NCBI RefSeq assembly: GCF_902652985.1
Contig: NC_047024.1
Coordinates: 22,382,001 to 22,446,000, forward strand
Length of the DNA stretch: 64,000 nucleotides
Direction: 5' to 3'
Source: Pecten maximus
Taxonomy: Eukaryota
The notes beneath the pieces are model-generated. The model was not told the origin of the DNA, searched no databases, and worked only from the letters and a program-made list of their open reading frames with translations. The translations under genes were made by a program, and so were the position numbers. This document shows positions 1 to 64,000 of this stretch, piece after piece. Position 1 is the first letter of the stretch; the number at the start of each line of letters is the position of its first letter.

Positions 1-937
1 AGTTCAAACGTGTGCAAATCAATATGTGACATCACTTTATAATCTTATCTGGAGTCAGGACCTAAACTACATGCTGACTTTGCAGCATATATAAATAAAG
101 TTATTTCATCATGTATATTTATAAACATTGAATACAGATCTAGACTACAATTCAATATAATCATCGCATAAAAACAATGTAACTTGTGAGTTAGAGATAA
201 TAGAAATAGGAGCAACACGGTAGTTAATGAAGGGCATGAAGATGATCAAGTGTCAATTAACTGCATGTATAACTCCATTAAATGCCCATTAAATGTTTAT
301 AATTTTCCTCCGCCTCAAACATGCATTAAATGATATACCGATATGTTTTGTCCTACGTTGTAGTCTACACTTCCCACCAAAATATTACAGCGCAGTAAAT
401 GTAAACAATACTAAGATGGCTTGCGACACAGGGTCCCATCCGATACTTCGTGTTTTAGTTTTCATACGTCAAAAACCGAGAGGTAATGTAAACAAAGTTT
501 TGGTTTATCTAGTTTGCTATTTCAGATTCATCCAATTTCCGTCGTTAAGATTATGTGGAATAACTTAAAAGAAACCAATCATTTGGTATACAAACCTTCA
601 TGTGACACTCGATTGGTATGCTATCTTATCTCAGATAAAGTCAAAGAATCCAAAACGAAGTTTTGTTTCGATTTCATTTGTAACCGGAAGTACAGAAATT
701 CACATCGGCGCGAATCAAGTTTTCTTATCATATTGGACATTAATAATATGGATAGCAAAAAAAACGTCCATAAAATCTTAAAATATATAATGACATCAAA
801 AATTGAATGATAATTTTAAATGCTATAGTAATTTCATATATTTATGTATATGAGAAAATATAATGATTTTAATTTACCACATCTGACCAATGAAATGACA
901 GACCCTCTGCCCTTCGGTCATATCATTAGCTTCGAAG

Positions 938-3900
938 ATGGCTTCCCAGCAGAGGAAGCCGATGAAGGGGATCCTTAAATCGTCCTCCAGTTTTGATAAA
1001 CCAGAACCTATTTAGTAAGGAATATACATCAATTATTGATGGTTTTATTCTGTATGAATTGGTGAATTCCTTTTAATGTTGTGACCTAGAATGATATTGT
1101 AGACACAGCACGTCATAATCAGCTGGTTCATTTGTTATGATTATGAGGGGTACTTGTTCACTTAGATTCTATTAGTGTTTTGAAAAAGTCACAAACAGTG
1201 AGTTAGAATCACAGCTTAAATGCGATATCAGAAAGTATTGCGAAACGATTTGCTAATTTACTAAAACAAACATAAATTGTGTTCAAAAATAATCCACCGT
1301 AATAAAATTAATATGAGCACAGGAGCTCATTTCTATAATTGATAAGAAGAAGAAATTTATATATTTGAGTGTAGTATCAGGAATCAATAGAGCATTTGTA
1401 AGATATTATGTTCTATTGATAGTGAACTCTAATATTATTTATACTGATAAATAGAAACCGGGTCCAGCTGTAAAGCGATCAGCAACACACTATTTGTAGA
1501 GCTCTCTGTGCTGACTTTGCTAGTGATCATGACCAGGCAGAGGAGATATTGGAACAATATAGGATTTTGTCCATCTGTCAGTTAGTCCATGGCTATGAAC
1601 CATTTTGTTGAAGTGAAGACATGAAATGTACAACTTCTAAGATTGGTTTCTGGGCCTACACCATACCAATTTTTTGGATAAGATTAATAAATGTTGTTTT
1701 GAAAATCATTATCATTATGAATATTAACATTAACATAATATAATTAACATGCCTCAATACAAAACATAACAAGTGATCAAACCTGTCCATCTATAAACCT
1801 CACACTCATTACAAAGCTGTGAACGGCAAACTATTCCATGAAGACCTACAGTATGCCTCATACTCTTTTACTGAATAGTCTGTATACCAGCATCTATAGT
1901 CCAACACAACATTCTCATTCCTGCAAGTCCTGGAAGATGACTTGCACACAACCTCATCTACAGACACACTGATAATGGCATTGAGCCATTCCTCCGGAGA
2001 CATCTACCATATTCATTCTTTGCATAGATATCAAACACTAGTACTGCACCACCTTAAGCTTGTCTCCAGTCATAATACCTTTAAGAAGTAAAACGATATT
2101 TATCTACTACACACTGGAAGACACTATGTCTTAGCTTACACCAAACATACCTAAGGTTCTCCATATCCATCTCATAGCTAAATGGAAAAAAAGGTCACTT
2201 TTATTAGATAAGATTTCATCATTCTATAAGAAATCTTCATGACTGAGAAAGAAAAGAACTTATAAAGAAGGTGATATCATAATGTACTGTTTCATCTTAA
2301 ATCGATTCCTGTGTATCACTTTGTCCAGGGTAATCATGTACACAATTCGTCTACAAATTTTAATTTTATATTTATTTCAAAAACCACTGATCTTGTTTTA
2401 TTACTAGACAAGTATATACTATATATAATGTATACAAATACTTTCTAGCACAACAAACACACCTAGGGATGGGAGGAAGGAGATGACTTGGGATGAAATG
2501 AATATATTGGCAACACATCATCCCGCGGATAAAGATTATGGCCACATGAAGATTGATGAACCCCTTACACCATACAGCAAATATTCTGACCCCGAGGATG
2601 AGGAAGGAGAGACACACCAAAGACGCAGCAGCATTAGTGAGAAAGAAAGTGAACTGAATGCAGAGACAATTGCTTCAAGGTTAGATATCGATAAGATGTT
2701 GTCCATGTTTTGGAATCTGTTTCTATCATCCATCAGCTTTCTTCCTTTGAAAGCCTACTTATTCCATCCTCCTGAATGACTTATAAGATTTGATCAAATG
2801 TTCTATGCAACCAGGGATGTCATAACGGTTCTGCTTAGCTCTTCATATGGAGTCCTCAATAATTTTTCAAATCCCCACTCCATAAGGCCCCACTCCAAGT
2901 AAATAAAATTTCAGCTTATAAAATGAATTTTGATATATCTTCCCTCTCTAATGATATCTTAGCCATATTTGTTACAAAGCAATTTCTTATAAAGAAAGAC
3001 ATACATTGATAAACACTCTATTGGACTTTTGTACCTTTCGCCATGTGTGGATATTCATTTTCCTATAACATCTTTTCATCCTCAGATTAAATGAAGAAGG
3101 AATTAATCCAACTGTGCTTAGGGATCATGCTTCTATAGACGAGGAATCTGAATCTTCTGACGAGGAACCTGAAAATCCAGAAAAAAGAGGTGAGGAATGA
3201 TTCTGATAGAATTTATATTAATTGCATTTTTACGGGTGAAATATAGAAAATCAAACTAATAAAAGTTATATTTTCACTGCAGCTATGAGCAGTGAAAATA
3301 TAAGTTTTGCATTGAAAATATAAGTTTTGCAATGAAAATATAAGTTTTCCATTTATGACCAATCAGAGCTAACCTTTAATTTGTATTCACCTCTTTGAAA
3401 CTTTTCCAGTCGAAACGAAGATAGATAAATTGGTTATTTTGCTGTATTTCTGAAACAATATTCAAAGCAAGGTTTTTCTAAAAAAAAACACAATGTCTTT
3501 ATGACATTTTCAATATGAATAACCTTGTACTTGTCTCTAATGCTTCAGTTTAGACATTGTGCATGTTTTAAGAGCTAGGCAAATTTTATTTAGAATTTTT
3601 TTAATGATTTTCGATATTCTGGAGAGTTGTATATCATGAAAAAGGACTGTTTTCAAAATATCTACTGATATAATTAGATACAGCTTTGCAGTTTTCCGTG
3701 AGCCCACCATTTAATTTATTATCTCAAAATTCAAAAATCTCCGGGCCTCAACATTTTGTATTGTGTTAAAGATACTCTGAACATGGTTAACACTAGAGAA
3801 GTTTCACATACAGTACAAACAATAATGAGCAAATTTTCAAGGGTACAGCATCTTTCATGTGTATCTATATATAACTTTTAAATAACTATAGCGGTATATC

Positions 3901-4602
3901 TAATCAAGTGTATATGATGCGTTATTGATAAATTAACTATTCCACAATACTGTAAATCACTTCTGTTTCATGTGCGATTTATTTTCACATTAATATGCAA
4001 GGAGTGTTTATCACGAATTCAAATCTGTCGCGATTATTTGTATGAAAATAACACCTGGATGTAGGCCAAGCTATCTGTTAACGATATAGGAGTATTGAAG
4101 AGTCTATGACTCTAAAAGCTCATCATTCCTGAATTTAAAGTAATTTCTAAATCAACGTTCATGAAATCATGTATTTGCGAAAATCGAATATGTCTTAAAA
4201 GGTAAGTCCACGAAATAAAGTATTCGTGAAATCTTGATTTACAGTAGTGGTGTCGTTAAGAACAATATTCTGATATTGAGGTATTGACCCTTTCTTTTTT
4301 CCTTGGCATGGATTCCATTTAAATGTTGATTTGGTTATAATAAATAGACATTTGCAGTAATTGTAGTGCCTTTTATTTCAGCTGAACGGAAAGCTTTTGA
4401 GCAAAAGAGAAAGCTGCATTACAATGAATTTCAAGCTGTCAAACTAGCCAAGCAGTTGATGAAAGATGAAGATGATGACGATGAAGAGGATGATGATGAT
4501 AATGAAAGTAACAAATTAGAAAATAATGTGACAGACTCAAGTCAACAGCCAAATCGGGATTCAGCATTAACGGAGGATTGTAAACAGTCCGCCGGACAAT
4601 GA
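938..4602 (+). CDS. PPP1R2: Protein phosphatase 1 inhibitor-2 (~210 aa, 4 exons)
   Basis: Exons 938-1014, 2449-2679, 3086-3189 and 4382-4602 have GT-AG ends and consistent phases (633 nt). Motifs: KGILK (SILK), [44 protein letters not shown]. Confidence 0.95.
3215..3375 (-). mobile_element. Degenerate Crypton-like non-autonomous remnant
   Basis: Hairpin TATTTTCACTGC...GCAGTGAAAATA, three GAAAATATAAGTTTT repeats and a CCAATCAG box. The layout resembles the other Crypton-like elements in the window. Confidence 0.35.
3948..4246. mobile_element. MITE with TA-flanked CTGTAAAT...ATTTACAG ends (Tc1/mariner/pogo-like)
   Basis: TACTGTAAATCA at the left end and TGATTTACAGTA at the right end. Similar elements lie near 30172-30389 and 44970-45175. 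Confidence 0.55.
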
Positions 4603-7557
4603 TGTATATGTTATAACTGTTAGACATTGTTCCATAGGTAACGGTGTTCCGCTGTTGTGTTAAAGCTAGGTTATACAAGGTAACCGTTTGTGTTTGTATG
4701 TTGGGTACAGTATACGTTTATAGCTTGTTACGGTGTGTTGAAAATTAATATATACAAATGTTTAGCCTGCACGTATCCCTGATTGTTCAAACCGCTATTT
4801 TCTGATCATGAGAAAGTCAAAGAATTGCAGATTTATAAATTGTCTTTTTTTACTTATCTCTAGTTTATGACTTACTAACTTCCTTCCACAAAATTCTGTC
4901 CATTGTATGACAGAAAGGGTGCATTCAAAGTCCGAAACCTCCACACGTAATATTATGTGTTGATTTCACCAGGTTGACTAGAAAATTTCTCTTGTGCAAG
5001 GATCTCACTCTGTCAGTTCAGGTGTGTTATATAAGTATGATCACATGGTTTTGAACGCACTCTTTGTTGATGATAGAGACCGATATAAATATATTATGTA
5101 TATTTATGTGTAAACAACATGTAATAATGGGTATTATGGGTAGATGTATATTTTATATGATGGTAATGGGTACATTATACTCCCAACTAACTCAATTTTA
5201 TTTCCAATTTTTGTAAAACCTATCAACTATACATAAATTCAAAGTTCATTCTTCGGTTGTCTATTTCTTCGTTGTAAATTTTTTTTTTTTGAAGAAAAAG
5301 AATAAAGGTGAGGAAATATATAACAGTTCATGAACCCATGAACCTGAAGAGGCTTTCATGCCTGTTATATCAATTCAAAATGGTTTCAGTGGTGTCTACA
5401 ATATGAACACCCTTGGACTTGAACTGAGCAAAGATTTTATCAAAATTTAAATTTTTAGTGTTTTTCTGTCAACAAACAGATTAATTACCACAGAAGTACA
5501 ATTTGTAAAATCAGAGAGAGAAAAGGAAAATTCTCCTTTTGGATTCTTGTGTATTAAATTTCATAAAATTTTGTGAAAAAGTATTGATACTTTTTGATTC
5601 ATACCTGTAAAAGCTGATTCTAAATCTTAGTCATGTTCTGTTCATGCCACTGTTCTTCAAATTTATCCAGATATGCAAAATTTAAAACGGCCATATACTT
5701 GTACATTTTCAGTGTTTTGTGTAAACATTAGGGCATTTATGTTCTCTTAAAAAATGTCTATATTTTATACTACAAAAATTAATTGTTGTTCATAATGATG
5801 GAATTGTGACATAAAAAATATTTTTTATTAAAAAAAGGTACATGTATATGCAAGCTTTATTATGGACATATATACATGAGAACCCATATACCCCAGTTCT
5901 GTACAGTTATATGTAGTCCACATACCTGCCCTCTGTTATATGGCTGTACACCAGTGACTGATCACAACAGTTTTCATCAGGCCTTTTAATTACCATTTCA
6001 CAATGACAAATGAAATGTAGCAGAAAACGTTTGTTTTGATGGCAAGTATTATGTTAAAATCTTCTGTTGGGCGGTTGGAGATCAGTCAATCACACAATAT
6101 GTGTTACTGCCCTCTTTAATATGATCATCATTTTATGAATTTTTTCTGTTCGTTGTGTAATAATACAATATTCTACAATTGATTTTCTGTCCGTTGGTAA
6201 GATTGTATTGACATTGAAACAAGTGCTATGTTTGTAATTTTTTTTTGTATTATTTTTTTTAAATTTGGAATGGGGCTCTAATTCGATTCCAAGTCCAAAA
6301 GAAAAAAGTCCTGATTGACGTTGAAACAAGTGCTATGATTTAATTCCTCCTGAAAATGTTGTAACCTAGAGAACCCTGTGTGTTGTGCTGTACTATACAC
6401 TGGATAGTTAAGTGTGAATTTGAGTGTGCTTAGGTTATTTATGTTGTTATTAGAATCATCATAATTATTAGCTATGCAAGAATTCCAGAAAAATCTCAAA
6501 ATATTTGTTTTATAAAAAAAAATTGAGCAAAATTTTGTTAAAAGGTTTGACAGTAAATCTTGCAAAAATGTATGAATTCAATGTACCAATCTTTTGTAAT
6601 GTTTTTAAGGCACTTCTCACACAGTCCCGTTCTAGCATGGCTAATACCAGAAGTCTGTGATGTTTGATTCTACAAGAATTTCATGATCTCCCAGACTACA
6701 CCATATAGTGTTCACCTGATGAGAGTGAGAGAAAAAAAAACTACAAAATCTTCCTGATTTGAAGAAAATTAAATTTTCAGATTTTCACCTTTGAAGTTTA
6801 TCATCTTTATTTCATCGGAAATTAAGTTACAAGTGATTAAAATGATTAAAAAAAAAAATACTTTGTTGAAATTGCTCTTGTCCACAGTTCTTTTGTAAGT
6901 CCTACAGTGAACCAGCAGAGATCAATATTAAAGATGAGGTTTAAAACAATTTTTAGGGTTTGTTGCAATATGTGTGCAGAACGTTTTAATACAGATTTCA
7001 TAGATGTGAGAATTGTAGATTCAGGTTTGATACTGTGTATGTAGAATATACTTATAAGTCACAAGGTTTAGCTTTACGTATTGTCGAGTCTTTGTTTTGT
7101 ACATAATTAGGATCTGATTGCTGTATTTTGTAAAATCGTATAGCAATACTGAGCTGTAGGAACAAGAATGTTTTAATGCTCTTGAAGTCTGACAGATTTT
7201 CTGATCATGATAGTTGTTCATTTGATTATGTTAAGTGCTATTTGAGAAATTCTGTGTCATTGTCACCTTCTGTGACCCCTCCCACTCACTGTTATGTTTC
7301 CCAGGGGAATGTTTATTCAAATGATACTGAGTAATGAAACCCATCCATTTGTATTAAACATTTTATATACAGACGAAGGTTCCATGATGAAACGACCTAT
7401 GTTATGCATAGATTAACCTATGCTATGCAATACAACACTACATATTTTGACATATGGCATTTGGCTGAATATTGAAATTGTTTCAAGATATACTTTTATA
7501 CAGGACAGGTATTTGATTAAAAATATTCAATTAAAACAACAAAAATGTTTCATAACA

Positions 7558-7710
7558 GGTAACACAAGCACGTAAATTAATGACATCATCAAAAAAGTTA
7601 TATATATGCGAAAATAGGCAACACAAGCACATAAATTGATGACATCATCAAAAAAAAGTAAATACATGTCATAAAGCAACACAAGCACATGAATTGATGA
7701 CATCAACAAA
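7558..7710. repeat. Short tandem repeat, ~3 x 59 bp
   Basis: AACACAAGCAC..AATT.ATGACATCA recurs at about 7561, 7620 and 7678. Confidence 0.7.
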
Positions 7711-8088
7711 TACAATGTGTAAATGGCAATATGATTGGAGGACAACAGCTTAACTTACTTTGTTGATGTCTTAGATTTTTTAAATGTTCAGGCTATAGAT
7801 TATCAGTCATAAAATGTTTACCTCACCTGGCCAAAATATACAACATAAATTATTAAGATTGTATATCGCAATACTTTGAATGGTGAATCACAATAAATTT
7901 ATATTTGAAATATCTATACATAAGTCATATAACCTGCTTCGGAGTTGGATGCTTAGATGCACTAGGTATATACACACATGTATTTTGATTTGGCAGTTTT
8001 ACACCATTTTTAGACAGTAGTGGTATGGTTAATCCTGTATGCATGAAGAAACAGATGGTACTAGTATATATCGTAATATGTTAAACCT

Positions 8089-8433
8089 AAGGTGTGTTCA
8101 GGATGACGAGCGAAGAATTCAAAATGGCGACCTTCAGTTTAAATGTTAAATTAATTGACGTGTTATTCGGTTATTACAGTGAAATTTAAAACTCACCACA
8201 AGAGCTTGGTCACCATAATTTTTTTTTTTCAAATTCTTTTGACAATGACTTCAACTTCTTTTTATGAATAATTTGTATGCAATTCATTTATTCTCGCTCT
8301 TAATTCTCAAACCTCCTCATCGTAATTCTGTTCAAATCCATGTTGGATTTGATGGCAAATTGCTCTGTGTGTAGTAACATGTGTGCAACCACTCACTGTC
8401 ATTTGAAAGCGCTCTGTAATCCGAACATGCCTT
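8089..8433. mobile_element. Degenerate MITE
   Basis: Imperfect terminal inverted repeats: AAGGTGTGTTCAGGATGACGAGCG versus the reverse complement AAGGCATGTTCGGATTACAGAGCG. Confidence 0.4.
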
Positions 8434-11400
8434 GAGTATTTATTTCTTGTTAAATACTGGATGTCTTATTTATAATGCAATGCACCGTAACTGATACATG
8501 CTAAATATATACAGTATAGCTATATATCTACTTTTGTATATTATACAGATGTATTTTTAAAAAAGATATCTCCAATATTGATCTGTTGTCAGTAATAAAT
8601 ATATCATCAGTATACCTATTACAAAGTGCTATTTTGCCACAAGTATTATCAGCAAGTATATTTGCTAAGAGCCTATGACACTTCAGAAAGTGTCTGATTA
8701 AATAATAAATTTCCTGATTCATGTCGGATATATTGTTACACAATGTTGTGCACTATGTAATTCAGTGAAAGGAAATGCACATAACGTACATATACACATA
8801 TTTTGCATTTTTGAATGTTTGTTATTTTTACAAAAATAACTTAAGTTTGATGTATGGATCACAGGGAATTGGCACAAATTCCTCCCTGGTCCATATATAT
8901 ATTATTATGAATGCATATATATGGACAGTGGGATGGAAATTTGTGCCAAGTCCCTGCGTAATCGAGTAAGTCAAATTCATAGTAAACAGACATAACTCCA
9001 GACTTAAGATATGTAGCTAGGATTTCTTAACTGATAGATTTAGTCGGGTTGAATTTTAGAATGGAAACATCAGTGTAACTATAATCGACAAATTTCTGTG
9101 ATAGCTTGAACAAGAAAAATTACATTCCTTTCAAAATTGTGACTGACATAGGTTTTAGATATTATTTAGACATTATATCTACTGGGTAGATACTTTGATC
9201 GTAACATTAAAACAAAATATGGCTGAAACATAGCCAAAATGTGTGTATTTATAGTAAATTTGACCATAAAACACTTTATGTCATATAAATGCAAAACATG
9301 ACTGAAATTTAGCCAAGATATTAATGTGTTACGTTGTTATCCGTAAACTGATATACCAGTTTGGATTTTAAGTTTGAAGGCATACTTCAATAAGTGCTGC
9401 GACTTTAGACACTAGTCCTATGCCCATGGCTAGTAATTTTTGATTCGGACTAGTGGAAAATCCTTGAATTTCAATATAATTTTCATAATAAACACTGCAT
9501 TTTGCTTGTCCTGACTAGTGCTTGAAAATGTTAGCGTCACAGACTGCTTCAACTATTTTATTTTTCGTTAACACAGGTAACAAGTTATATTAATGATGGT
9601 TTAGATGGCAAATATTTCACATCCACATTTAGCACAAAAGAAAACAAAAATTTATATAGAAAATATATTTGTATTTAAAACAATTAAAAACGGTTATCCC
9701 AGATTTGATACTTTTATCCTTAATTATTTATGTGTGTACGATGTAAGTCCTATTTCTGTTGTGTGCGAGAATTTATTGCGATTATAGATGTGGTTTAATG
9801 CATAATATGATTGAATGCTTCAGCTTGTACATGAACGTTTCAAATGCTTTAAATAACTCTACACCCACAAATATACCTTTCTTCCATATTCTGTTATCAT
9901 ATTATAAGCAGAATAAATAATTAGTTATTTTCCTATGAAGTAGCAACAGATTCCTGTTACTTTGTTTTCAGAAACTGGATAAATTTCTTCCAGCCACGTC
10001 ATTAAGAAAACATTCATGTGAAAAACTGTATTTATATTATAATTCCAACAATTTGATTGCCTAGATAAGACTTAAATTTACTGTAAATCTCTTTATTTTT
10101 GCGTGTAATTATTTTTCAGGTCAATTTAAATGCAGACTCCAAAGTTATCTTAAACATTAACAGCATTATATTACCCAGTAATTCTATAGAAAATAAATAT
10201 AAATTTTTATAGAGCTTTGTCTCAGTCAGGAATTAAATAAAAGCACTTCTGAATAAAAGCTGTTAATATTTGAATTGTAGTACCCTTAAAACATTAAAAT
10301 GTAAAAATTAAACAATTTGCAGTAACTTTTTTCATCCGCTTCTTAATTGCATTCTTAGAATTAATTTTTGTTAAATTTTGTTTTAGAATTAAAAACCATT
10401 AAATCTGTTGTTCCTTATCGTCTTTAAAATACAAGTTTATTGTGACAGAGCCTATTGAAAAATGTTGATTGGTAATATGGATTTTTTTTTCTTTAATTGA
10501 CATACATATTTGTCAGATTTCTTCCACATAGTGGAGTTTAGTTTGGTTGTTGTTTCTCTCGTGGAATCTTTCGAAACCCTCCCATCCACTGACATGGGAT
10601 GATGTATTTTGAGGTGTCCGTAATAATACTATGCTAAATGCTATATAGATTCCATCCCAAACAAATGAGATTGAACATGTTTTAACATATCTTTTTTATT
10701 TGTAATTTTCTTAGTAAAAAGATCTGTTTTGTTGTTCATTTGTTTGTAACATTGACATTCTTTGGTACTTCACAACAGAAAAGGACATATCATTTATACT
10801 TTGTTACGTATGAATTAATTATATATTATTGATTTGATAATGTGCTTGTATTGTGACTATTTGATGTTCATGTATATATCAAGTAAAGTGTAAGTGTGTA
10901 TAGTTTAGATTTTGAACAATGAAACTTCATGAGTTTGAAATCTAAGTCAAATATAAGCATTGCTAAAGATTAAAAGATTGAGTATTTCGTACCAGTTTTT
11001 ATTGTTACTACAAAATCAAGTATATTTACAATATCCACTTCCAACAACCATTGATACAAAAATTGTGATGAACAAATTATTCATTACAAATTTCTCAATA
11101 AATGATTTCAAAAATTCAATGTTCCTTTGTGCCTTTTTAATACAGAAGAAAAAAAGAAGGCATCTGTGAAATAATGTTTTTAATCAGTAATTGAAGTTTT
11201 AAAATATGTCGAGGATACAATATTCTGGATTAGAGCAATCGGATAAAAAAAGTTTTTAAAATTTGGATTGGATAAAATATTGAGTCTGGTCAATGCTAAC
11301 AGTCAGATATATCGGCAATAAATTCAAAGCAATTTTCTTTTGATATTTCGATAATCAGTTTCAAATTTTCCAATGAACATTAGTCACAAAAATGCGACAA

Positions 11401-12389
11401 ATATTATTGTAGCACCTTGTAATATATTGGTACTGTATAAATTTGTCATCCGTGGTTTTAAACTTTTCGCTTTACATGGTTTGTAATCTATCCTCAAATT
11501 AATCTCAAAAGTATTGAAAGAAAAAAACGACTTTTTCTTCATGCTCTTTATTATTTTTGTATAAAAAAGTAAGTAAAAACAGTATTACAATTTTGAAACA
11601 TTCAAACATTTCTGATAACACTTTGTAAATTAATAAAAGAGCATATTCAAAGAACTTTCCCTTTAAACAGTTGTAATTAAATTCAAAAGCAATTGGATTT
11701 GCAGAGGCTAAAGATAGTTATAAATGACTTTCCACAGGCTCCACAGGGATTTGAAACAATATACCCATCTTCACAGTCCAAATAATATCTACTAGTCTAT
11801 GTATTATAGATATCTATCGCAAAGTCCCTGTGATTGACCCACGTGTATTAATTGAGTGAACACAACTTGATTTCATTTGTTACCGAGTTTTGAAACTGAA
11901 AAAGAAAAAAGAAAAGATTTGATACTCTTTGCCTGAGGGAGTGTTTACACATTTATATAGTCACTGATCATCATATGTTATCCAATGTTGGTTGTGATAT
12001 ACAAATGTCTATTCACATCATTTATAGCATTTATAATGATTAATAAAAATGTATATAAATGATTAAAATTGATATTGTATTAAATAGTAAGCATTGGGGA
12101 GAGTTGACGATCAGTCTATCGATGTTGGTATTTTGATGTTAGATGCTTGCAACTGTCATCATTGTTGAACAGTAGATATTCAATGTACAATAGACACGTC
12201 ATTGTAATTTGCTATTCACACCCTAGAGCATTATGTATAGTAGTCTGAGTTTCCTCTGGCCCCAATGCCAAATATTAGACATCTTGATTGACAGATCAGA
12301 CATTTGTCTGTAAAAAATGTCTTAAAATCTTGTGGTGTGGTGAGAGGAGACTAAAGCTATGTAGAATATTGGCTTATAACATACATGAT

Positions 12390-13170
12390 ATAGAAATAGC
12401 AAATACAGAAATATACAGAAAATGTAGAAATGGCATACAGAAAATATAGAAATATACAGAAAATATAGAAATATACAGAAAATGTAGAAATGGCATACAG
12501 AAAATATAGAAATATACAGAAAATGTAGAAATGGCATACAGAACATATAGAAATATACAGAAAATGTAGAAATGGCATACAAAAAATATAGAAATATACA
12601 GAAAATATAGAAATATACAGAAAATGTAGAAATGGCATACAGAAAATATAGAAATATACAGAAAATATAGAAATATACAGAAAATGTAGAAATGGCATAC
12701 AGAAAATATAGAAATATACAGAAAATGTAGAAATGGCATACAGAAAATATAGAAATATACAGAAAATATAGAAATATACAGAAAATGTAGAAATACAGAA
12801 AATATAGAAATATACAGAAAATGTAGAAATGGCATACAGAAAATATAGAAATTACAGAAAATGTAGAAATGGCATACAGAAAACATAGAAATATACAGAA
12901 AATGTAGAAATGGCATACAGAAAATATAGAAATATACAGAAAATGTAGAAATGGCATACAGAAAATGTAGAAATAGCATACAGAAAATATAGAAATATAC
13001 AGAAAATGTAGAAATAGCATACAGAAAATGTAGAAATAGCATACAGAAAATATAGAAATATACAGAAAATGTAGAAATAGCATACAGAAAATGTAGAAAT
13101 ATCGCACAGAAAATAGAGAAACTTCGCATGAAAAAATAAAGAAATATTGCATACAGAAAATATAGAAATA
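12390..13170. repeat. Purine-rich minisatellite with mixed 20/22-bp units (ATACAGAAAATRTAGAAAT[GGC])
   Basis: About 37 directly visible units. A degenerate continuation lies at 13380-13480. Confidence 0.95.
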
Positions 13171-13224
13171 GGTTATATCAACTTATATTAACACTCTTGT
13201 TGGCCCAGATAGAAGCACATGAAG

Positions 13225-13380
13225 GGTCTTATTACTAGGAGGGAAATCAGAATTACCCCCTGGGAAAACCCATGTGGTTAGGCAAGTGACCCCTTACCTT
13301 TTCACATCCAATTGGGGAATCGAACCCTGGCCGTCAAGGTGAAAGGCAAAAGTGTTACCACTGTGCCAGCCAGCCAGCCA
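13225..13380 (-). mobile_element. tRNA-derived SINE (degenerate, V-domain-like)
   Basis: The reverse strand shows A-box-like TGGCACAGTGG and B-box GGTTCGATTCC, followed by a GGGTTTTCCC...GATTTCCCTC segment. Confidence 0.6.
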
Positions 13381-13666
13381 GAAAATATAGAAACAGCATA
13401 CAGATAATATAGAAATAGCATACAGAATTTATGTAGAAGTAGCATACAGAAAATGTAGAAATAGCATACAGAAAATGTAATAAGCAAAATCATAACTTTG
13501 CATAATGTTTCTGGCATGAAAAATGCTATAATATGTACGTTTACTGTATATATACTCTAGTGTATCAAGTGATAGTGAGAAAAAATATTGGTACTGCCAT
13601 ATCATCATAATCAATTTGATTATGATGATATGGCAGTACCAGTATTTTGACAAATGGTTACAGTTA

Positions 13667-14308
13667 TTAGCTCACCGGTTACGAGTAACCGAGAGCTTTA
13701 AATGCTGTCGCCCGGCGTCCGCGTCGGCGTCCCACCCCAAAACTTTAAAGTTTTTGGAAAGCTTGTAAGTCCAAAAGTATACACCTCACGCCCTTCTAAT
13801 TTGGCTTATACATTCATTAGAGGTCTATTAGTGATGTTATGGCAAAATCATGCAGAAAAAAAATGTGATTTTTTTCGCATTTTACCATTTTGTGGACTTG
13901 ACTCTTTTGGCACCAAAACTCACTTTAAAGTTTTGGGGGCAAGTCCAAAAGTATACACCTATCGATATATCGTTCTTTTAATTTGGTTTAAACATTCATA
14001 AGAGATCCAGGAGTGATGCTGTGGCAAAATCATGCAGAAAAAGTTTGTGATTTTTTTTTTGGCATTTTACCATTTAGTGGACTTACGTTTTTTGACACAA
14101 AAACCCTTTAAAGATTTTTGGGGTAAGTTTTGGAAAGCTTGTTAGTCCACACCCTTCTTATATGGTTTATACATCCATTAGAGGTCTAGGAGCGATATTA
14201 TGTGACATACAATTTCAAAATGTCATGCTTATACATACATAAAAAATGAATGCATATAGTGTGATTGCTGCCGCCGGTGAGCTTTCACAATCATTGATTG
14301 CACTTGTT
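13667..14308 (+). mobile_element. Helentron-type non-autonomous element (HINE)
   Basis: 5' TTAGCTCACCGG with a nearby inverted copy, a CGTC-type microsatellite, ~174-bp internal repeats, and a 3' CCGGTGAGCT followed by a hairpin and a CTTGTT end. Confidence 0.75.
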
Positions 14309-14913
14309 ATAATTATCTTGTCTTTAACCAGACATTATCATGAAAACATGCAGTTCCTGGAATTTTGTGTATGATGTACATGTATATAGCTAACAGTTGT
14401 TACTTTTATAGTCTATGAAAAACAGTTGCCTCTCTAAGTATTCAGATAAAAATATAAATATTACAAATAGATCATCTGCATGCAGAAATAATGTTTAAAC
14501 TAAATGGCCTAAATGTACCGGGTAATAAAGATGGTAAGTGCAGGTCCCTGTGGGCCTCTTTAATATCATCAGAATGTATCAAATAATTTATTTATATATT
14601 GCAGAGGAACATCTGTCAATCTCATCTGAATATACTGATTATATAATTAAAATGTATGCTGTAGCAAGTAGTTTTGTTCTCTGTTAGATTAAAAGGATGA
14701 TTTCAGAAACTCAGGAAAGCATGCATGATATTATATATTACTGATATATAGTGTTGTCAAAGGAAAGGAAATGGATGTCCGATTGTTTAAGCAATTTATG
14801 AGGCAAAAAGAAAACCAACCTATTTGTTAGATACAGTAAACTGTTCACCCTTTGTAAGATTGATTGTACTATTGTATTAGCGTATGTGTCATCAATCGTC
14901 TTCCCTTCGAAAA

Positions 14914-15110
14914 GGGGCTGCGGTGGCCGAGTGGTTATTGTTCCCAACACTTTATCATTAGCCCTCCACCTCTGGATTGCGAGTTCGAAACCTACGTGGG
15001 GCAGTTGCCAGGTACTAACCGTAGGTCGGTGGTTTTTCTCCAGGTACTCCGGCTTTCCTCCACCTCCAAAACCTGGCACGTCCTTAAATGACCCTGGCTG
15101 TTAATAGAAC
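14914..15110 (+). mobile_element. tRNA-derived V-domain SINE with ~10-bp TSD
   Basis: A-box TGGCCGAGTGG, B-box GTTCGAAAC and V-like core GGTTTTTCTCCAGGTACTCCGGCTTTCCTCCAC. The direct repeat CCCTTCGAAA lies at 14903-14912 and 15115-15124. Confidence 0.85.
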
Positions 15111-15299
15111 AATCCCCTTCGAAAGAATGGAGACATATTGTACAAGAACTTATTTCTTCTTTTGGCACCATTTTCATTAGCGTTCCCTTACTTTATGAAA
15201 TCTCTTAAATTAAGAAGAAAGTTCCTTAACTTAGATTTTTTTCCCCTTAAATCCAGTCATACGTTCCTGTGGAAAGAGATTAAATTCCTTATTAGTTAA

Positions 15300-16270
15300 G
15301 GAGTGTTGATGATTTCATGTCCAGGCCATAACTTCTAAACCATTGGATATATCTTGACAAAAAGGTATGCTTGTATGACCTAAATCCAATATGTTGCATG
15401 CTGCTGTTTGGTCACTGTAACCTTGACCTCAAGGTCAAAGGTCAAATAAGTGAACAGTTTTCCAATAATGTTTGTCCTGGCAATAACTTTAAAACTATTA
15501 AAGATATCTTTATGTTTAATGAAAGTTGCCGTATACCTTTATCACCCACAATCTAATTAAAATCTAGATGGCCATTCCCACTTTGTTACATGAACATCTA
15601 ACAACATCCCATAAGGGGTCACGTTCTGATGACCTTTGAGTTGTGTGTATTTCACGTTCAGGGCGAAATGCCAATTTTTCAATGACATCAAAGCAAACCA
15701 TTTCGTCACAGCATGCATCTGAAGTAAACCATTTTGGTACAGCATGTACATATAGCTATATGCTTTGTAAGACGAAATGACTTGAAACAAATTGACAGAT
15801 TATGCAAGCTATGTAATCTAGTCATGCTAATTCAAACATATAAAATTCACTTCCAAGACTCTGGAAGTAGTCATATGATTGGCTAATCCGAAAGGTCATC
15901 AGAACGTGACCCCTTATGGGATGTTGTTTGATGTTCATGTAACATAATGAGAATGACCATCTAGATTTTAATTAGACTGTGTCACCCATTGATTAAGTGC
16001 AATGCTCTGCCATTGGATCATTGTAACCTTGACATCAAGGTCAAAGGTTAAATAAGTCAATAATGTTTGTCTGCATGGGCAAAACCTTTAAACCATTAAA
16101 GATATTGTAACAAAAGTTCACACATGTACTCTGTCATTGGATCATTGCAACCTTGACCTCAATAAGTGTGAAATTCATCCTGGCCATATCTCAACCATTG
16201 AAGATATCTTGATGAAACTTGCATTATAATATACCTAAAGCAGATGTTCAATGCACTGCCGTAATGTCAC
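15300..16270. repeat. Old HINE-like repeat remnant (ACCTTGACCTCAAGGTCAAAGGTCA units) interrupted by a MITE
   Basis: The motif recurs at about 15419, 16025 and 16149 with shared flanking sequence. Confidence 0.55.
15547..15981. mobile_element. MITE with 91-bp TIRs, CAC termini and 5-bp TSD (Transib/RAG-like signature)
   Basis: TIRs at 15547-15637 and 15891-15981 begin CACA(A/G)TCTAATTAAAATCTAGATGG and have ~6 mismatches. TCACC is duplicated at 15542-15546 and 15982-15986. Confidence 0.85.
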
Positions 16271-17664
16271 TAGTTTGAATTATGATGGAAACAGCAAGAA
16301 ATAAAGGGGCCTCACATCACGAGATGTATTTTCAGATTTTAGTAGAGTTCTCTACATCTTCTTTCAGATGTTGTTGGGTGTTTTTTCTGTACAATATATT
16401 CAGGACTTTTAGGTTGATTACACTGACTTCATCCAGCGCTTTTTTGAAGAAAGCTTTCGCTTTGAATAGCTGTTCAGGCCTGGAAGTCAATGATTAAGGT
16501 CACTTTCTCTGAATAAAAAATTAGTTTATGCACAAGTTATGACAGAGTAATTAATACACTAGGACTTTATTATCCAACCTTACTCGCATTTTAGAAGTCA
16601 TAACAACACTCGGGCTACAGATTGACAATTCCTATATTAGGAATTAAAAATGTACATTGTACCTGTACATTCATCTAAACTCTTAAATAAGTTCTGTTCT
16701 CTGTGCTCTGCTATGCCGAATGATTATGTTTGAAGTGTTTTCAAAACGTTCACACTTTTGACTTGTAACATTTTAAAATTGACCATTATTCACCCCAAAA
16801 TATCATGAATTCAAGTCCTGATTGGTTATCGACTAACAGGTAATAATAGCCAGTTTTTATGACTTTTATCTCAAGATAAAATGGATGATTTTCAACAACT
16901 TCTATTACTAAAACGAACAAATTCACAGTAAAGATATCAAAGATCATTAACACTTTAAAGCAAAGTTGGCGACATCAGAATGTACTCTGCCAGGTCAAAT
17001 TAAAACACAACTAAATATTTCACATTCATCTTTTATTGTCAAACAGCTTCATTAGATGCTTATTCTTTGAACACAAGTGGAAAACACACATACCTGTCAA
17101 TCTCCAGTTTTGGACTGGAGCCTCCATTGCATTTCAGTAAATTTGGAAAACTGAGTGAAAAAATTTTGATCCTGAACATGAGATTTTGAAAATGAAATCT
17201 ATTATTGTTTGTTTTATCTTTAAAACAGAGTAGATTACAGTTATATTAATATGTTAAGTAACAAAATGATTACAGTTATAAATATATTAGTGAAGGCTTC
17301 ATTATTCCACGTTTTGGCCTCTTGACAGGTATTCACATACAGAGATGTATATATCACATGTATGCGTGATATACACATCTCTGTTACACACTGGATCTTG
17401 GAAACAAACTTGATAGAACATTTTTTGTTATTAAATTTAAGTTCAAACAAAACATGACTACTTATCAGAAATAAAAATACACTGTACATGTATTAACAAT
17501 TGATACCATGCATTACCACTTAAATCAAACATCAAACAAGGTAAAAGAGTTTGGTAACCCAAAGAAACTTGAGATATGCTGAAACAATTTTAAATTCTTA
17601 ATAAAGTGACCATTACCAAACAAAATCAGCATTGACTGTAGGAAAACTGAACTCTATTTGAGAA

Positions 17665-17900
17665 GGGGGCCCTGACAGCTCAGTGAACTTCAGTAAGAGC
17701 GCCGGCTACAAAACCTTGGGTATCATAAAGGTTCAAAGTGCATGGTTTAACCCTCCCTACCTGTGTCCGTTTGTGTTTCTCGGGAAGCTGAGAAACAGGC
17801 TGGTCTGTGCTCCCCTTTTACCCTAATTGCTCTGGATGGTATGCAATGGACCTCCAGTGTGTTATTTAGTGAGGTAGTCACCAACTACTACAAGGAGACC
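17665..17900 (+). mobile_element. Degenerate tRNA-derived SINE
   Basis: GGGGCCCTGACAGCTCAGTG...AGAGCG head and a GGTTTAACCC B-box-like motif in a GC-elevated stretch. Confidence 0.45.
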
Positions 17901-18706
17901 CCACCTCAAAATGACTCTAGCTGTTCACGGTGCAGTAAACCCAGCAAACAAACTTTGAGCAGACAATTACTGACACCAACATTGTGATCCATAATGTGTG
18001 CCCTTTATCAGGCAACACAATTGGGTATTTCCCTCTGACCAAATGAAGTAACAACATAACTTCTTGTTTCAGTATAATAGTTGAAAAATCAAAAGCAGTG
18101 TTGCTTATACCCATTAGCTATATCATGTATGATGTTCTTAAATGGAATTACTCTAGCCATGAATATTTCATGATGTGGATATATCCTATAATACCGATAT
18201 GTAAATTATGACATTAAACTAACAATTAAATTACATATGAATGAAACAATCTTTTTCTCATTTAAAAAAAAAAAATTCTTAGGTAAATACTGTATTCTTC
18301 CTAACATTAAAGATATCCGCCACATTTCCTCTGGAAAGAGGACAAGGCATGCGCAGCGTACCTAGTAAATAAAGTTGGTAAAAGGTTGTTTACCTTATTG
18401 ATCTGCCAATACAATTTTAAGTTTAATTTAACGAAAACTCATTTTCAAAAATTTTCATATTAATTGTTTAATCAAACTTGACCTTTAAATACATGAAAAC
18501 ATTTTTTTAAGCTACAATTATTAGGTCAAATACAGACAGAGAAAGACCACTGTCCAGTACTACTTGTATAAGGGGCAACACTAGACCACTATACTGTAAT
18601 CATGCAATGGCATTCTAAGGATAATGTCTTGTTGTTTGAGCACCATTAACATATATTTGTAGGCCATCAATACAAACAGTTTATTACAATGTGCATAAAA
18701 TAGAGA

Positions 18707-19534
18707 ACAAGAGGTCTAGGGGGCCTGCGTCACTAATTCAATGATCGAGCTACAGGCCAGATATTAGGACTTTTGGACTCATTGTTGGCATCAATCAAAT
18801 GCAATGGTCAAACATGAGGCCCAATAGGCCTGTATTGATCACCTGGACGGACAAAATATTTTCATTACATTACAAAGCCATACCCAAGGATCAATAATGT
18901 AGCATAAGAGAATTCCTCTATTCATTGCCAGCAAATGTGTATGATCCCCAGATCAGTCTAGTTAGTACAAATTTGTCAATTTTTATAACAGTAATTGTAC
19001 TGGTACATGTATATATATATATATTTCTGTAAATAAAGACTGTTTCCATTGTTTTACATGAGGACCATGTCCCAAATTGCAAGGCCAGACACCAGACCAG
19101 TCCCTGAAATTTTACCAGCCTTTATGTACCAGTACATGTATATAGAACAGTCATTCCATCCATCATTCTTATGACCAAGGAACCAAGTCCTCAGGTGTTT
19201 GGGCAGAACCTGGGAACGATCATGGTAGCATAAATGGATTTGCCTTTTCATGCCCAGAAACATATTCTGTACAATGAACTTGGGTTATAGGATGTACATC
19301 TGAACAATTCCTAAATTACTACACCTATAAATTGCAGTGGTAAACGATTCAGTCCCCATGGGGTCATCCCGTCTTTCGTTTTGAAATCTCCACCACATAG
19401 GGATGCTTTGGACATTTCTATAGAAATTGGTTAAATTTTGTTAAGTGGCTGAAGAAGTTATTTATGACAGACAGATGATAGCACAACAGTATCACACAAG
19501 CTCACTTTTGGTTTTTAGACCAGGCGAGCTAAAA
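18707..19534 (-). mobile_element. Degenerate HINE
   Basis: AACAAGAGG...GGGCCTG at one end. GACAGACAGA microsatellite followed by AAGCTCAC...GGCGAGCTAAAA at the other. Confidence 0.55.
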
Positions 19535-19866
19535 CGTCACAAAATATTTGTGGTAAATTCGTTTTTCACAACAAACAATAAATACATAGTACATAATTTC
19601 ATATAAAAAAAAAATTGTAGATCTACAAAGGTTCATAGAACCCAATAAGATATTTAAATGACAGGACTTTTAAACCAATCGGGCAGGTAAAATTAAAATA
19701 TGTACATATAATACATACATTTATATAATTAACAGTTCATCAACACAGAAATTTAAGAAAACGAAAGTATACTGGAAAATGAATTTTGGATTTTTAAGAT
19801 AATAAATAAATGAACACTGTTGTAAAAGGCACAGTATACAATAAAATAGTCATGTTCAACATGATA

Positions 19867-20312
19867 AACAAGAGAGATCCAAGAGGGATCTTGGCGCCCA
19901 CCATTGAATGATCTTTATAGGACTTCCATCTCAGCTTGATCTTCCCTCTACTTTACCATTCTTTCTTTTTTCCCCTCTTAATAATATGATAACATGAATT
20001 AGTGGAACCTACATGTGAAGTTTGAGAAATATCCCTCCAGTACTTTTCAAAAGATTAGTGATAACAAACTTCAATTCTCAAAATCCAAGATGGCATGCAC
20101 CTGTCAGTGATTTTGTTTTTCTGATCAAAAATCTAAATTGAATTGGCATTACAAGACTAAGGGGAACATACACATGCAGTTTGAGGTATATACCTACAGT
20201 TCTTTTCAAGAATAGCAATAACAAGGTTTGTTTACAGACAGATGGACAACAGGCGGACCACAGACGCAGGGCGATTTGAAGAGCCAACCATCTGATGATG
20301 CTGGGCTATTAA
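19867..20312 (-). mobile_element. Degenerate HINE
   Basis: AACAAGAG plus the hairpin AGATCC..GGATCT at one end, internal ~160-bp duplicated blocks, and a GACAGATGGAC microsatellite with AGCC..CCATC..GATG..GGGCTA at the other end. Confidence 0.6.
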
Positions 20313-23300
20313 GTCTGGTCATTATTCATCAAGGAAATTAAAACAAAATTAATTAAGACCATATACTGGTAACAGAAAAACTTTTCCAATTTTAATATAT
20401 TTGTACATGTAATGAACAAAACAGCTAAATATTGCACTACAATGCTGGTAGGATTTTCATATCATTGGCAAAGTCATCACAAAAACATTTTTAATAGGCT
20501 TTGTAATAATACCCAATACCTTGATTATACTGTAATAAGCCCAGGGGGCAAACACATATATTAAGGGGTTGAGCTTTTTGGATTAATTTGAATCGATCGT
20601 CCGAAACCCAAGAGACTCAAATGACAAGAGCAATACAGATCTATCCGGAGTCTTATGAGTTTTTGACCATTATCATAATCATGTTAATTTTATACAAGAC
20701 ATTTCAGGGAATAAGTCCCCCAACAGGTGTGAAATCAAAAGACAAAAATTAGGTGAAATCATACTAATCATAGTAGTGTAGGAAATAAAGCCCAGAAAAG
20801 GCTTTCCTTTAAAATAGGTCAAAGGTCAAAATGTAGGTAAGAGTAACCTACTTTTGATACATGGCAAAGTGCCTTATGCAGGGCTGTTTTCGTTGACAAA
20901 GACTTTCAAGGTCTGCATTAATTTAATATCTGCAGGTCCGTCAAGATATAGGCCTGAAATATTACATTTAAAAACAAACAAACCGGTTTGTTCGCATAAA
21001 TGAACAGGCCTTAGATGAAGCCATACCCAGAGTATGAAACTCCAGTGACAACAAGTAATGAAGAAGACAGAGGAAGGATGCATGAAAGTACAGATGGATA
21101 GAACACAAAACTATAACATCCCTCCCCCAGTTTCTGGTAGGGGACTATTAATTAAGGAATCACAGGGACTTGGTATATTTCCTACCCATGGTCTTTATAT
21201 ATGTACAGTACATACACATATTATCATACCCTCTAGATCTACACATGTACATATTACCATACCCTGTGTTGGAAACATACATTTAATTTGACTAGTTGAA
21301 TAGTTTATTGCTTCGCATTACTCACTGATTACATAATAATCTAGTATTTAAAATTAAGTACCCCTAGCTAGTCAAAGGGTTACTCTCTCAAAACACACTG
21401 AATAAATCTAACTACATGTACTTCAAGCAGTTACTTCCCCTTAAATCAATTTGTCATATCAATGTGTACATATATATTTGTCTGTATTTCTTACCACCTG
21501 TTGTTACTAAGGAGAATACTTAGATAGGCTATGTCTGATGTCTAATCCTATTGACGTTTTTCTATGTCAATAAAATTTGTTGGAACTGAAATTGAAATTT
21601 TGACTAGTTCAGACAAGGAAGATGGATCAAGAGATATCTGGAGTTCATGATAACAAACTACCTTACTGTGCCACAAGTGGAGACGCAGCCTTCCAACAGG
21701 GCAAGTTAGTTTGTTGTATAGTGCAGGACATGGTAGGGCCTCATGTTGAACATCATTGGTATTATTGTAAGTATTCCTCATTATGGAAGACAAATTACAG
21801 TAGAAATAATGAGTAAAGGACCAATATCATAAAATGACAGAAGAATCATGTTGTACTACATATATACCAGATAAACTGATATGAAATTGTCTGTCTAGTA
21901 GACTCTACTAGTACTATATACATGTATAACATGAAACTTTAGTTGTGCATACATTTTCGGGGTTTATATATACTAAGAATATTAATATTGTAAGTATTAT
22001 TGTTATATTATTGTTGTATGGGCTAACCTAGAAAGTTTGTATCCAAAAAATAATTTGAAAGCTCCCAACCATAGACTAAAGTACACACACAAACATTTAA
22101 TGATATACAGTACACGTACATGACCTGACACTTAGACACAAAATTATTAATTAAATTTAATTTTTTTTTCAATTTTCACAAATGAAATGGTCACCAGACA
22201 GACAATGACATAATCAGTTTCCTTTATCTTCGATTCTTTCTTTCAAACATCAGGATAAACCTAATTATATCTGCAATAATTGTTAATGAAAATACAAAAA
22301 TGTCCTAGATTTCTTTAAGAAATATGTATGTGTTAAATTGAATTCAACATAGTTTGAATGCTTATATTATATCGCTCATTATTTGCTCTTGGACCCATCA
22401 CCCATAAAAAACAAAAACGTGTTATTACACATTATTTTGTACACTTTTGTATCCAACTTGTGTACTTACATCGAGAGAATATATTATTTTAATAAAAAAG
22501 ACAATTTGAATGTGTTTTGTTGCGCCGTTTTTTATTTTGGGCAATATTTTATGTGCAATGTCGCCATTTACGGCAAGCTGAAAACGGACAATTTCAACAT
22601 CGAATTTTTAGACTGGTATTAAATAAACTCAAAGAAGGCAAAACCAAAAACTGAAAGGATAGTTTTTCTAATCGTTATTTAAAGAACATATTCTGTATGT
22701 AAATCAGTCTTTAATCTCGTCGGTAAAGGAATAAAACGGTTTTGTAAGCGGCACGTTTCTTCACGTAACGTCTGTCACTTTGTTAACATATTGATGAATG
22801 GTCTAAATCTGTGAAAATATAACAAAATGTGGATGTTTCAATGGTTATTCCTCATGAAAAGATATTATATTTGTAATATATGTAAACAAATCATAGTTAT
22901 AAAGCGTAGGTTTCCACACATTCATCGTCGTTTAACTCATGCGTAATGTCTGTCACACGGAGTGCTGGTTACGTGCTATAATTAGATCATGTGGAAAACA
23001 CATTTTGGAAAACACCGTGTGCAAAAAATGTGTACAATATGAATATTTATGAGCTCCCGGTATGCTTTGCGGTGACCTTCCCGGGAATCGTTGATTGTGA
23101 AGATGGTACACACTTGTTGAAGACGGTCCGTACGGAAGTTACGTGATCGAGGTAAGTAGTCCAAAGTTACGTGAATCACAACATATCAACATATACAAGT
23201 CAAACTAAACGATATATTTTGTAAACAAATGTTTTTTTTTCACATACGATACATTGACAAATCAATGTTTGAGGCCATCACGATCGATGACAGAATGTAA

Positions 23301-24582
23301 ACAATCACATATGTGCATTTTGTTCACATATGACGGACACGATCATCGATTCACGTAACACCTGACAGACAAGCATGTTACGTGAGATTGAAACTTCGGT
23401 TACATCGAATTAAATAAACTACTGTTTACTCTTGTAAAATATGTATTCTAATGATTGAACTTTGGAAAGTATATTATATGACAAAATAAAATCACGGTCT
23501 TAAAAATAACTGATATATTACACATGTGTCTGTCATTTGTCCACACATGTTACGTGACATTTCTGTTCCGTTACGTGCGATGTTTGATAATTGTAACCAG
23601 TTTAATATTTAAGAAAACTGACTTTAGCTTGATTTTATTTCCTTTTTTATAGAAACAATGTTAACAATAGGTTCAAGATCATTTTAAACTACACTTAATT
23701 TTAAAAAGATAAAGTAAATATGGCCCATTATGAACTTATCATTGCACGAAAATTTGCTGAATTTTAATTTTAATCCACATCTGTTGTCATTCAATATCAC
23801 AAAGAACTATTATTATTTCGTTCAGCCAATGTATATGTATGTGTATTAATAAATTATTATCAATAATCATGATTAAATAAAATTAATTTTGAATCATCAA
23901 GGTGTTATATAAGATCTAGTTAGACTTTTTGTATCTAAATAATTGGAATTTTAAGGAATGTTTTCAACTTTAAACTGTGGAACTTTACATATATTAATAT
24001 TTTATAATTACTGTTATAATAATTATATTGATATATAAACATATATTGATCTACATGTAACACAAAACAGTAACAAATTAATACTATTAAAGTAGGAAAT
24101 ATAATGTAGGCACTCATAAATTGAAAGTTTAAAATGTACGTCCATGCTCGTTTAATCGCATTCATATAGGCTACCAAGGGCAAGTACTATTCTGGTTGAA
24201 AGTTGACCAGGATTTAGTAGCAAAAATAAATAATCTTAATATATATTGTGTCAACAATTACATGTACGAGAATCTTTTGTATTGTCTCTTCGACTGAATC
24301 ATCCATTTCAGACCAGATGTTGCCTTATTGGTCAAATAGAATGGTTTTATTATATATAAAAAAAAAAAAAAAATTATGTATACATTTTAAAACAAGTTTT
24401 GTGATATGAATAAATATGAAATTCATTCTATTTGCTTAATAATTTGATATGACACTAGCTAATATTGGCTCAAAACATACATATAAAAAGTATTTACTTG
24501 GTTGATAAATTCTTTATTGCATATTCACTCAAGTCAGATCCTCATTAAAAAAAACAAATTTCATTGTAGAGTACCAAGCAAC

Positions 24583-27500
24583 ATGCCCAGCAAACTTAAA
24601 GTGGTATTAAAGAATACACACGATAAAGAAAAACATGCTGAGCGAATGCGAGTGGCCAGACATGAATGGTCGGAGGAGCAAAAGCAAAAAAACCGAGAAA
24701 TGTCCAAGATCAGAATGAGGGAATACAGAGAAAGAAAAAAGACGGAGAGAGAAAAGACAAACAATTCAGAAGTCCGAAAAATGGCAACAAGACAAGAAAA
24801 AAAAGCAAAAGAAGAGCAAAATAAAAGAAAAGCTGAATACAGAAAGAAATATAGAGCTGGCTTGTCAAGCCAAAAGAAAAGGCGTATACGAGAAAAAGAT
24901 GCAAAAAGAAAGCAAGAAAAGAGGTGCAAGAATATGATAGGAGCAACGACTGTTGTCCAATCAGTACCTATCACAACTGAGAACACAAAGACCCCTTTGT
25001 CTGACAGTGCTTTAAAAAAGGCTGTCTACCGGGCTAAAAAGAGATTGCCAAAGTCTCCATCCAAATTTGCAGATGTTGTTTCTGGCCTTGTAAGCAATGC
25101 CACACCAAGAAAAAAACTTGCTTTAAGCAATAAAGGATTGGATTCCTCTGAAACAAAGAAAAACTTGGACAATATCCTGCAATCTATCAAAGATGTGGAC
25201 TTAGATATGAGAGGAAGGGACAGAGAGAGTCGTATGAAAAGGAAGAGTTTTATTGGGTCCCTCTCTGAACATGTTAAGAAAAGACACGGAATGACATCAA
25301 CTTTCAGCGCAGCACTTGGCATACAAAGAAAGTACTTTTCACAAGGGTGTCTTAAAGAACAAAAGAAAAGAAAAGACTGCATTGCTAAAGAAACAGAAGA
25401 GTCAATCCAGAACTTTTTTTGTCAAGATAATGTGTCGACTAACTTACCAAACAAAAAAAACATCAAGAAAGATGCTGTAGAGTGTAGAGTTATCCAAGGA
25501 TCACTTCACAGTGTATGGAATAAATGGAAAGAAGCAAATCCCAACAAAGCTATTTCATATGACAAATTCACCAAACTCAAGCCTAAGGTTGTTAAAACAC
25601 AAAAACACAGAAAATACCTGCAGTGTTTGTGTGAATACTGCGAGAATCTAAGATTGAAGATGGTAGCTATCAACAAGCTTTCTCAAGAACAGAAGCCTAC
25701 ACTAAAAATGAAAAGTATCCAGGAGGCCGTGGAGAAGACTCTTTGCCCCAGGACTGGTCCATTCCACAGCCTTAAATGTATTGACAGGGAATGTGTAGAC
25801 TGCGGAACCGGAAAACTGCATGCAGACCTCATTGCTGCATTAGAAGAAAAAGACCAAGAATGGAAAAAGTGGGCGCTACAAGTATCGATAAACAAAAGAA
25901 ATGGTAAAGAAATAAAAAAGAAAGAACTCACAGTTAGTAAAGGAAAAACATCAGAATTGATTGCTGAATTTGAAAAAGAACTCCACTTCCTCTCCAAACA
26001 CTTATTTGAAGCCAATTGGCAAATTTCGCAGTTCGGAATTCTGACCAAAAACATTCCACCTGCAACAATTGCTTTAGCTATTGACTTTGCCGAGAACTAC
26101 TCTTGCATGTCTCAAAATGAAGTACAATCAGCACATTGGTCAAAAGAATCTGTTACAATACATCCCGCAGTTGTTTATTATCAATGTCCCACCTGTCCAG
26201 GTGAAGTGGTGGAGGAGTGTTGCGATATCATCAGCGATGATTTAATACATGATGCCCATGCTGTTAATGCCTTTCTCCATAGAATATTCCAACATCTGAA
26301 AACTAAGAGAGGATTGCAGGTCAATAAAGCATTCATTATGAGCGACGGTTGCGCGGCACAATACAAGTCAAAAATTCCATTTTGTGACGCAGCGAACGCC
26401 ATCACTGAGTTTGGGTTTATAGTGCAGCGCGACTTCTATGGGTCCAGACATGGGAAAAATAGGTGTGATGGGGAGGGGGGCGTTTTAAAATCGAGGGTGA
26501 CAAGGGCGGTCAAAAACGGCGAGGCTGAGATTGTCTCAGCATCAGACTTTTACACCTTTTGTAGGGACAACCTCGAAAAGGACTCCAAAGATGATAATGG
26601 AAAGTGTCTACACAAGAGAAGGCATCTTCTCTATGTTGCATTGGAAAACATTCAAAGACCACGCCCTGAAAGAAACATTCGCACCATTCCAGGCACTCAA
26701 AAAATCCATTCACTGGTTGGCGTTGAAAGGGAAATGGTTAAGACAAGGCGTCTGTCCTGTTTTTGCCAGAATTGCCTATATGGTACACCCGAGAATTGCC
26801 AGCAGAAGGAGTACATAGATCAATGGAAGCCAATTCGCCTGAAATGTATCCTTTATAATGTTAGAATGTTAGAATTTTATATTTATAATTTATATGAAAA
26901 TAATTATCAAATTGGAAAACAAAAATATGACAAAACGATTATAAAAATTCTTGACCCAATTAAGATCTCCAACAACCACAACCAGCTGTTGATGTCCAGC
27001 CCATGGTACAACCTGTTGATGTCCAGCCCATGGTACAGCCTGTTGATGTCCAGCCCATGGTACAGCCTGTTGATGTCCAGCCCATGGTACAACCTGTTGA
27101 TGTCCAGCCCATGGTACAGCCTGTTGATGTCCAGCCCATGGTACAACCTGTTGATGTCCAGCCCATGGTACAGCCTGTTGATGTCCAGTCCATGGTACAG
27201 CCTGTTGATGTCCAGTCCATGGTACAGCCTGTTGATGTCCAACCCATGGTACAGCCTGTTGATGTCCAACCCATGGTACAACCTGTTGACTTCCATCATG
27301 AATTACAGCCACACGATACCATGGTTAGAGTTTTTATTATGATAATCTAGTAATGTTGTTTTTTTCAAATTGAGCTTCATTGAGGTTAACAAAGGATTAA
27401 CATATTCTAAAGTTCATATATATTTTTTTAATCAGGTTCTTGCCCAGTCTGTAGAAGATATTCAAGCCCAATCAGTCCATGACCAGACACAAGATAGTAG

Positions 27501-28934
27501 GGTAAGATAATGAATTATTTCACTGATATCATATTAGGGTATTATTCAATATGATAAAGAGCGAAATAACTTTAAAGCTTATCTGAAATTTAATTTTCTT
27601 AGAAATAAATTGAATTTGTGTAGCATAATGAAGTTCATTTGTATTCTTCAACTTTAGTCTGAAAGAATAGATTGCAGCCTAGATGAAGACGATATGGACA
27701 TATCAGGCCTTACTGGAATTTTGGATGCTTTAGAAGAGGTAAGCAAGTTATAAAAAGCTGACCATTTGCTGAATTCATATACATGTATATAATGACGTGT
27801 TATTCAAAAAAATTAAAACTTTGTGAAGACGCTGTAAACTGTAGCAATATCATTGTCCTTGTGTTTGCCAAATCAAAAATCTCTTCTATCTCGACTATTA
27901 TTTATTGAAGTCATCAATCTGTCTTTTTGTAGGAACCTGAAGATATGGCATTATCACCAATCCTGACATTTATGGAGGTAAGGAAAACATATGGTAGTTA
28001 TATTCCACTGCTTATTTTAACAAAAAAAGGTTGTAAACAGTGAACAGAATTTTTGGCATATGCTTAATTAAAGTTTGTCTTTCTTTTAGGATGCTGTTGT
28101 TGCAGAAAATGATTGTTCTGAAGAAGAGAAAGCGCCACGGTATGAAAATTATTATACATTCAAATTACTAGTTAACTATTTTCATTTAGTCAACATGTTT
28201 CACACGGAATAATTTGTTTACATGACTGTTTCAAATTGCATTAATGACAGGTATATTTTCGCTTTGCTTATAATTACAGACCAGGGGAATTCCTAAAAAT
28301 TAAATTTGGGAATTCAATATTGCCAGCTGTGGTAAGAAATAAGAGTTATTGTTCATTGTTTTGTTTACTCATCATGTTAAAAGTTTTCATTATATATACA
28401 ATTTGATTTAATTAACTAATTGATGCTTCTGACTTTATTCTGTTCAGTTTTAAACTAGGACTCAACTCATAATTGAATAGCTATATATTTTGCAAAAATT
28501 CATCTTCATTTATGCAAATGGTTTCATTAAATGCATCACATCTAATACACGATTTCTATCTTATTGTAACTAAATGAGCTTCAAGTGGATAATTGATATG
28601 GATGTTTTATTCAATTCCAGGTTGATAACTGGCCATTTGTCCATTATTTTAAGAAGTGTACAAAGGGTTGGACTATGCAAGACATCCACCATACCATTAT
28701 TTTTGAAGACATTGATGGTACACTAAAAGCACCAGCAATGGAATCCCAGGGAAGGAGGATAATTTACAAATTTGAAGGTCAGCTTGATGTAAATATTGTA
28801 ATACCATATAATTTTTGTTTGTGTGGTTTCCTTGAAAGAACATTATATATATCAATCATGAATTGATGTTTCTTTTGCTGTACATAGTGATCTGTAATTT
28901 CTTTTTTTCTTTGTTTTTAGAATTAGATTCCTAG
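24583..28934 (+). CDS. Sola-type DDD transposase, spliced, ~1028 aa
   Basis: Exons 24583-26845, 26965-27323, 27436-27501, 27658-27738, 27933-27977, 28090-28139, 28280-28331, 28621-28777 and 28921-28934 are all GT-AG, in phase and stop-free (3087 nt). Motifs: CLCEYCEN, CIDRECVDCG, IDFAENY, SDDLIHD, SDGCAAQYKS, HGKNRCDGEGG, SCFCQNC. Superfamily assigned from remembered motif patterns. Confidence 0.85.
26986..27290 (+). repeat. 27-bp coding minisatellite (~11 units, VDVQPMVQP) in transposase exon 2
   Basis: Unit CTGTTGATGTCCAGCCCATGGTACA(A/G)C. Confidence 0.95.
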
Positions 28935-30593
28935 CTCTTAGTCATGAGCTGAATGAAGTGAAGTAAAAATTCATTAAAGGTTTAGGTAAGGATTTTGTTA
29001 AACTCATAACTTTATGAAATAAGCATGTGCAATAAATTGGACATAACAGACTTTTAATAATAGAATTTATTATTTTGATTTGTAAAAGCTTGATGCCATT
29101 TAACAAATATTATATATATATCAATATTATTATGAAATATGCATTTTTTTCTCTTTCAGAAACACTGGATACCTTGTCTGTAAACTTCAAGAGAGAAAGA
29201 ATGAAAAATTAAAAGATAGCAAATAAATAATGTTAATGTGAAGAACTGTCTTATTTTTTATATTGAAAATTGGCAAAAGCTTCGTGTCAATCGAGTTCTA
29301 AACTGAAACTGAAACAACTGTTCAGTCACTTAACAATCAGATCTAACCAGAATAAATATTCAATGAAATTTCTGTCATGTTACATGAAATGTCTGTCATG
29401 TTACATGATACGTCCGTCAAGTTACATGATTTGTCTGTCAGTGTTACATGACATTTTTTTCAACAATGAATAAAAACAAGATTTCTAATTTTATTATCTT
29501 TTAAAGTGTTTATTCTTAATCAGTAAACCTAGCTCACTCCAAAAAAGCAGAAAAAATAGAAAAATGTTTATTTTGAAAATTTTATATGTCTGTCCCATAG
29601 AATGTGACCAAGAGCAAATAATGAGCCATATTACTGTGTTGAAAAGATTTAAAATATTTGATTATGAATTTGCAGGGTATTGGAGCCATTAACATTTGGA
29701 CGGCATCAGAGGAAATCCTTTGTATCATAAAACTATGAAACTTGCTGTAACATCATTGAGTTTGAAAAATACTGATATTAACATATCTGATCATCATTAC
29801 AATGAAAAATAATTTCATATTTTTTTCTAAACTGCAATAGACAGGGGTTGACTTATTACCAGGCATAGGCTTATTGTCAAATTAGACATGGGTAGCTACC
29901 ACGCATTGGCTTAATTGTCAAATTATTGAAGTACTGGTATACGTATATTCTACAATAACAACAGCACCATGATAAATTGCGTAAATACCAAATAAATAAA
30001 CTGATTTTCAGGCTTGAGATATAAATTTATACACTATAAATATCTGTAAATAAATAAGACAGTGCTAGTCTTATAAACACCTGGCAACACGAAATGGTCA
30101 TTATGGCATATTTTAAAAATCAAAACATCAAAACCAAACATTCCTATATAGTTATAAGGGTACCACACGTAATACTGTAAAGATAACATACTTCATTTGG
30201 CTCACTGAAATTTTAGTGCATTTCCAAATTTTAACAGATTAGCGCAATGATCAATAAATTTGATGAATTGGCACGTCAAAACTATTTTATGCAGAAACAG
30301 TGTATAGAAAGTGCAACTAGCGCAATCATAATTTAGCGGAATGCTTTCAGTGCGAAAAGCACTGAAATAAGATATATACGTTTACAGTAGTTTTGGAAGC
30401 TGTATCATGCATGATCGTGATAATTAACTTTTTTTAAAATCACATTTTGAAGCTATCATGATCAGGGCATATACCTTTTGACATCACTTTGTAAAATTGT
30501 CTGCATTGCACAAAAACCTTTGGCTTTCTCCACATCTAATATTTGAGATGCTATTTTGCATATAAAAACAGCATGTCTGTTGGCTTTGTATAA

Positions 30594-32630
30594 CTATTCT
30601 ATGACATGACAGTTTGCCTGCATCGCGTAACACTGTTTGATTGCCTCCTGGCAGTTGTTGAAATCCTGCCAGGGAAGACACAGGTTCTGCTGCAGGAATT
30701 GTAGGTGTTTGTTCAACACATGAAGGGTGTGTTCTGGTCCCTGATTCCCAGACAGAAACTTCTCTAGGACAGCGCGGAAGACTTTGTCCGAGCATTCCAG
30801 CGTAAGAATGGTCTTGGCAAGCTTCTGTGTGTACTTACAGATGGTACACTTGGCAGTTTTCGTGGTGGTGTTGACTGTTGACAAAGCACCGTTACACTTT
30901 TCACACTTGTAAGTAGGCGTCTCGCTAGGTATGTTGAAATACATCGGCCACACATTCTGACAGGGGAGACAATTACATACAAATTGGTACTGCGACAGCT
31001 TTTTTTGGCGATCAGATTTTGTACTCACTGCATACACTGCGCCATAGTTATCCAAGATTTCTTGACCCTTTGAAATTTTCTTGATGGCTCTCACTACACA
31101 AGTATCCCCGTAGGAATGACGGACGACATCTGGATCACACGAGTGGTTGAATAGACTAAGCATTGCATATATGGCAGAACCAATTTCTTCCCCAAGAGAT
31201 TCAGCAACCATAGTTCTCCTCAATTTTAATTCAGAAACTTCATGAGCGTTGCATGGAAGCATCTGTATGTGACGAAGAATGTGACCTCCTATATACATCA
31301 GGTCCTCCTGTCGTCTTTCTGTCGAAGGAACAAAAGAGGAATTCTCTATGCATTTCACAAGGAAAACAGTGTTAATTGTCCTTTTCAAAAGATCTGTAGT
31401 AGTTCGTTTTTCACAATGATTCACTAAGTTGTAGACAGTGTTGTAGTCATTGGAGTCATAAACCCCATCCTTGTTGAACCCCGATCCAAATGAATCACCA
31501 ACTCCATCAGCTATATTCTTATATTCCTTCAAATACTCAAATCCAGCTTTCAGAACCATTCGAAATGACAGATGTCCCAAACCCAGCTGAGCAGCTTGAA
31601 TATCACCAAGATGTTCGCATTCTACGTAATGATAGGTATCCCAAGATTCCCTTTCACACTGACGTGAACAGTAGCCAACTCCAGCACAATTACGACACGG
31701 GAACGGACAGAATAATTTCTCGCAGCAGTTGTGACAATTTGATACGCTAAATCCTGGCAATGTCACCGACATATAGGCTTTCTCTACAACAAGGACATCA
31801 CCAATGTTTATGTCGTCTGTTGCATATATGCCACGACCGGTTTCCTCACTTTCTTCCATGGTAACGGCAATAGATGCATTGGGAAATTTCTTGCTTCTTT
31901 GTGTTATCACTGGTAGAGCAGAATGACACTTGTTACACTCAGCTTGGGTTTTCATAACTTTTTTATGTTGATCATCTTTCATTTTGTCACAAGCTACAAT
32001 CAACTTGTCCAATTCCTCTGTTATCTTTTTAACTTTATCTTCATCCAAGTCAGATATCTTTATTTGATTTTTCGCTTTCTCAAATGCTTTAATTGCCTCT
32101 TCTCCCCATTTCAACTGCATGTAACACTTTCCTTTCCTGTCGTAAAGTTTGTACTGCAGATTTTCTGGATAACCATTTTCTAAAGCAAGCTCAATGTCTG
32201 CCAGACACAATTCATCCTTTGCCATATGAAACAACACTGCTGATCTATTTGCAAATGCCAAGGCTAAAGTTGGAGTTTTATCAATGTTACCATTATCTTC
32301 ATTAGAATTACTGCTTCGCCAGGGTGAGAAGAGAACACTCTGTGTATACAAATCAAGAGCCTGCTTGTATTTCTTCTTTTGGAAAAAAGCATTTCCCTGG
32401 TTACGAAGACTAACAGCTACTTCGTCACATTTTTCTCTGAAATTTGGATTTGCCTGAATGACATCTTGTGCAATTGGAAGTTTATAAATCAAACTCACTC
32501 GTTCTTCATTAGATGTGCACTTATCAAATTTCTTTCTCAATTCTTCCAAGTTTCCTTCATCTCTTAAGCTGTCAGCAATTTTATCATACCATTCATCTGC
32601 ATTGTTCTTGTTCTGTGAAGTAGATGCCAT
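30594..32630 (-). CDS. SMYD4: SMYD4-like SET and MYND domain lysine methyltransferase (~678 aa, single coding exon)
   Basis: N-terminal TPRs (RNQGNAFF..., FANRSAVL), split SET domain (GRGIYAT; LFNHSCDP; EILDNYG), MYND finger (CHNC..CRNC..YCSRQC..H..EC) and post-SET CNCLPC. ATG at 32630, with a splice acceptor at 32652-32653. Confidence 0.88.
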   Translation of the reverse strand: MASTSQNKNNADEWYDKIADSLRDEGNLEELRKKFDKCTSNEERVSLIYKLPIAQDVIQANPNFREKCDEVAVSLRNQGNAFFQKKKYKQALDLYTQSVLFSPWRSSNSNEDNGNIDKTPTLALAFANRSAVLFHMAKDELCLADIELALENGYPENLQYKLYDRKGKCYMQLKWGEEAIKAFEKAKNQIKISDLDEDKVKKITEELDKLIVACDKMKDDQHKKVMKTQAECNKCHSALPVITQRSKKFPNASIAVTMEESEETGRGIYATDDINIGDVLVVEKAYMSVTLPGFSVSNCHNCCEKLFCPFPCRNCAGVGYCSRQCERESWDTYHYVECEHLGDIQAAQLGLGHLSFRMVLKAGFEYLKEYKNIADGVGDSFGSGFNKDGVYDSNDYNTVYNLVNHCEKRTTTDLLKRTINTVFLVKCIENSSFVPSTERRQEDLMYIGGHILRHIQMLPCNAHEVSELKLRRTMVAESLGEEIGSAIYAMLSLFNHSCDPDVVRHSYGDTCVVRAIKKISKGQEILDNYGAVYAVSTKSDRQKKLSQYQFVCNCLPCQNVWPMYFNIPSETPTYKCEKCNGALSTVNTTTKTAKCTICKYTQKLAKTILTLECSDKVFRAVLEKFLSGNQGPEHTLHVLNKHLQFLQQNLCLPWQDFNNCQEAIKQCYAMQANCHVIE

Positions 32631-32795
32631 TGTAATGGAGAGCTGGTGCACCTAGAAGACAAAAATATGAAACTAGAGTATTGATTTAATTAATCTATAA
32701 ACAATTAAATCTAGTTAGAATACATAATGGGTGACAGGTTTTCTCCTATTTTGTATATTCACGACTATTCTGTATAATATGAGAGGAAAAATGTA

Positions 32796-32867
32796 TGACC
32801 AGACCGGGATTTGAACCCAGGACCTCCGAACACTAGCCAGATGCTCTACCAATTGAGCTACCTGGTC
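32796..32867 (-). other. tRNA-like cloverleaf (AGT at the anticodon position), probably repeat-derived; copy 1 of 2
   Basis: GACCAGG-TAGCTCAATTGGTAGAGC-A-TCTGG CTAGTGT TCGGA-GGTC-CTGGG TTCAAAT CCCGG-TCTGGTC-A followed by TTTTT. All four stems pair, with several G-U wobbles. Confidence 0.6.
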
Positions 32868-33016
32868 GCCAGCGTTCCAACTTTATCCCAGTCCAGTTAC
32901 GCTACATTCCTCCCTCCTTCAACAAAGTCTTCGACCCTGAAGACACACACAAGACCCTTACCAGCTCCGTGGGTATTTTAGTTGGGCGCCATATGTAATA
33001 GGAGAGGAAAAATGCA

Positions 33017-33088
33017 CGGACAGACCTAGGTTCAAACCCAGGACCTCCGCACACTTGGCGGATGCTGTACCAATTGAGCTACCTGGTC
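33017..33088 (-). other. tRNA-like element, degenerate copy 2
   Basis: Lies 221 bp from copy 1 with shared flanks. Anticodon stem is TCCGC/GCGGA, while the T and acceptor stems are damaged. Confidence 0.5.
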
Positions 33089-34927
33089 ACCAGCATTTAC
33101 GACATCCCAGTCCATACAGTCTATACTCTAGACTACATTTGTTTGTGATTGGTCAATGTAGTGGTAAATGCAAAATGCAGATATGAAGTTAAAAACAAAA
33201 CAAAAATTAAGATTGAATGCAAGCTGATCATGAATAAGTGGATGCATATTTTCAAATGACACATTAATAAAATTGTATTCCTGATTCAAATGCAGTCTTA
33301 TTATCACCAAAAATGATTCAAACTTATATAATTTTGTTATCTGTGATGAAACGTTAACACATTAGTTCAATTAATATGTCTCTGATTTTAACCACCAGCA
33401 TTAAAACTATGCCGTTTTTCTTTTTTTTAAAGATATTTCTTGTTATTATTATATTATTATTACAAACCTCTGTGTTCAGAATCTTACAAAATGTAATAGT
33501 GCCTACATAAGGGTCTGTGCCAAAACAGTCATAATAATCATGTGCTAAAATTGTACTGGGACCACGGACCATTTTAACAAACGATCAGTATTCTGCAGTC
33601 TGAGGTTATTCTCAGTTTCAGTTGATCCGGAGCACAGGGGCACATTACAATAATACACGAAATTATTAAAAATGTATGTGGGTCAGTGTTATGTTTATAC
33701 TGACCAACAATGGCACATACATTTTTAATCATTTCATGTATTATTATTGTAACGTGCCCCGTGTCCGGACTCCGGAGTGAGGTATCCAAAATGGACTCAC
33801 TAATTATATAATTACTGCAAATTATTACATGTTACGGCTGATACCACTTCTATCAGAAAACTCGGAGATTAGAATATCAATAAGTATATTTTTGCGATGC
33901 ATTCTCGAGAAGCATCCATTCTCCTAGTCACCCAACACGTGTACATGTGGTCCGACTCATGTATGCCTATATGTCTGCCCAGACAGGGCATAACATGCCG
34001 ATCTACTGATACTGCTGCAGGTCAACATGTCATACTCCGGACTTCTCGACATCTCCATCACTTACTGCCGTATGGCTGTTTTATGTTAATTACGCACAGC
34101 TGCCATGATATAATAAAAGACTTCGGCATAATCACATACCTTTTTAAGTCCAGAACGTTTGCATTTTCGTTATATAATCATTTGATGCTCAATTAGTCCT
34201 ATTAACTGCAGCAGGAAAGTTGTCGATGAAATCCGTGAGCACCAGCAGATGTACAAGCGTTTTGATGACCACGAAAAATGCTAAATTTAGAGTTGGACTG
34301 AAAGATAGACGGAAATGATTCGGCAGCTGAGTGTGAAATGTTCCGGATGAATTTTGAAATCGTCAGGTTTTTTTTAGTTATAAACATTACAGAACTATTT
34401 ATATTTCTAAATGGTAATGACCAACTTCAACAAGTTGAAGATACTGTCATGAAAGAGAGAAGAGATGTAGTCGTTTCCTAGAAGGCCAAAAGAAAGATGT
34501 GTACTGTTACTGTACCGATACTAGCGATAGGTATTACTTAATTTTGGGGGATATATACCGACAGGAGGGCAGTCTCAAAGGATTCAGCTGTTGGACAGGA
34601 GGATATGATATCTGGTAGGATATTGTTCCCCTCAGATATTGTACGTGGAAAAAATGATTGTTTTCTGGCCATGGTTTTGCAGTGTGGTAGTTGAAATGAT
34701 TTGTGATGGGTATGCCTAATTGATATATTCTAAGAAATATATCACGAGTGATATTTATACATGTACTCTGTACAAATTTCAAGAGACGTGCATCTGAGTA
34801 TTTTATTGAACTTTCAATAATTTTCCTTCTGTTTAAATATCTGTCGTCTGAAATCGCATTTACAGTTAGAAGTTAAATCTGGATCTCCTAAATTCACATG
34901 TTAATGCATTATAGATGGATAATTTAT

Positions 34928-35897
34928 AACAAGAGGCCCAGAGGGCCTGTATAGCTCACATGGTTTATTTGAGCAAACATCAAAATAATTGTTCCATTTG
35001 TTAATATCTTATTTGTTGATGTCTAACAATTCTATATTATATGATTATGGGATGGGAATCTCAACTGCTTTAGAGATATAACCTAGAAACGAAGTCAAGA
35101 TTCAACATGGTTGTGTTTAAAGAAACTATCAGTCCCTTGGGGTGGTGAAAGACCCCTGGGCCTATTTTTACATCAGAAATGTGTTCATCTCTTGATGCCC
35201 AGCAATGCTATACACTTTATATGGATATGGGGTGGGGATCTGAATGGTTTCAAAGATGTTACCACTGAAATGTCAATGTCATACATTGCTTAGTTCCAAA
35301 GATAAAGTCATTAAGGGTAATATCAATTATATTGCCAAATGGACTCCTTTTGGCCCTGCCCCTGGGGGGTCAGCCCCACCATTTGTACAATTTTAATCTG
35401 CACATCTTATGGATGCTACCAGTTAAATGTGAGAAATATCTATTGCTTAGTTTCAGAAAAGACATTTATATCAATTAGCCAAATCGACTCCTTTTGGCCC
35501 CACCCCTCAGGTCCCCAGGGGTCAGCCCCACTATTTGTTCAATTTTGTATCTCTACCAAATACAGATGAAGACATATATTAGCTATATCCATTGCTTAGT
35601 TTCAGAGAGGTAGTCGTTTATCAATTTAGCCCCATCATTTGTAGTTTTTAATCCCTACCCAAAAACCATGTTACCAGTCGAATACATGTACAAGCGATAT
35701 CCATTGCTTAGTTCCACAGGAGAATTCATTTATATCAATTAAGCCAAATTGACTCCTTTTTATCCTCCTCAGCCCCACCATTTGTACAATTTGTAATTCC
35801 CACCCCATAATGATGCTACCGTTCAACTCCGATCAGCGGTTATGAAGAAGTCAATTGTTGACGAACGCCACAGTATGGCATAAGCTCACCTGGTCCA
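34928..35897 (-). mobile_element. Older HINE related to the 39153-41793 element
   Basis: AACAAGAGGCCCAGAGGGCCTGTATAGCTCAC at one end, decayed ~145-155-bp units, and GACGAACGCC..ATGGCATAAGCTCACC at the other end. Confidence 0.8.
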
Positions 35898-37173
35898 AAA
35901 ATTGCATGTACTTTGAGCATATATATATGTTTACGGAAAAAAAATCAATATCACTATTCTGAGAAAAAAATGTCAATCGATTCATCATGGTCCCCGACAT
36001 TTATTTTGAACCTTCATGGATTTCCAATAGACTCTTATTTCATTCTGTGCCTGATAAACACACTAGTGAGATTAAGTAAACAACATATTCTTTCATCATT
36101 TGGGAAAAAGTTGTGCTGAGAAATGTTGATGTTCATGCATACCAGGACATTGACCTACATGTCTTTTGAGGAATTTTTATATTCCTCACATTTGTCACCA
36201 CTTCTATCCAGTATGACTGATTATGTGTATTTTAATATTCAGTTTAAAGCTGAAATCAAATAATACAATGCATAAAACAATTAGTAATGTAGTTGTTTAT
36301 GCTAAAGGTGAAAAAAAACTCTTTAAACAAACAATAGTGATGTTTCACAATTTTTTAATTTGTTTTTCTATCAAAACTGAATCTTTGTCAACCATACATA
36401 TGTTCCATTCAGATCCTAACATAGCAACTCTCATACTCAACACACAACTCACAATCAATTATTTGCATTCATACAAAGAATCCTTAACTTAGATGAACAA
36501 GTGTTTCCTTTTCTTTTTTTTTTATAAATCTGCATTTTACATTGCTGGAACAACTTGTTTGAACACTCAAAGCAGGAGTATGTCGTTACTACAATTTCTC
36601 ATATTGTTATCACAATATAGCACTATGTCGTCAGATTTTAAGACATAACATCAATCAATACATGAGCCACTTTTAGGAACATTTCTTATAAACAATATGC
36701 ACTACAGTGTAAATAATGTATAATTCAATATCACAAGATTCCAAAAACTGGGCACGTGACATGATTTCATAAATATTTTGTCACATTTAGGTGACTAAAA
36801 TGATCTTATCTGTTAAGTAGTCTCCCAGATAAAATCACTTGCAGGCTTTACATTGACAGTAGACAGTGTGGTAATTCCAATAACACTAATAGAGTTACTT
36901 GGTCCTATTGAATAATTCTCCGACGGTGGCTGCATTTATTCCAAGCACTTTTGAAATTTTTAAAATTGAAATTGTTCAAACAACCAATTAGTCACTAATA
37001 CAAAGAGCCCAAGACATCTTTTTTCCCTAACAAGCAGAGCAGCCCAAATCCAGATTTTTCCATGTCTACACTTGAAGTCTTGTAAGGCTTAAGTGATGAA
37101 TTATAATGCAGAACTGTCTCTATATCTCCACACCATAAATAGCCAGGCAGATTGCTGTCTAGTCAACATGTTA

Positions 37174-40100
37174 TCAGTCCTCGTAGTCCGGATTCTTTCT
37201 CAGTATTACGAAGCCTTCCATCAGTGGACTCAGCGGTAGGTCTGTTCCAGGTTAAGGAAACAACTTACATGATTTATACATCCCATCGTTCCCCAAAGAT
37301 AATCTAGTGATATCAGTTTTATAATACCACTCAATACCAACTTACAGGATTTATATGTGTACTGTAAATCACTTAGATTTCATGAACTTACATTTCCAGG
37401 CATTTTCACGAATACATGGTTTCGCAATCATTGATCTAGAAATGATTTTGAATTCACAAATGATGAGCTATTAGTGTCACAGACTCTGCAAGACTCCCAT
37501 ATTGGAAACCATAGCTTGGTTGCCATCCGAAGGTGTTATTTTCGTACAAATAATTATGAAGAATTTTAATTCACAATTGACTCTCCTCACATATATTTAT
37601 GTGAAAATAAATCCATTGCGATAAATATAAATAATTTACAGTAACCCTCAAAACTGATAGCCTAATGAAAACATTCAGGATTATATAAGGATTTAGAGCC
37701 CCCCTCAAAACTGATAGTCTGGTGAAAACATATAGGATTTTATAAGGATTTATAGCCCTGGCCACTGATAGCCTGGTGCATAGCCCCCGCCCTCAAAACT
37801 GATTGTCTGGTGAAAACATAGGATTTTATAGAGATTTATAGCGCTGGCCCTCAAAACTGAAAGCCTGGTGAAAACATAGGATTTTATAGGGATTTATAGC
37901 CCCCGGCCCTCAAAACTGATAGCCTACCGGTAGTGAAAACATAGGATTATAAAGGGATTTATAACCCACCCTCAAAACTGATAGCCTGGTGAAAAGATGC
38001 AGGTTCTTGTAGCCTTTTATATGACAAAATCTCTTGACAACATAAAAGTTGTATATATCTTCTCAAAACTGACCTAGTAGAGACAGAATTTTTAATACTG
38101 TAAGCCAAATCTTTTGACAGCATACAGGTTCCATATAGCTCCTCAGTACCACCGACCTACGGTCAGCACCAGGCAACTGGCCAACGTAAGTTTCGAACTC
38201 ATAACCCAGAGTTGGAGGGCTAGAGATAAATTGTCAGGATACCTTAACCATTCAGCGACTGCGGCCCGTTACCAATGTGTTTAATTGCTCACCATACGAA
38301 AAGAGTTTCAAAATTCTATTTGAGTTCTAAGAAACCAAAGGCATACATCTTATTTGAATCCTGACTTCGTAGTTTTATTTCAAATTTCTCTTTAAAACCC
38401 AATAATATAATAGGATTTCATCAAAAGAAAGGATACATTCCTCCGTGGCAAGTTCCGCCCTCTCGCCATAAGCCAACAGTACTGGTGTGGTATGTGTCTG
38501 GAATCCAGTGATGGTTTTTGGCTTACCTGCTTGCCCAACTACATCAACAGCCTGTCGAGGATAAAGAACACAGCTATAACCTACAAACATTACAGTTTTT
38601 CTCCCAAATGATATTGGTTAATAACACGTTCTCCCTAATAATATCGGTTAATAACACTTTCTCGCTTATAATATTGGTTAATAACACTTTCTCCCTAACA
38701 ATATTGGTTAATAACACGTTCTCCCTAACAATATTGGTTAATAACACTTTCTCCCTAATAATATTGGTTAATAACACTTTCTCCCTAATAATATTGGTTA
38801 ATAACACTTTCTCCCTAATAATATTGGTTAATAACACTTTCTCCTTAATAATATAGGTTAATAACACTTTCTCCCTAATAATATTGGTTAATAACACTTT
38901 CTCCCTAACAATACTGGTTAATAACACTTTCTCCCTAATAATATTGGTAAATAACACTTTCTCCCTAATAATATTGGTTAATTACACTTTCTCCCTATTA
39001 ATATTGGTTAATAACACTTTCTCCCTAACAATATTGGTTATTATTATATAATGTGTATTTATCCATATTCTCATTGGCTAAATCGCTAACACGTGACTTT
39101 TGATAAATAGCGATAATAACTGGTTTCCAAAGCAAAACCAGTTAATATCAAAACAAGAGGCCCATGGGGCCTGTATCGCTCACCTGGTTGGATTTGACCA
39201 AATGTCAAAATAATGTTCATGTTCAATTCCTTTTGTTTGTTAACCTCAAACAATGCTATTTATGGTTATAGCGTGGGGATCCCAACTGCTTTAAAGAAAT
39301 AATGAAGTCCAGACTCTCTGAGTTTACAACATGCATTTATAACTTTATGACTAGTAGTGATTTAAAGGAATTACCTCTATTTCCTATATGGGGCCCCGCC
39401 CCTTTTGCCCCTCGGGGGTCAGAGTCACCATTTATGCAAAATCTGTTCCCCTTCCCCCAAGAATGTTTCTTACCAAATTGGGTTCAAATCCATTCATAAC
39501 TTTATGACTAGTAGCGATTTTAAGGAATTACCTCTATTTCCCCATTAGGCCCCGCCCCTTTGGCCCCTTGGGGGTCAGAGTCACCATTTATGCAAAATCT
39601 GTTCCCCTTCCCCAAAGAATGCTTCTGACCAAATTGGGTTCAAATCCATTCATAAATTTATGACAAGTAGCGATTTAAAGGAATTACCTCTATTTCCCAT
39701 ATGGGGCCCCGCCCCTTTGGCCCCTTGGGGGTCAGAGTCACCATTTATGCAAAATCTGCTCCCCTTCCCCAAAAGATGTTTCTTATTAAATTGGGTTCAA
39801 ATCCATTCATAACTTTATGACTAGTAGCGATTTAAAGGAATTACCTCTATTTCCCATATGGGGCCCCGCCTCTTTGGCCCCTCAGGGGTCAGTCACCATT
39901 TATGCAAAATCTGTTCCCCTTCACATAAGAATGTTTCTGACCAATTTGGGTATAAATCCATTCATAACTTTATGACTAGTAGCGATTTGAAGGAATTACC
40001 TTTATTTCCCCATTAGGCCCTGCCCCTTTGGCCCCTTGGGGTCAGAGTCACCATTTATGCAAAATCTGTTCCCCTTTCCCAAAGGATGTTTCTTACTAAA

Positions 40101-43100
40101 TTGCGTTAAAAACCATTCATAACTTTATGACTAGTAGCGATTTAAAGGAATTACCTCTATTTCCCATATGGGGCCCCGCCCCTTTGGCCCCTTGGGGGTC
40201 AGAGTCACCATTTATGCAAAATCTGTTCCCCTTTCCCAAAGGATGTTTCTTACTAAATTGCGTTAAAAACCATTCATAACTTTATGACTAGTAGCGATTT
40301 AAAGGAATTACCTCTATTTCCCATTTGGGGCCCCGCCCCTTTGGCCCCTTGGGGGTCAGAGTCACCATTTATGCAAAATCTGTTCCCCTTCCCCCAATGA
40401 TGTTTTTGACCAAATTCGGTTCAAATCCATTCATAACTTTATGACTAGTAGCGATTTAAAGATATTACCTCTGTTTCCCCATTAGGCCCCGCCCCTTTGG
40501 TCCTTTGGGGGTCAGAGTAACCATTTATGCAAAATCTGTTCCCCTTCACATAAGAATGTTTCTGACCAAATTGGGTTCAAATCTATTCATACCTTTATGA
40601 CTAGTAGCGATTTGAAGGAATTACCTCTATTTCCCCATTAGGCCCCGCCCCTTTGGCCCCTTGGGGGTCAGAGTCACCATTTATGCAAAATCTATTCCCC
40701 ATCCCCAAAGGATGTTTCTGACCAAATTGGGTTCAAATCCATTCATAACTTTATGACTAGTAGCGATTTAAAGGAATTGCCTCTATTTCCCCATTAGGCC
40801 CCGCCCCTTTGGCCCCTTGGGAGTCAGAGTCACCATTTATGCAAAATCTATTTTCCATCCCCAAAGGATGTTTCTGACCAAATTGGGTTCAAATCCATTC
40901 ATAACTTTATGACTAGTAGCGATTTAAAGGAATTGCCTCAATTTCCCCTATTGGGCCCCGCCCCTCAGGCCCCTTGGGGGTCAGAGTCACCATTTATGCA
41001 AAATCTGTTCCCCTTTCCTAAAGGATGTTTCTGACCAAATTGGGTTCAAATCCATTCATAACTTTATGACTAGTAGCGATTTTAAGGAATTACCTCTATT
41101 TCCCCTAATGGACCCCGCCCCTTTGGCCCCTTGGGGGTCAGAGTAACCATTTATGCAAAATCTGTTCCCCTTCCCCAAAGGATGTTTCTGACCAAATTGG
41201 GTTCAAATCCATTCATAACTTTATGACTAGTAGCGATTTGAAGGAATCACCTCTATTTCCCCATTAGGCCCCGCCCCTTTGGCCCCTTGGGGGTCAGAGT
41301 CACCATTTATGCAAAATCTGTTCCCCTTCCCCAAAGAATGTTTCTGATCAAATTGGGTTCAAATCCATTCATAACTTTATGACTAGTAGCGATTTAAAGG
41401 AATTACCTCTATTTCCCCATTAGGCCCTGCCCCTTTGGCCCCTTGGGGGTCAGAGTAACCATTTATGCAAAATCTGTTCCCCTTCCCCAAAGGATGTTTC
41501 TGACCAAATTGGGTTCAAATCCATTCATAACTTTATGACTAGTAGCGATTTAAAGGAATTGCCTCAATTTCCCCTATTGGGCCCCGCCCCTCAGGCCCCT
41601 TGGGGGTCAGAGTCACCATTTATGCAAAATCTGATCCCCTTCTGCCAAGGATGTTTCTGACCAAATTTGGTCAAAATCCAATAAGAACTTTTTGACTAGT
41701 AGCGATTTGAAGCAAATGTTGACGGACGGACGACGGACGACGGACGCTGCACCATGGCATAAGCTCACCGGACCTTCGGTCCAGGTGAGCTAAAAACCAG
41801 TTAATAACACCGGCGCTAAAAAAAGATTATGACAAACCAGTTAATAACACCTCCGCTAAAAACAGATTCTGGAAATACCCTACCGGAAGTTACGTAATAC
41901 CATAGCAACGCATAGGAAATGGCTGCGTCTGCTGTTTCGCCGGATTCGAGTCCTAAAAAAATGTGGTTTGCGTCTCTAAACGATGAGAACATTAACAAGT
42001 TAATGACAGAAAAGGATTCCATAAACACAAGAAGAGCGACAGACTCAGCTGTAAAAAATTTTAAGGAATATTTAAAAGAAAAGAACGTGGCAGAGGACGT
42101 TGAGACTTTGGACTTTGAGTTGAGTACGTTTATCATTTCATCATATATACTTTGATTATATAATAAAACAGTTATGGACTTTTTATGGACTTTTCGGCTT
42201 TGCCTCGGTCAATATTAGTTCCATTCTGGTTAATATCAGAGCATATTAACCAAGTAAAAAGTCCATAATTGTATAATAACACATTCTCCCTAATAATATT
42301 GGTTAATAACACTTTCTCTCTTATAATATTGGTTAATAACACGTTCTCCCTAATAATATTGGTTAATAACACGTTCTCCCTAATAATATTGGTTAATAAC
42401 ACTTTCTCCCTAATAATATTGGTTAATAACACGTTCTCCCTAATAATATTGGTTAATAACACGTTCTCCCTAATAATATTGGTTAATAACACTTTCTCTC
42501 TTATAATATTGGTTAATAACACTTTCTCCCTAATAATATTGGTTAATAACACGTTCTCCCTAATAATATTGGTTAATAACACGTTCTCCCTAATAATATT
42601 GGTTAATAACACTTTCTCTCTTATAATATTGGTTAATAACACTTTCTCCCTAATAATATTGGTTAATAACACTTTCTCCCTAATAATATTGGTTAATAAC
42701 ACGTTCCCCCTAATAATATTGGTTAATAACACGTTCTCCCTAATAATATTGGTTAATAACACTTTCTCCCTAATAATATTGGTTAATAACACGTTATCCC
42801 TAATAATATCAGTTAATAACACTTTCTCTCTTATAATATTGGTTAATAACACGTTCTCCCTAATAATATTGGTTAATAACACTTTCTCCCTAACAATATT
42901 GGTTATTATTATATAATGTGTATTTATCCATATTCTCATTGGCTAAATCGCTAACACGTGACTTTTGATAAATAGCGATATTAACTGGTTTCCAAAGCAA
43001 AACCAGTTAATATCAAAAAACCAGTTAATAACACCGGCGCTAAAAATAGATTATGAAAAACCAGTTAATAACACCTCCGCTAAAAATAGATTCTGGAAAT

Positions 43101-46100
43101 ACCCTACCGGAAGTTACGTAATACCATAGCAACGCATAGGAAATGGCTGCGTCTGCTGTTTCGCTGGATTCGAGTCCTAAAAAAATGCGGTTTGCGTCTC
43201 TAAACGATGAGAACATTAACAAGTTAATGACAGAAAAGGATTCTATAAACACAAGAAGAGCGACAGACTCTGCTGTAAAAAAATTTAAGGAATATTTAAA
43301 AGAAAAGAACGTGGCAGAGGACGTTGAGACTTTGGACTTTGAGTTGAGTACATTTATCATTTCATCATATATACTTTGATTATATAATAAAACAGTTATG
43401 GACTTTTTACTTGGTTAATATGCTCTGATATTAACCAGAATGTAACCATATTGACCTCGGCTTTGCCTCGGTCACTATTAGTTCCATTCTGGTTAATATC
43501 AGAGCATATTAACCAAGTAAAAAGTCCATAATTGTATAATAACACATTCTCCCTAATAATATTGGTTAATAACACATTCTCCCTAATAATATTGGTTAAT
43601 AACACTTTCTCCCTAATAATATTGGTTAATAACACTTTCTCCCTAACAATATTGGTTAATAACACGTTCTCCCTAACAATATTGGTTAATAAAACTTTCT
43701 CCCTAATAATATTGGTTAATAACACTTTCTCCCTAACAATATTGGTTAATAACACGTTCTCCCTAATAATATTGGTTAATAACACTTTTCTCCCTAATAA
43801 TATTGGTTAATAACACTTTCTCCCTAATAATATTGGTTAATAACACTTGAATATTGTATCATCATATCATGTTTTACTATTATAAACACCAAAATATTGC
43901 TTTATATTGTATCCTCATGACTTAAACAACACAATACCAAACAATGTGTTGTCACGATAAAGACACATAACAATTCTCATTGTAGTATTTTTATTACCTG
44001 TCCAACTCTCACAGGAACAGGAAGTGGTCGAAGTTCCTCATCGAAGGTAGTTAACATACGCGGCTGCATGGCCGCCACAAGGTGGTATAAGATGTAATGA
44101 GATTTACCTAGGATGACTGCAACAAAAATCAGCAAAGTGAAATAACATGAGACAAATATCAGAGCAGCTATCATGTACATGTATATATATATATATGGAA
44201 ATAATTTTCAACTGAAGCAAATTACAAAGGAGATATAAATATTAGCATGAAGGAATTGATACGACGTAACTTGTTCTTGGAAATACAGACATTCTGGGTC
44301 TTTCATTATATGCATGTGATATCATCAATAGAATTTACACTGTTTCATTTCCATAAAACATGTGCAATATTTTTCAATATCAAAACCTTGAAATTCTTGT
44401 TGACAAAGATCTTCATTTATATCTTCAATATCTGCCTTATGGTTGAAAGTGAAATAGAGCTTACAGTAGTATATATGTACAATTTACTTCCTCAACAACA
44501 GACATTGACAACAGTGAATACTTACGATTTTTTACATCAAGACAGGAGACGAGGACAGCCATAAGCCCGGCGACTGCGACTGGTGACATGAGGGTTCGGT
44601 CGCTGTGGTAGGGAGAAAGAGTCAGTGTTCCCTTGCCCAAATGAGCCAGACCTTGTGCTAGACGCACCATGAACAAGTTATTAGGGTCCTTAGCATGGTA
44701 CACAGCTAATTGTCTTAACATAGCAGCTAGACGAGCATTATTTGTTCCTACAAAAAAAAATACAAAATAACAGTCAAACCTGAAATCATTTATTATAAAA
44801 AAGTACACTTAATTTACCAGACTAATGACATGTATTTATTTTACTGTAATTTCAAACCCTTCAGATATATTTTTAAAGAACTAATACTCTGTGACGAAAG
44901 TATTTTGAAACTCTTATAATTCTATGAAGACAAACACATAAAGACTTAAATACTATATACATCTTTTAGCAGTATAAATCTTAATTGAGTGATTTTAACA
45001 CTTAAAGCATTCCGCTAAATTTTGATCATGCTAACGAGTGTAATATTGTACAATGCTTTCTATGGCAAGCATTTTCAATTTGTAGCACCAATTCACAATG
45101 GTGCTAATCTCTTTCATAGGTAATTTGGATACATCCTAAATTTGAACGTGCCATAATAAGTATAACTTTACAGTACCATACGTATCCAAAAATAAGCTCT
45201 TTCTCACAAATAAGCCCTCTTCCTAATTTTTGCAGAATCACCAATGTTATGATAGTAAGCTAAGAGGCTCACAAATAAGCCTTTCCCAACTTTAATATTT
45301 AACTTTCACTCTAGGCAAGGGGGCTTATTTTAAGAGGAATAGGGTTTCATATTTCTCAAATAGCTGGTACATATAGACAAACAAGTTTTACCTGCTCCAA
45401 CAAGGCCCATGGACAAAATAGCATTATGGGCCACCTCAGTGTCATTGTCGTGAGAGAACTTGCTCAGTGTGTCCAGAATATTTAATTTGGGGTTAGACAC
45501 AGAAATCAGACCAAGGGCAAGTGGTACTGCTCGCTTTATTGCCGGTTCACCATATCGCAGCTAGAAATAACAAGTGAATTACAAAAGTATGAATATCAAT
45601 GTTGAGATGTTTTTCATTTCTATCAGATAAAAAACATGTATAAAATTTAAATCCTAAATTGCTATTAATGGGAATATTTTCTGAATTGAAGACTGAGCTG
45701 ACTGCAATTAGTGTTCAAAGAATGTTAATAGCATGACTGCTTATATTGACTTACCAAGTGTCCAAAAGCTCTAAAAGACATTTCTGAACCAATTTCTTCC
45801 CCCATAGCTATCAAACCCACACCTAATACTGCAATTCCTGAAAAAATCAAAACAATGGCTGTCAAATCATAAGCTCAAACATCAGCAATACAGTAATATT
45901 TACAATATTCCTTGAGAATCATTAACGAGTCAAAATATCAACAACTAAGATCACTGAAAATGATATCACATATTACAGACCAACAGTGACAACTTCAGTT
46001 CAGTGAAGTCAAACATGTAATAGAAACAGCCTTGTTTATTCAGCAGCTTATAAATGTAAACAATTCCGTGATGACATTATTATTCACACCAAACCATTTT

Positions 46101-49100
46101 TAAATATTCAACTCGCCACTGCACAAATGTGAAAATAATTAAACATTAGATTTCGCCACTGCACAAATGTGAAAATAATTAAACATTAGATCAGCTATCA
46201 AACTTTTATTTCATTTTAATTATTATATATAAATCAAAATTTCCATATATGCTCAGAATTTGTCACCAACATTGATCAACTTTGTCAGTCCTTTTAAAGT
46301 GATCTATTACACCTACAGAACATAAAACTGATTTCATACCCTGTTGTGAAGATAGATCTGCACTTGTTGACTCTTTTTCTTTTTCCTTTTCTTTTTCTTT
46401 AGTATCCTTTTTCTTCTTGTCATCTTTCTTTTCATTATTTTCCTGAAAAATAGATTAAAACAATTGCTGTAAATATGCTTGAGGTCATCATATCAAATCA
46501 TCATACTGAATATACAATAGGTCTCTAATCATTACTGTAACAATATTTATGTAAGCATAACATATTCCAAAGACGTTGATATAATAGTTACATGGACTGG
46601 AGATCAGAACCCTTAGGTTATGAAGATGCTAATGGCAGAAATGCAGTCTTTATTTCCAATAAACTGTTCAACAGTAAAAGACAAACCTGGTCTTTGGACT
46701 CATCGTGTTCAGAGCAGACATGCAACAAATGTTGGATTTTCAGTACATTCCCAGTGCCTGATAAAACGAAATATTTGAGACAATTACAATATGAAACACG
46801 CTGAAAAACATTTGGTAAATGTAATTAAAACATTTCTTCTTACTACTAGAAACAATGTTAAACAAAACCAAGTACATACTAATCAATTCACAAAGTCAAT
46901 TTTCTTTAAACTTACATAATTTTCCAATACATAGTAAAAATATTCTAAAACTTTTCATTAATATTAACAGCAATGAAATCATACTTATATATGGTGGTGC
47001 CAAAAAGCAATTTTGTTCTAAAATTACTGCAAGCCTAAGTAGATGTCCCAGTTCTGTATAATTTACACCTGCCAAATGTTTTGTTCTCACTGAATAAAAT
47101 GTTAAAAGTTGATACAGTGTCTATAATAACAATGTAGAGGCTACATACCAGCGTAGGCACACACATCAACCAGCATTCGCGCCATTGACTTAAGAGGCTC
47201 TGCAATCACTTCAAGTGCCACCAGAGTAGCCTCAACAGCATCCTGTTTACCTGTAATCATAGTTACACAGATCTGGTTTAAAATTGCTGCTTTATTATTT
47301 TAAACCACTTCAGATGAATTTCAAGATTAAAATAATGTTAACTTGTAATTCATTTAATTCTGTTTTGCAATTACTTCAAAAAAATTCAAATGTAGCCTTT
47401 TGAATCATCAAAAACATCACAATGCAGAAGTAAACATATGGAATGTAACCAGTCAAGAATAATGGGATACGGTTGTAATCTTACCTAGGTATGTCAGAGC
47501 AAGTCCGAGGGCCAGAAATCGTGAGTATGTATCCTTAAGATCAGCTTCAGACCTCTCCATCATGGTCTGTATGATGGTAGAGGTAACATCTCCATTACAG
47601 CTTCCCACAGATATCATACCACAAGCCAAGGCCGCCATCCCTACAACCTATAAACAAACACAGATATCATACCACAAGGCTGGACCGCCATCCCTACAAC
47701 CTATACACAAACACAGATATCATACCACAAGCCAGGGCCGCCATCCCTACAACCTATACACAAACACAGATATCATACCACAAGCCAGGGCCGCCATCCC
47801 TACAACCTATAAATAAACACAGATATCATACCACAAGCCAGGGCCGCCATCCCTACAACCTATAAATAAATACAGATATCATACCACAAGCCTGGGCCGC
47901 CATCCCTACATCCTATACACAAACACAGATATCATACCATAAGCCAAGGCCGCCATCTCTACAACCTATACACAAACACAGATATCATACCACAAGCCAG
48001 GGCCGCCATCCCTACAACCTATAAATAAACACATATCATACCACAAGCCAGGGCCGCCATCCCTACAACCTATAAATAAACACAGATATCATACCACAAG
48101 CCAGGGCCGCCATCCCTACATCCTATACACAAACACAGATATCATACCACAAGCCAGGGCCGCCATCCCTACATCCTATACACAAACACAGATATCATAC
48201 CATAAGCCAAGGCCGCCATCTCTACAACCTATACACAAACACAGATATCATACCACAAGCCAGGGCCGCCATCCCTACAACCTATAAACAAACACAGATA
48301 TCATACCACAAGCCAGGGCCGCCATCTCTACAACCTATACACAAACACAGATATCATACCACAAGCCAGGGCCGCCATCCCTACAACCTATAAATAAACA
48401 CAGATATCATACCACAAGCCAGGGCCGCCATCCCTACAACCTATAAATAAACACAGATATCATACCACAAGCCAGGGCCGCCATCTCTACAACCTATACA
48501 CAAACACAGATATCATACCACAAGCCAGGGCCGCCATCCCTACAACCTATAAATAAACTCAGATATCATACCACAAGCCAGGGCCGCCATCCCTACATCC
48601 TATACACAAACACAGATATCATACCACAAGCCAAGGCCGCCATCTCTACATCCTATACAAGCTAGGGCCGCCATCACAACCGATATAACCAGATATACCA
48701 CAAGCCAGGGCCGCCATCCCTACATCCTATAAACAAACACAGATATCATACCACAAGCCAAGGCCGCCATCTCTACATCCTATAAACAAACACAGATATC
48801 ATACCACAAGCCAGGGCCGCCATCCCTACAACCTATAAACAAACACAGATATCATACCACAAGCCAGGGCCGCCATCCCTACAACCTATACACAAACACA
48901 GATATCATACCACAAGCCAGGCCGCCATCTCTACAACCTATACACAAACACAGATATCGTACCACAAGCCAAGGCCGCCATCTCTACATCCTATAAACAA
49001 ACACAGATATCGTACCACAAGCCAAGGCCGCCATCCCTACAACCTATAAACAAACACAGATATCATACCACAAGCCAGAGCTGCCATCCCTACAACCTAT

Positions 49101-52100
49101 ACACAAACACAGATATCATACCACAAGCCAAGGCCGCCATCTCTACAACCTATACACAAACACAGATATCGTACCACAAGCCAAGGCCGCCATCTCTACA
49201 TCCTATAAACAAACACAGATATCGTACCACAAGCCAAGGCCGCCATCCCTACAACCTATAAACAAACACAGATATCATACCACAAGCCAGAGCTGCCATC
49301 CCTACAACCTATACACAAACAGATATCATACCACAAACAGTTACCATACCACTTGCAAGGCCTCCATCACTTTTCATTGCATCACCTATGAGAACTGACA
49401 GTTAGATATCTCTACCTTGTTCGGAGTTTTTTCAAAAACACATTCTAGAAGGTAAGTATATTTTGTTTACAAGTCTTTAACAAAAATCTACCAGTTAAAG
49501 AGTTTAAAGTTTGCCCATAATGTGACTTCTCATTTTTGCAGATAAACATGAATAATTTAATTTTGCTTGTAACAAGCATATTCATTGGCTCAAAATATGA
49601 TGTTATCATCTCATAACATAAATAATGACTGTGACGTCAGCGGAGTAATCGTTGTTCACAGGATTTTGTATTTATCGATGTGTTTTTAAATATCTGGAGC
49701 AAAATAAACATGTTAAACTTAATGAAAATATTTCTTATCGTTGTTGATTAAATTAGTAGGGTTAACTGTAATATTTTTTTTAAGTTATTGAGCAATAACA
49801 CAAAAAACTGGGGTGTACTCTTTTCATAAACCGCTTCGCGGTTTATTCAGAGAACACCCCAGTTTTTTGTGTTATTGCTCAATAACGTAAAAAAAATATT
49901 ACAGTTAACCCTTAACTACATCTCATTAAAATGTGGGTTGCAAACTATGACAAGGCGACTTCTAAATTCAGTAACTTTGTGCTTGACCTTGTAGTCAGAT
50001 GTCTGAAAAATCATTCCAGATATATCAAAGAATAGAAATTGGTATTCTAGATATATTATTTAACACCTTTACAATGTGCAATCAAAATGTTAAGAACCAA
50101 AGAGCAATGTCCAGCATTCAATCAGATGGGCAATGCCACACCATAAAACAACCTGTCATATTTACTTACCTCCATAGAAGCTTTGCTGTCACCGAGTACT
50201 GGCAGTATAAGCGTTAATACATCTTCTCTGTTAGACCCTGCATATGCTAGACCAAGGCTGCAACAAAAACATTTATTCTCTTTAATTCTTAAAAATCCTA
50301 ATAATTAAACAATCTGCAGAATTATATGTCTTAACATACTGCTGATAACTCTCTAAAATCACAGGGTCAAAGTCAAAATTGTTTTCCAGTTTTAAAATGT
50401 AGACCCTATGCTCAAACTATAAACTAAATTTGAGTTTTTGAGAAAATTTTCGAAATGCAACTTCATTACATCGACGCCAACTGAAAAGCATTAACTTAAT
50501 TTCATTTCTGCCCCTTCATCCCCACGAAAAGGACATCATAAAAATTACAAATTTAAAACGCCTTGTTCAACTTACCCAACTATAGCCCCAATCCTCATGA
50601 TTGCTGTTGTGTGCATGACATAGTCTGACAGGAGGGCGAGTGCCGGGTCACATTCATTCCTTACACCTGAGTTTACAATACCACAGGCCAGGAGAGCCCC
50701 CGCCTTGATAAAGTCTTCAGAAGAGTATAAGTATTTGTCTATCTGTGTTAGACCACCGTCCACATCCCACAACAGGATCAGACCTAAAGACGCTGTGGCA
50801 CTCAACATACCTATAACACAAATCGCCTTGGTTACTATATACTCTTGAAAATGCAAACTTCAAATATGGGGATTCAAATATTTTTAAAACTTTGAACATT
50901 CATTCTACTAATTTTGAATGAGAATGCACAAGAAACTTATCCCCTATCTTCATTTACATAAACAGACAAAAATAATTTCACAATGTTCCTATATAGGTTT
51001 ATGCTGTCATGTGATTTCATTTTAATTCAGCTTATCAAGCTTTCTGGAACTACATACCATGTTCTTTGTTTTTATACAGCCACTTATTTCCATCCTCCAT
51101 TAATAGTTTGTCCTGGCCAAATGCTGCATTCACAAATCCGTTTACAAATGATGAAGCCAAGTTTTGCCGTGCTGAATCTACGTTACTTGGACCTATGGTG
51201 GTACCTGCAAATATAAATAGGATTTTCAAAAAAAATTTAGATACAAGATTGTTTAAATTTTGCATCATATCTTTTAAATAACAATATTTCTATTTTGTTT
51301 ATATCATGATTTTTCATTTCCACTACACCAAGGAATTAAGTAAAACATGCTGTAGATAGAACTACCACAACATATATATGAACACTTGTTTACAGCATAC
51401 AGAGGAAAGTTTTGAAGATCTAAACTCTGAATACTTAGAAAAACCTTTATACAGCTCTATACCAAGAAACAAATGCTACCAACAATGCCATTAGGATTCA
51501 TTTTCTTTAAGACAGGTGTGAGCAAATTTGGACTTTCTTCCAAGATCTTTATCATTCAATTATCTCTGGTAATACTTGGACAACCAATGTTAGATAGTCC
51601 TACAAACACTCACGACTTTGTTCTAAATGTGACTTGTAGATATCTTCTGGCACTTTGGGTTCCATAATATCCAACTGCAAAGAGAAATGGTATTTCGAAT
51701 ATACATTTAATGCAATCAATCACATGAGGTATTTTCAAGTTACTGACCCAAATAGTTGAACCTGAAAGACGAATGAAATCCACAGGTCGGGACTAGAACT
51801 GCCCTCAGATATTTCGCATATGAAGATTTATGGTGTCAGCAGACCCCCAAATGGCATACTATAGGTAGTTTTCAGAATTTCTACACAACCTCACAAAATA
51901 TTCTTCATCAATGATAAATAGCTTGAAGCTGGTCATCACACACAACTGGTATTGTAGGATATATATACATACCTCTCTTGCCAAGGCAAGGAAATTGTTG
52001 TTGAGGTGGGCATTAGACATAATCTCTGTCATCTCGTCAAACTCCTCCACATCGTCCCCAAGCTCTAGGTATATCTGCTGTCTCCCCAACATGTAAGCCA

Positions 52101-55100
52101 GCTGCTTTTGCATCATCCTGTAGTACAAAATACATGCATTGAAGCTTACAGAGGAAAATTGTAAAATCCAAACACTCAAATTCAACTATGAGAATAATTG
52201 GCAGTTGTATTCTTACAGGTTAGAATTGCAAATTATAAACCAATATAGGGTAGACTGAAATCAATACACGGAAAAGATTAATAAAATCTTCTACCCTTAG
52301 ACACAGGGGATTTTAACACAAGGGTGAAGAGATATATTATAAAGGAAGATTCTCATTTTTACCAACACAGGGTTTGTCGAGTGTTTGAAAGCTAAAGAGT
52401 CCTATCCCAAGGGCAGAGATGATCATTTCCCCTACAAGGATCATTTATTTTCTTTCACCCTATGTTCCCTGATATATATGTAATGTTGATGCTACTTCCA
52501 TCAAAGACATTGTTAACTTAATATCATGTCATTTTATGTTGCCATGACATAATTGTTGTGAATGGAATATCCCCTCAAAACTACAATTCTACCTTAAAAC
52601 AACTGAATACAACTTTTCCACCAATACTCACATATCTTTACAGGAGAGGAATATTTCCTCAATGAGCTTCATATCATTGAGCTGCATAGCACAACGTAAG
52701 GCCTGTGGGAACTGCTTGAACTTCCTGTATAGGTCGACCGCTGTCTTCAGCAGGGTAAGATTTTCTGGGTCAGGGACATATGGCACACAACTGCAAGTAC
52801 AGATAATGTGGTTATGGATAAAATAGCTTTCTTTCTCTAGACTAGGACAAACAGTCATACAGGGTATTTCTGACAGATTTTTTCATCTGAATATTTTTTT
52901 ATCATCTGAATATTTATATATCATTATTTCCATAATAGATTTCAATTCCAACATATTTGCCAAGTGTATGACATACCATAATAATGAAATAAGCTTTATT
53001 AGTAAGGATACAAATTTGCTTGTACAATGACCAAGATTACCTAATGAGATAGAGACAAACTCGTGGGTAAGCATTTTCATCTACATAGTTATGGAGGATG
53101 TCAAGTCGCTCTATTTCCATGAGGAGGTCGCAGGCTTCAGCCTCTGCATTATGGTCCATATGGTAAGGTACTAGCTCCTTTGTCATTGTCAGCAGAGATT
53201 CACGCATCGAGCTGTTGGCCTCATCAGTGTCCTGCCATTCCAGTGCTACTTGGCCTGCTAAATGTCTGTCAGAAAAAATAAGTTCAAACCATGATCAGAA
53301 ACGTGACTTATTCAATGAATCAAAATACATAATAACATTAACATAATCACAATGTGATGATTATTCTTGTTGTGATGCATGTTGACATGTCAACAGTGAC
53401 ATTTTGTGTGAGTGAACATCTTCTTAATGTATCAATAAAATTGAAAAAATAACAATAAAAAAAAACCATACTTTTATTTTTCCTCATATACCAGTAATAA
53501 AGAAATAGAAAGAAACTGATACATAAATCTCAAATACCTGACATATTCGTGACCCCAGGAACCAATCTCTTCCTTGGAACCAAGGAGGCGGTACTTCAAA
53601 CTTTCTCTGCCGTCAGTCATTGTCATACCCAGGACAGACACAATGTCAGCACAAAAGCGCTACAAATACAAAAGAAACCTTAAATGTTTTAGTACATATT
53701 ATATTCAGTCATAAATGAATTAAGGCTTCATATTGAAAATTTATCTCATTTACTACATCCCTCATCTTTCAAGAACTTTGCATAATCTTAACCTGATATA
53801 TTATAAAATGTGGTGTGATGCATATATATAAAACGCATCATTTAACCAAAAAAAAATCTATTGAACAGAAAGTATTTTATAAAACAGACCTGTTAACCCC
53901 TAGCAAATAATTTATATTTATTTCCTTATTTTACTCCTGTATTAAATCATTGTGTCTGATTCCATACCTTTGTTTCATTGTCTATAATTTTTTCATGGAC
54001 CTCCTTAATAGAATCGTAGTGGGGTCTGAGAAACTTAAGCGGTTTTGGCACAGAGGTCATTGATGTGGTAGAAGCCCTTATCTGTGAGCGAAGACTTTCC
54101 AGTGCTGGTTTGTATAGCTTCTGGTCAGTTTCCTTCAAACAAAAGTTTTAAAATCACACAATAAGATAATTAATCTTTTCTGAAATAAAGTGTGAAAGCA
54201 GGTGTGAAGAGTTTCGCATCACATTAACCATTGAAACTGAATGTACATATTTTCATCAAAACCACAATTCACAAATATTGATTCATGTAATATGAATCTC
54301 ACCTTTAAACGCTCAACCAACATGTTCAATTCCTCCTGCAACTGTTTATCTTCTTCAGACTACAAAGCAAAAAAAAAGAAGAAGAAAAAATCAAATAAAT
54401 ATTACACTGTAACAAAGAACTTGTTCAACAATAATTATAAACACATGCATTATTATCCTGTTCTGAAAAGCTATAGGTCATTGACTACAATCATAACTGA
54501 AACAAAATTGTCAGTCTATGGACATTTCGATACTTATGTTTTAATCCTAATAGAGGATCCCATTTTCATCCTTTATCCAAACTTTGAAGATAATGAACTC
54601 AAAGTAAATACTCTTAATGGCCTATTTATACAATGTAAAGCAGATAAAAATGTTTTATTTTGTCCTCCTTACCTGTTTTAATGAGAACTGACAGTTTTTT
54701 CCTAGCTAAGACAATGTTACTTTGGTTAAAATGTTTCCTAGAGAAGACTGGTGAGGAGTGCAGCAATTTTCTCAACATTTATGATATATTATGCTCTTGA
54801 AATAAAGTCACCACAATGAAAAATTTCCATTTTGTAAGAAAACAATACTTTTCTCTCACAATTAACTAAGAGCATAATGTTGTAAATATCATGTAGAAAT
54901 CTTATTGGATAACAAAGGTAATTGCTGGTGTCACTCTTATATATATATTTTTTGTTCAGCTAACACAAACGAACCTCTTTATCAATGATATGTTTCATAG
55001 TCAGCGCAATGGTTAACAAATGTCCCCCAGTATTACAAAATATTCATAACTGTTGTTTATTTAGCTTACACAAGCTTGTCTGATCAATCAATGATGGGTT

Positions 55101-55519
55101 TCATAGCCAAATCATATGATGATATGGCTTAAAAATGGTTTACGGAGATACAGAACTTTTATAGCTGTACAGTCAGCTAATATAAGACAATGTTTGCTGA
55201 TATATCAGTGATGTGTTTTGTAGCATACACATAGAAAGTCACAATAACAAAACTACAGCAGATAAGAAATGTATTAAAATACACTGCATTCTGAAATGTG
55301 ACACAGCAGATTTGAACACATGAATGAGTGCGTGGGCCAAGCAAAACATTTCATTTTGTAAAGTTTTACGTATAGATATTCCAAATAAGACTATCTTTAA
55401 ACACATAACGGATACGCCTTCCAATTTACCATTTCAGTTTCTTTATCCTTTTCATCTTTCTTCTTAGTTTCCTTCTTTTCGCTTACAGTAGTATCTTCTT
55501 TCTCAGTTTTGTCCGCCAT
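37174..55519 (-). CDS. PSMD2: 26S proteasome non-ATPase regulatory subunit 2 (Rpn1), ~902 aa, 21 exons
   Basis: Exons: 55430-55519, 54303-54359, 53968-54132, 53538-53659, 53041-53265, 52632-52790, 51973-52117, 51614-51674, 51058-51204, 50576-50810, 50170-50257, 47485-47647, 47149-47250, 46687-46757, 46340-46442, 45755-45837, 45392-45560, 44526-44747, 43998-44116, 38437-38551, 37174-37241. Total 2709 nt with consistent phases. Motifs: [78 protein letters not shown]. Confidence 0.97.
37644..37995. repeat. ~57-60-bp minisatellite (~6 units) in the last PSMD2 intron
   Basis: Unit CCCTCAAAACTGATAGCCTGGTGAAAACATAGGATTTTATA.GGATTTATAGC. Confidence 0.9.
38148..38267 (-). mobile_element. 5' part of the same SINE family as 14914-15110
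   Basis: The reverse complement matches the GAGTTCGAAAC.TACGT.GG.CAGTTGCC.GGT.CT.ACCGTAGGTCGGTGGT head. Confidence 0.7.
38596..39040. repeat. 30-bp minisatellite, block A (~15 units)
   Basis: Unit TTGGTTAATAACACTTTCTCCCTAATAATA. Confidence 0.95.
39041..42275 (+). mobile_element. Crypton-like non-autonomous element, copy 1 (interrupted by a HINE; 3' hairpin damaged)
   Basis: Near-identical to 42906-43538 once 39153-41793 is removed. Carries a truncated ORF at 41919-42155. Confidence 0.75.
39153..41793 (-). mobile_element. Young Helentron-type HINE (pearl/CvA-like architecture) with ~15 x 156-bp internal tandem repeats
   Basis: One end is ACAAGAGGCCCATGGGGCCTGTATCGCTCACCTGG. The other is a (GACG) microsatellite plus AGCTCACCGGACCTTCGGTCCAGGTGAGCTAA. 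It is inserted in an A6 run without a TSD (empty site at 43015-43020). Confidence 0.9.
42274..42905. repeat. 30-bp minisatellite, block B (~21 units)
   Basis: Same unit as block A. Confidence 0.95.
42906..43538 (+). mobile_element. Crypton-like non-autonomous element, copy 2 (~630 bp)
   Basis: TTATTATA and TATAATAA ends, an ATTGGCT box, a 5' ORF fragment, and a perfect 47-bp inverted repeat (43396-43442 / 43485-43531) around GACCTCGGCTTTGCCTCGGTC. Confidence 0.78.
43143..43379 (+). pseudogene. N-terminal fragment of a Crypton-type tyrosine recombinase ORF (also at 41919-42155)
   Basis: [40 protein letters not shown] resembles the N-terminal helix motif (RF...NT.R.T..AVK.F..YL) of animal Crypton/DUF3504-related proteins. 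The catalytic part is absent. Confidence 0.65.
43537..43847. repeat. 30-bp minisatellite, block C (~10 units)
   Basis: Same unit as blocks A and B. Confidence 0.95.
46113..46191. repeat. Perfect 40-bp tandem duplication
   Basis: TCGCCACTGCACAAATGTGAAAATAATTAAACATTAGAT occurs twice. Confidence 0.9.
47606..49337 (-). repeat. 53-bp minisatellite (~32 units) copied from the PSMD2 intron 11/exon 12 junction
   Basis: Sense-strand unit: TTTGTTTATAG|GTTGTAGGGATGGCGGCCCTGGCTTGTGGTATGATATCTGTG, i.e. 11 nt of acceptor plus the first 42 nt of the exon. Confidence 0.97.
49555..49915 (+). mobile_element. Second Crypton-like non-autonomous family with a long terminal hairpin
   Basis: ATTGGCT box near the 5' end and a near-perfect ~76-bp-arm palindrome at 49758-49912 with a CGC-TTC-GCG apex. 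Confidence 0.6.
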
Positions 55520-55524
55520 GTTTG
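55511..55524 (-). promoter_or_regulatory. YY1-like motif overlapping the PSMD2 start codon
   Basis: AAACATGGCGG matches the AANATGGCG consensus. It also serves as a Kozak context. Confidence 0.35.
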
Positions 55525-56575
55525 CCGGTATGAAGTTGCTATCTCGTTCAAACGTGACCAATAAATTTATATTTTGAAAAGATACATATATTTATGAATT
55601 AATCAAAAATAATGTATGTGTCATCGATATTTTAAAAAGCATTATTATATCAAAATATAATCTGTATAAGAAAAAAAAATAGCATGTGTACCGGAAGCAG
55701 TCATGTTAGACTTGCACAAGTCATGCCTGAATAAAATATTAACATATCGATAATCAGTGGTTTTATTTAATTTGAAGTTTGATGATTGAACAAATATCTT
55801 CCACCAATTCTTTGTTCTTTTCCCTTTTCCATTTGCAATTTCATAAATATATATTTCATGCAAACTCGACTGCAGTTATCTCCCCTATAACAATCTTATT
55901 GCAGTTTGTTACATGTATACGGCATTAATAAAATAAAATGGCAAGAACTTTCCTGGATAATTATCAAGTGTGCTATCAAATTCATGTAAACATGTTAGGT
56001 TTCTGTCTAATAATCCTGTGACAGGGGTTTACAATTTTAGAATTTGTGAAAATATGAATCATATGAAAATATAAGTAGACCCAGAGACACAGATGTGTAT
56101 AATTTATATGTCTCTGTTAGACCATCCAATTCCATTGAAGTTCTACCACGGAACAAAGAAATAAATAGTACAACATTCTGCTTAAATTAGCATCTGAAAC
56201 GACGATGCATGGTTTAAATTTAATAATCATGGATTATCTACATCTCTGTCTTTGCTTGATTAAATTGTGGTGCGACACCTATGAAGTCATATTCGGAATA
56301 TCCTCATATCAGATTAAAACACGAAAGGCCTTCCGATTCGGCTTTAACCCTTCCCGTGATTCCTTGCGAAATAGTTTTGACAGGAAAGCTCGAAAGTGAC
56401 AGCTGAGTGTTGGAATCTGCATTTTTACTCATTTAGACAGCTAAAAGACAGTGTCACAATAATATCACCAAGCTAAACGAAAGTTTAATGCATTATATGA
56501 TACAATATGTGTTTTAAAATGATCCAGTTTAAATATAGGTGACCTCAAAAACAGCTGGAACTGGATAGTTTATTT

Positions 56576-56589
56576 GTTTCCAAGGAAAC
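56576..56589. promoter_or_regulatory. Candidate RFX X-box at the KIF17 promoter
   Basis: Near-palindromic GTTTCCAAGGAAAC lies ~55 bp upstream of a consensus donor GTAAGT (56644), a likely non-coding first exon. KIF17 is a ciliary kinesin. Confidence 0.55.
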
Positions 56590-57419
56590 CATATTACGGA
56601 AAATCTTGACATCCAAAAACATTTCTTAGGTCAGAAGTTAATCGTAAGTATTTCTTGAAGTAATGAGTGACCTAATATGATTAGTTTCGATACAACATTT
56701 GGAAATTAACGTCAACTACACTTGCTTTATTTTGAATCCTACACTTGTAGTAAATTTCATTTTTGACACTCACCATATATTAACTACTCTGACTCTACTT
56801 ACTGGCTGTGAAGCTCATTCTGGAGTAACATGTTAATTCTATGTTTATGAAGAGCCATCTGAGAGCACCTTGTATAAAGTCTGAAGGCTTCTTCTACCAA
56901 TCCAGGAATAGGAAGTTATAACAGTGACACATGATAGTGCTTACTATTCCTGGATCCATAAAATTATACTAATATTAAGCAGCAGCAAGCAATTTAAGTA
57001 GTTTTATGATTTCTGCTACTTTATTAGTGTCTAGTATAATAATTTCACTATTAGAACATGGGGGTATGATTCCTATGAGCGATCCCATGCACTTACTCTA
57101 TACCTACAGAAACATCTAGCTCAGCTTACATGTGTATAATATGTATATCATTGCAGCTTCTTAGTTCCAGTCCATGCTTCTACTAATTAATCAAGTAAAA
57201 GAGAAATTCCGTTTCACAAAACACAAAAGTCAGTGACCGTGTAGTTCTTTGTAAAATAACAATCTGGGTGCTCTGCAGTCCTTTAATTATTTTGTATCAA
57301 AATATGCTTCATTTCATGACACAAAAGAAAAAGTAAAGCATGAGGACCAGCCATTCGTCTATACTGACTACATGTTGTCATGTATAATTAAGTAGTTTGA
57401 TTTGTAATAGAGTCTAATA

Positions 57420-57860
57420 GTTGAGAGATTCCACGATTGTCTGAAGTGTCTAAGAGTTTGAAGATCCAATGTTGAAATTTGTAAGAGTTTGGCAATTCCA
57501 TGGAAGCTGGAATGACTAAGAGTTCGGAGGTCCAAGGTTAGAATGTCTTTAGAATTGGGAGATCCCAGGTGGAATGTTTTATGAGTTCAGAGGCCTCAAG
57601 TTAGAATGTCTAGGCGTTTAGAGATCCCAGGTTCACATGTGTAATATTTCAGGGATCCTTAAGGTTAAATTTTTAAGAGTTCAGAGATCATACTGGGTTC
57701 AAATGTTTCAGAGTTCTGAAATCCCATGTTCAAATGTGTAAGAGTTATAGAGAAGGGTTCAAACTGAGACTAGACTTTAGAGATCCCTGAATTTCAAATG
57801 TCTGTTAGAGTTTGGAGATCCCTAGGGTTAAATGTGTGAGGGTTTGGATATATACCAGGT
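57420..57860. repeat. Highly degenerate ~31-bp minisatellite
   Basis: The pattern AGAGTT..GAGATCCC..GTT.AAATGT recurs through the interval. Confidence 0.7.
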
Positions 57861-58112
57861 ATGAATTCCGAAGTCAGTTGCCAATTTGCATTTACACAGA
57901 TTATATAGATACATGTATATATATGCACGAATGTGATATAAAATGGGAAAGAAAGGTTCCCTTTTAGCAGACACTGACAAGTTTTAAAGTTATATATTAT
58001 TAAATTAATATTGGGCCTTGATCATTGTCAATAACATGCTTTTTTATAAAGAATTTATATAGTTAGTTCCATCAAAAATAATAAAATCATACTTTCAATC
58101 TTCAGGATCAAG

Positions 58113-61100
58113 ATGACGGACGGGGAGTGCGTAAAGGTAATTGTAAGGTGTCGTCCTATGAACACCCGAGAAAAGGAACTAAAATGTGAGTGTGTTCTCA
58201 GCATGGACGGCAAACGTGCCCAATGTACAATAAAAAATCCATCAGATCTAAAGGCACCTCCAAAAGTGTTCACATTTGATGGATCTTATTTCACAGACTC
58301 GGTGACGGAAAATATATATGCAGACATAGCCTATCCTTTGGTGGAGGTGAGTATATTTTGACCTAGACTTTTAGTTATTGATTACAGGTGTATAATTGTA
58401 TACTGATTACACTTCTGGGAAGTTCATCATTCAAAGACAATGAGATAAGAAAATTTTTCTTTGTGAAATAGTCTAACAAGTATGTTCTGTAAGAAAAATC
58501 AAATAATTGGAAGTATAAGGAGTATCTTTCTTAGGTTGTAAAAATTGTAGTTTTAATTCACTTCCTGATTCAACTTAGGAGCACCATATAACTGAATAAA
58601 GAAGTAGGATGATCGAAAGATCACATTGATCAGCCAGCTCCTGACAGTATTTTTTTAATTTTGTTGTTTTGACCATTAATGTTTTAAAAGACAACACTAA
58701 TGATTATTTTTGAATAAAAACAGTAATTCTAGCAAAAAAATTCAGTACACAATTTAGGGCCGTTGAGTTTTTTGGAAACTGATTTAAAACATCTATAAAT
58801 TAAAAGATTTCTTCTTGTCCTTGTGTGATTCAGAAGCCCACTTATAAGATATTTTAGGTTCTGAAAGAGCAGGAGAAAAACATTTAATTTGCATACATTT
58901 ACGCTGGTAGAGCTAATTAAAAACTTCTTATGGGGTTTATAATTATATATATAATTAGTAAGCTCTTCAGCATGTTTATGCCGAAGAGATTCCTTGTAAT
59001 CAAAATATTTCTTCTTAAATTATTTCATAAATGTATATATATACCTTTCAGAAAACTAGCAACTGAGTTGGCGATGATTATTAGGATGTAAAATACCATT
59101 ATTTACTATAAACCTCCAGCTTAAGTGGCCAGACACAACTGGCAATTATGGACAATAGATCTGTTTAAAAACCCTGACCACTGACCAGTGGCTTAAGCTT
59201 ATATATCTCATGTATTAATGTGACCTACTTATGTGAGCAGTATATAATGCATTCTTGAGAATTAAATAATATATTATATTGTCAGCTGCTTGGGAACTAT
59301 TTCTTACATCCCAGAAGAATAGACTGAGAAAATGTTTATTCCTTCATTGACAAACTCTGGACGTTAAGTGGAATAGATTTAGTTTTATTACCTGCACATT
59401 AAAAGCTAGTACATAATTAAATTTTTTATATCATGCTAACTAATATATAAACTGTTATTTTTGTCCCAAATTGGTTGAAAAACATATTAGGCTGTTGAAA
59501 AGATTTGTAGGAAAACTTGAAACAAGCATACCTTGACGGCTTATGTTTTAGGTGAAAACAATTAGCATTTATGTATGTATATATTATGTGTTTAATATTG
59601 TTTTCCATCAAATGCAAGTATTTTCCTTTTCCTTTTTTGTGATTTTCTGAGTTTTTATCAATTTATAATATGTTCCATATTATACATGTACAAGAAGTGT
59701 ATACATGTAATTTGTATTCACATGTTTACAGCCCTGTCTCCCAATACACCTGAGGTTAAAGGTGTATTAACCGATACATACCCTCGCCGAGGCTTTAAAA
59801 ATATACCCACAGAGCATGAACTTTTTTTTTATTGCTTTAAATTATCAATAGTTTTTATCTTAAAAGTTTTTCCAACATCAATTACACATTTAATGACTCC
59901 CTGTTGATTAATGGGTAAATTATTCAATTTCGACTACCCCAGTAAATTTGTTTAGTTAACGATGAAACAGCAAAAAATTTATTCGATAGAAGTAACATTA
60001 AGAACATTCTTGAACTTTTATCAAAGTTAAATTAAAATATATTATTTCAAAACTTCTTACCAACAGTTTGGACTAAATTCATTCAGGATTTGCACTATTA
60101 TATCTAAACCAATTGAAAACGGCACAAAATAATGCAATCAAAGCACAAGCAGTCTTGGATATCAACCCATACAAGCTAGCACACATATTATGAAGATAAT
60201 TGAATTCTTTTGCACAGGTTTTTTGTTTAATGATCTTGACATGAAAAATAGTTATGGAACTTTCGTAATAGTGTAATAGAGGCGCAAAGGTCTAGTGGTA
60301 GGAAGCAAGGCTACGTGACCGAAGGGACGCTAGTTCGAGTCGCAGCTAGGGCGCTGTGTTGTATCCTAAATGTTACAGTCGATCGACTCAGCTGTAAATG
60401 AGTATGTGGTAGGGCAGGGCAAGAAGTGTCGTGTATAAGCTGTTAGTGCTGAATTGGCAGCTCAGGTTGTATATGTTCCCCGGGGATTGGTATATAAAAC
60501 TCCAAATAAAATTATAATAAGCCTTCCCCAAAATATCATTCTAAACTTTTACACTGAGGAAGAGGGCTTATTTGAGAATAGATACAGTATATTGTTTTTC
60601 TTTCTTCTGTTGTGAGTTTTGAAATGATTTTACTATTAACTGAAGTTGGTATCTAGATATTCTGGCTGTTTTGTAGGGCGTGACGGAGGGATACAATGGG
60701 ACAATCTTCGCCTACGGTCAGACAGGATGTGGTAAATCATTTACAATGCAAGGTATCACCAACCCCGCATCCCAACGAGGCATCATTCCGAGGTCAGCAC
60801 AGCTTCAGTATCTTTTACATTGTTTATTATAGTTGACTTTATTTATAACACAGTTTTTTCCTACATATTCCAGTTAATAACAATTTTTTCATGATAATTA
60901 TGATAATTTTTCAAAACAATGTTATAAAGCAAAACAATCATGAGCATTGCATTAAATAAGAATTATGAAAAAAAAACTTACCTGCTACATGTATATCATA
61001 TATCAAGTAATTGTGGTAGATGGATCAATATTCATTTAGTAAGATACAAGTTTTTAATTGTTTCAGGGCTTTTGACCACATTTTCGAGACAGTTTCTGTG

Positions 61101-63628
61101 GCCGAAGAAACAAAATTTCTCATCCATGCATCATATTTGGAAATCTACAATGAAGAAATTCGAGATTTATTAGGGAAAGATGCCAAAGCAAAAATGGATC
61201 TTAAAGAACACCCAGAGAAAGGAGTCTATGTCAGTGGTAGGTTTTACAGCAATATGTAGTAGGGTTTACTTCGTTCTGAGCACTTTTGTGATTTCGGAAC
61301 CATACACTTATCTGGATAAATATCATGAACCATACACTTATCTGGGTAAGTATCATGAACCATACACTTATCTGGGTAGGTATCATGAACCATACACTTA
61401 TCTGGGTAAGTATCATGAACCATACACTTATCTGGGTAAGTATCATGAACCAAACACTTATCTGGGTAGGTATCATGAACCAAACACTTATCTGGGTAGG
61501 TACCATATGAACCATACACTTATCTGGGTAGGTATCATGAACCATACACTTATCTGGGTAGGTATCATGAACCATACACTTATCTGGGTAGGTACCATGA
61601 ACCATACACTTATCTGGGTAGGTATCATGAACCATACACTTATCTGGGTAAGTATCATGAACCATACACTTATCTGGGTAGGTACCATGAACCATACATT
61701 TATCTGGGTAGGTATCATGAACCATACACTTATCTGGGTAGGTATCATGAACCATACACTTATCTGGGTAGGTATCATGAACCAAACACTTATCTGGGTA
61801 GGTATCCTGAACCAAACACTTATCTGGGTAGGTATCATGAACCATACACTTATCTGGGTAGGTATCATGAACCAAACACTTATCTGGGTAGGTACCATGA
61901 ACCATACACTTATCTGGGTAAGTATCATGAACCATACACTTATCTGGGAAGGTATCATGAACCATACACTTATCTGGGTAGGTACCATATGAACCATACA
62001 CTTATCTGGGTAGGTACCATATGAACCATATACTTATCTGGGTAGGTACCATGAACCATACACTTATCTGGGTAGGTATCATGAACCATACACTTATCTG
62101 GGTAGGTATCATGAACCATACACTTATCTGGGTAGGTACCATGAACCATACACTTATCTGGGTAGGTATCATGAACCATACACTTATCTGGGTAGGTATC
62201 ATGAACCAAACACTTATCTGGGTAGGTATCATGAACCATACACTTACCTGGGTAAGTATCATTAACCAAACACTTATCTGGGTAGGTTTCATGAACCAAA
62301 CACTTATCTGGGTAGGTATCATGAACCAAACACTTATCTAGACAGATTTGTTTGAGTTAAATCCTTTGCTGATTGGGTAAGTGTGTTGATTAATTCTCAC
62401 AACAATTTTTGCTTAATATATAAAACATTTTGATAATCATTTGCAAGGTTGGCTTAACTTATTGGTCTCTTGGATAAGTTGCTGACAATTTTGTCTTACT
62501 TTATAGAACACTTTGATATTCACTGAAAATTGTATCTTAATTCATTCTGTAAGACTCCTTCATAATTTACTGGAAATTTCATCATAATCTATGACTTTTT
62601 GAAAATTTAATGAAAATTTGATCTTAATTTATTAATTTATTAGACTCTTTGATAAGAAACCGACAATATTGTCCCTCATAATTCACAAACAATTTTTATT
62701 TTAAGGACTTTCAATGCACCCAGTACACAATGTCACAGAATGTGAGCGTATAATGGAAAAGGGTTGGAAAAACCGTGCTACAGGTGCCACACTCATGAAT
62801 GCTGACTCATCTCGCAGCCACAGTATCTTTACTATCAACTTAGAGATGATACAGGAAGATGATGAAGGAGAAGAACATATCCGTGCCGGAAAACTTAACC
62901 TTGTCGATCTGGCTGGCAGTGAAAGACAATCCAAAACAGGTACTACATTATATTTCAAATTACTTTGTTACAGTTAGTTTAAATACTTTGAAGCTTTATA
63001 AATTCAGTCTTTTTATTTACTGTATTTTGACATGATTATGTATCTTCACCGGTACCATATTTCTTAATGTGAATTGTTTTGATATTCAGGTGCTACTGGA
63101 GACCGTCTGAAGGAGGCCACAAAGATCAACTTATCATTGTCTGCCCTGGGAAATGTCATATCTGCACTTGTTGATGCAAAAACCAAACATATCCCGTACA
63201 GAGATTCCAAGCTCACACGTCTTCTACAGGACTCTCTTGGAGGTATAGAAATTGTTTTAGTTATTTATAGCCGAGTAGAATGAAACAGACATTTTTAAAA
63301 ACTGTCAATGTGTAAAATTTTCATGTTTTTGGGATTCCATACTAATTTTGATTAACATCTTTTTGAGAAAGGATAACCTTATTTCATATGCTCTGCTCTC
63401 TAGGTAATACAAAGACCCTTATGGTTGCTTGTTTGTCACCGGCTGACAATAACTATGAGGAGACTATAAGCACACTACGTTACGCGAACCGTGCCAAGAA
63501 CATCCAGAACAAACCCAAGATCAATGAGGACCCTAAAGATGCCCTGCTGAGAGAATACCAGGAAGAGATCACCAAACTCAAAGCTATGTTGATGGGGCAG
63601 CTCCCGATCCCTGAGGGAGGCTTCCAAG
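58113..63628 (+). CDS. KIF17: Kinesin-2 KIF17/OSM-3, first 6 coding exons (motor and neck); 3' part lies outside the window
   Basis: Exons 58113-58346, 60677-60792, 61067-61236, 62706-62939, 63090-63242 and 63404-63628. Motifs: [100 protein letters not shown]. Confidence 0.93.
60279..60490 (+). mobile_element. tRNA-derived SINE (degenerate)
   Basis: A-box-like GGTCTAGTGG, B-box GTTCGAGTC, followed by CACTCAGCTGTAAATGAGTA-like central sequence. Confidence 0.6.
61297..62340. repeat. 30-bp minisatellite (~34 units) in a KIF17 intron
   Basis: Unit GAACCATACACTTATCTGGGTAGGTATCAT, with three 32-bp variants. Confidence 0.97.
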
Positions 63629-64000
63629 GTAATTATATGGAGGGTTGATGGGGCAGCTCCTAATCCCTGAGGGAGGCTTCCAAGGTAATTGTATGGAGGG
63701 TTGACAGGGCAGCTCCCTATCCCTGAGGGAGGCTTCCAAGGTAATTGTATGGAGGGTTGATGGGGCAGCTCCCGATCCGATCCCTGAGGGAGGCTTCCAA
63801 GGTAATTATATGGAGGGTCGATGGGACAGCTCCCTATCCCTGAGGGAGGCTTCCAAGGTAATTATATGGAGGGTTGACAGGGCAGCTCCCTATCCCTGAG
63901 GGAGGCTTCCATGGTAATTGTATGGACGGTTGATAGGGCAGCTTCTGATCCCTGAGGGAGGCTTCCAAGGTAATTATATGGAGGGTTGATAGGACACCTC
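63588..64000 (+). repeat. 56-bp minisatellite (at least 7 units) copied from a KIF17 exon/intron donor junction
   Basis: Unit GTTGATGGGGCAGCTCCCGATCCCTGAGGGAGGCTTCCAAG|GTAATTATATGGAGG, i.e. the last 41 nt of the exon plus 15 nt of intron. Confidence 0.95.

Follow-up and report, generated by a model that had tools for sequence, protein, structure and literature searches.

The element at positions 22373–29627 of a 64,000-nucleotide stretch of Pecten maximus DNA (contig NC_047024.1, positions 22,382,001 to 22,446,000; hereafter the window) raises the question of how a transposase gene split into nine coding exons is expressed, and what part its introns play in the life of the transposon that carries it. 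The reading that we favor, with a probability of about 0.72, is that this 7,255-bp element is a recent, five-copy, Sola2-like cut-and-paste transposon, in which an intron probably excised by the minor spliceosome, together with a frame-shifting cassette exon, would limit production of full-length transposase.

As originally predicted, the element is bracketed by an exact ATAT target-site duplication (TSD; 22369–22372 and 29628–29631). It ends in 26-nt terminal inverted repeats (TIRs) at 22373–22398 (plus strand) and 29602–29627 (minus strand), which had been described as perfect; in fact 19 of the 20 terminal bases match, the mismatch being the terminal base, and over the longer 26-nt arm 23 do. 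This base on the left is C in the copy under study and G in all four others, and is the one exception among ten element ends, the other nine of which start with G. Each of the five genome copies has TIRs, its own 4-bp TSD and unrelated flanks, and pairwise divergence is 0.46–0.76%. The TSDs (ATAT in three copies, AAAT, and AGAT) are AT-rich in all five, as in Sola2. Sola2 termini have the form GRG...CYC and those of this element are instead GGC...GCC, but the published Sola2 ends (GAA, GAG, GTT) include exceptions to GRG as well, and the rule is not strict. Published Sola2 elements begin with G and end with C, and have AWWT TSDs (PMC3627910), a rule from which the AGAT copy deviates. The left arm (22500–23600), which carries several TTACGTGA-type motifs, is CpG-rich as predicted (observed/expected ratios of 1.47 and 1.45 at 22500–23499, against 0.46 for the window), and likely comprises the promoter and a subterminal binding region. 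Near the right end is a 21-bp tandem repeat with a TGTTACATGA core (29363–29451; 4.2 copies), the copy number of which differs between the five elements. One contig flank in RNA-type set X10 is unlike all five left flanks, and a search for it in the P. maximus genome (G000) gave no match.

The copy under study, the only one with an open frame, is transcribed and its transcript spliced; at 16 shared sites it is unlike all of the other four. These features, together with the lost terminal G and the general association of U12-type introns (see below) with old host genes, are those expected if this copy were a domesticated host gene and the others its decayed duplicates, a possibility that had been raised for this locus. 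We consider this very unlikely because the five copies have five separate flanks; moreover, they retain TIRs and individual TSDs, are less than 1% diverged, and have relatives that occupy several loci each in records of Mytilus and Ostrea. That this is a recent, multicopy, gene-like Sola element is supported, and its description as intact and potentially active holds with two limits: the terminal G is lost, and the only mRNA covering the 3′ part lacks exon 7.

The core motifs of Sola2 are present in the transposase, as are the three conserved Asp residues, and DFAENY, SDG..QYK, and HGK..CDG.GG were matched by eye to the Sola2 alignment in an excerpt of PMC3627910. The motif order (DF(A/S)ENY, Q.EVQS.HW, SDG...QYK, HGK..CDG.GG), an upstream CxC..HEN-type Cys motif, the short TIRs, the 4-bp AT-rich TSD, and the terminal G...C are all likenesses to Sola2 (PMC3627910). 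A Pfam search with the transposase returned no families. The predicted model of the core of a relative (P0005; mean pLDDT, 68.6) has an integrase-like fold (Z 8.8, rmsd 3.7, 142 aligned), the top 11 matches being retroviral integrases (Z 8.2–8.8, rmsd 3.7–4.5), and by way of this relative the transposase core is predicted to be RNase H-like, of DDD type, with an integrase-like catalytic fold. Foldseek searches with this core model and with a model of the C-terminal barrel (see below) gave no match at E ≤ 0.001. The element differs from Sola2 in having nine coding exons, a U12-type intron, a cassette exon, and a C-terminal SH3-like barrel. An intron-rich 3′ half is found beyond this element, since exons 7 and 8 are shared by further Sola families of the P. 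maximus genome. An automatic search of 10-kb stretches at 14 other Sola loci for a TIR plus TSD gave no credible candidate.

The stop-free spliced reading frame that had been predicted is present on the plus strand as a nine-exon model encoding 1,028 amino acids, and the six-frame open reading frame (951 amino acids, stop to stop) does misread the C terminus, being out of frame in the 27-bp repeat. Exon 1 (24583–26845; 754 codons plus one base) encodes a basic N terminus, a Cys-rich segment, the RNase H-like core (D501/D588/D629), and a C-terminal CxCxxC motif; it is preceded by a candidate 5′ untranslated region (UTR) intron (23152–24569) suggested by the sequence, for which the joint is absent from all four runs, an absence that does not count against the intron. 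Exon 2 (26965–27323) contains 11.3 copies of a 27-bp repeat coding for QPVDVQPMV, which is longer in two of the other copies, and exons 3 to 6 (27436–27501, 27658–27738, 27933–27977, and 28090–28139), seen in both sequence and RNA-type contigs and separated, like exon 2 from exon 3, by ordinary GT-AG introns (introns 2 to 5), encode an acidic linker. Exon 7 (28280–28331), a 52-nt cassette, codes for the start of the C-terminal barrel and exon 8 (28621–28777) for the remainder, and exon 9 (28921–28985) contains the stop codon of the full form (28932–28934). The 3′ UTR intron (28986–29159) is spliced out in RNA-type contigs and the AATAAA at 29222–29227, a candidate polyadenylation signal, is present in the sequence, both as predicted. 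The predicted junctions fared less uniformly: RNA-type contigs join introns 1 to 5 and 8 exactly (six of the eight coding introns), but exon 7 is skipped, and in the sole contig crossing this region (X6/X7) exon 6 is followed directly by exon 8, so that no nine-exon transcript was seen. Nor are all eight introns canonical, as had been supposed, since intron 1 has U12-type signals; the earlier account overlooked this, the most unusual feature of the element.

Intron 1 (26846–26964; 119 nt, phase 1) begins with the donor GTATCCTTT at 26846 and ends with an AAG acceptor, and its branch-like box, TTCTTGAC, has its A ten bases before the intron end. The joint from 26845 to 26965 is unambiguous in RNA-type sets X6, X7, and X11 (three of four runs, X6 and X7 probably representing a single data set), and the intron is also removed in RefSeq models X1 and X2. 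GTATCCTTT is the sole nearby donor in frame with the acceptor at 26964, those at 26860 and 26868 being out of frame with it, and within the window GTATCCTT follows only 3 of the 3,239 plus-strand GT dinucleotides. The donor fits the U12-type 5′ splice site consensus, RTATCCTT (excerpt of PMC2831892). The branch-like box matches TCCTTAAC at six of eight bases and pairs with host U12 with two G-U pairs; in an in-register count over 10 introns it scores highest against host U12, though narrowly (6.0, versus 4.0–5.5 for the others). Free folding of splice-site duplexes with U11 and U12 did not discriminate among the introns, and the in-register count was used in its place. The host has genes for U11 (98 bits) and two for U12 (107 and 106 bits), all above the Rfam cutoff. 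By donor, branch-like box, and phase, intron 1 has a U12-type sequence pattern, and it is likely removed by the minor spliceosome. It resembles U12-type GT-AG introns of animal host genes in having an RTATCCTT donor, in its phase, and in its conserved position, and a box with a partial likeness to TCCTTAAC lies close to its acceptor; it differs from them in lying within a mobile transposase gene, apparently in one clade only (excerpts of PMC2831892 and PMC10639083).

The GT-AG ends and the imperfect branch box are also compatible with a major-spliceosome intron with a weak donor, in which GTATCCTTT has been kept for the sake of a useful short transposase isoform ending in xIL; the translational read-through indeed stops no more than one residue after xIL in Mytilus and two other clusters, which would end the protein neatly behind the core. 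However, the read-through tails after xIL range from none to about 165 residues and have nothing else in common, conservation spans exactly the U12 donor positions, and GTATCC poorly fits the U1-type GTRAGT pattern of the other introns of the gene. Branch-to-acceptor distances in U12-type introns are 10–20 nt, as is that of the branch-like box here, and on balance a major-spliceosome origin seems improbable.

If intron 1 is a U12-type intron, its distribution among relatives bears on its origin. Read-through of the donor as [CRS]-I-L at the same residue occurs in 6 of 199 nonredundant relatives, all within one 11-tip clade (SH-aLRT support of 99 in a quick tree), and in 8 of the 11 tips when cluster mates are counted, with core identities of 51–54%; the other 3 tips are spliced models, in which the intron is invisible. 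Outside the clade the mark is present in 0 of 188 relatives, a figure that overstates its absence because these are mostly proteins without DNA and include some spliced models. The donor is read from protein in most relatives, and as DNA in three of the element's own copies and in one metagenome relative; of 31 metagenome loci with relatives, three (L060 to L062) were examined, and L060, which falls inside the clade in a quick tree, has GCATCCTTT at the intron 1 site, which starts with GC and looks decayed. One Mytilus cluster contains both a read-through and a spliced form, and an Ostrea model (SIQ) could represent the state without intron 1. The donor is absent from all 26 other Sola loci of the P. 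maximus genome. These patterns suggest that mussels and other hosts carry related elements in which intron 1 likely occupies the same position, and the U12-type signals and shared position suggest that the lineage is likely dependent on the minor spliceosome. Restriction to one clade points to gain rather than ancient inheritance, and with sister lineages lacking it in the same genome the intron is a candidate for such a gain, although with quick trees rooted at the midpoint the choice between gain and loss is a matter of parsimony only.

Nearly all minor introns are considered ancient. U12 introns are reportedly lost or converted far more often than they are gained, and one survey reports a single clear minor-intron gain among metazoans (excerpt of PMC2831892); Physarum has been called an extremely rare case of minor-intron gain (excerpt of PMC10639083). 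In the literature searched, we found no transposase gene with a minor intron, and no mechanistic work on the Sola superfamily. For Physarum, U12 introns made by transposons have been proposed (excerpt of 10.1101/2020.10.12.336362), and both cases link DNA transposons with new minor introns; there, however, the element becomes the intron, whereas here the intron lies inside the transposase gene and travels along with it.

The second splicing feature is the omission of the 52-nt exon 7 from the X6/X7 contig, which shifts the frame before the predicted SH3-like barrel, so that exon 8 is read in the +1 frame. Exon 7 is absent from the sole mRNA across the 3′ part, and the C-terminal domain is therefore absent from its product; removal of intron 7 was not seen in P. 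maximus RNA-type contigs. Evidence for the skip comes from a single contig set and from gene models: the skip model equals RefSeq model X2, and the skipped form is modeled in Pecten, Argopecten, and two Mytilus species. The tail of Mytilus model X1 matches exon 8 read in the +1 frame at 57 of 57 positions, and compared with the other families it is no better than shuffles (129/200); the Ostrea tail is borderline against shuffles (10/200). At 9 of 10 other loci examined, exon 7 is conserved and its donor follows PAV. The barrel model has a pLDDT of 89.8, and we assign it to no family because BAH, Tudor, and PWWP matches tie at Z of about 7. A barrel profile gave no match to the intronless C-terminal domains of L051, L054, and L055, so their likeness to the barrel is an impression, and a search with the Mytilus C-terminal region recovered its own cluster only.

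A plausible scheme is as follows. The RNase H-like DDD core would cut at the G-ended TIRs and insert at AT-rich sites, generating the 4-bp duplication; the copy under study, having lost its terminal G, would more likely act as a source of enzyme in trans than move itself. Intron 1, perhaps gained once in the ancestor of the clade and then retained, would need U11 and U12 for its removal, and its retention would yield a core without linker and barrel. Inclusion of exon 7 would give the 1,028-amino-acid form with the SH3-like barrel, likely the active enzyme, and skipping would give either a 989-amino-acid form or an mRNA that could undergo nonsense-mediated decay. The U12-type intron and the cassette exon would thus be two steps that together curb full-length transposase output. 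By analogy, the exon 7 switch may be similar to that of the Drosophila P element, another DNA transposase gene, in which alternative splicing of IVS3 yields full-length and C-terminally truncated transposase (excerpt of PMC7776569); it differs in that exon skipping costs the protein no more than its barrel, the catalytic core being left in place, and in the additional U12-type intron.

Alternatively, both features may be real but neutral, the intron having been acquired once and being hard to lose, and the skip being splicing noise; the structural claims are then the same, and only function differs. Small exons of non-triplet length are often skipped. A pan-eukaryotic survey argues that much of minor-intron evolution has been neutral (excerpt of PMC10639083). 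Yet with loss and conversion reportedly so far above gain (excerpt of PMC2831892), the mark persists in 8 of 11 tips at 51–54% core identity, and the skip is the modeled form in Pecten, Argopecten, and two Mytilus species. We regard neutrality as a possibility of some weight, if not a probable one. It is with similar reservation that we extend our favored reading, of splicing that limits full-length transposase, to a lineage that gained a minor intron de novo, carried it as a mobile U12 intron through many hosts, and uses it with the cassette exon as a two-step throttle tied to the minor spliceosome and to particular tissues.

If de novo gain is correct, the intron would offer a U12 gain that can be dated, in a nonessential, cloneable gene; if the spliceosome tie is correct, the clade is predicted to be nonfunctional in hosts lacking a minor spliceosome. 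A clade-restricted intron also opens tests of the origin of U12 introns, of neutral retention, and of slow minor splicing as a brake, and exon 7 offers transposon biology a second possible splicing switch beside that of the P element. Because annotation lists genes of this kind as "uncharacterized" genes of the host, some may go unrecognized in catalogues of minor introns. Tc1-like elements of another superfamily, also with spliceosomal introns in their transposase genes, have reportedly been described in molluscs by Puzakov and colleagues in 2020. Searches for relatives of the transposase found none in viral contigs and one distant match in prokaryote genomes. The ESM Atlas contains unnamed clusters at 0.91, which we note as a lead only.

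The most distinctive feature of the transposon at 22373-29627 (7,255 bp; contig C10 of the host assembly; gene named uncharacterized LOC117336235) is the first intron of its transposase gene. The original prediction had eight canonical introns, which needs amending for intron 1 (26846-26964; 119 nt, phase 1), as it carries a U12-type donor and a branch-like box. The donor in use at 26846, GTATCCTTT, is the sole nearby donor in frame with the acceptor at 26964, and the joint is unambiguous in assembled contigs of runs X6, X7, and X11. The U12 consensus has donor ATATCCTT and branch box TCCTTAAC, and a GT subtype has been named (PMC2831892); GTATCCTT follows 3 of the 3,239 plus-strand GTs of the window. 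The branch-like TTCTTGAC places its A ten bases from the intron end and pairs in register with host U12, with two G-U pairs; its pairing score leads narrowly (6.0, versus 4.0 to 5.5 in nine other introns). The host assembly encodes U11 and two U12 genes. Both other element copies retaining the donor have it unchanged, and one copy is altered just upstream of the branch-like box.

Relatives of the transposase can be scored for this intron because a gene caller ignoring introns renders N/GT ATC CTT T as [CRSG]-I-L-[LFY..], a read-through mark. The end of the core is covered in 219 of 267 relatives, giving 220 scored with the window element, and the mark, read from protein rather than DNA for most relatives, lies exactly seven residues past the last conserved Trp in 16 of them (6 of 199 at 90% non-redundancy). 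All six marked tips fall inside one 11-tip clade (SH-aLRT 99; quick tree of the 70 nearest), and cluster mates supply two more, P0274 (CILW) and P0277-P0279 (RIL stop), bringing the marked tips to 8 of 11. The remaining three (Argopecten, Ostrea, and Mytilus californianus) are spliced gene models, in which the mark cannot appear. A single Mytilus cluster holds both a contig-called form (...RLKCILL) and a modelled one (...RLKSFNRN), which puts an intron at the same base. The metagenomic locus L060, inside the clade on a long branch, has C/GCATCCTTT at the donor site. Outside the clade the mark was found in 0 of 188 proteins, some of the outgroup being spliced models; one has a similar triplet, but three residues off. 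Among other Sola loci of the host genome, the donor is present in 0 of 26 scored (27 examined; the closest agrees at 5 of 9 bases); in several, a phase-1 donor of ordinary appearance lies 17 to 32 bases downstream, and all twelve placed in a tree fall outside the clade. We put at about 0.8 the probability that intron 1 is truly U12-dependent and common to the clade. We note that the outgroup locus L042 (C19:10.68 Mb) has coding CGTATCAAC at the U12 donor position and a phase-1 GTATGT donor 32 bases further; the coding stretch could be a proto-site for the birth of a U12 donor from exon sequence, or a chance match.

Intron-bearing transposases are already known, and an intron-rich 3' half is common to other Sola families of this genome. 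Full-text searches of the literature outside subscription journals and Repbase Reports, screened by their listings and the openings of abstracts, turned up no transposase gene described with a U12-type intron; the nearest case is in Physarum, where a transposon is proposed to have become U12 introns (10.1101/2020.10.12.336362). Pecten maximus is included in a minor-intron survey (PMC10639083), one supplement of which does not name the locus, and its online database may list intron 1 under an uncharacterized gene.

The transcript evidence comes from 4 of 24 listed runs, as assembled contigs whose RNA nature is guessed or unknown; the X6 and X7 tables are near-identical and probably one data set, and X10 contigs show no intron joints. 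In these contigs, introns 1 to 5, intron 8, and the predicted 3'UTR intron are joined at GT..AG, and the predicted 5'UTR intron is not seen. Bases private to the window copy (24914 and 26587) are present in the main X6 contig, and the transcribed copy is therefore this one or a close allele; a C13 deletion copy is also spliced (X11). In X6/X7, exon 6 is joined directly to exon 8 (28621-28777), skipping exon 7 (28280-28331; 52 nt), and the resulting model matches RefSeq isoform X2 at every letter (989 aa); RefSeq X1 includes exon 7 and then continues into intron 7. The predicted nine-exon transcript, encoding 1,028 aa, is not seen in Pecten maximus contigs, which lose rare forms, so this does not amount to absence.

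The domain encoded by exons 7 and 8 also occurs in other Sola families of the genome. Nine of ten loci examined have a GT donor after the PAV codons, and in most of the ten the acceptors define an exon 52 or 58 nt long; skipping either length shifts the frame. The gene models of Mytilus trossulus include both forms: the domain is present in X2, and X1 ends in a tail corresponding to exon 8 in the +1 frame (57/57 positions compatible). Tails of Argopecten and M. californianus also score as frame-shifted exon 8 (0/200 shuffles each), that of Ostrea weakly (10/200), and control tails fail (186/200 and 171/200); against the rows of other families alone, the Mytilus X1 tail scores no better than shuffles (129/200). 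The Mytilus C-terminal domain is a predicted all-beta barrel (mean pLDDT 89.8), SH3-like as modelled, with equal likeness to BAH, Tudor, and PWWP domains (Z 7.0-7.5).

A plausible consequence is that splicing would limit transposase production. A promoter inside the CpG-rich left arm would drive a pre-mRNA from which removal of intron 1 would require the minor spliceosome, reported to work more slowly and possibly to be rate-limiting (PMC2952598); exon 7 inclusion would then be required for a complete transposase, and the majority of transcripts seen as assembled contigs fail it. That a transposase gene can be switched by splicing is known from the P element (PMC7776569). Unlike in the P element, the short form of the scallop element retains the catalytic core, and it thus does not have to act as a repressor. 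From the stop to the last junction, which lies downstream of it, the distance is 116 nt in the skipped form versus 51 nt in the full form. Nonsense-mediated decay usually follows a 50-55 nt rule; if this applies in molluscs, the skipped form's stop position would favor decay. A regulatory use of intron 1 and cassette exon 7 is a tentative proposal, somewhat less probable than its converse.

At the element's ends, the predicted exact target site duplication (TSD) is confirmed, with ATAT at both flanks, as is the CpG-rich left arm (observed/expected 1.47 and 1.45, against 0.46 window-wide). The terminal inverted repeats (TIRs) are not perfect as had been claimed, because the terminal base itself is mismatched; of the 20 outermost bases 19 agree between the arms, and over all 26 bases 23 do. 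The other four copies start with a terminal G. Terminal bases are usually needed for cleavage, and the window copy therefore probably acts as a helper.

DNA searches support the predicted recent origin, recovering four further copies, five in total, with pairwise differences of 0.46-0.76%; a TIR pattern search finds precisely the ten copy ends and a single unrelated one. At C15:32250571-32250590 a TIR-like end stands alone, with one mismatch. The TSDs are ATAT, ATAT, ATAT, AAAT, and AGAT, and the flanks differ for each copy. The picture is that of a recently mobile, low-copy family and not of a fixed single gene. The other four copies are all broken, by frameshifts (C3603 and C3959) or deletions of 1.3 and 3.2 kb (two C13 copies), with stops in two, and part of the small indels may be assembly errors. 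Of 27 exon 1 changes summed over the four comparisons (a shared change enters four times), 22 are non-synonymous, as decay following insertion would predict. In run X10, a left flank (loose end before 22368) is unlike all five copies and is not found in the assembly, possibly marking a sixth, polymorphic insertion.

A Pfam search of the transposase gave no match. By eye, DFAENY (D501), SDG..QYK (D588), and HGK..CDG.GG (D629) agree with the published Sola2 alignment, and a 4-bp AT-rich TSD and G...C ends are common to this family and described Sola2 elements (PMC3627910). The predicted model of relative P0005 best matches retroviral integrase cores (Z 8.8, rmsd 3.7, 142 residues). The Sola2 label is based on motifs and ends, and we consider it highly probable that the element is Sola2-like and recently mobile. 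Precomputed Pfam matches place OTU (PF02338) or SET (PF00856) in Sola relatives P0054, P0062, P0096, P0097, and P0102.

The transposon lies about 1 kb from the 3' end of an intronless 684-aa SMYD4-like ORF (30594-32651, minus strand) with SET, TPR, and MYND matches, and X6 contigs span its right junction. Tandem arrays occupy 12401-13121 (19-60 bp units), 39334-41712 (a 157-bp unit repeated about 15 times, 91% match), 47606-49336 (53 bp), 61297-62339 (30 bp), and 63588-64000 (56 bp); 30-bp arrays beside the 157-bp array (38598-39040, 42274-42905, and 43537-43848) may form one composite repeat with it. The 21-bp subterminal repeat (29363-29451) resembles dozens of arrays on C11, C13, C14, C15, C19, and C930 (76-87%), which may belong to the subterminal regions of other Sola families. 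A decayed sister element at C12:11415316-11416092 retains exons 4 to 8 at 66-85% identity, with no core nearby. The genome contains at least 92 transposase core matches, several of which have long open frames and fall into near-identical groups (L035-L038, L039-L040, and L044-L047), and therefore more than one young Sola family.

Follow-up and report, generated by a model that had tools for sequence, protein, structure and literature searches.

In this study, a small non-autonomous transposon that occurs twice within a minisatellite array of Pecten maximus was traced to an intact parent. When element ends were compared across families, the sequences indicated that, within the 3' palindrome, the inner arm reads as the joined element ends in reverse complement, and that crossover takes place at one side of a 7-nt spacer that hardly varies. 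The overall account, which we hold as probable with modest confidence, comprises one insertion at a generic target, its duplication, and movement as a circle in which the bottom strand would form the recombination site by folding. Unless a contig is named, coordinates refer to the window, which is the whole stretch of 64,000 nucleotides analysed (NC_047024.1, 22,382,001 to 22,446,000).

The Crypton family and its copies in the window

Judged by Pfam matches and anatomy, the element is a non-autonomous CryptonA-type derivative. The initial annotation had called it Crypton-like and had proposed a search for an autonomous tyrosine recombinase-encoding partner; an intact 2,059-bp parent was present in the genome (G000:C12:32202661-32204719), with two exons encoding a 460-aa tyrosine recombinase free of stop codons that carries the R, HxxR, H and Y residues. 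These residues, R (GRRGREN), HCLR, H (GHK) and Y (KTY), were kept in 11 of 11 aligned proteins, and HxxR and H aligned with those of XerA (5hxy) in a weak match (E=0.3). The separate exons of the parent matched QRICH1 and Phage_integrase below the cut-off, the intronless paralog L047 (~42% identical) matched DUF3504, QRICH1 and Phage_integrase above it, and homologs fell into the same Pfam families; the Pfam search of the parent exons and L047 gave no match to the GCR1_C domain. The family comprises about 30 copies in 918 Mb.

These features are shared with the CryptonA elements of animals (DUF3504 group), as described by Kojima and Jurka 2011 (PMC3212892): a lone tyrosine-recombinase gene, a similar length (2073 bp in CryptonA-1_OL versus ~2.06 kb for the parent here), matches to QRICH1, DUF3504 and Phage_integrase, internally deleted derivatives that outnumber the parent, and no target-site duplication. 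Tandem units ran across the junction without gain or loss, and the TTAT at the 5' end of the element matched the WTAT of the target as a microhomology. That founding survey reports that no terminal repeats were found in animal Cryptons. In contrast to the animal Cryptons described there, the present element inserts at a definable target, ATAW-N6^WTATYA, and has a spacer fixed at 7 nt and a 3' palindrome with an inner complement of the joined ends.

Both window copies lie on the forward strand. Copy 2 (42906..43538, 633 bp) joins ~432 bp from the start of the 2,059-bp parent to ~199 bp from its end, and retains a shortened recombinase ORF of 78 aa (43143..43379, forward strand) of which approximately the first 65 aa match the N terminus of the parent. 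The size of 630 bp previously given for the element does not fit copy 1, which covers 39041..42275 because a 2,639-bp Helentron/HINE-type element is inserted inside it; without the insert, copy 1 is 596 bp long. It has also lost ~40 bp in the inner arm of the hairpin, a deletion that had been overlooked. About a dozen differences between the copies had been noted, and 13 substitutions were counted, 2 of them at the edge of the deletion. The 5' region of copy 2 contains two 40-bp repeats (43016..43099, forward strand), each with GTTAATAACAC. As had been reported, this satellite core occurs twice per copy (41800, 41840, 43024 and 43064), and TGGTTAATA occurs in the 3' hairpin (42227, 43412 and 43490, and on the reverse strand). 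Within the element, YRGTYAATA recurs as a motif, with 8 occurrences spread over the 5' region and the hairpin.

The 2.6-kb nested insert had likewise been overlooked. It lies on the reverse strand (39153..41791, edges uncertain by a few bases within an A run) and carries sub-terminal inverted repeats at 39178 and 41782, an inverted repeat at 41763, a GACG microsatellite, a terminal palindrome and a tandem array of 15.2 units of 156/157 bp (39334..41712). By layout, it is a non-autonomous element of the Helentron/HINE type as described in PMC7492417. The Cg_HINE Helentron derivatives of oyster described there have in common with it the sub-terminal inverted repeats, the inverted repeat, the microsatellite, the central tandem array, the palindrome, a T-rich site and no target-site duplication; it differs in being a passenger here, and the likeness is one of layout.

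Target site, element ends and a possible route of movement

The flanks of family copies shared the target consensus ATAW-N6^WTATYA. For this tally, duplicate loci (L017, L020, L029 and L063) and fragments without ends were dropped, and window copy 2 was left out of the target matrix. Of 27 left flanks, 24 had A at -8 and 22 had T at -9; of 23 right flanks, 22 had T at +2, 21 had A at +3 and 15 had A at +8. Five other families, which had no part in deriving the consensus, served as a test, and all 10 of their flanks had A at -8 and W at both -7 and -1. Among 23 family copies, 20 ended on the right in TTGTATA and 3 differed from it by one or two changes; in the five other families, all 8 copies had YTGTATA at this end; none of the left flanks of family copies carried the TTGTATA 7-mer. 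Hence, among family copies and in the five other families, the genomic insertion products were one-sided.

In copy 2, the 3' terminal palindrome (43392..43535) has a predicted DNA fold of -60 kcal/mol (z -17), and an inner site (43379..43408, reverse strand) corresponds to the reverse complement of the predicted circle junction, being composed of the 3' arm, a 5-nt spacer and 12 nt identical to the 5' terminus. Of the 17 recombinase loci tested, 11, belonging to 8 families, had such an inner complement, which was not found at the other 6; the scoring left out 5 of 22 paralog loci, which had no palindrome or no 5' part in the sequence covered. The 5' arm changed in step with the inner complement (TTATTATATAAT, TTATTATTTTTC, TTATTATACC and ATAATTTTA), 5' ends in 4 of the 8 families being defined from single copies. 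At 11 of 13 loci, the tip of the hairpin is cGNAg on the bottom strand, N being A, T, C or G, with other tips at 2 and with one counted tip (L131) sitting in a weak fold; in both window copies, a C>T change at the tip (43464 in copy 2) has removed the cGAAg of the family. In silico, the modelled junction folded through the spacer, pairing with the inner arm across a 7-versus-5-nt bulge. The predicted junction sequence was found integrated at L048 and possibly also at L136. No earlier description of this end structure in Cryptons was found in the open literature, Repbase entries and subscription papers being outside the scope of the search.

The end structure leads us to lean slightly towards a scheme in which animal CryptonA elements move via a single-stranded circle and an att site like those of integrons and CTX phage arises by folding of its bottom strand. 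The recombinase would join both ends into a circle with the junction ATAA-TTGTATA-TTAT. Zipping of the 150-nt palindrome on the bottom strand would pair the junction with the inner complement, so that the folded strand would present a duplex site whose spacer bulges, with 7 nt facing 5. The recombinase would then exchange one strand with a loose ATAW-N6-WTAT target at the right edge of the spacer, and this single exchange would be resolved by replication, as for CTX phage and integron cassettes. The one-sided products fit a single-strand exchange resolved by replication, short of proof. The circle and its single-stranded form are predictions. A one-strand exchange could also start from a double-stranded circle.

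A plausible though less probable reading is the published one (PMC3212892 and PMC13565253), in which the target recombines with a double-stranded circle; the palindrome and the inner site would then act as binding or regulatory sites of an accessory kind, or be extruded as a cruciform, without forming a single-stranded att site. The family-specific motifs common to the 5' region and the palindrome do resemble, by sequence, binding sites, and replication-resolved single exchanges are known for several Xer-exploiting elements, according to PMC9226527. However, this classical model predicts neither a covarying inverted copy of both ends nor the confinement of cGNAg to one strand; moreover, with two exchanges and unlike spacers, both product types would be expected, and only one type was seen.

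The host minisatellite and the history of the locus

The entire array lies within an intron (38552..43997, reverse strand, exon edges AG/GT) of a PSMD2/RPN1 gene for a 26S proteasome subunit; the adjoining exon (38441-38551) matched Pfam RPN1_C (E=3.7e-21). The previously described order of satellite and element blocks, with 15, 21 and 10 satellite units, was borne out by three forward-strand blocks of 30-bp units: A (38598..39040, 14.8 units), B (42276..42905, 21 units, repeat count 21.1) and C (43539..43848, 10.4 units). The interruption of the unit at GGTTA^ATAACAC was likewise confirmed at both junction sites. The satellite part of the locus is ordinary in interest.

It had been proposed that the satellite consists of arrayed att-like half-sites that attract the element, or that it was generated from the insertion site. 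For the most part, this proposal was not supported. The satellite is unique to this locus (37 of 38 exact 17-mer matches), tabulation of flanks recovered GTTAATAAC in 0 of 30 other flank sets, and among these sets no related motif was enriched (P 0.06-1.0); the outer edges of the array lie ~10 nt from the crossover phase, which argues against an origin from the insertion site. The initial annotation had regarded the shared motif as coincidental if other flanks were random and AT-rich and the satellite occurred only here; the data largely bear this out, for the satellite is indeed unique, although the flanks are not random, sharing ATAW-N6^WTATYA. Each satellite unit is a passable generic target because of this shared consensus; the phase used ranks 3rd of 60 by target score, two other phases scoring higher. 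Family copies were not gathered in one satellite and did not share the motif of this one, and the satellite was rejected as a family-wide target. A general preference of the family for minisatellites is weak at most, the genome being simply rich in tandem repeats: under a loose rule, 10 of 19 two-ended sites lay in minisatellites versus 22% of a 390 kb background (P=0.003), and under a strict rule 7 of 19 did so versus 20% (P=0.06) or 25% of motif-matched sites (P=0.18), while 39% of the best-scoring background sites lay in arrays.

The GTTAATAACAC common to satellite and element is probably due to chance. It is improbable that the satellite attracted the element by being an array of that element's binding motif, or that the 40-bp repeat of a former copy gave rise to the satellite. 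The shared 11-mer is mildly unusual (P=0.017, 2000 shuffles of the unit), none of 93 background arrays reached 11, YRGTYAATA recurs within the element, and one other host array (L010) carries TAATAACACC, at a different phase. Nevertheless, the generic target core covers the greater part of the 11-mer, and the flank sets that lack GTTAATAAC show no enriched variant; 2 of 11 other host arrays (periods up to 60) reached 10. As for descent from the 40-bp repeat, a gapped likeness of 23 of 28 columns was obtained under one scheme (P 0.002-0.01); this candidate was rejected as borderline and dependent on scoring, since P ranged from 0.004 to 0.33 over five schemes. Furthermore, the host array L008 scored equally high, the outer flanks held no Crypton remnant, and a search for an intermediate form elsewhere found none.

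The two copies very probably stem from one insertion followed by duplication, a caveat already attached to the earlier interpretation and now the best reading. The copies agree in satellite phase, orientation and both flank variants; of these variants, which had been called rare, CTAACAATA occurs 8 times in ~46 units and ACACATTCT 3 times, 2 of them at junctions. The copies also share the C>T change at the hairpin tip, where C is kept in 15 other copies and a truncated copy (L013) also has T, at its breakpoint; this is their single derived change in common, and it lies at a CpG. This counts against a simple late duplication, and so does the distance between the two copies, which does not stand out from that of ordinary family members: of 300 pairs, 31% are as close. 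The star-like phylogeny of family copies held little signal on duplication. The likely history is a single insertion at a generic ATAW-N6^WTATYA target followed by unequal crossing-over, early or between long-diverged alleles, with the Helentron insert and the ~40-bp deletion striking copy 1 afterwards.

It is very unlikely that the assembly placed both alleles of a single insertion side by side, joined through the satellite. The divergence between the copies is allele-like (~2%) and the assembly contains duplicate haplotype-like contigs (L014/L017 and L061/L063), but block B has unit variants of its own (CTCTTATA units) and stands in perfect phase between the two copies. Unitigs from 4 of 24 listed public runs, aligned to each copy, were 50-200 bases long, and none spans the array. 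Least likely of all are two independent insertions, or a local hop, each at the best-matching variant unit: both flank variants shift toward the end sequence of the element and could therefore have been selected twice, junction units of arrays deviate toward that sequence in 15 cases, away from it in 7 and neutrally in 6, A at +8 is favoured, and the divergence of the two is that of unrelated copies, but the family has only about 30 copies in 918 Mb, two other satellite phases score higher, and the tip mutation is common to both copies.

Relation to known systems and implications

The element would work, by analogy, like the folded single-strand att systems but is no member of them. As described in PMC9226527 and PMC2727003, a one-strand hairpin rebuilds the site of CTX phage attP and integron attC with the central spacer unpaired, and a single exchange is resolved by replication; both features are predicted here. 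The folded site is experimental in those systems and deduced from sequence here. They are bacterial and employ host XerCD or IntI, whereas the present element resides in an animal genome and encodes its own DUF3504-type recombinase; the sequence relationship is limited to the recombinase fold. The site-specific CryptonF-1_cRei of Chlamydomonas, as described in PMC9977147, also inserts without duplication and gains copy number although excision is expected; it has near-identical 5-bp donor and target sequences (CACCG/CAYCG), whereas the spacer here needs little homology and specificity resides in the arms. The DIRS elements, as described in PMC13465315, are tyrosine-recombinase elements that also carry an internal region complementary to their termini; they are retrotransposons with a reverse transcriptase, whereas this Crypton encodes a recombinase only.

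According to a 2026 review (PMC13565253), Crypton transposition lacks experimental demonstration and a double-stranded circle is assumed. The newly defined target consensus, crossover position, strand polarity and intact parent make this question open to direct assays, and the parent is a ready test substrate in the genome. The recombinase group of Cryptons is described as the origin of ZMYM2/3/4, QRICH1 and KCTD1. If the proposed route is true, Cryptons would provide a eukaryotic counterpart of folded-DNA recombination; insertion through a folded site would explain the gain in copy number, and the predicted fold of the ends would explain the movement of a poorly understood class of transposons.

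The autonomous parent and the structure of the element ends

The initial annotation had described the element as Crypton-like and advised a search for its autonomous recombinase-encoding partner; the partner was found and the identity was borne out. This parent (G000:C12:32202661-32204719, equivalent to L046:1162-3220), inserted in a 25-bp minisatellite, spans 2,059 bp with a stop-free two-exon ORF of 460 aa, and was the sole intact one found, sharing 98-99% identity with its nearest derivatives. The window element retains the initial ~432 and the final ~199 bases of the parent. DNA searches combined with exact end patterns recovered ~30 family copies in the scallop's own genome, including 24 exact 5' ends and 23 exact 3' ends. 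The R in GRRGREN, HxxR, the H in GHK and the Y in KTY were kept in 11 of 11 aligned proteins. The parent's separate exons matched QRICH1 and Phage_integrase, both below cut-off, an intronless paralog was above cut-off for DUF3504, QRICH1 and Phage_integrase, and the nearest named homologs of the recombinase were bivalve. Judged from these domain matches and conserved residues, the element would file with CryptonA.

On its 3' side the element terminates in a palindrome of 144 nt (-60 kcal/mol, z -17), the inner arm of which runs on, reverse-complemented, as the 3' arm, a 5-nt spacer and 12 nt that match the 5' terminus exactly. When joined, the element ends read 3' arm, TTGTATA and 5' terminus; the modelled junction is predicted to fold through the spacer, and the genomic stretch L048 contains the end-to-end junction as DNA. 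Such a 3' palindrome was present at 18 of the 22 recombinase loci compared. Of 17 scored recombinase loci, 11 carried the inner complement, its changes matched by those of the 5' arm, and 6 lacked it. The 11 loci represent 8 families; in four of these the 5' end was defined from several copies, in the other four from a single one. The right-end spacer was TTGTATA in 20/23 copies of the window element's family and YTGTATA in 8/8 copies of five other families, and the target's six bases were retained at left junctions. At 11 of 13 loci the bottom strand showed cGNAg at the hairpin tip, and each of the four bases was seen at N; loops of this type are unusually stable in DNA. In the usual tyrosine-recombinase geometry, it is the bottom strand that is exchanged when crossover takes place at the spacer's right edge.

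The family copy at L048:2655-3312 (G000:C19:2160154-2160811) has an inverted interior with the exact end-to-end junction, and the terminal spacer lies in both hairpin arms. A second head-to-tail junction may exist at L136 (G000:C8:9684536-9684558), where another Crypton family has its 3' palindrome directly abutting 5'-like sequence. Some copies (L011, L013 and L016) seem to carry the centre of the palindrome in flipped orientation, an outcome that template switching or cruciform repair would be expected to give.

These comparisons establish the anatomy, the target, the one-sided products and the covariation of the ends. We propose that the element ends would join into a circle, that the bottom strand of the circle would fold and undergo a single exchange, and that replicative resolution would then finish insertion. 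These steps would follow the pattern of CTX attP (PMC9226527) and integron attC (PMC2727003). A double-stranded circle or a cruciform in place of the folded single strand is the less probable substrate, though a serious contender.

The satellite locus and its two copies

Tandem Repeats Finder delineated 30-bp satellite blocks at 38598-39040 (14.8 copies), 42274-42905 (21.1 copies) and 43537-43848 (10.4 copies), and both element copies broke the unit at GGTTA^ATAACAC, in agreement with the annotated layout of three blocks and two elements. The annotated length of 630 bp suited copy 2 (42906-43538, 633 bp) and not copy 1 (39041-42275), which is inflated by a nested 2,639-bp insert (39153-41791). 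A minus-strand intron of a PSMD2/RPN1 gene (43997-38552) encloses the entire array. The insert has the layout of oyster HINE elements as given in PMC7492417: its inverted repeats are sub-terminal, a palindrome stands at its terminus, and it also contains a 156-bp array and a GACG microsatellite.

Several other features were observed in the window. Position 34929 is the start of another HINE-like element, a relative of the nested insert, and a 120-bp dispersed repeat at 38148-38267 has copies in L123 and L125 that resemble it to 84-88%. An intronless SMYD-like SET/MYND/TPR gene lies at 30594-32651 (minus strand, 678 aa scanned). The 951-codon open frame at 24487-27342 (plus strand), without a Pfam match, carries cysteine motifs and SDGCAAQYK, which we take to be reminiscent of transposase-like proteins.

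With the insert removed, the copies differed by 13 substitutions (about a dozen had been estimated); two of these border a deletion of ~40 bp that copy 1 has suffered. One insertion followed by duplication, the caveat of the initial annotation, is favoured because the copies have identical satellite phase and orientation, the flank variants CTAACAATA (8 occurrences in ~46 units) and ACACATTCT (3 occurrences, 2 being the junctions), and a hairpin-tip C>T where 15 copies keep C, in a family of only ~30 copies in 918 Mb. A late duplication is opposed by the divergence of the pair, which is not exceptional (31% of 300 family pairs are as close), and by the shift of both shared flank variants toward the element end sequence, like 15 of 28 junction-unit deviations in host arrays (7 were away and 6 neutral). 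The pair is best read as the product of a duplication that occurred early, or of unequal crossing-over by alleles that had long diverged. None of the contigs from four public runs was long enough to span the array.

Target site and the role of the satellite

The satellite had been regarded as an array of att-like half-sites that attracted the element or was generated from its insertion site. As far as tested, it is not a special target: GTTAATAAC occurred in 0 of 30 other flank sets of the family, and six looser motifs were not enriched in 30 flank sets versus dinucleotide shuffles (P 0.06-0.64). The opposing prospect, a satellite found only here and random flanks elsewhere, held nearly in its first part, 37 of 38 matches to an exact 17-mer of the unit being at the window locus, but not in its second, as the flanks share a consensus. 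On the left this comprises A(-10), T(-9) in 22/27, A(-8) in 24/27 and W(-7), followed by six freer bases, the last being W in 25/27; on the right it reads W, T in 22/23, A in 21/23, then T, Y and A, and this half mirrors the 5' end of the element. By a matrix of such flanks built without the window, the insertion phase used ranked 3rd of 60 in the unit. Five other families supplied ten 5' flanks, of which two flanks may represent one duplicated locus; A(-8), W(-7) and W(-1) were present in 10/10.

Different host minisatellites harbour many copies (10 of 19 sites by a loose rule, 7 of 19 by a strict one). Arrays also occupy 20-22% of a 390-kb background and contain 25-39% of sites that match the motif, and thus the family's enrichment in minisatellites is weak. 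Tandem arrays, for the most part with periods of 10-60, take up around one fifth of the 39 stretches of 10 kb sampled from the genome (L064-L102). In L003, L010, L046, L060 and at the window junctions, the units hit tend to be rare variants closer to the element end than the array consensus, which suggests fine target choice or short conversion.

The 11-mer common to satellite and element gave P=0.017 versus unit shuffles, none of 93 background arrays reached this likeness, and gapped alignment lengthened it to 23/28 columns. Over five scoring schemes P ranged from 0.004 to 0.33, and another host array equalled the satellite's score. No element remnant was found outside the satellite array at the window locus, and no form intermediate between satellite and element repeat turned up with a pattern that required a gap and thus did not list the element itself. 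It is improbable that the satellite descended from the element or attracted it through the common motif, and the satellite claim is mostly ordinary. In L124, L119, L047 and L117, each Crypton family's own motif recurs in the 5' region and palindrome (e.g. GTTATGTCACCCTC); these are likely accessory binding sites.

Relation to earlier work

In earlier publications, a survey found no terminal repeats in animal Cryptons (PMC3212892), the Crypton mechanism was called undemonstrated (PMC13565253), an active CryptonF gained copy number (PMC9977147), and direct repeats of short length were described along with the internal complementary region of DIRS (PMC13465315). The end structure was not described in the Crypton literature searched, which did not extend to Repbase. 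Through the end structure of this Crypton family, Crypton transposition becomes directly testable.

Follow-up and report, generated by a model that had tools for sequence, protein, structure and literature searches.

An exon-boundary minisatellite of 39 copies in the scallop KIF17 gene, with splicing seen at its first donor

Analysing a stretch of 64,000 nt of the Pecten maximus genome (C10:22382001-22446000, hereafter the window), to which 59 kb were added downstream to trace the end of the array and the next exon, we describe at the edge of KIF17 exon 6 a 56-bp minisatellite that repeats this exon's authentic 5' splice site. By its structure and splicing features, it is an exon-boundary minisatellite of the kind represented by the human F7 VNTR and the amphioxus "mirages", and the main KIF17 RNA is spliced at the first of its donors. 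The assembled contigs splice at the first donor alone, and the array very probably arose neutrally, as a side product of tandem duplication, without serving as a means of regulation. The arrangement belongs to a described class and is not a device specific to KIF17: it represents an unusually long case of a tolerated class of repeats, and says little about KIF17 itself. It nevertheless provides a natural test: 34 identical donors follow one another at 56-nt spacing and the first alone is seen used, in an animal far from the mammals on which first-donor scanning was tested.

The KIF17 locus and the anatomy of its array

From its sequence, the host gene is identified as a KIF17/OSM-3 kinesin-2 with a predicted motor, neck and KIF17-type stalk/tail. 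Its motor matches the Pfam Kinesin family (E = 1.8e-9), exon 6 shows 100% identity with Pecten maximus proteins named KIF17 or OSM-3-like and with those of two other scallops, and the P. maximus KIF17 isoforms map exon by exon onto the locus, with at least 10 exons after exon 6. The introns between coding exons 1-8 (Table 1) are all GT-AG and the joined reading frame is open. Exon 6 is separated from exon 7 by an intron of 9,859 nt, and the downstream extension proposed in the original prediction located both the end of the array (C10:22447780) and the start of this next exon (C10:22455488).

To unit 1 of the array, exon 6 contributes its last 41 nt (63588-63628) and intron 6 its first 15 (63629-63643); this composition had been proposed from the letters, and the boundary set by spliced RNA contigs bears it out. 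The repeat scores 3287 in TRF with 88% matches, far above chance, and one in-window unit reaches 61 nt owing to a 5-nt insertion. Listing the donor 9-mers over the 39 copies gave 34 AAG|GTAATT, 2 GAG|GTAATT, 1 ATG|GTAATT, 1 AAG|GTTATT (the last copy) and 1 dead AAG|ATAATT, and confirmed the announced repetition of CCAAG|GTAATT with a single CCATG|GTAATT copy, at 63914. The GT is retained in 38 of the 39 copies, i.e. the authentic donor and 37 later ones. The units form a mosaic of 34 distinct sequences with 0-8 differences from unit 1, in which copies 10-12 equal copies 21-23 and copies 1, 16 and 38 are identical; these are signs of tandem turnover. A search of the genome DNA with the end of exon 6, which gives lower bounds, matched the unit at the KIF17 locus only.

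Translation past donor 1 continues as GNYMEG, adding NYMEG, and meets a TGA at codon 384, giving a 383-residue product; the original prediction had placed this stop correctly, and it lies upstream of every later donor. According to the donor chosen, exon 6 would measure 225 nt (first donor) or 281, 337 ... 2,359 nt. The accompanying claim, that any distal donor would truncate KIF17, holds for every extension of exon 6, all of which include the TGA, and fails for the 15 copies that allow an in-frame 33-nt cassette: a later donor need not truncate KIF17, because its pairing with the 33-nt acceptor would stay in frame. A stop-bearing extension of exon 6 with at least 10 downstream exons is expected to undergo nonsense-mediated decay (NMD), and a fragment restricted to motor and neck would be without the autoinhibition and cargo binding of KIF17.

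Several other features were noted along the locus. PSMD2 (minus strand, 55520) and KIF17 (plus strand, 58113) lie head to head, with start codons ~2.6 kb apart. Most of what remains of intron 6 (L009:3100-9700) belongs to a dispersed repeat family, whose nested copies have (CGTC)n heads and contain tandem units of 145 bp and 324 bp, and a look-alike of this dispersed repeat, with a 157-bp unit, occurs at 39334-41800 of the window. Further downstream, a stalk intron contains a 7-kb array (165 x 43 bp, L010:9135 to L011:6213) that starts ~70 nt past the donor of the stalk exon, and the annotated isoforms vary in the acidic, glycine-rich stalk (879-1,058 residues).

Table 1. Coordinates of the KIF17 features and of the exon-edge arrays, in window numbering unless a contig or locus is given
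Feature	Position	Strand	Remarks
KIF17 coding exon 1	58113-58346	+	
KIF17 coding exon 2	60677-60792	+	
KIF17 coding exon 3	61067-61236	+	
KIF17 coding exon 4	62706-62939	+	
KIF17 coding exon 5	63090-63242	+	
KIF17 coding exon 6	63404-63628	+	225 nt; motor domain end, neck linker, neck coil; spliced joints in RNA contigs
KIF17 coding exon 7	73488-73588 (numbering carried on) = C10:22455488-22455588	+	locus L010, beyond the window
KIF17 coding exon 8	74170-74329 (numbering carried on)	+	beyond the window
56-bp minisatellite (KIF17 donor array)	63588-64000, on to C10:22447780	+	39 copies, 2,193 bp in total; 7 donors in window; homology-backed, used in finder training
Authentic donor AAG|GTAATT	63629-63634	+	sole donor seen used; partner exon 7
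In-window donors	63629, 63685, 63741, 63802, 63858, 63914, 63970	+	
In-frame TGA on donor 1 read-through	63646-63648	+	upstream of every later donor
First AG-(33 nt)-GT pseudo-microexon	63708-63740	+	others in window at 63769, 63881, 63937, 63993
30-bp array, KIF17 intron 3	61297-62339	+	internal control; 32 TGG|GTA(A/G)GT motifs; skipped in RNA contigs
53-bp array, PSMD2/RPN1 (PSMD2 acceptor array)	47606-49336	-	mirror case; 32 acceptors with 42 nt from the beginning of the exon; the in-frame acceptor is the last (exon start 47647); homology-backed, used in finder training
VCPIP1-like donor array, 37 bp x 38	L033:7440-8837	-	E = 0.049
VCPIP1-like acceptor array, 38 bp x 3	L033:3457-3570	-	E = 3e-5; same gene, donor match on same strand, in order
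BLTP1 (KIAA1109)-like donor array, 42 bp x 30	L066:8038-9292	-	E = 9.8e-7
BLTP1 (KIAA1109)-like donor array, 23 bp x ~16	L070:6058-6425	-	E = 4.7e-8; same gene
HSPBP1 acceptor array, 47 bp x 5.7	L036:5910-6176	-	E = 9e-13
KCNT/Slack-like channel donor array, 55 bp x ~15	L101:5987-6805	+	E = 3e-5
Candidate donor array, 74 bp x 5.6	L167:1264-1680	-	score 23; without homology support
Candidate donor array, 17 bp x 87	L042:9868 onward		without homology support
Candidate donor array, 30 bp x 10.8	L160:1732-2055		without homology support
Candidate donor array, 35 bp x 5.6	L115:9515-9707	-	without homology support

Donor choice in RNA contigs

The RNA source consisted of 24 runs, all of them assembled contigs, of which 8 were compared with positions 62600-63700, a segment that spans donors 1 and 2; any later-donor product must read through 63629-63684 and is hence covered by this comparison. 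Runs X11-X14, with small word shares, were left out. In X1, X2, X6, X7, X17 and X15, a spliced contig departs at 63630 and enters exon 7. X7 and X17 agree in all figures and were counted once, which leaves 5 independent data sets, X15 coming from a related species. X6 alone is recorded as RNA, the other runs being guessed as RNA or unlabelled, yet their contigs are spliced. The contigs of X9 (to 63569) and X16 (to 63471) stop short of the donor and are uninformative.

Among the contigs of the 6 informative runs, which as contigs drop rare or NMD-prone forms and collapse repeats, no joint between donor 2 and exon 7 was found. The annotation gives the same picture: all 7 annotated P. maximus isoforms continue in frame across the exon 6-7 junction and diverge further downstream, and the same point is read in frame by 6/6 Mizuhopecten and 1/1 Ylistrum proteins. 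The best RNA runs contain 0.33-0.34 of the words of 63000-64000, for an exons-only expectation of 318/971 = 0.33. The main KIF17 RNA is settled as spliced at donor 1, and the distal-donor use that the original prediction had associated with NMD or a tail-less isoform was seen in none of the 6 informative runs or 7 annotated isoforms, all of which use 63629. Use of 63629 is exclusive in the contigs and isoforms; the contigs leave room for rare use of other copies, and a later-donor share of a few percent may exist, because contigs drop rare forms and NMD depletes stop-bearing RNA.

Contigs covering the array were absent from 7 of the 8 runs, which we do not regard as proof that such RNA is lacking. 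The remaining run, X1, yielded an 86-nt unspliced contig over 63607-63690 that crosses both GTs and carries array-type variants, and for which pre-mRNA, a retained intron and DNA origin are indistinguishable. Copies 36-37 are the part of the assembly that comes closest to it; they depart from the reference stretch at 5 positions, against 4 for the contig, 2 of which are specified. The contig hints at a variant unit pair. We rejected the contig as a spliced product, as it reads through the GT of both covered donors.

Origin of the array, known counterparts and alternative readings

Under the neutral reading, a 56-bp segment across the exon-intron boundary would have been duplicated and would then have grown by slippage or unequal exchange. 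Copy 1 would stay joined to the exon throughout, confining growth to the intron, and the protein would be left untouched because this first copy remains contiguous with exon 6. The spliceosome would pick the first donor it meets after the exon 6 acceptor, as in human F7, while rare slips to later donors would carry the TGA and be removed by NMD, leaving weak selection against the array. First-donor selection is the likely mechanism, with NMD as a probable safety net.

What distinguishes the copies is their position (and the stop codon), because 34 donors are identical and donors 1-3 are equally unpaired. In local folding, donors 1, 2 and 3 were unpaired with a mean probability of 0.75, 0.77 and 0.72, respectively, and a masking of the later donors by RNA structure was rejected on these values. 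Compared column by column over 37 units, the donor 9-mer shows 4 variant alleles over 9 positions, positions 19-38 show 14 over 20 and positions 48-56 show 4 over 9, unit variation being concentrated in positions 1-18. We see no selection acting on the decoy donors, as 23% of the 9-nt windows vary as little as the donor 9-mer. We also discarded recursive splicing through the AG|GT that recurs in each unit, the top acceptor-like scores falling at other AGs with a maximum of 5.6, against 10.5 for exon 7.

An internal control is provided by the 30-bp array of intron 3, whose donor-like motifs score 6.9 (TGG|GTAGGT) and 9.0 (TGG|GTAAGT), versus 9.1 for the true donor. Contigs join exon 3 directly to exon 4, their loose ends before 62705 corresponding to the end of exon 3. 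By eye, this array does not derive from the end of the exon, and its motifs begin ~60 nt past the true donor.

The closest counterpart is the 37-bp VNTR of human F7 intron 7, for which the accessible part of Borensztajn et al. (2006, PMC1557585) describes a boundary-spanning first unit followed by near-identical pseudo-donors, with the most upstream donor used; across 50 constructs, the pseudo-donors were functional, the next one taking over once the upstream donor was removed, the most upstream one won, and the authors argued that stop codons are not the cause. The same text lists the interferon-inducible gene 6-16 (25 pseudo-sites), CBS intron 13 (15-20), LMNB2 (10-15 x 100 bp) and PDGF intron 4 (16-18 x 81 bp), and indicates that F7, LMNB2 and PDGF use the first donor only and that 6-16 and CBS use two more pseudo-sites. 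Minor use of the later KIF17 donors thus has a precedent, since 6-16 and CBS use two such further sites. As far as this source goes, KIF17 resembles F7 in its boundary-spanning first unit, the pseudo-donors that follow and the use of the upstream-most one, and differs from it by its copy number (39 versus 5-9), by the exonic part of the unit (41 of 56 nt versus 4 of 37) and by its molluscan host. First-donor scanning was tested for F7, in mammalian cells.

Marine invertebrates offer a second counterpart. In amphioxus, the accessible part of Ebner et al. (2010, PMC3087553) describes "mirage" minisatellites in Adh3 and the globin genes BflGb6 and BflGb9, at both donor and acceptor ends and with splicing reported as undisturbed; somatic and allelic length instability is reported for Adh3 and BflGb6, and mirages are suggested as a source from which new exons and introns could arise. 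The scallop and amphioxus cases share, within what this source covers, tandem boundary copies at both donor and acceptor ends, a marine invertebrate host and preserved splicing, and differ in copy number (39 for KIF17 versus 3-6 in the globin cases) and in the gene concerned, here that of a scallop. A third comparison is with latent 5' splice sites, the unused intronic donors behind an in-frame stop described in work on suppression of splicing (PMC1524910, PMC3510495, both accessible in part): the later KIF17 donors likewise lie behind an in-frame TGA, with the difference that they are copies of the authentic donor. Our literature search, mostly without subscription journals, found no paper on scallop exon-boundary arrays and nothing on competing duplicated donors or scallop minisatellites at splice sites; the accessible part of PMC10078293 contained nothing on boundary-spanning units.

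This latent-site arrangement underlies the first alternative to the neutral reading, namely a regulated unproductive splicing in which tissue or stress would switch on later donors and KIF17 would be lowered by NMD or converted into the 383-residue tail-less motor. A TGA before every later donor is the defining arrangement of latent sites in the accessible parts of PMC1524910 and PMC3510495, the GT is kept in 37 later donors, and array sequence occurs in run X1. We nevertheless consider such regulation quite improbable: neither the contigs of the 6 informative runs nor the 7 annotated isoforms show it, the conservation of the donor motif within the unit is not selective, the F7 authors argue in the accessible text that the silence of pseudo-sites is not explained by stop codons (PMC1557585), and unrelated genes bear similar arrays at about chance frequency.

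A second alternative considers the array as a source of exons. The variation in positions 1-18 gives 17 of the 38 later copies an AG-(33 nt)-GT configuration; 15 of these are in frame and stop-free, and each would add 11 residues resembling the exon 6 end. Spliced in as 33-nt microexons, such near-copies could lengthen the hinge that follows the neck coil, a region whose length differs among molluscan KIF17 orthologues. Their acceptors are purine-rich and score mostly 1-3, versus 10.5 for exon 7, although two, at 5.1 and 5.6, would fit among 31 real acceptors, whose scores span 2.8-15.6 (in-sample). A single G-to-A change in the 56-bp unit accounts for 16 of the 17 cases, 33 being divisible by 3 through a lucky position, and inclusion of a 33-nt cassette was found in none of the RNA contigs or annotated isoforms. 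We therefore give hardly any credence to such microexon addition in KIF17; the array as an exon source would be a potential only, along the path by which Ebner et al., in the accessible part of their article, propose that mirages become new exons (PMC3087553). It also seems very unlikely that the array works as an exon nursery in the wider sense, with microexons or later donors picked according to tissue or stress and a copy number setting how long the KIF17 hinge is or how much full-length motor is made. If true, some one to seven thousand such arrays would provide this genome with a polymorphic supply of new exons, observed here as it operates.

Retention of the array for its many U1 sites independently of splicing, for instance to shield the long intron 6 from premature cleavage, is extremely unlikely: the 38 U1-matching motifs do stand at the head of a repeat-filled intron of 9,859 nt, and the head of intron 3 carries a second donor-like array, but the donor motif lacks selective conservation and acceptor arrays (PSMD2, VCPIP1, HSPBP1) originate as readily. 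An assembly artefact can be practically dismissed, for although the copy number is that of the assembly and a scan of metagenome contigs for the unit junction (other alleles) gave 0 matches, 34 of the 39 units are distinct while sharing variants and a repeated block, and the 86-nt contig of an RNA library spans a unit junction with array-type variants.

Exon-edge arrays across the genome

Comparable arrays were surveyed in two sets. The first, of 923 kb, combined 523 kb surrounding the window with 200 kb of C6 near a kinesin exon match and 200 kb of C3; the second, of 799 kb, was chosen by a fixed rule that took a 50-kb piece at 15 Mb from each of 16 other contigs. Exons were located with a rough finder, for which 31 junctions and 4,971 coding nt from KIF17 and PSMD2 served as training data. 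The 1.72 Mb contained 331 arrays, and tandem arrays occupied 6-22% of the sampled sets. At least 8 arrays lie at a homology-backed exon edge (Table 1), a lower bound since homology was checked by Pfam on 23 of 54 and 12 of 57 candidates and by PDB search on 7. Two further arrays of the fixed-rule set scoring at least 20 were dropped, both without a Pfam match: L171:8039-8215, of low complexity and with a better donor upstream, and L104:2375-2827, where the ORF lies in a 145-bp repeat family.

Outside the window, 5 arrays reached a score of at least 20, versus 5.0 expected from all arrays (P = 0.56) or 2.6 from single-locus arrays (P = 0.125). Including the two window cases gives 7 versus 2.6 expected (single-locus arrays, P = 0.018), but both of these cases had been selected by the finding itself and used in training. 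Enrichment at exon edges is not significant without the window cases, and some excess may exist. Random array birth is enough to explain exon-edge arrays, because a donor-straddling unit always grows into the intron and the first donor stays in frame. Outside the window, 1.66 Mb yielded 6 arrays with homology backing, a rough rate that corresponds to ~3,300 genome-wide (95% range 1,200-7,200); the fixed-rule rate of 1 in 0.8 Mb corresponds to ~1,100 (range 30-6,400).

No paper reporting a genome-wide study of leakage in scallops was found in our search, conducted mostly without subscription journals. Combined with the annotated genome, deep raw RNA reads could measure leakage to later donors against distance, copy number and stop codons over thousands of loci.

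The surveyed sequence also contained long open reading frames: a single-frame ORF of ~950 codons at 24487-27339 of the window (plus strand), with a 27-bp coding repeat at 26986-27289; another of ~685 codons at 30597-32651 (minus strand), with a TPR-like start by eye; and, at L014:8420-10000 (C10 ~22503420-22505000), an ORF of more than 500 codons resembling by eye the reverse transcriptase of a non-LTR retrotransposon.
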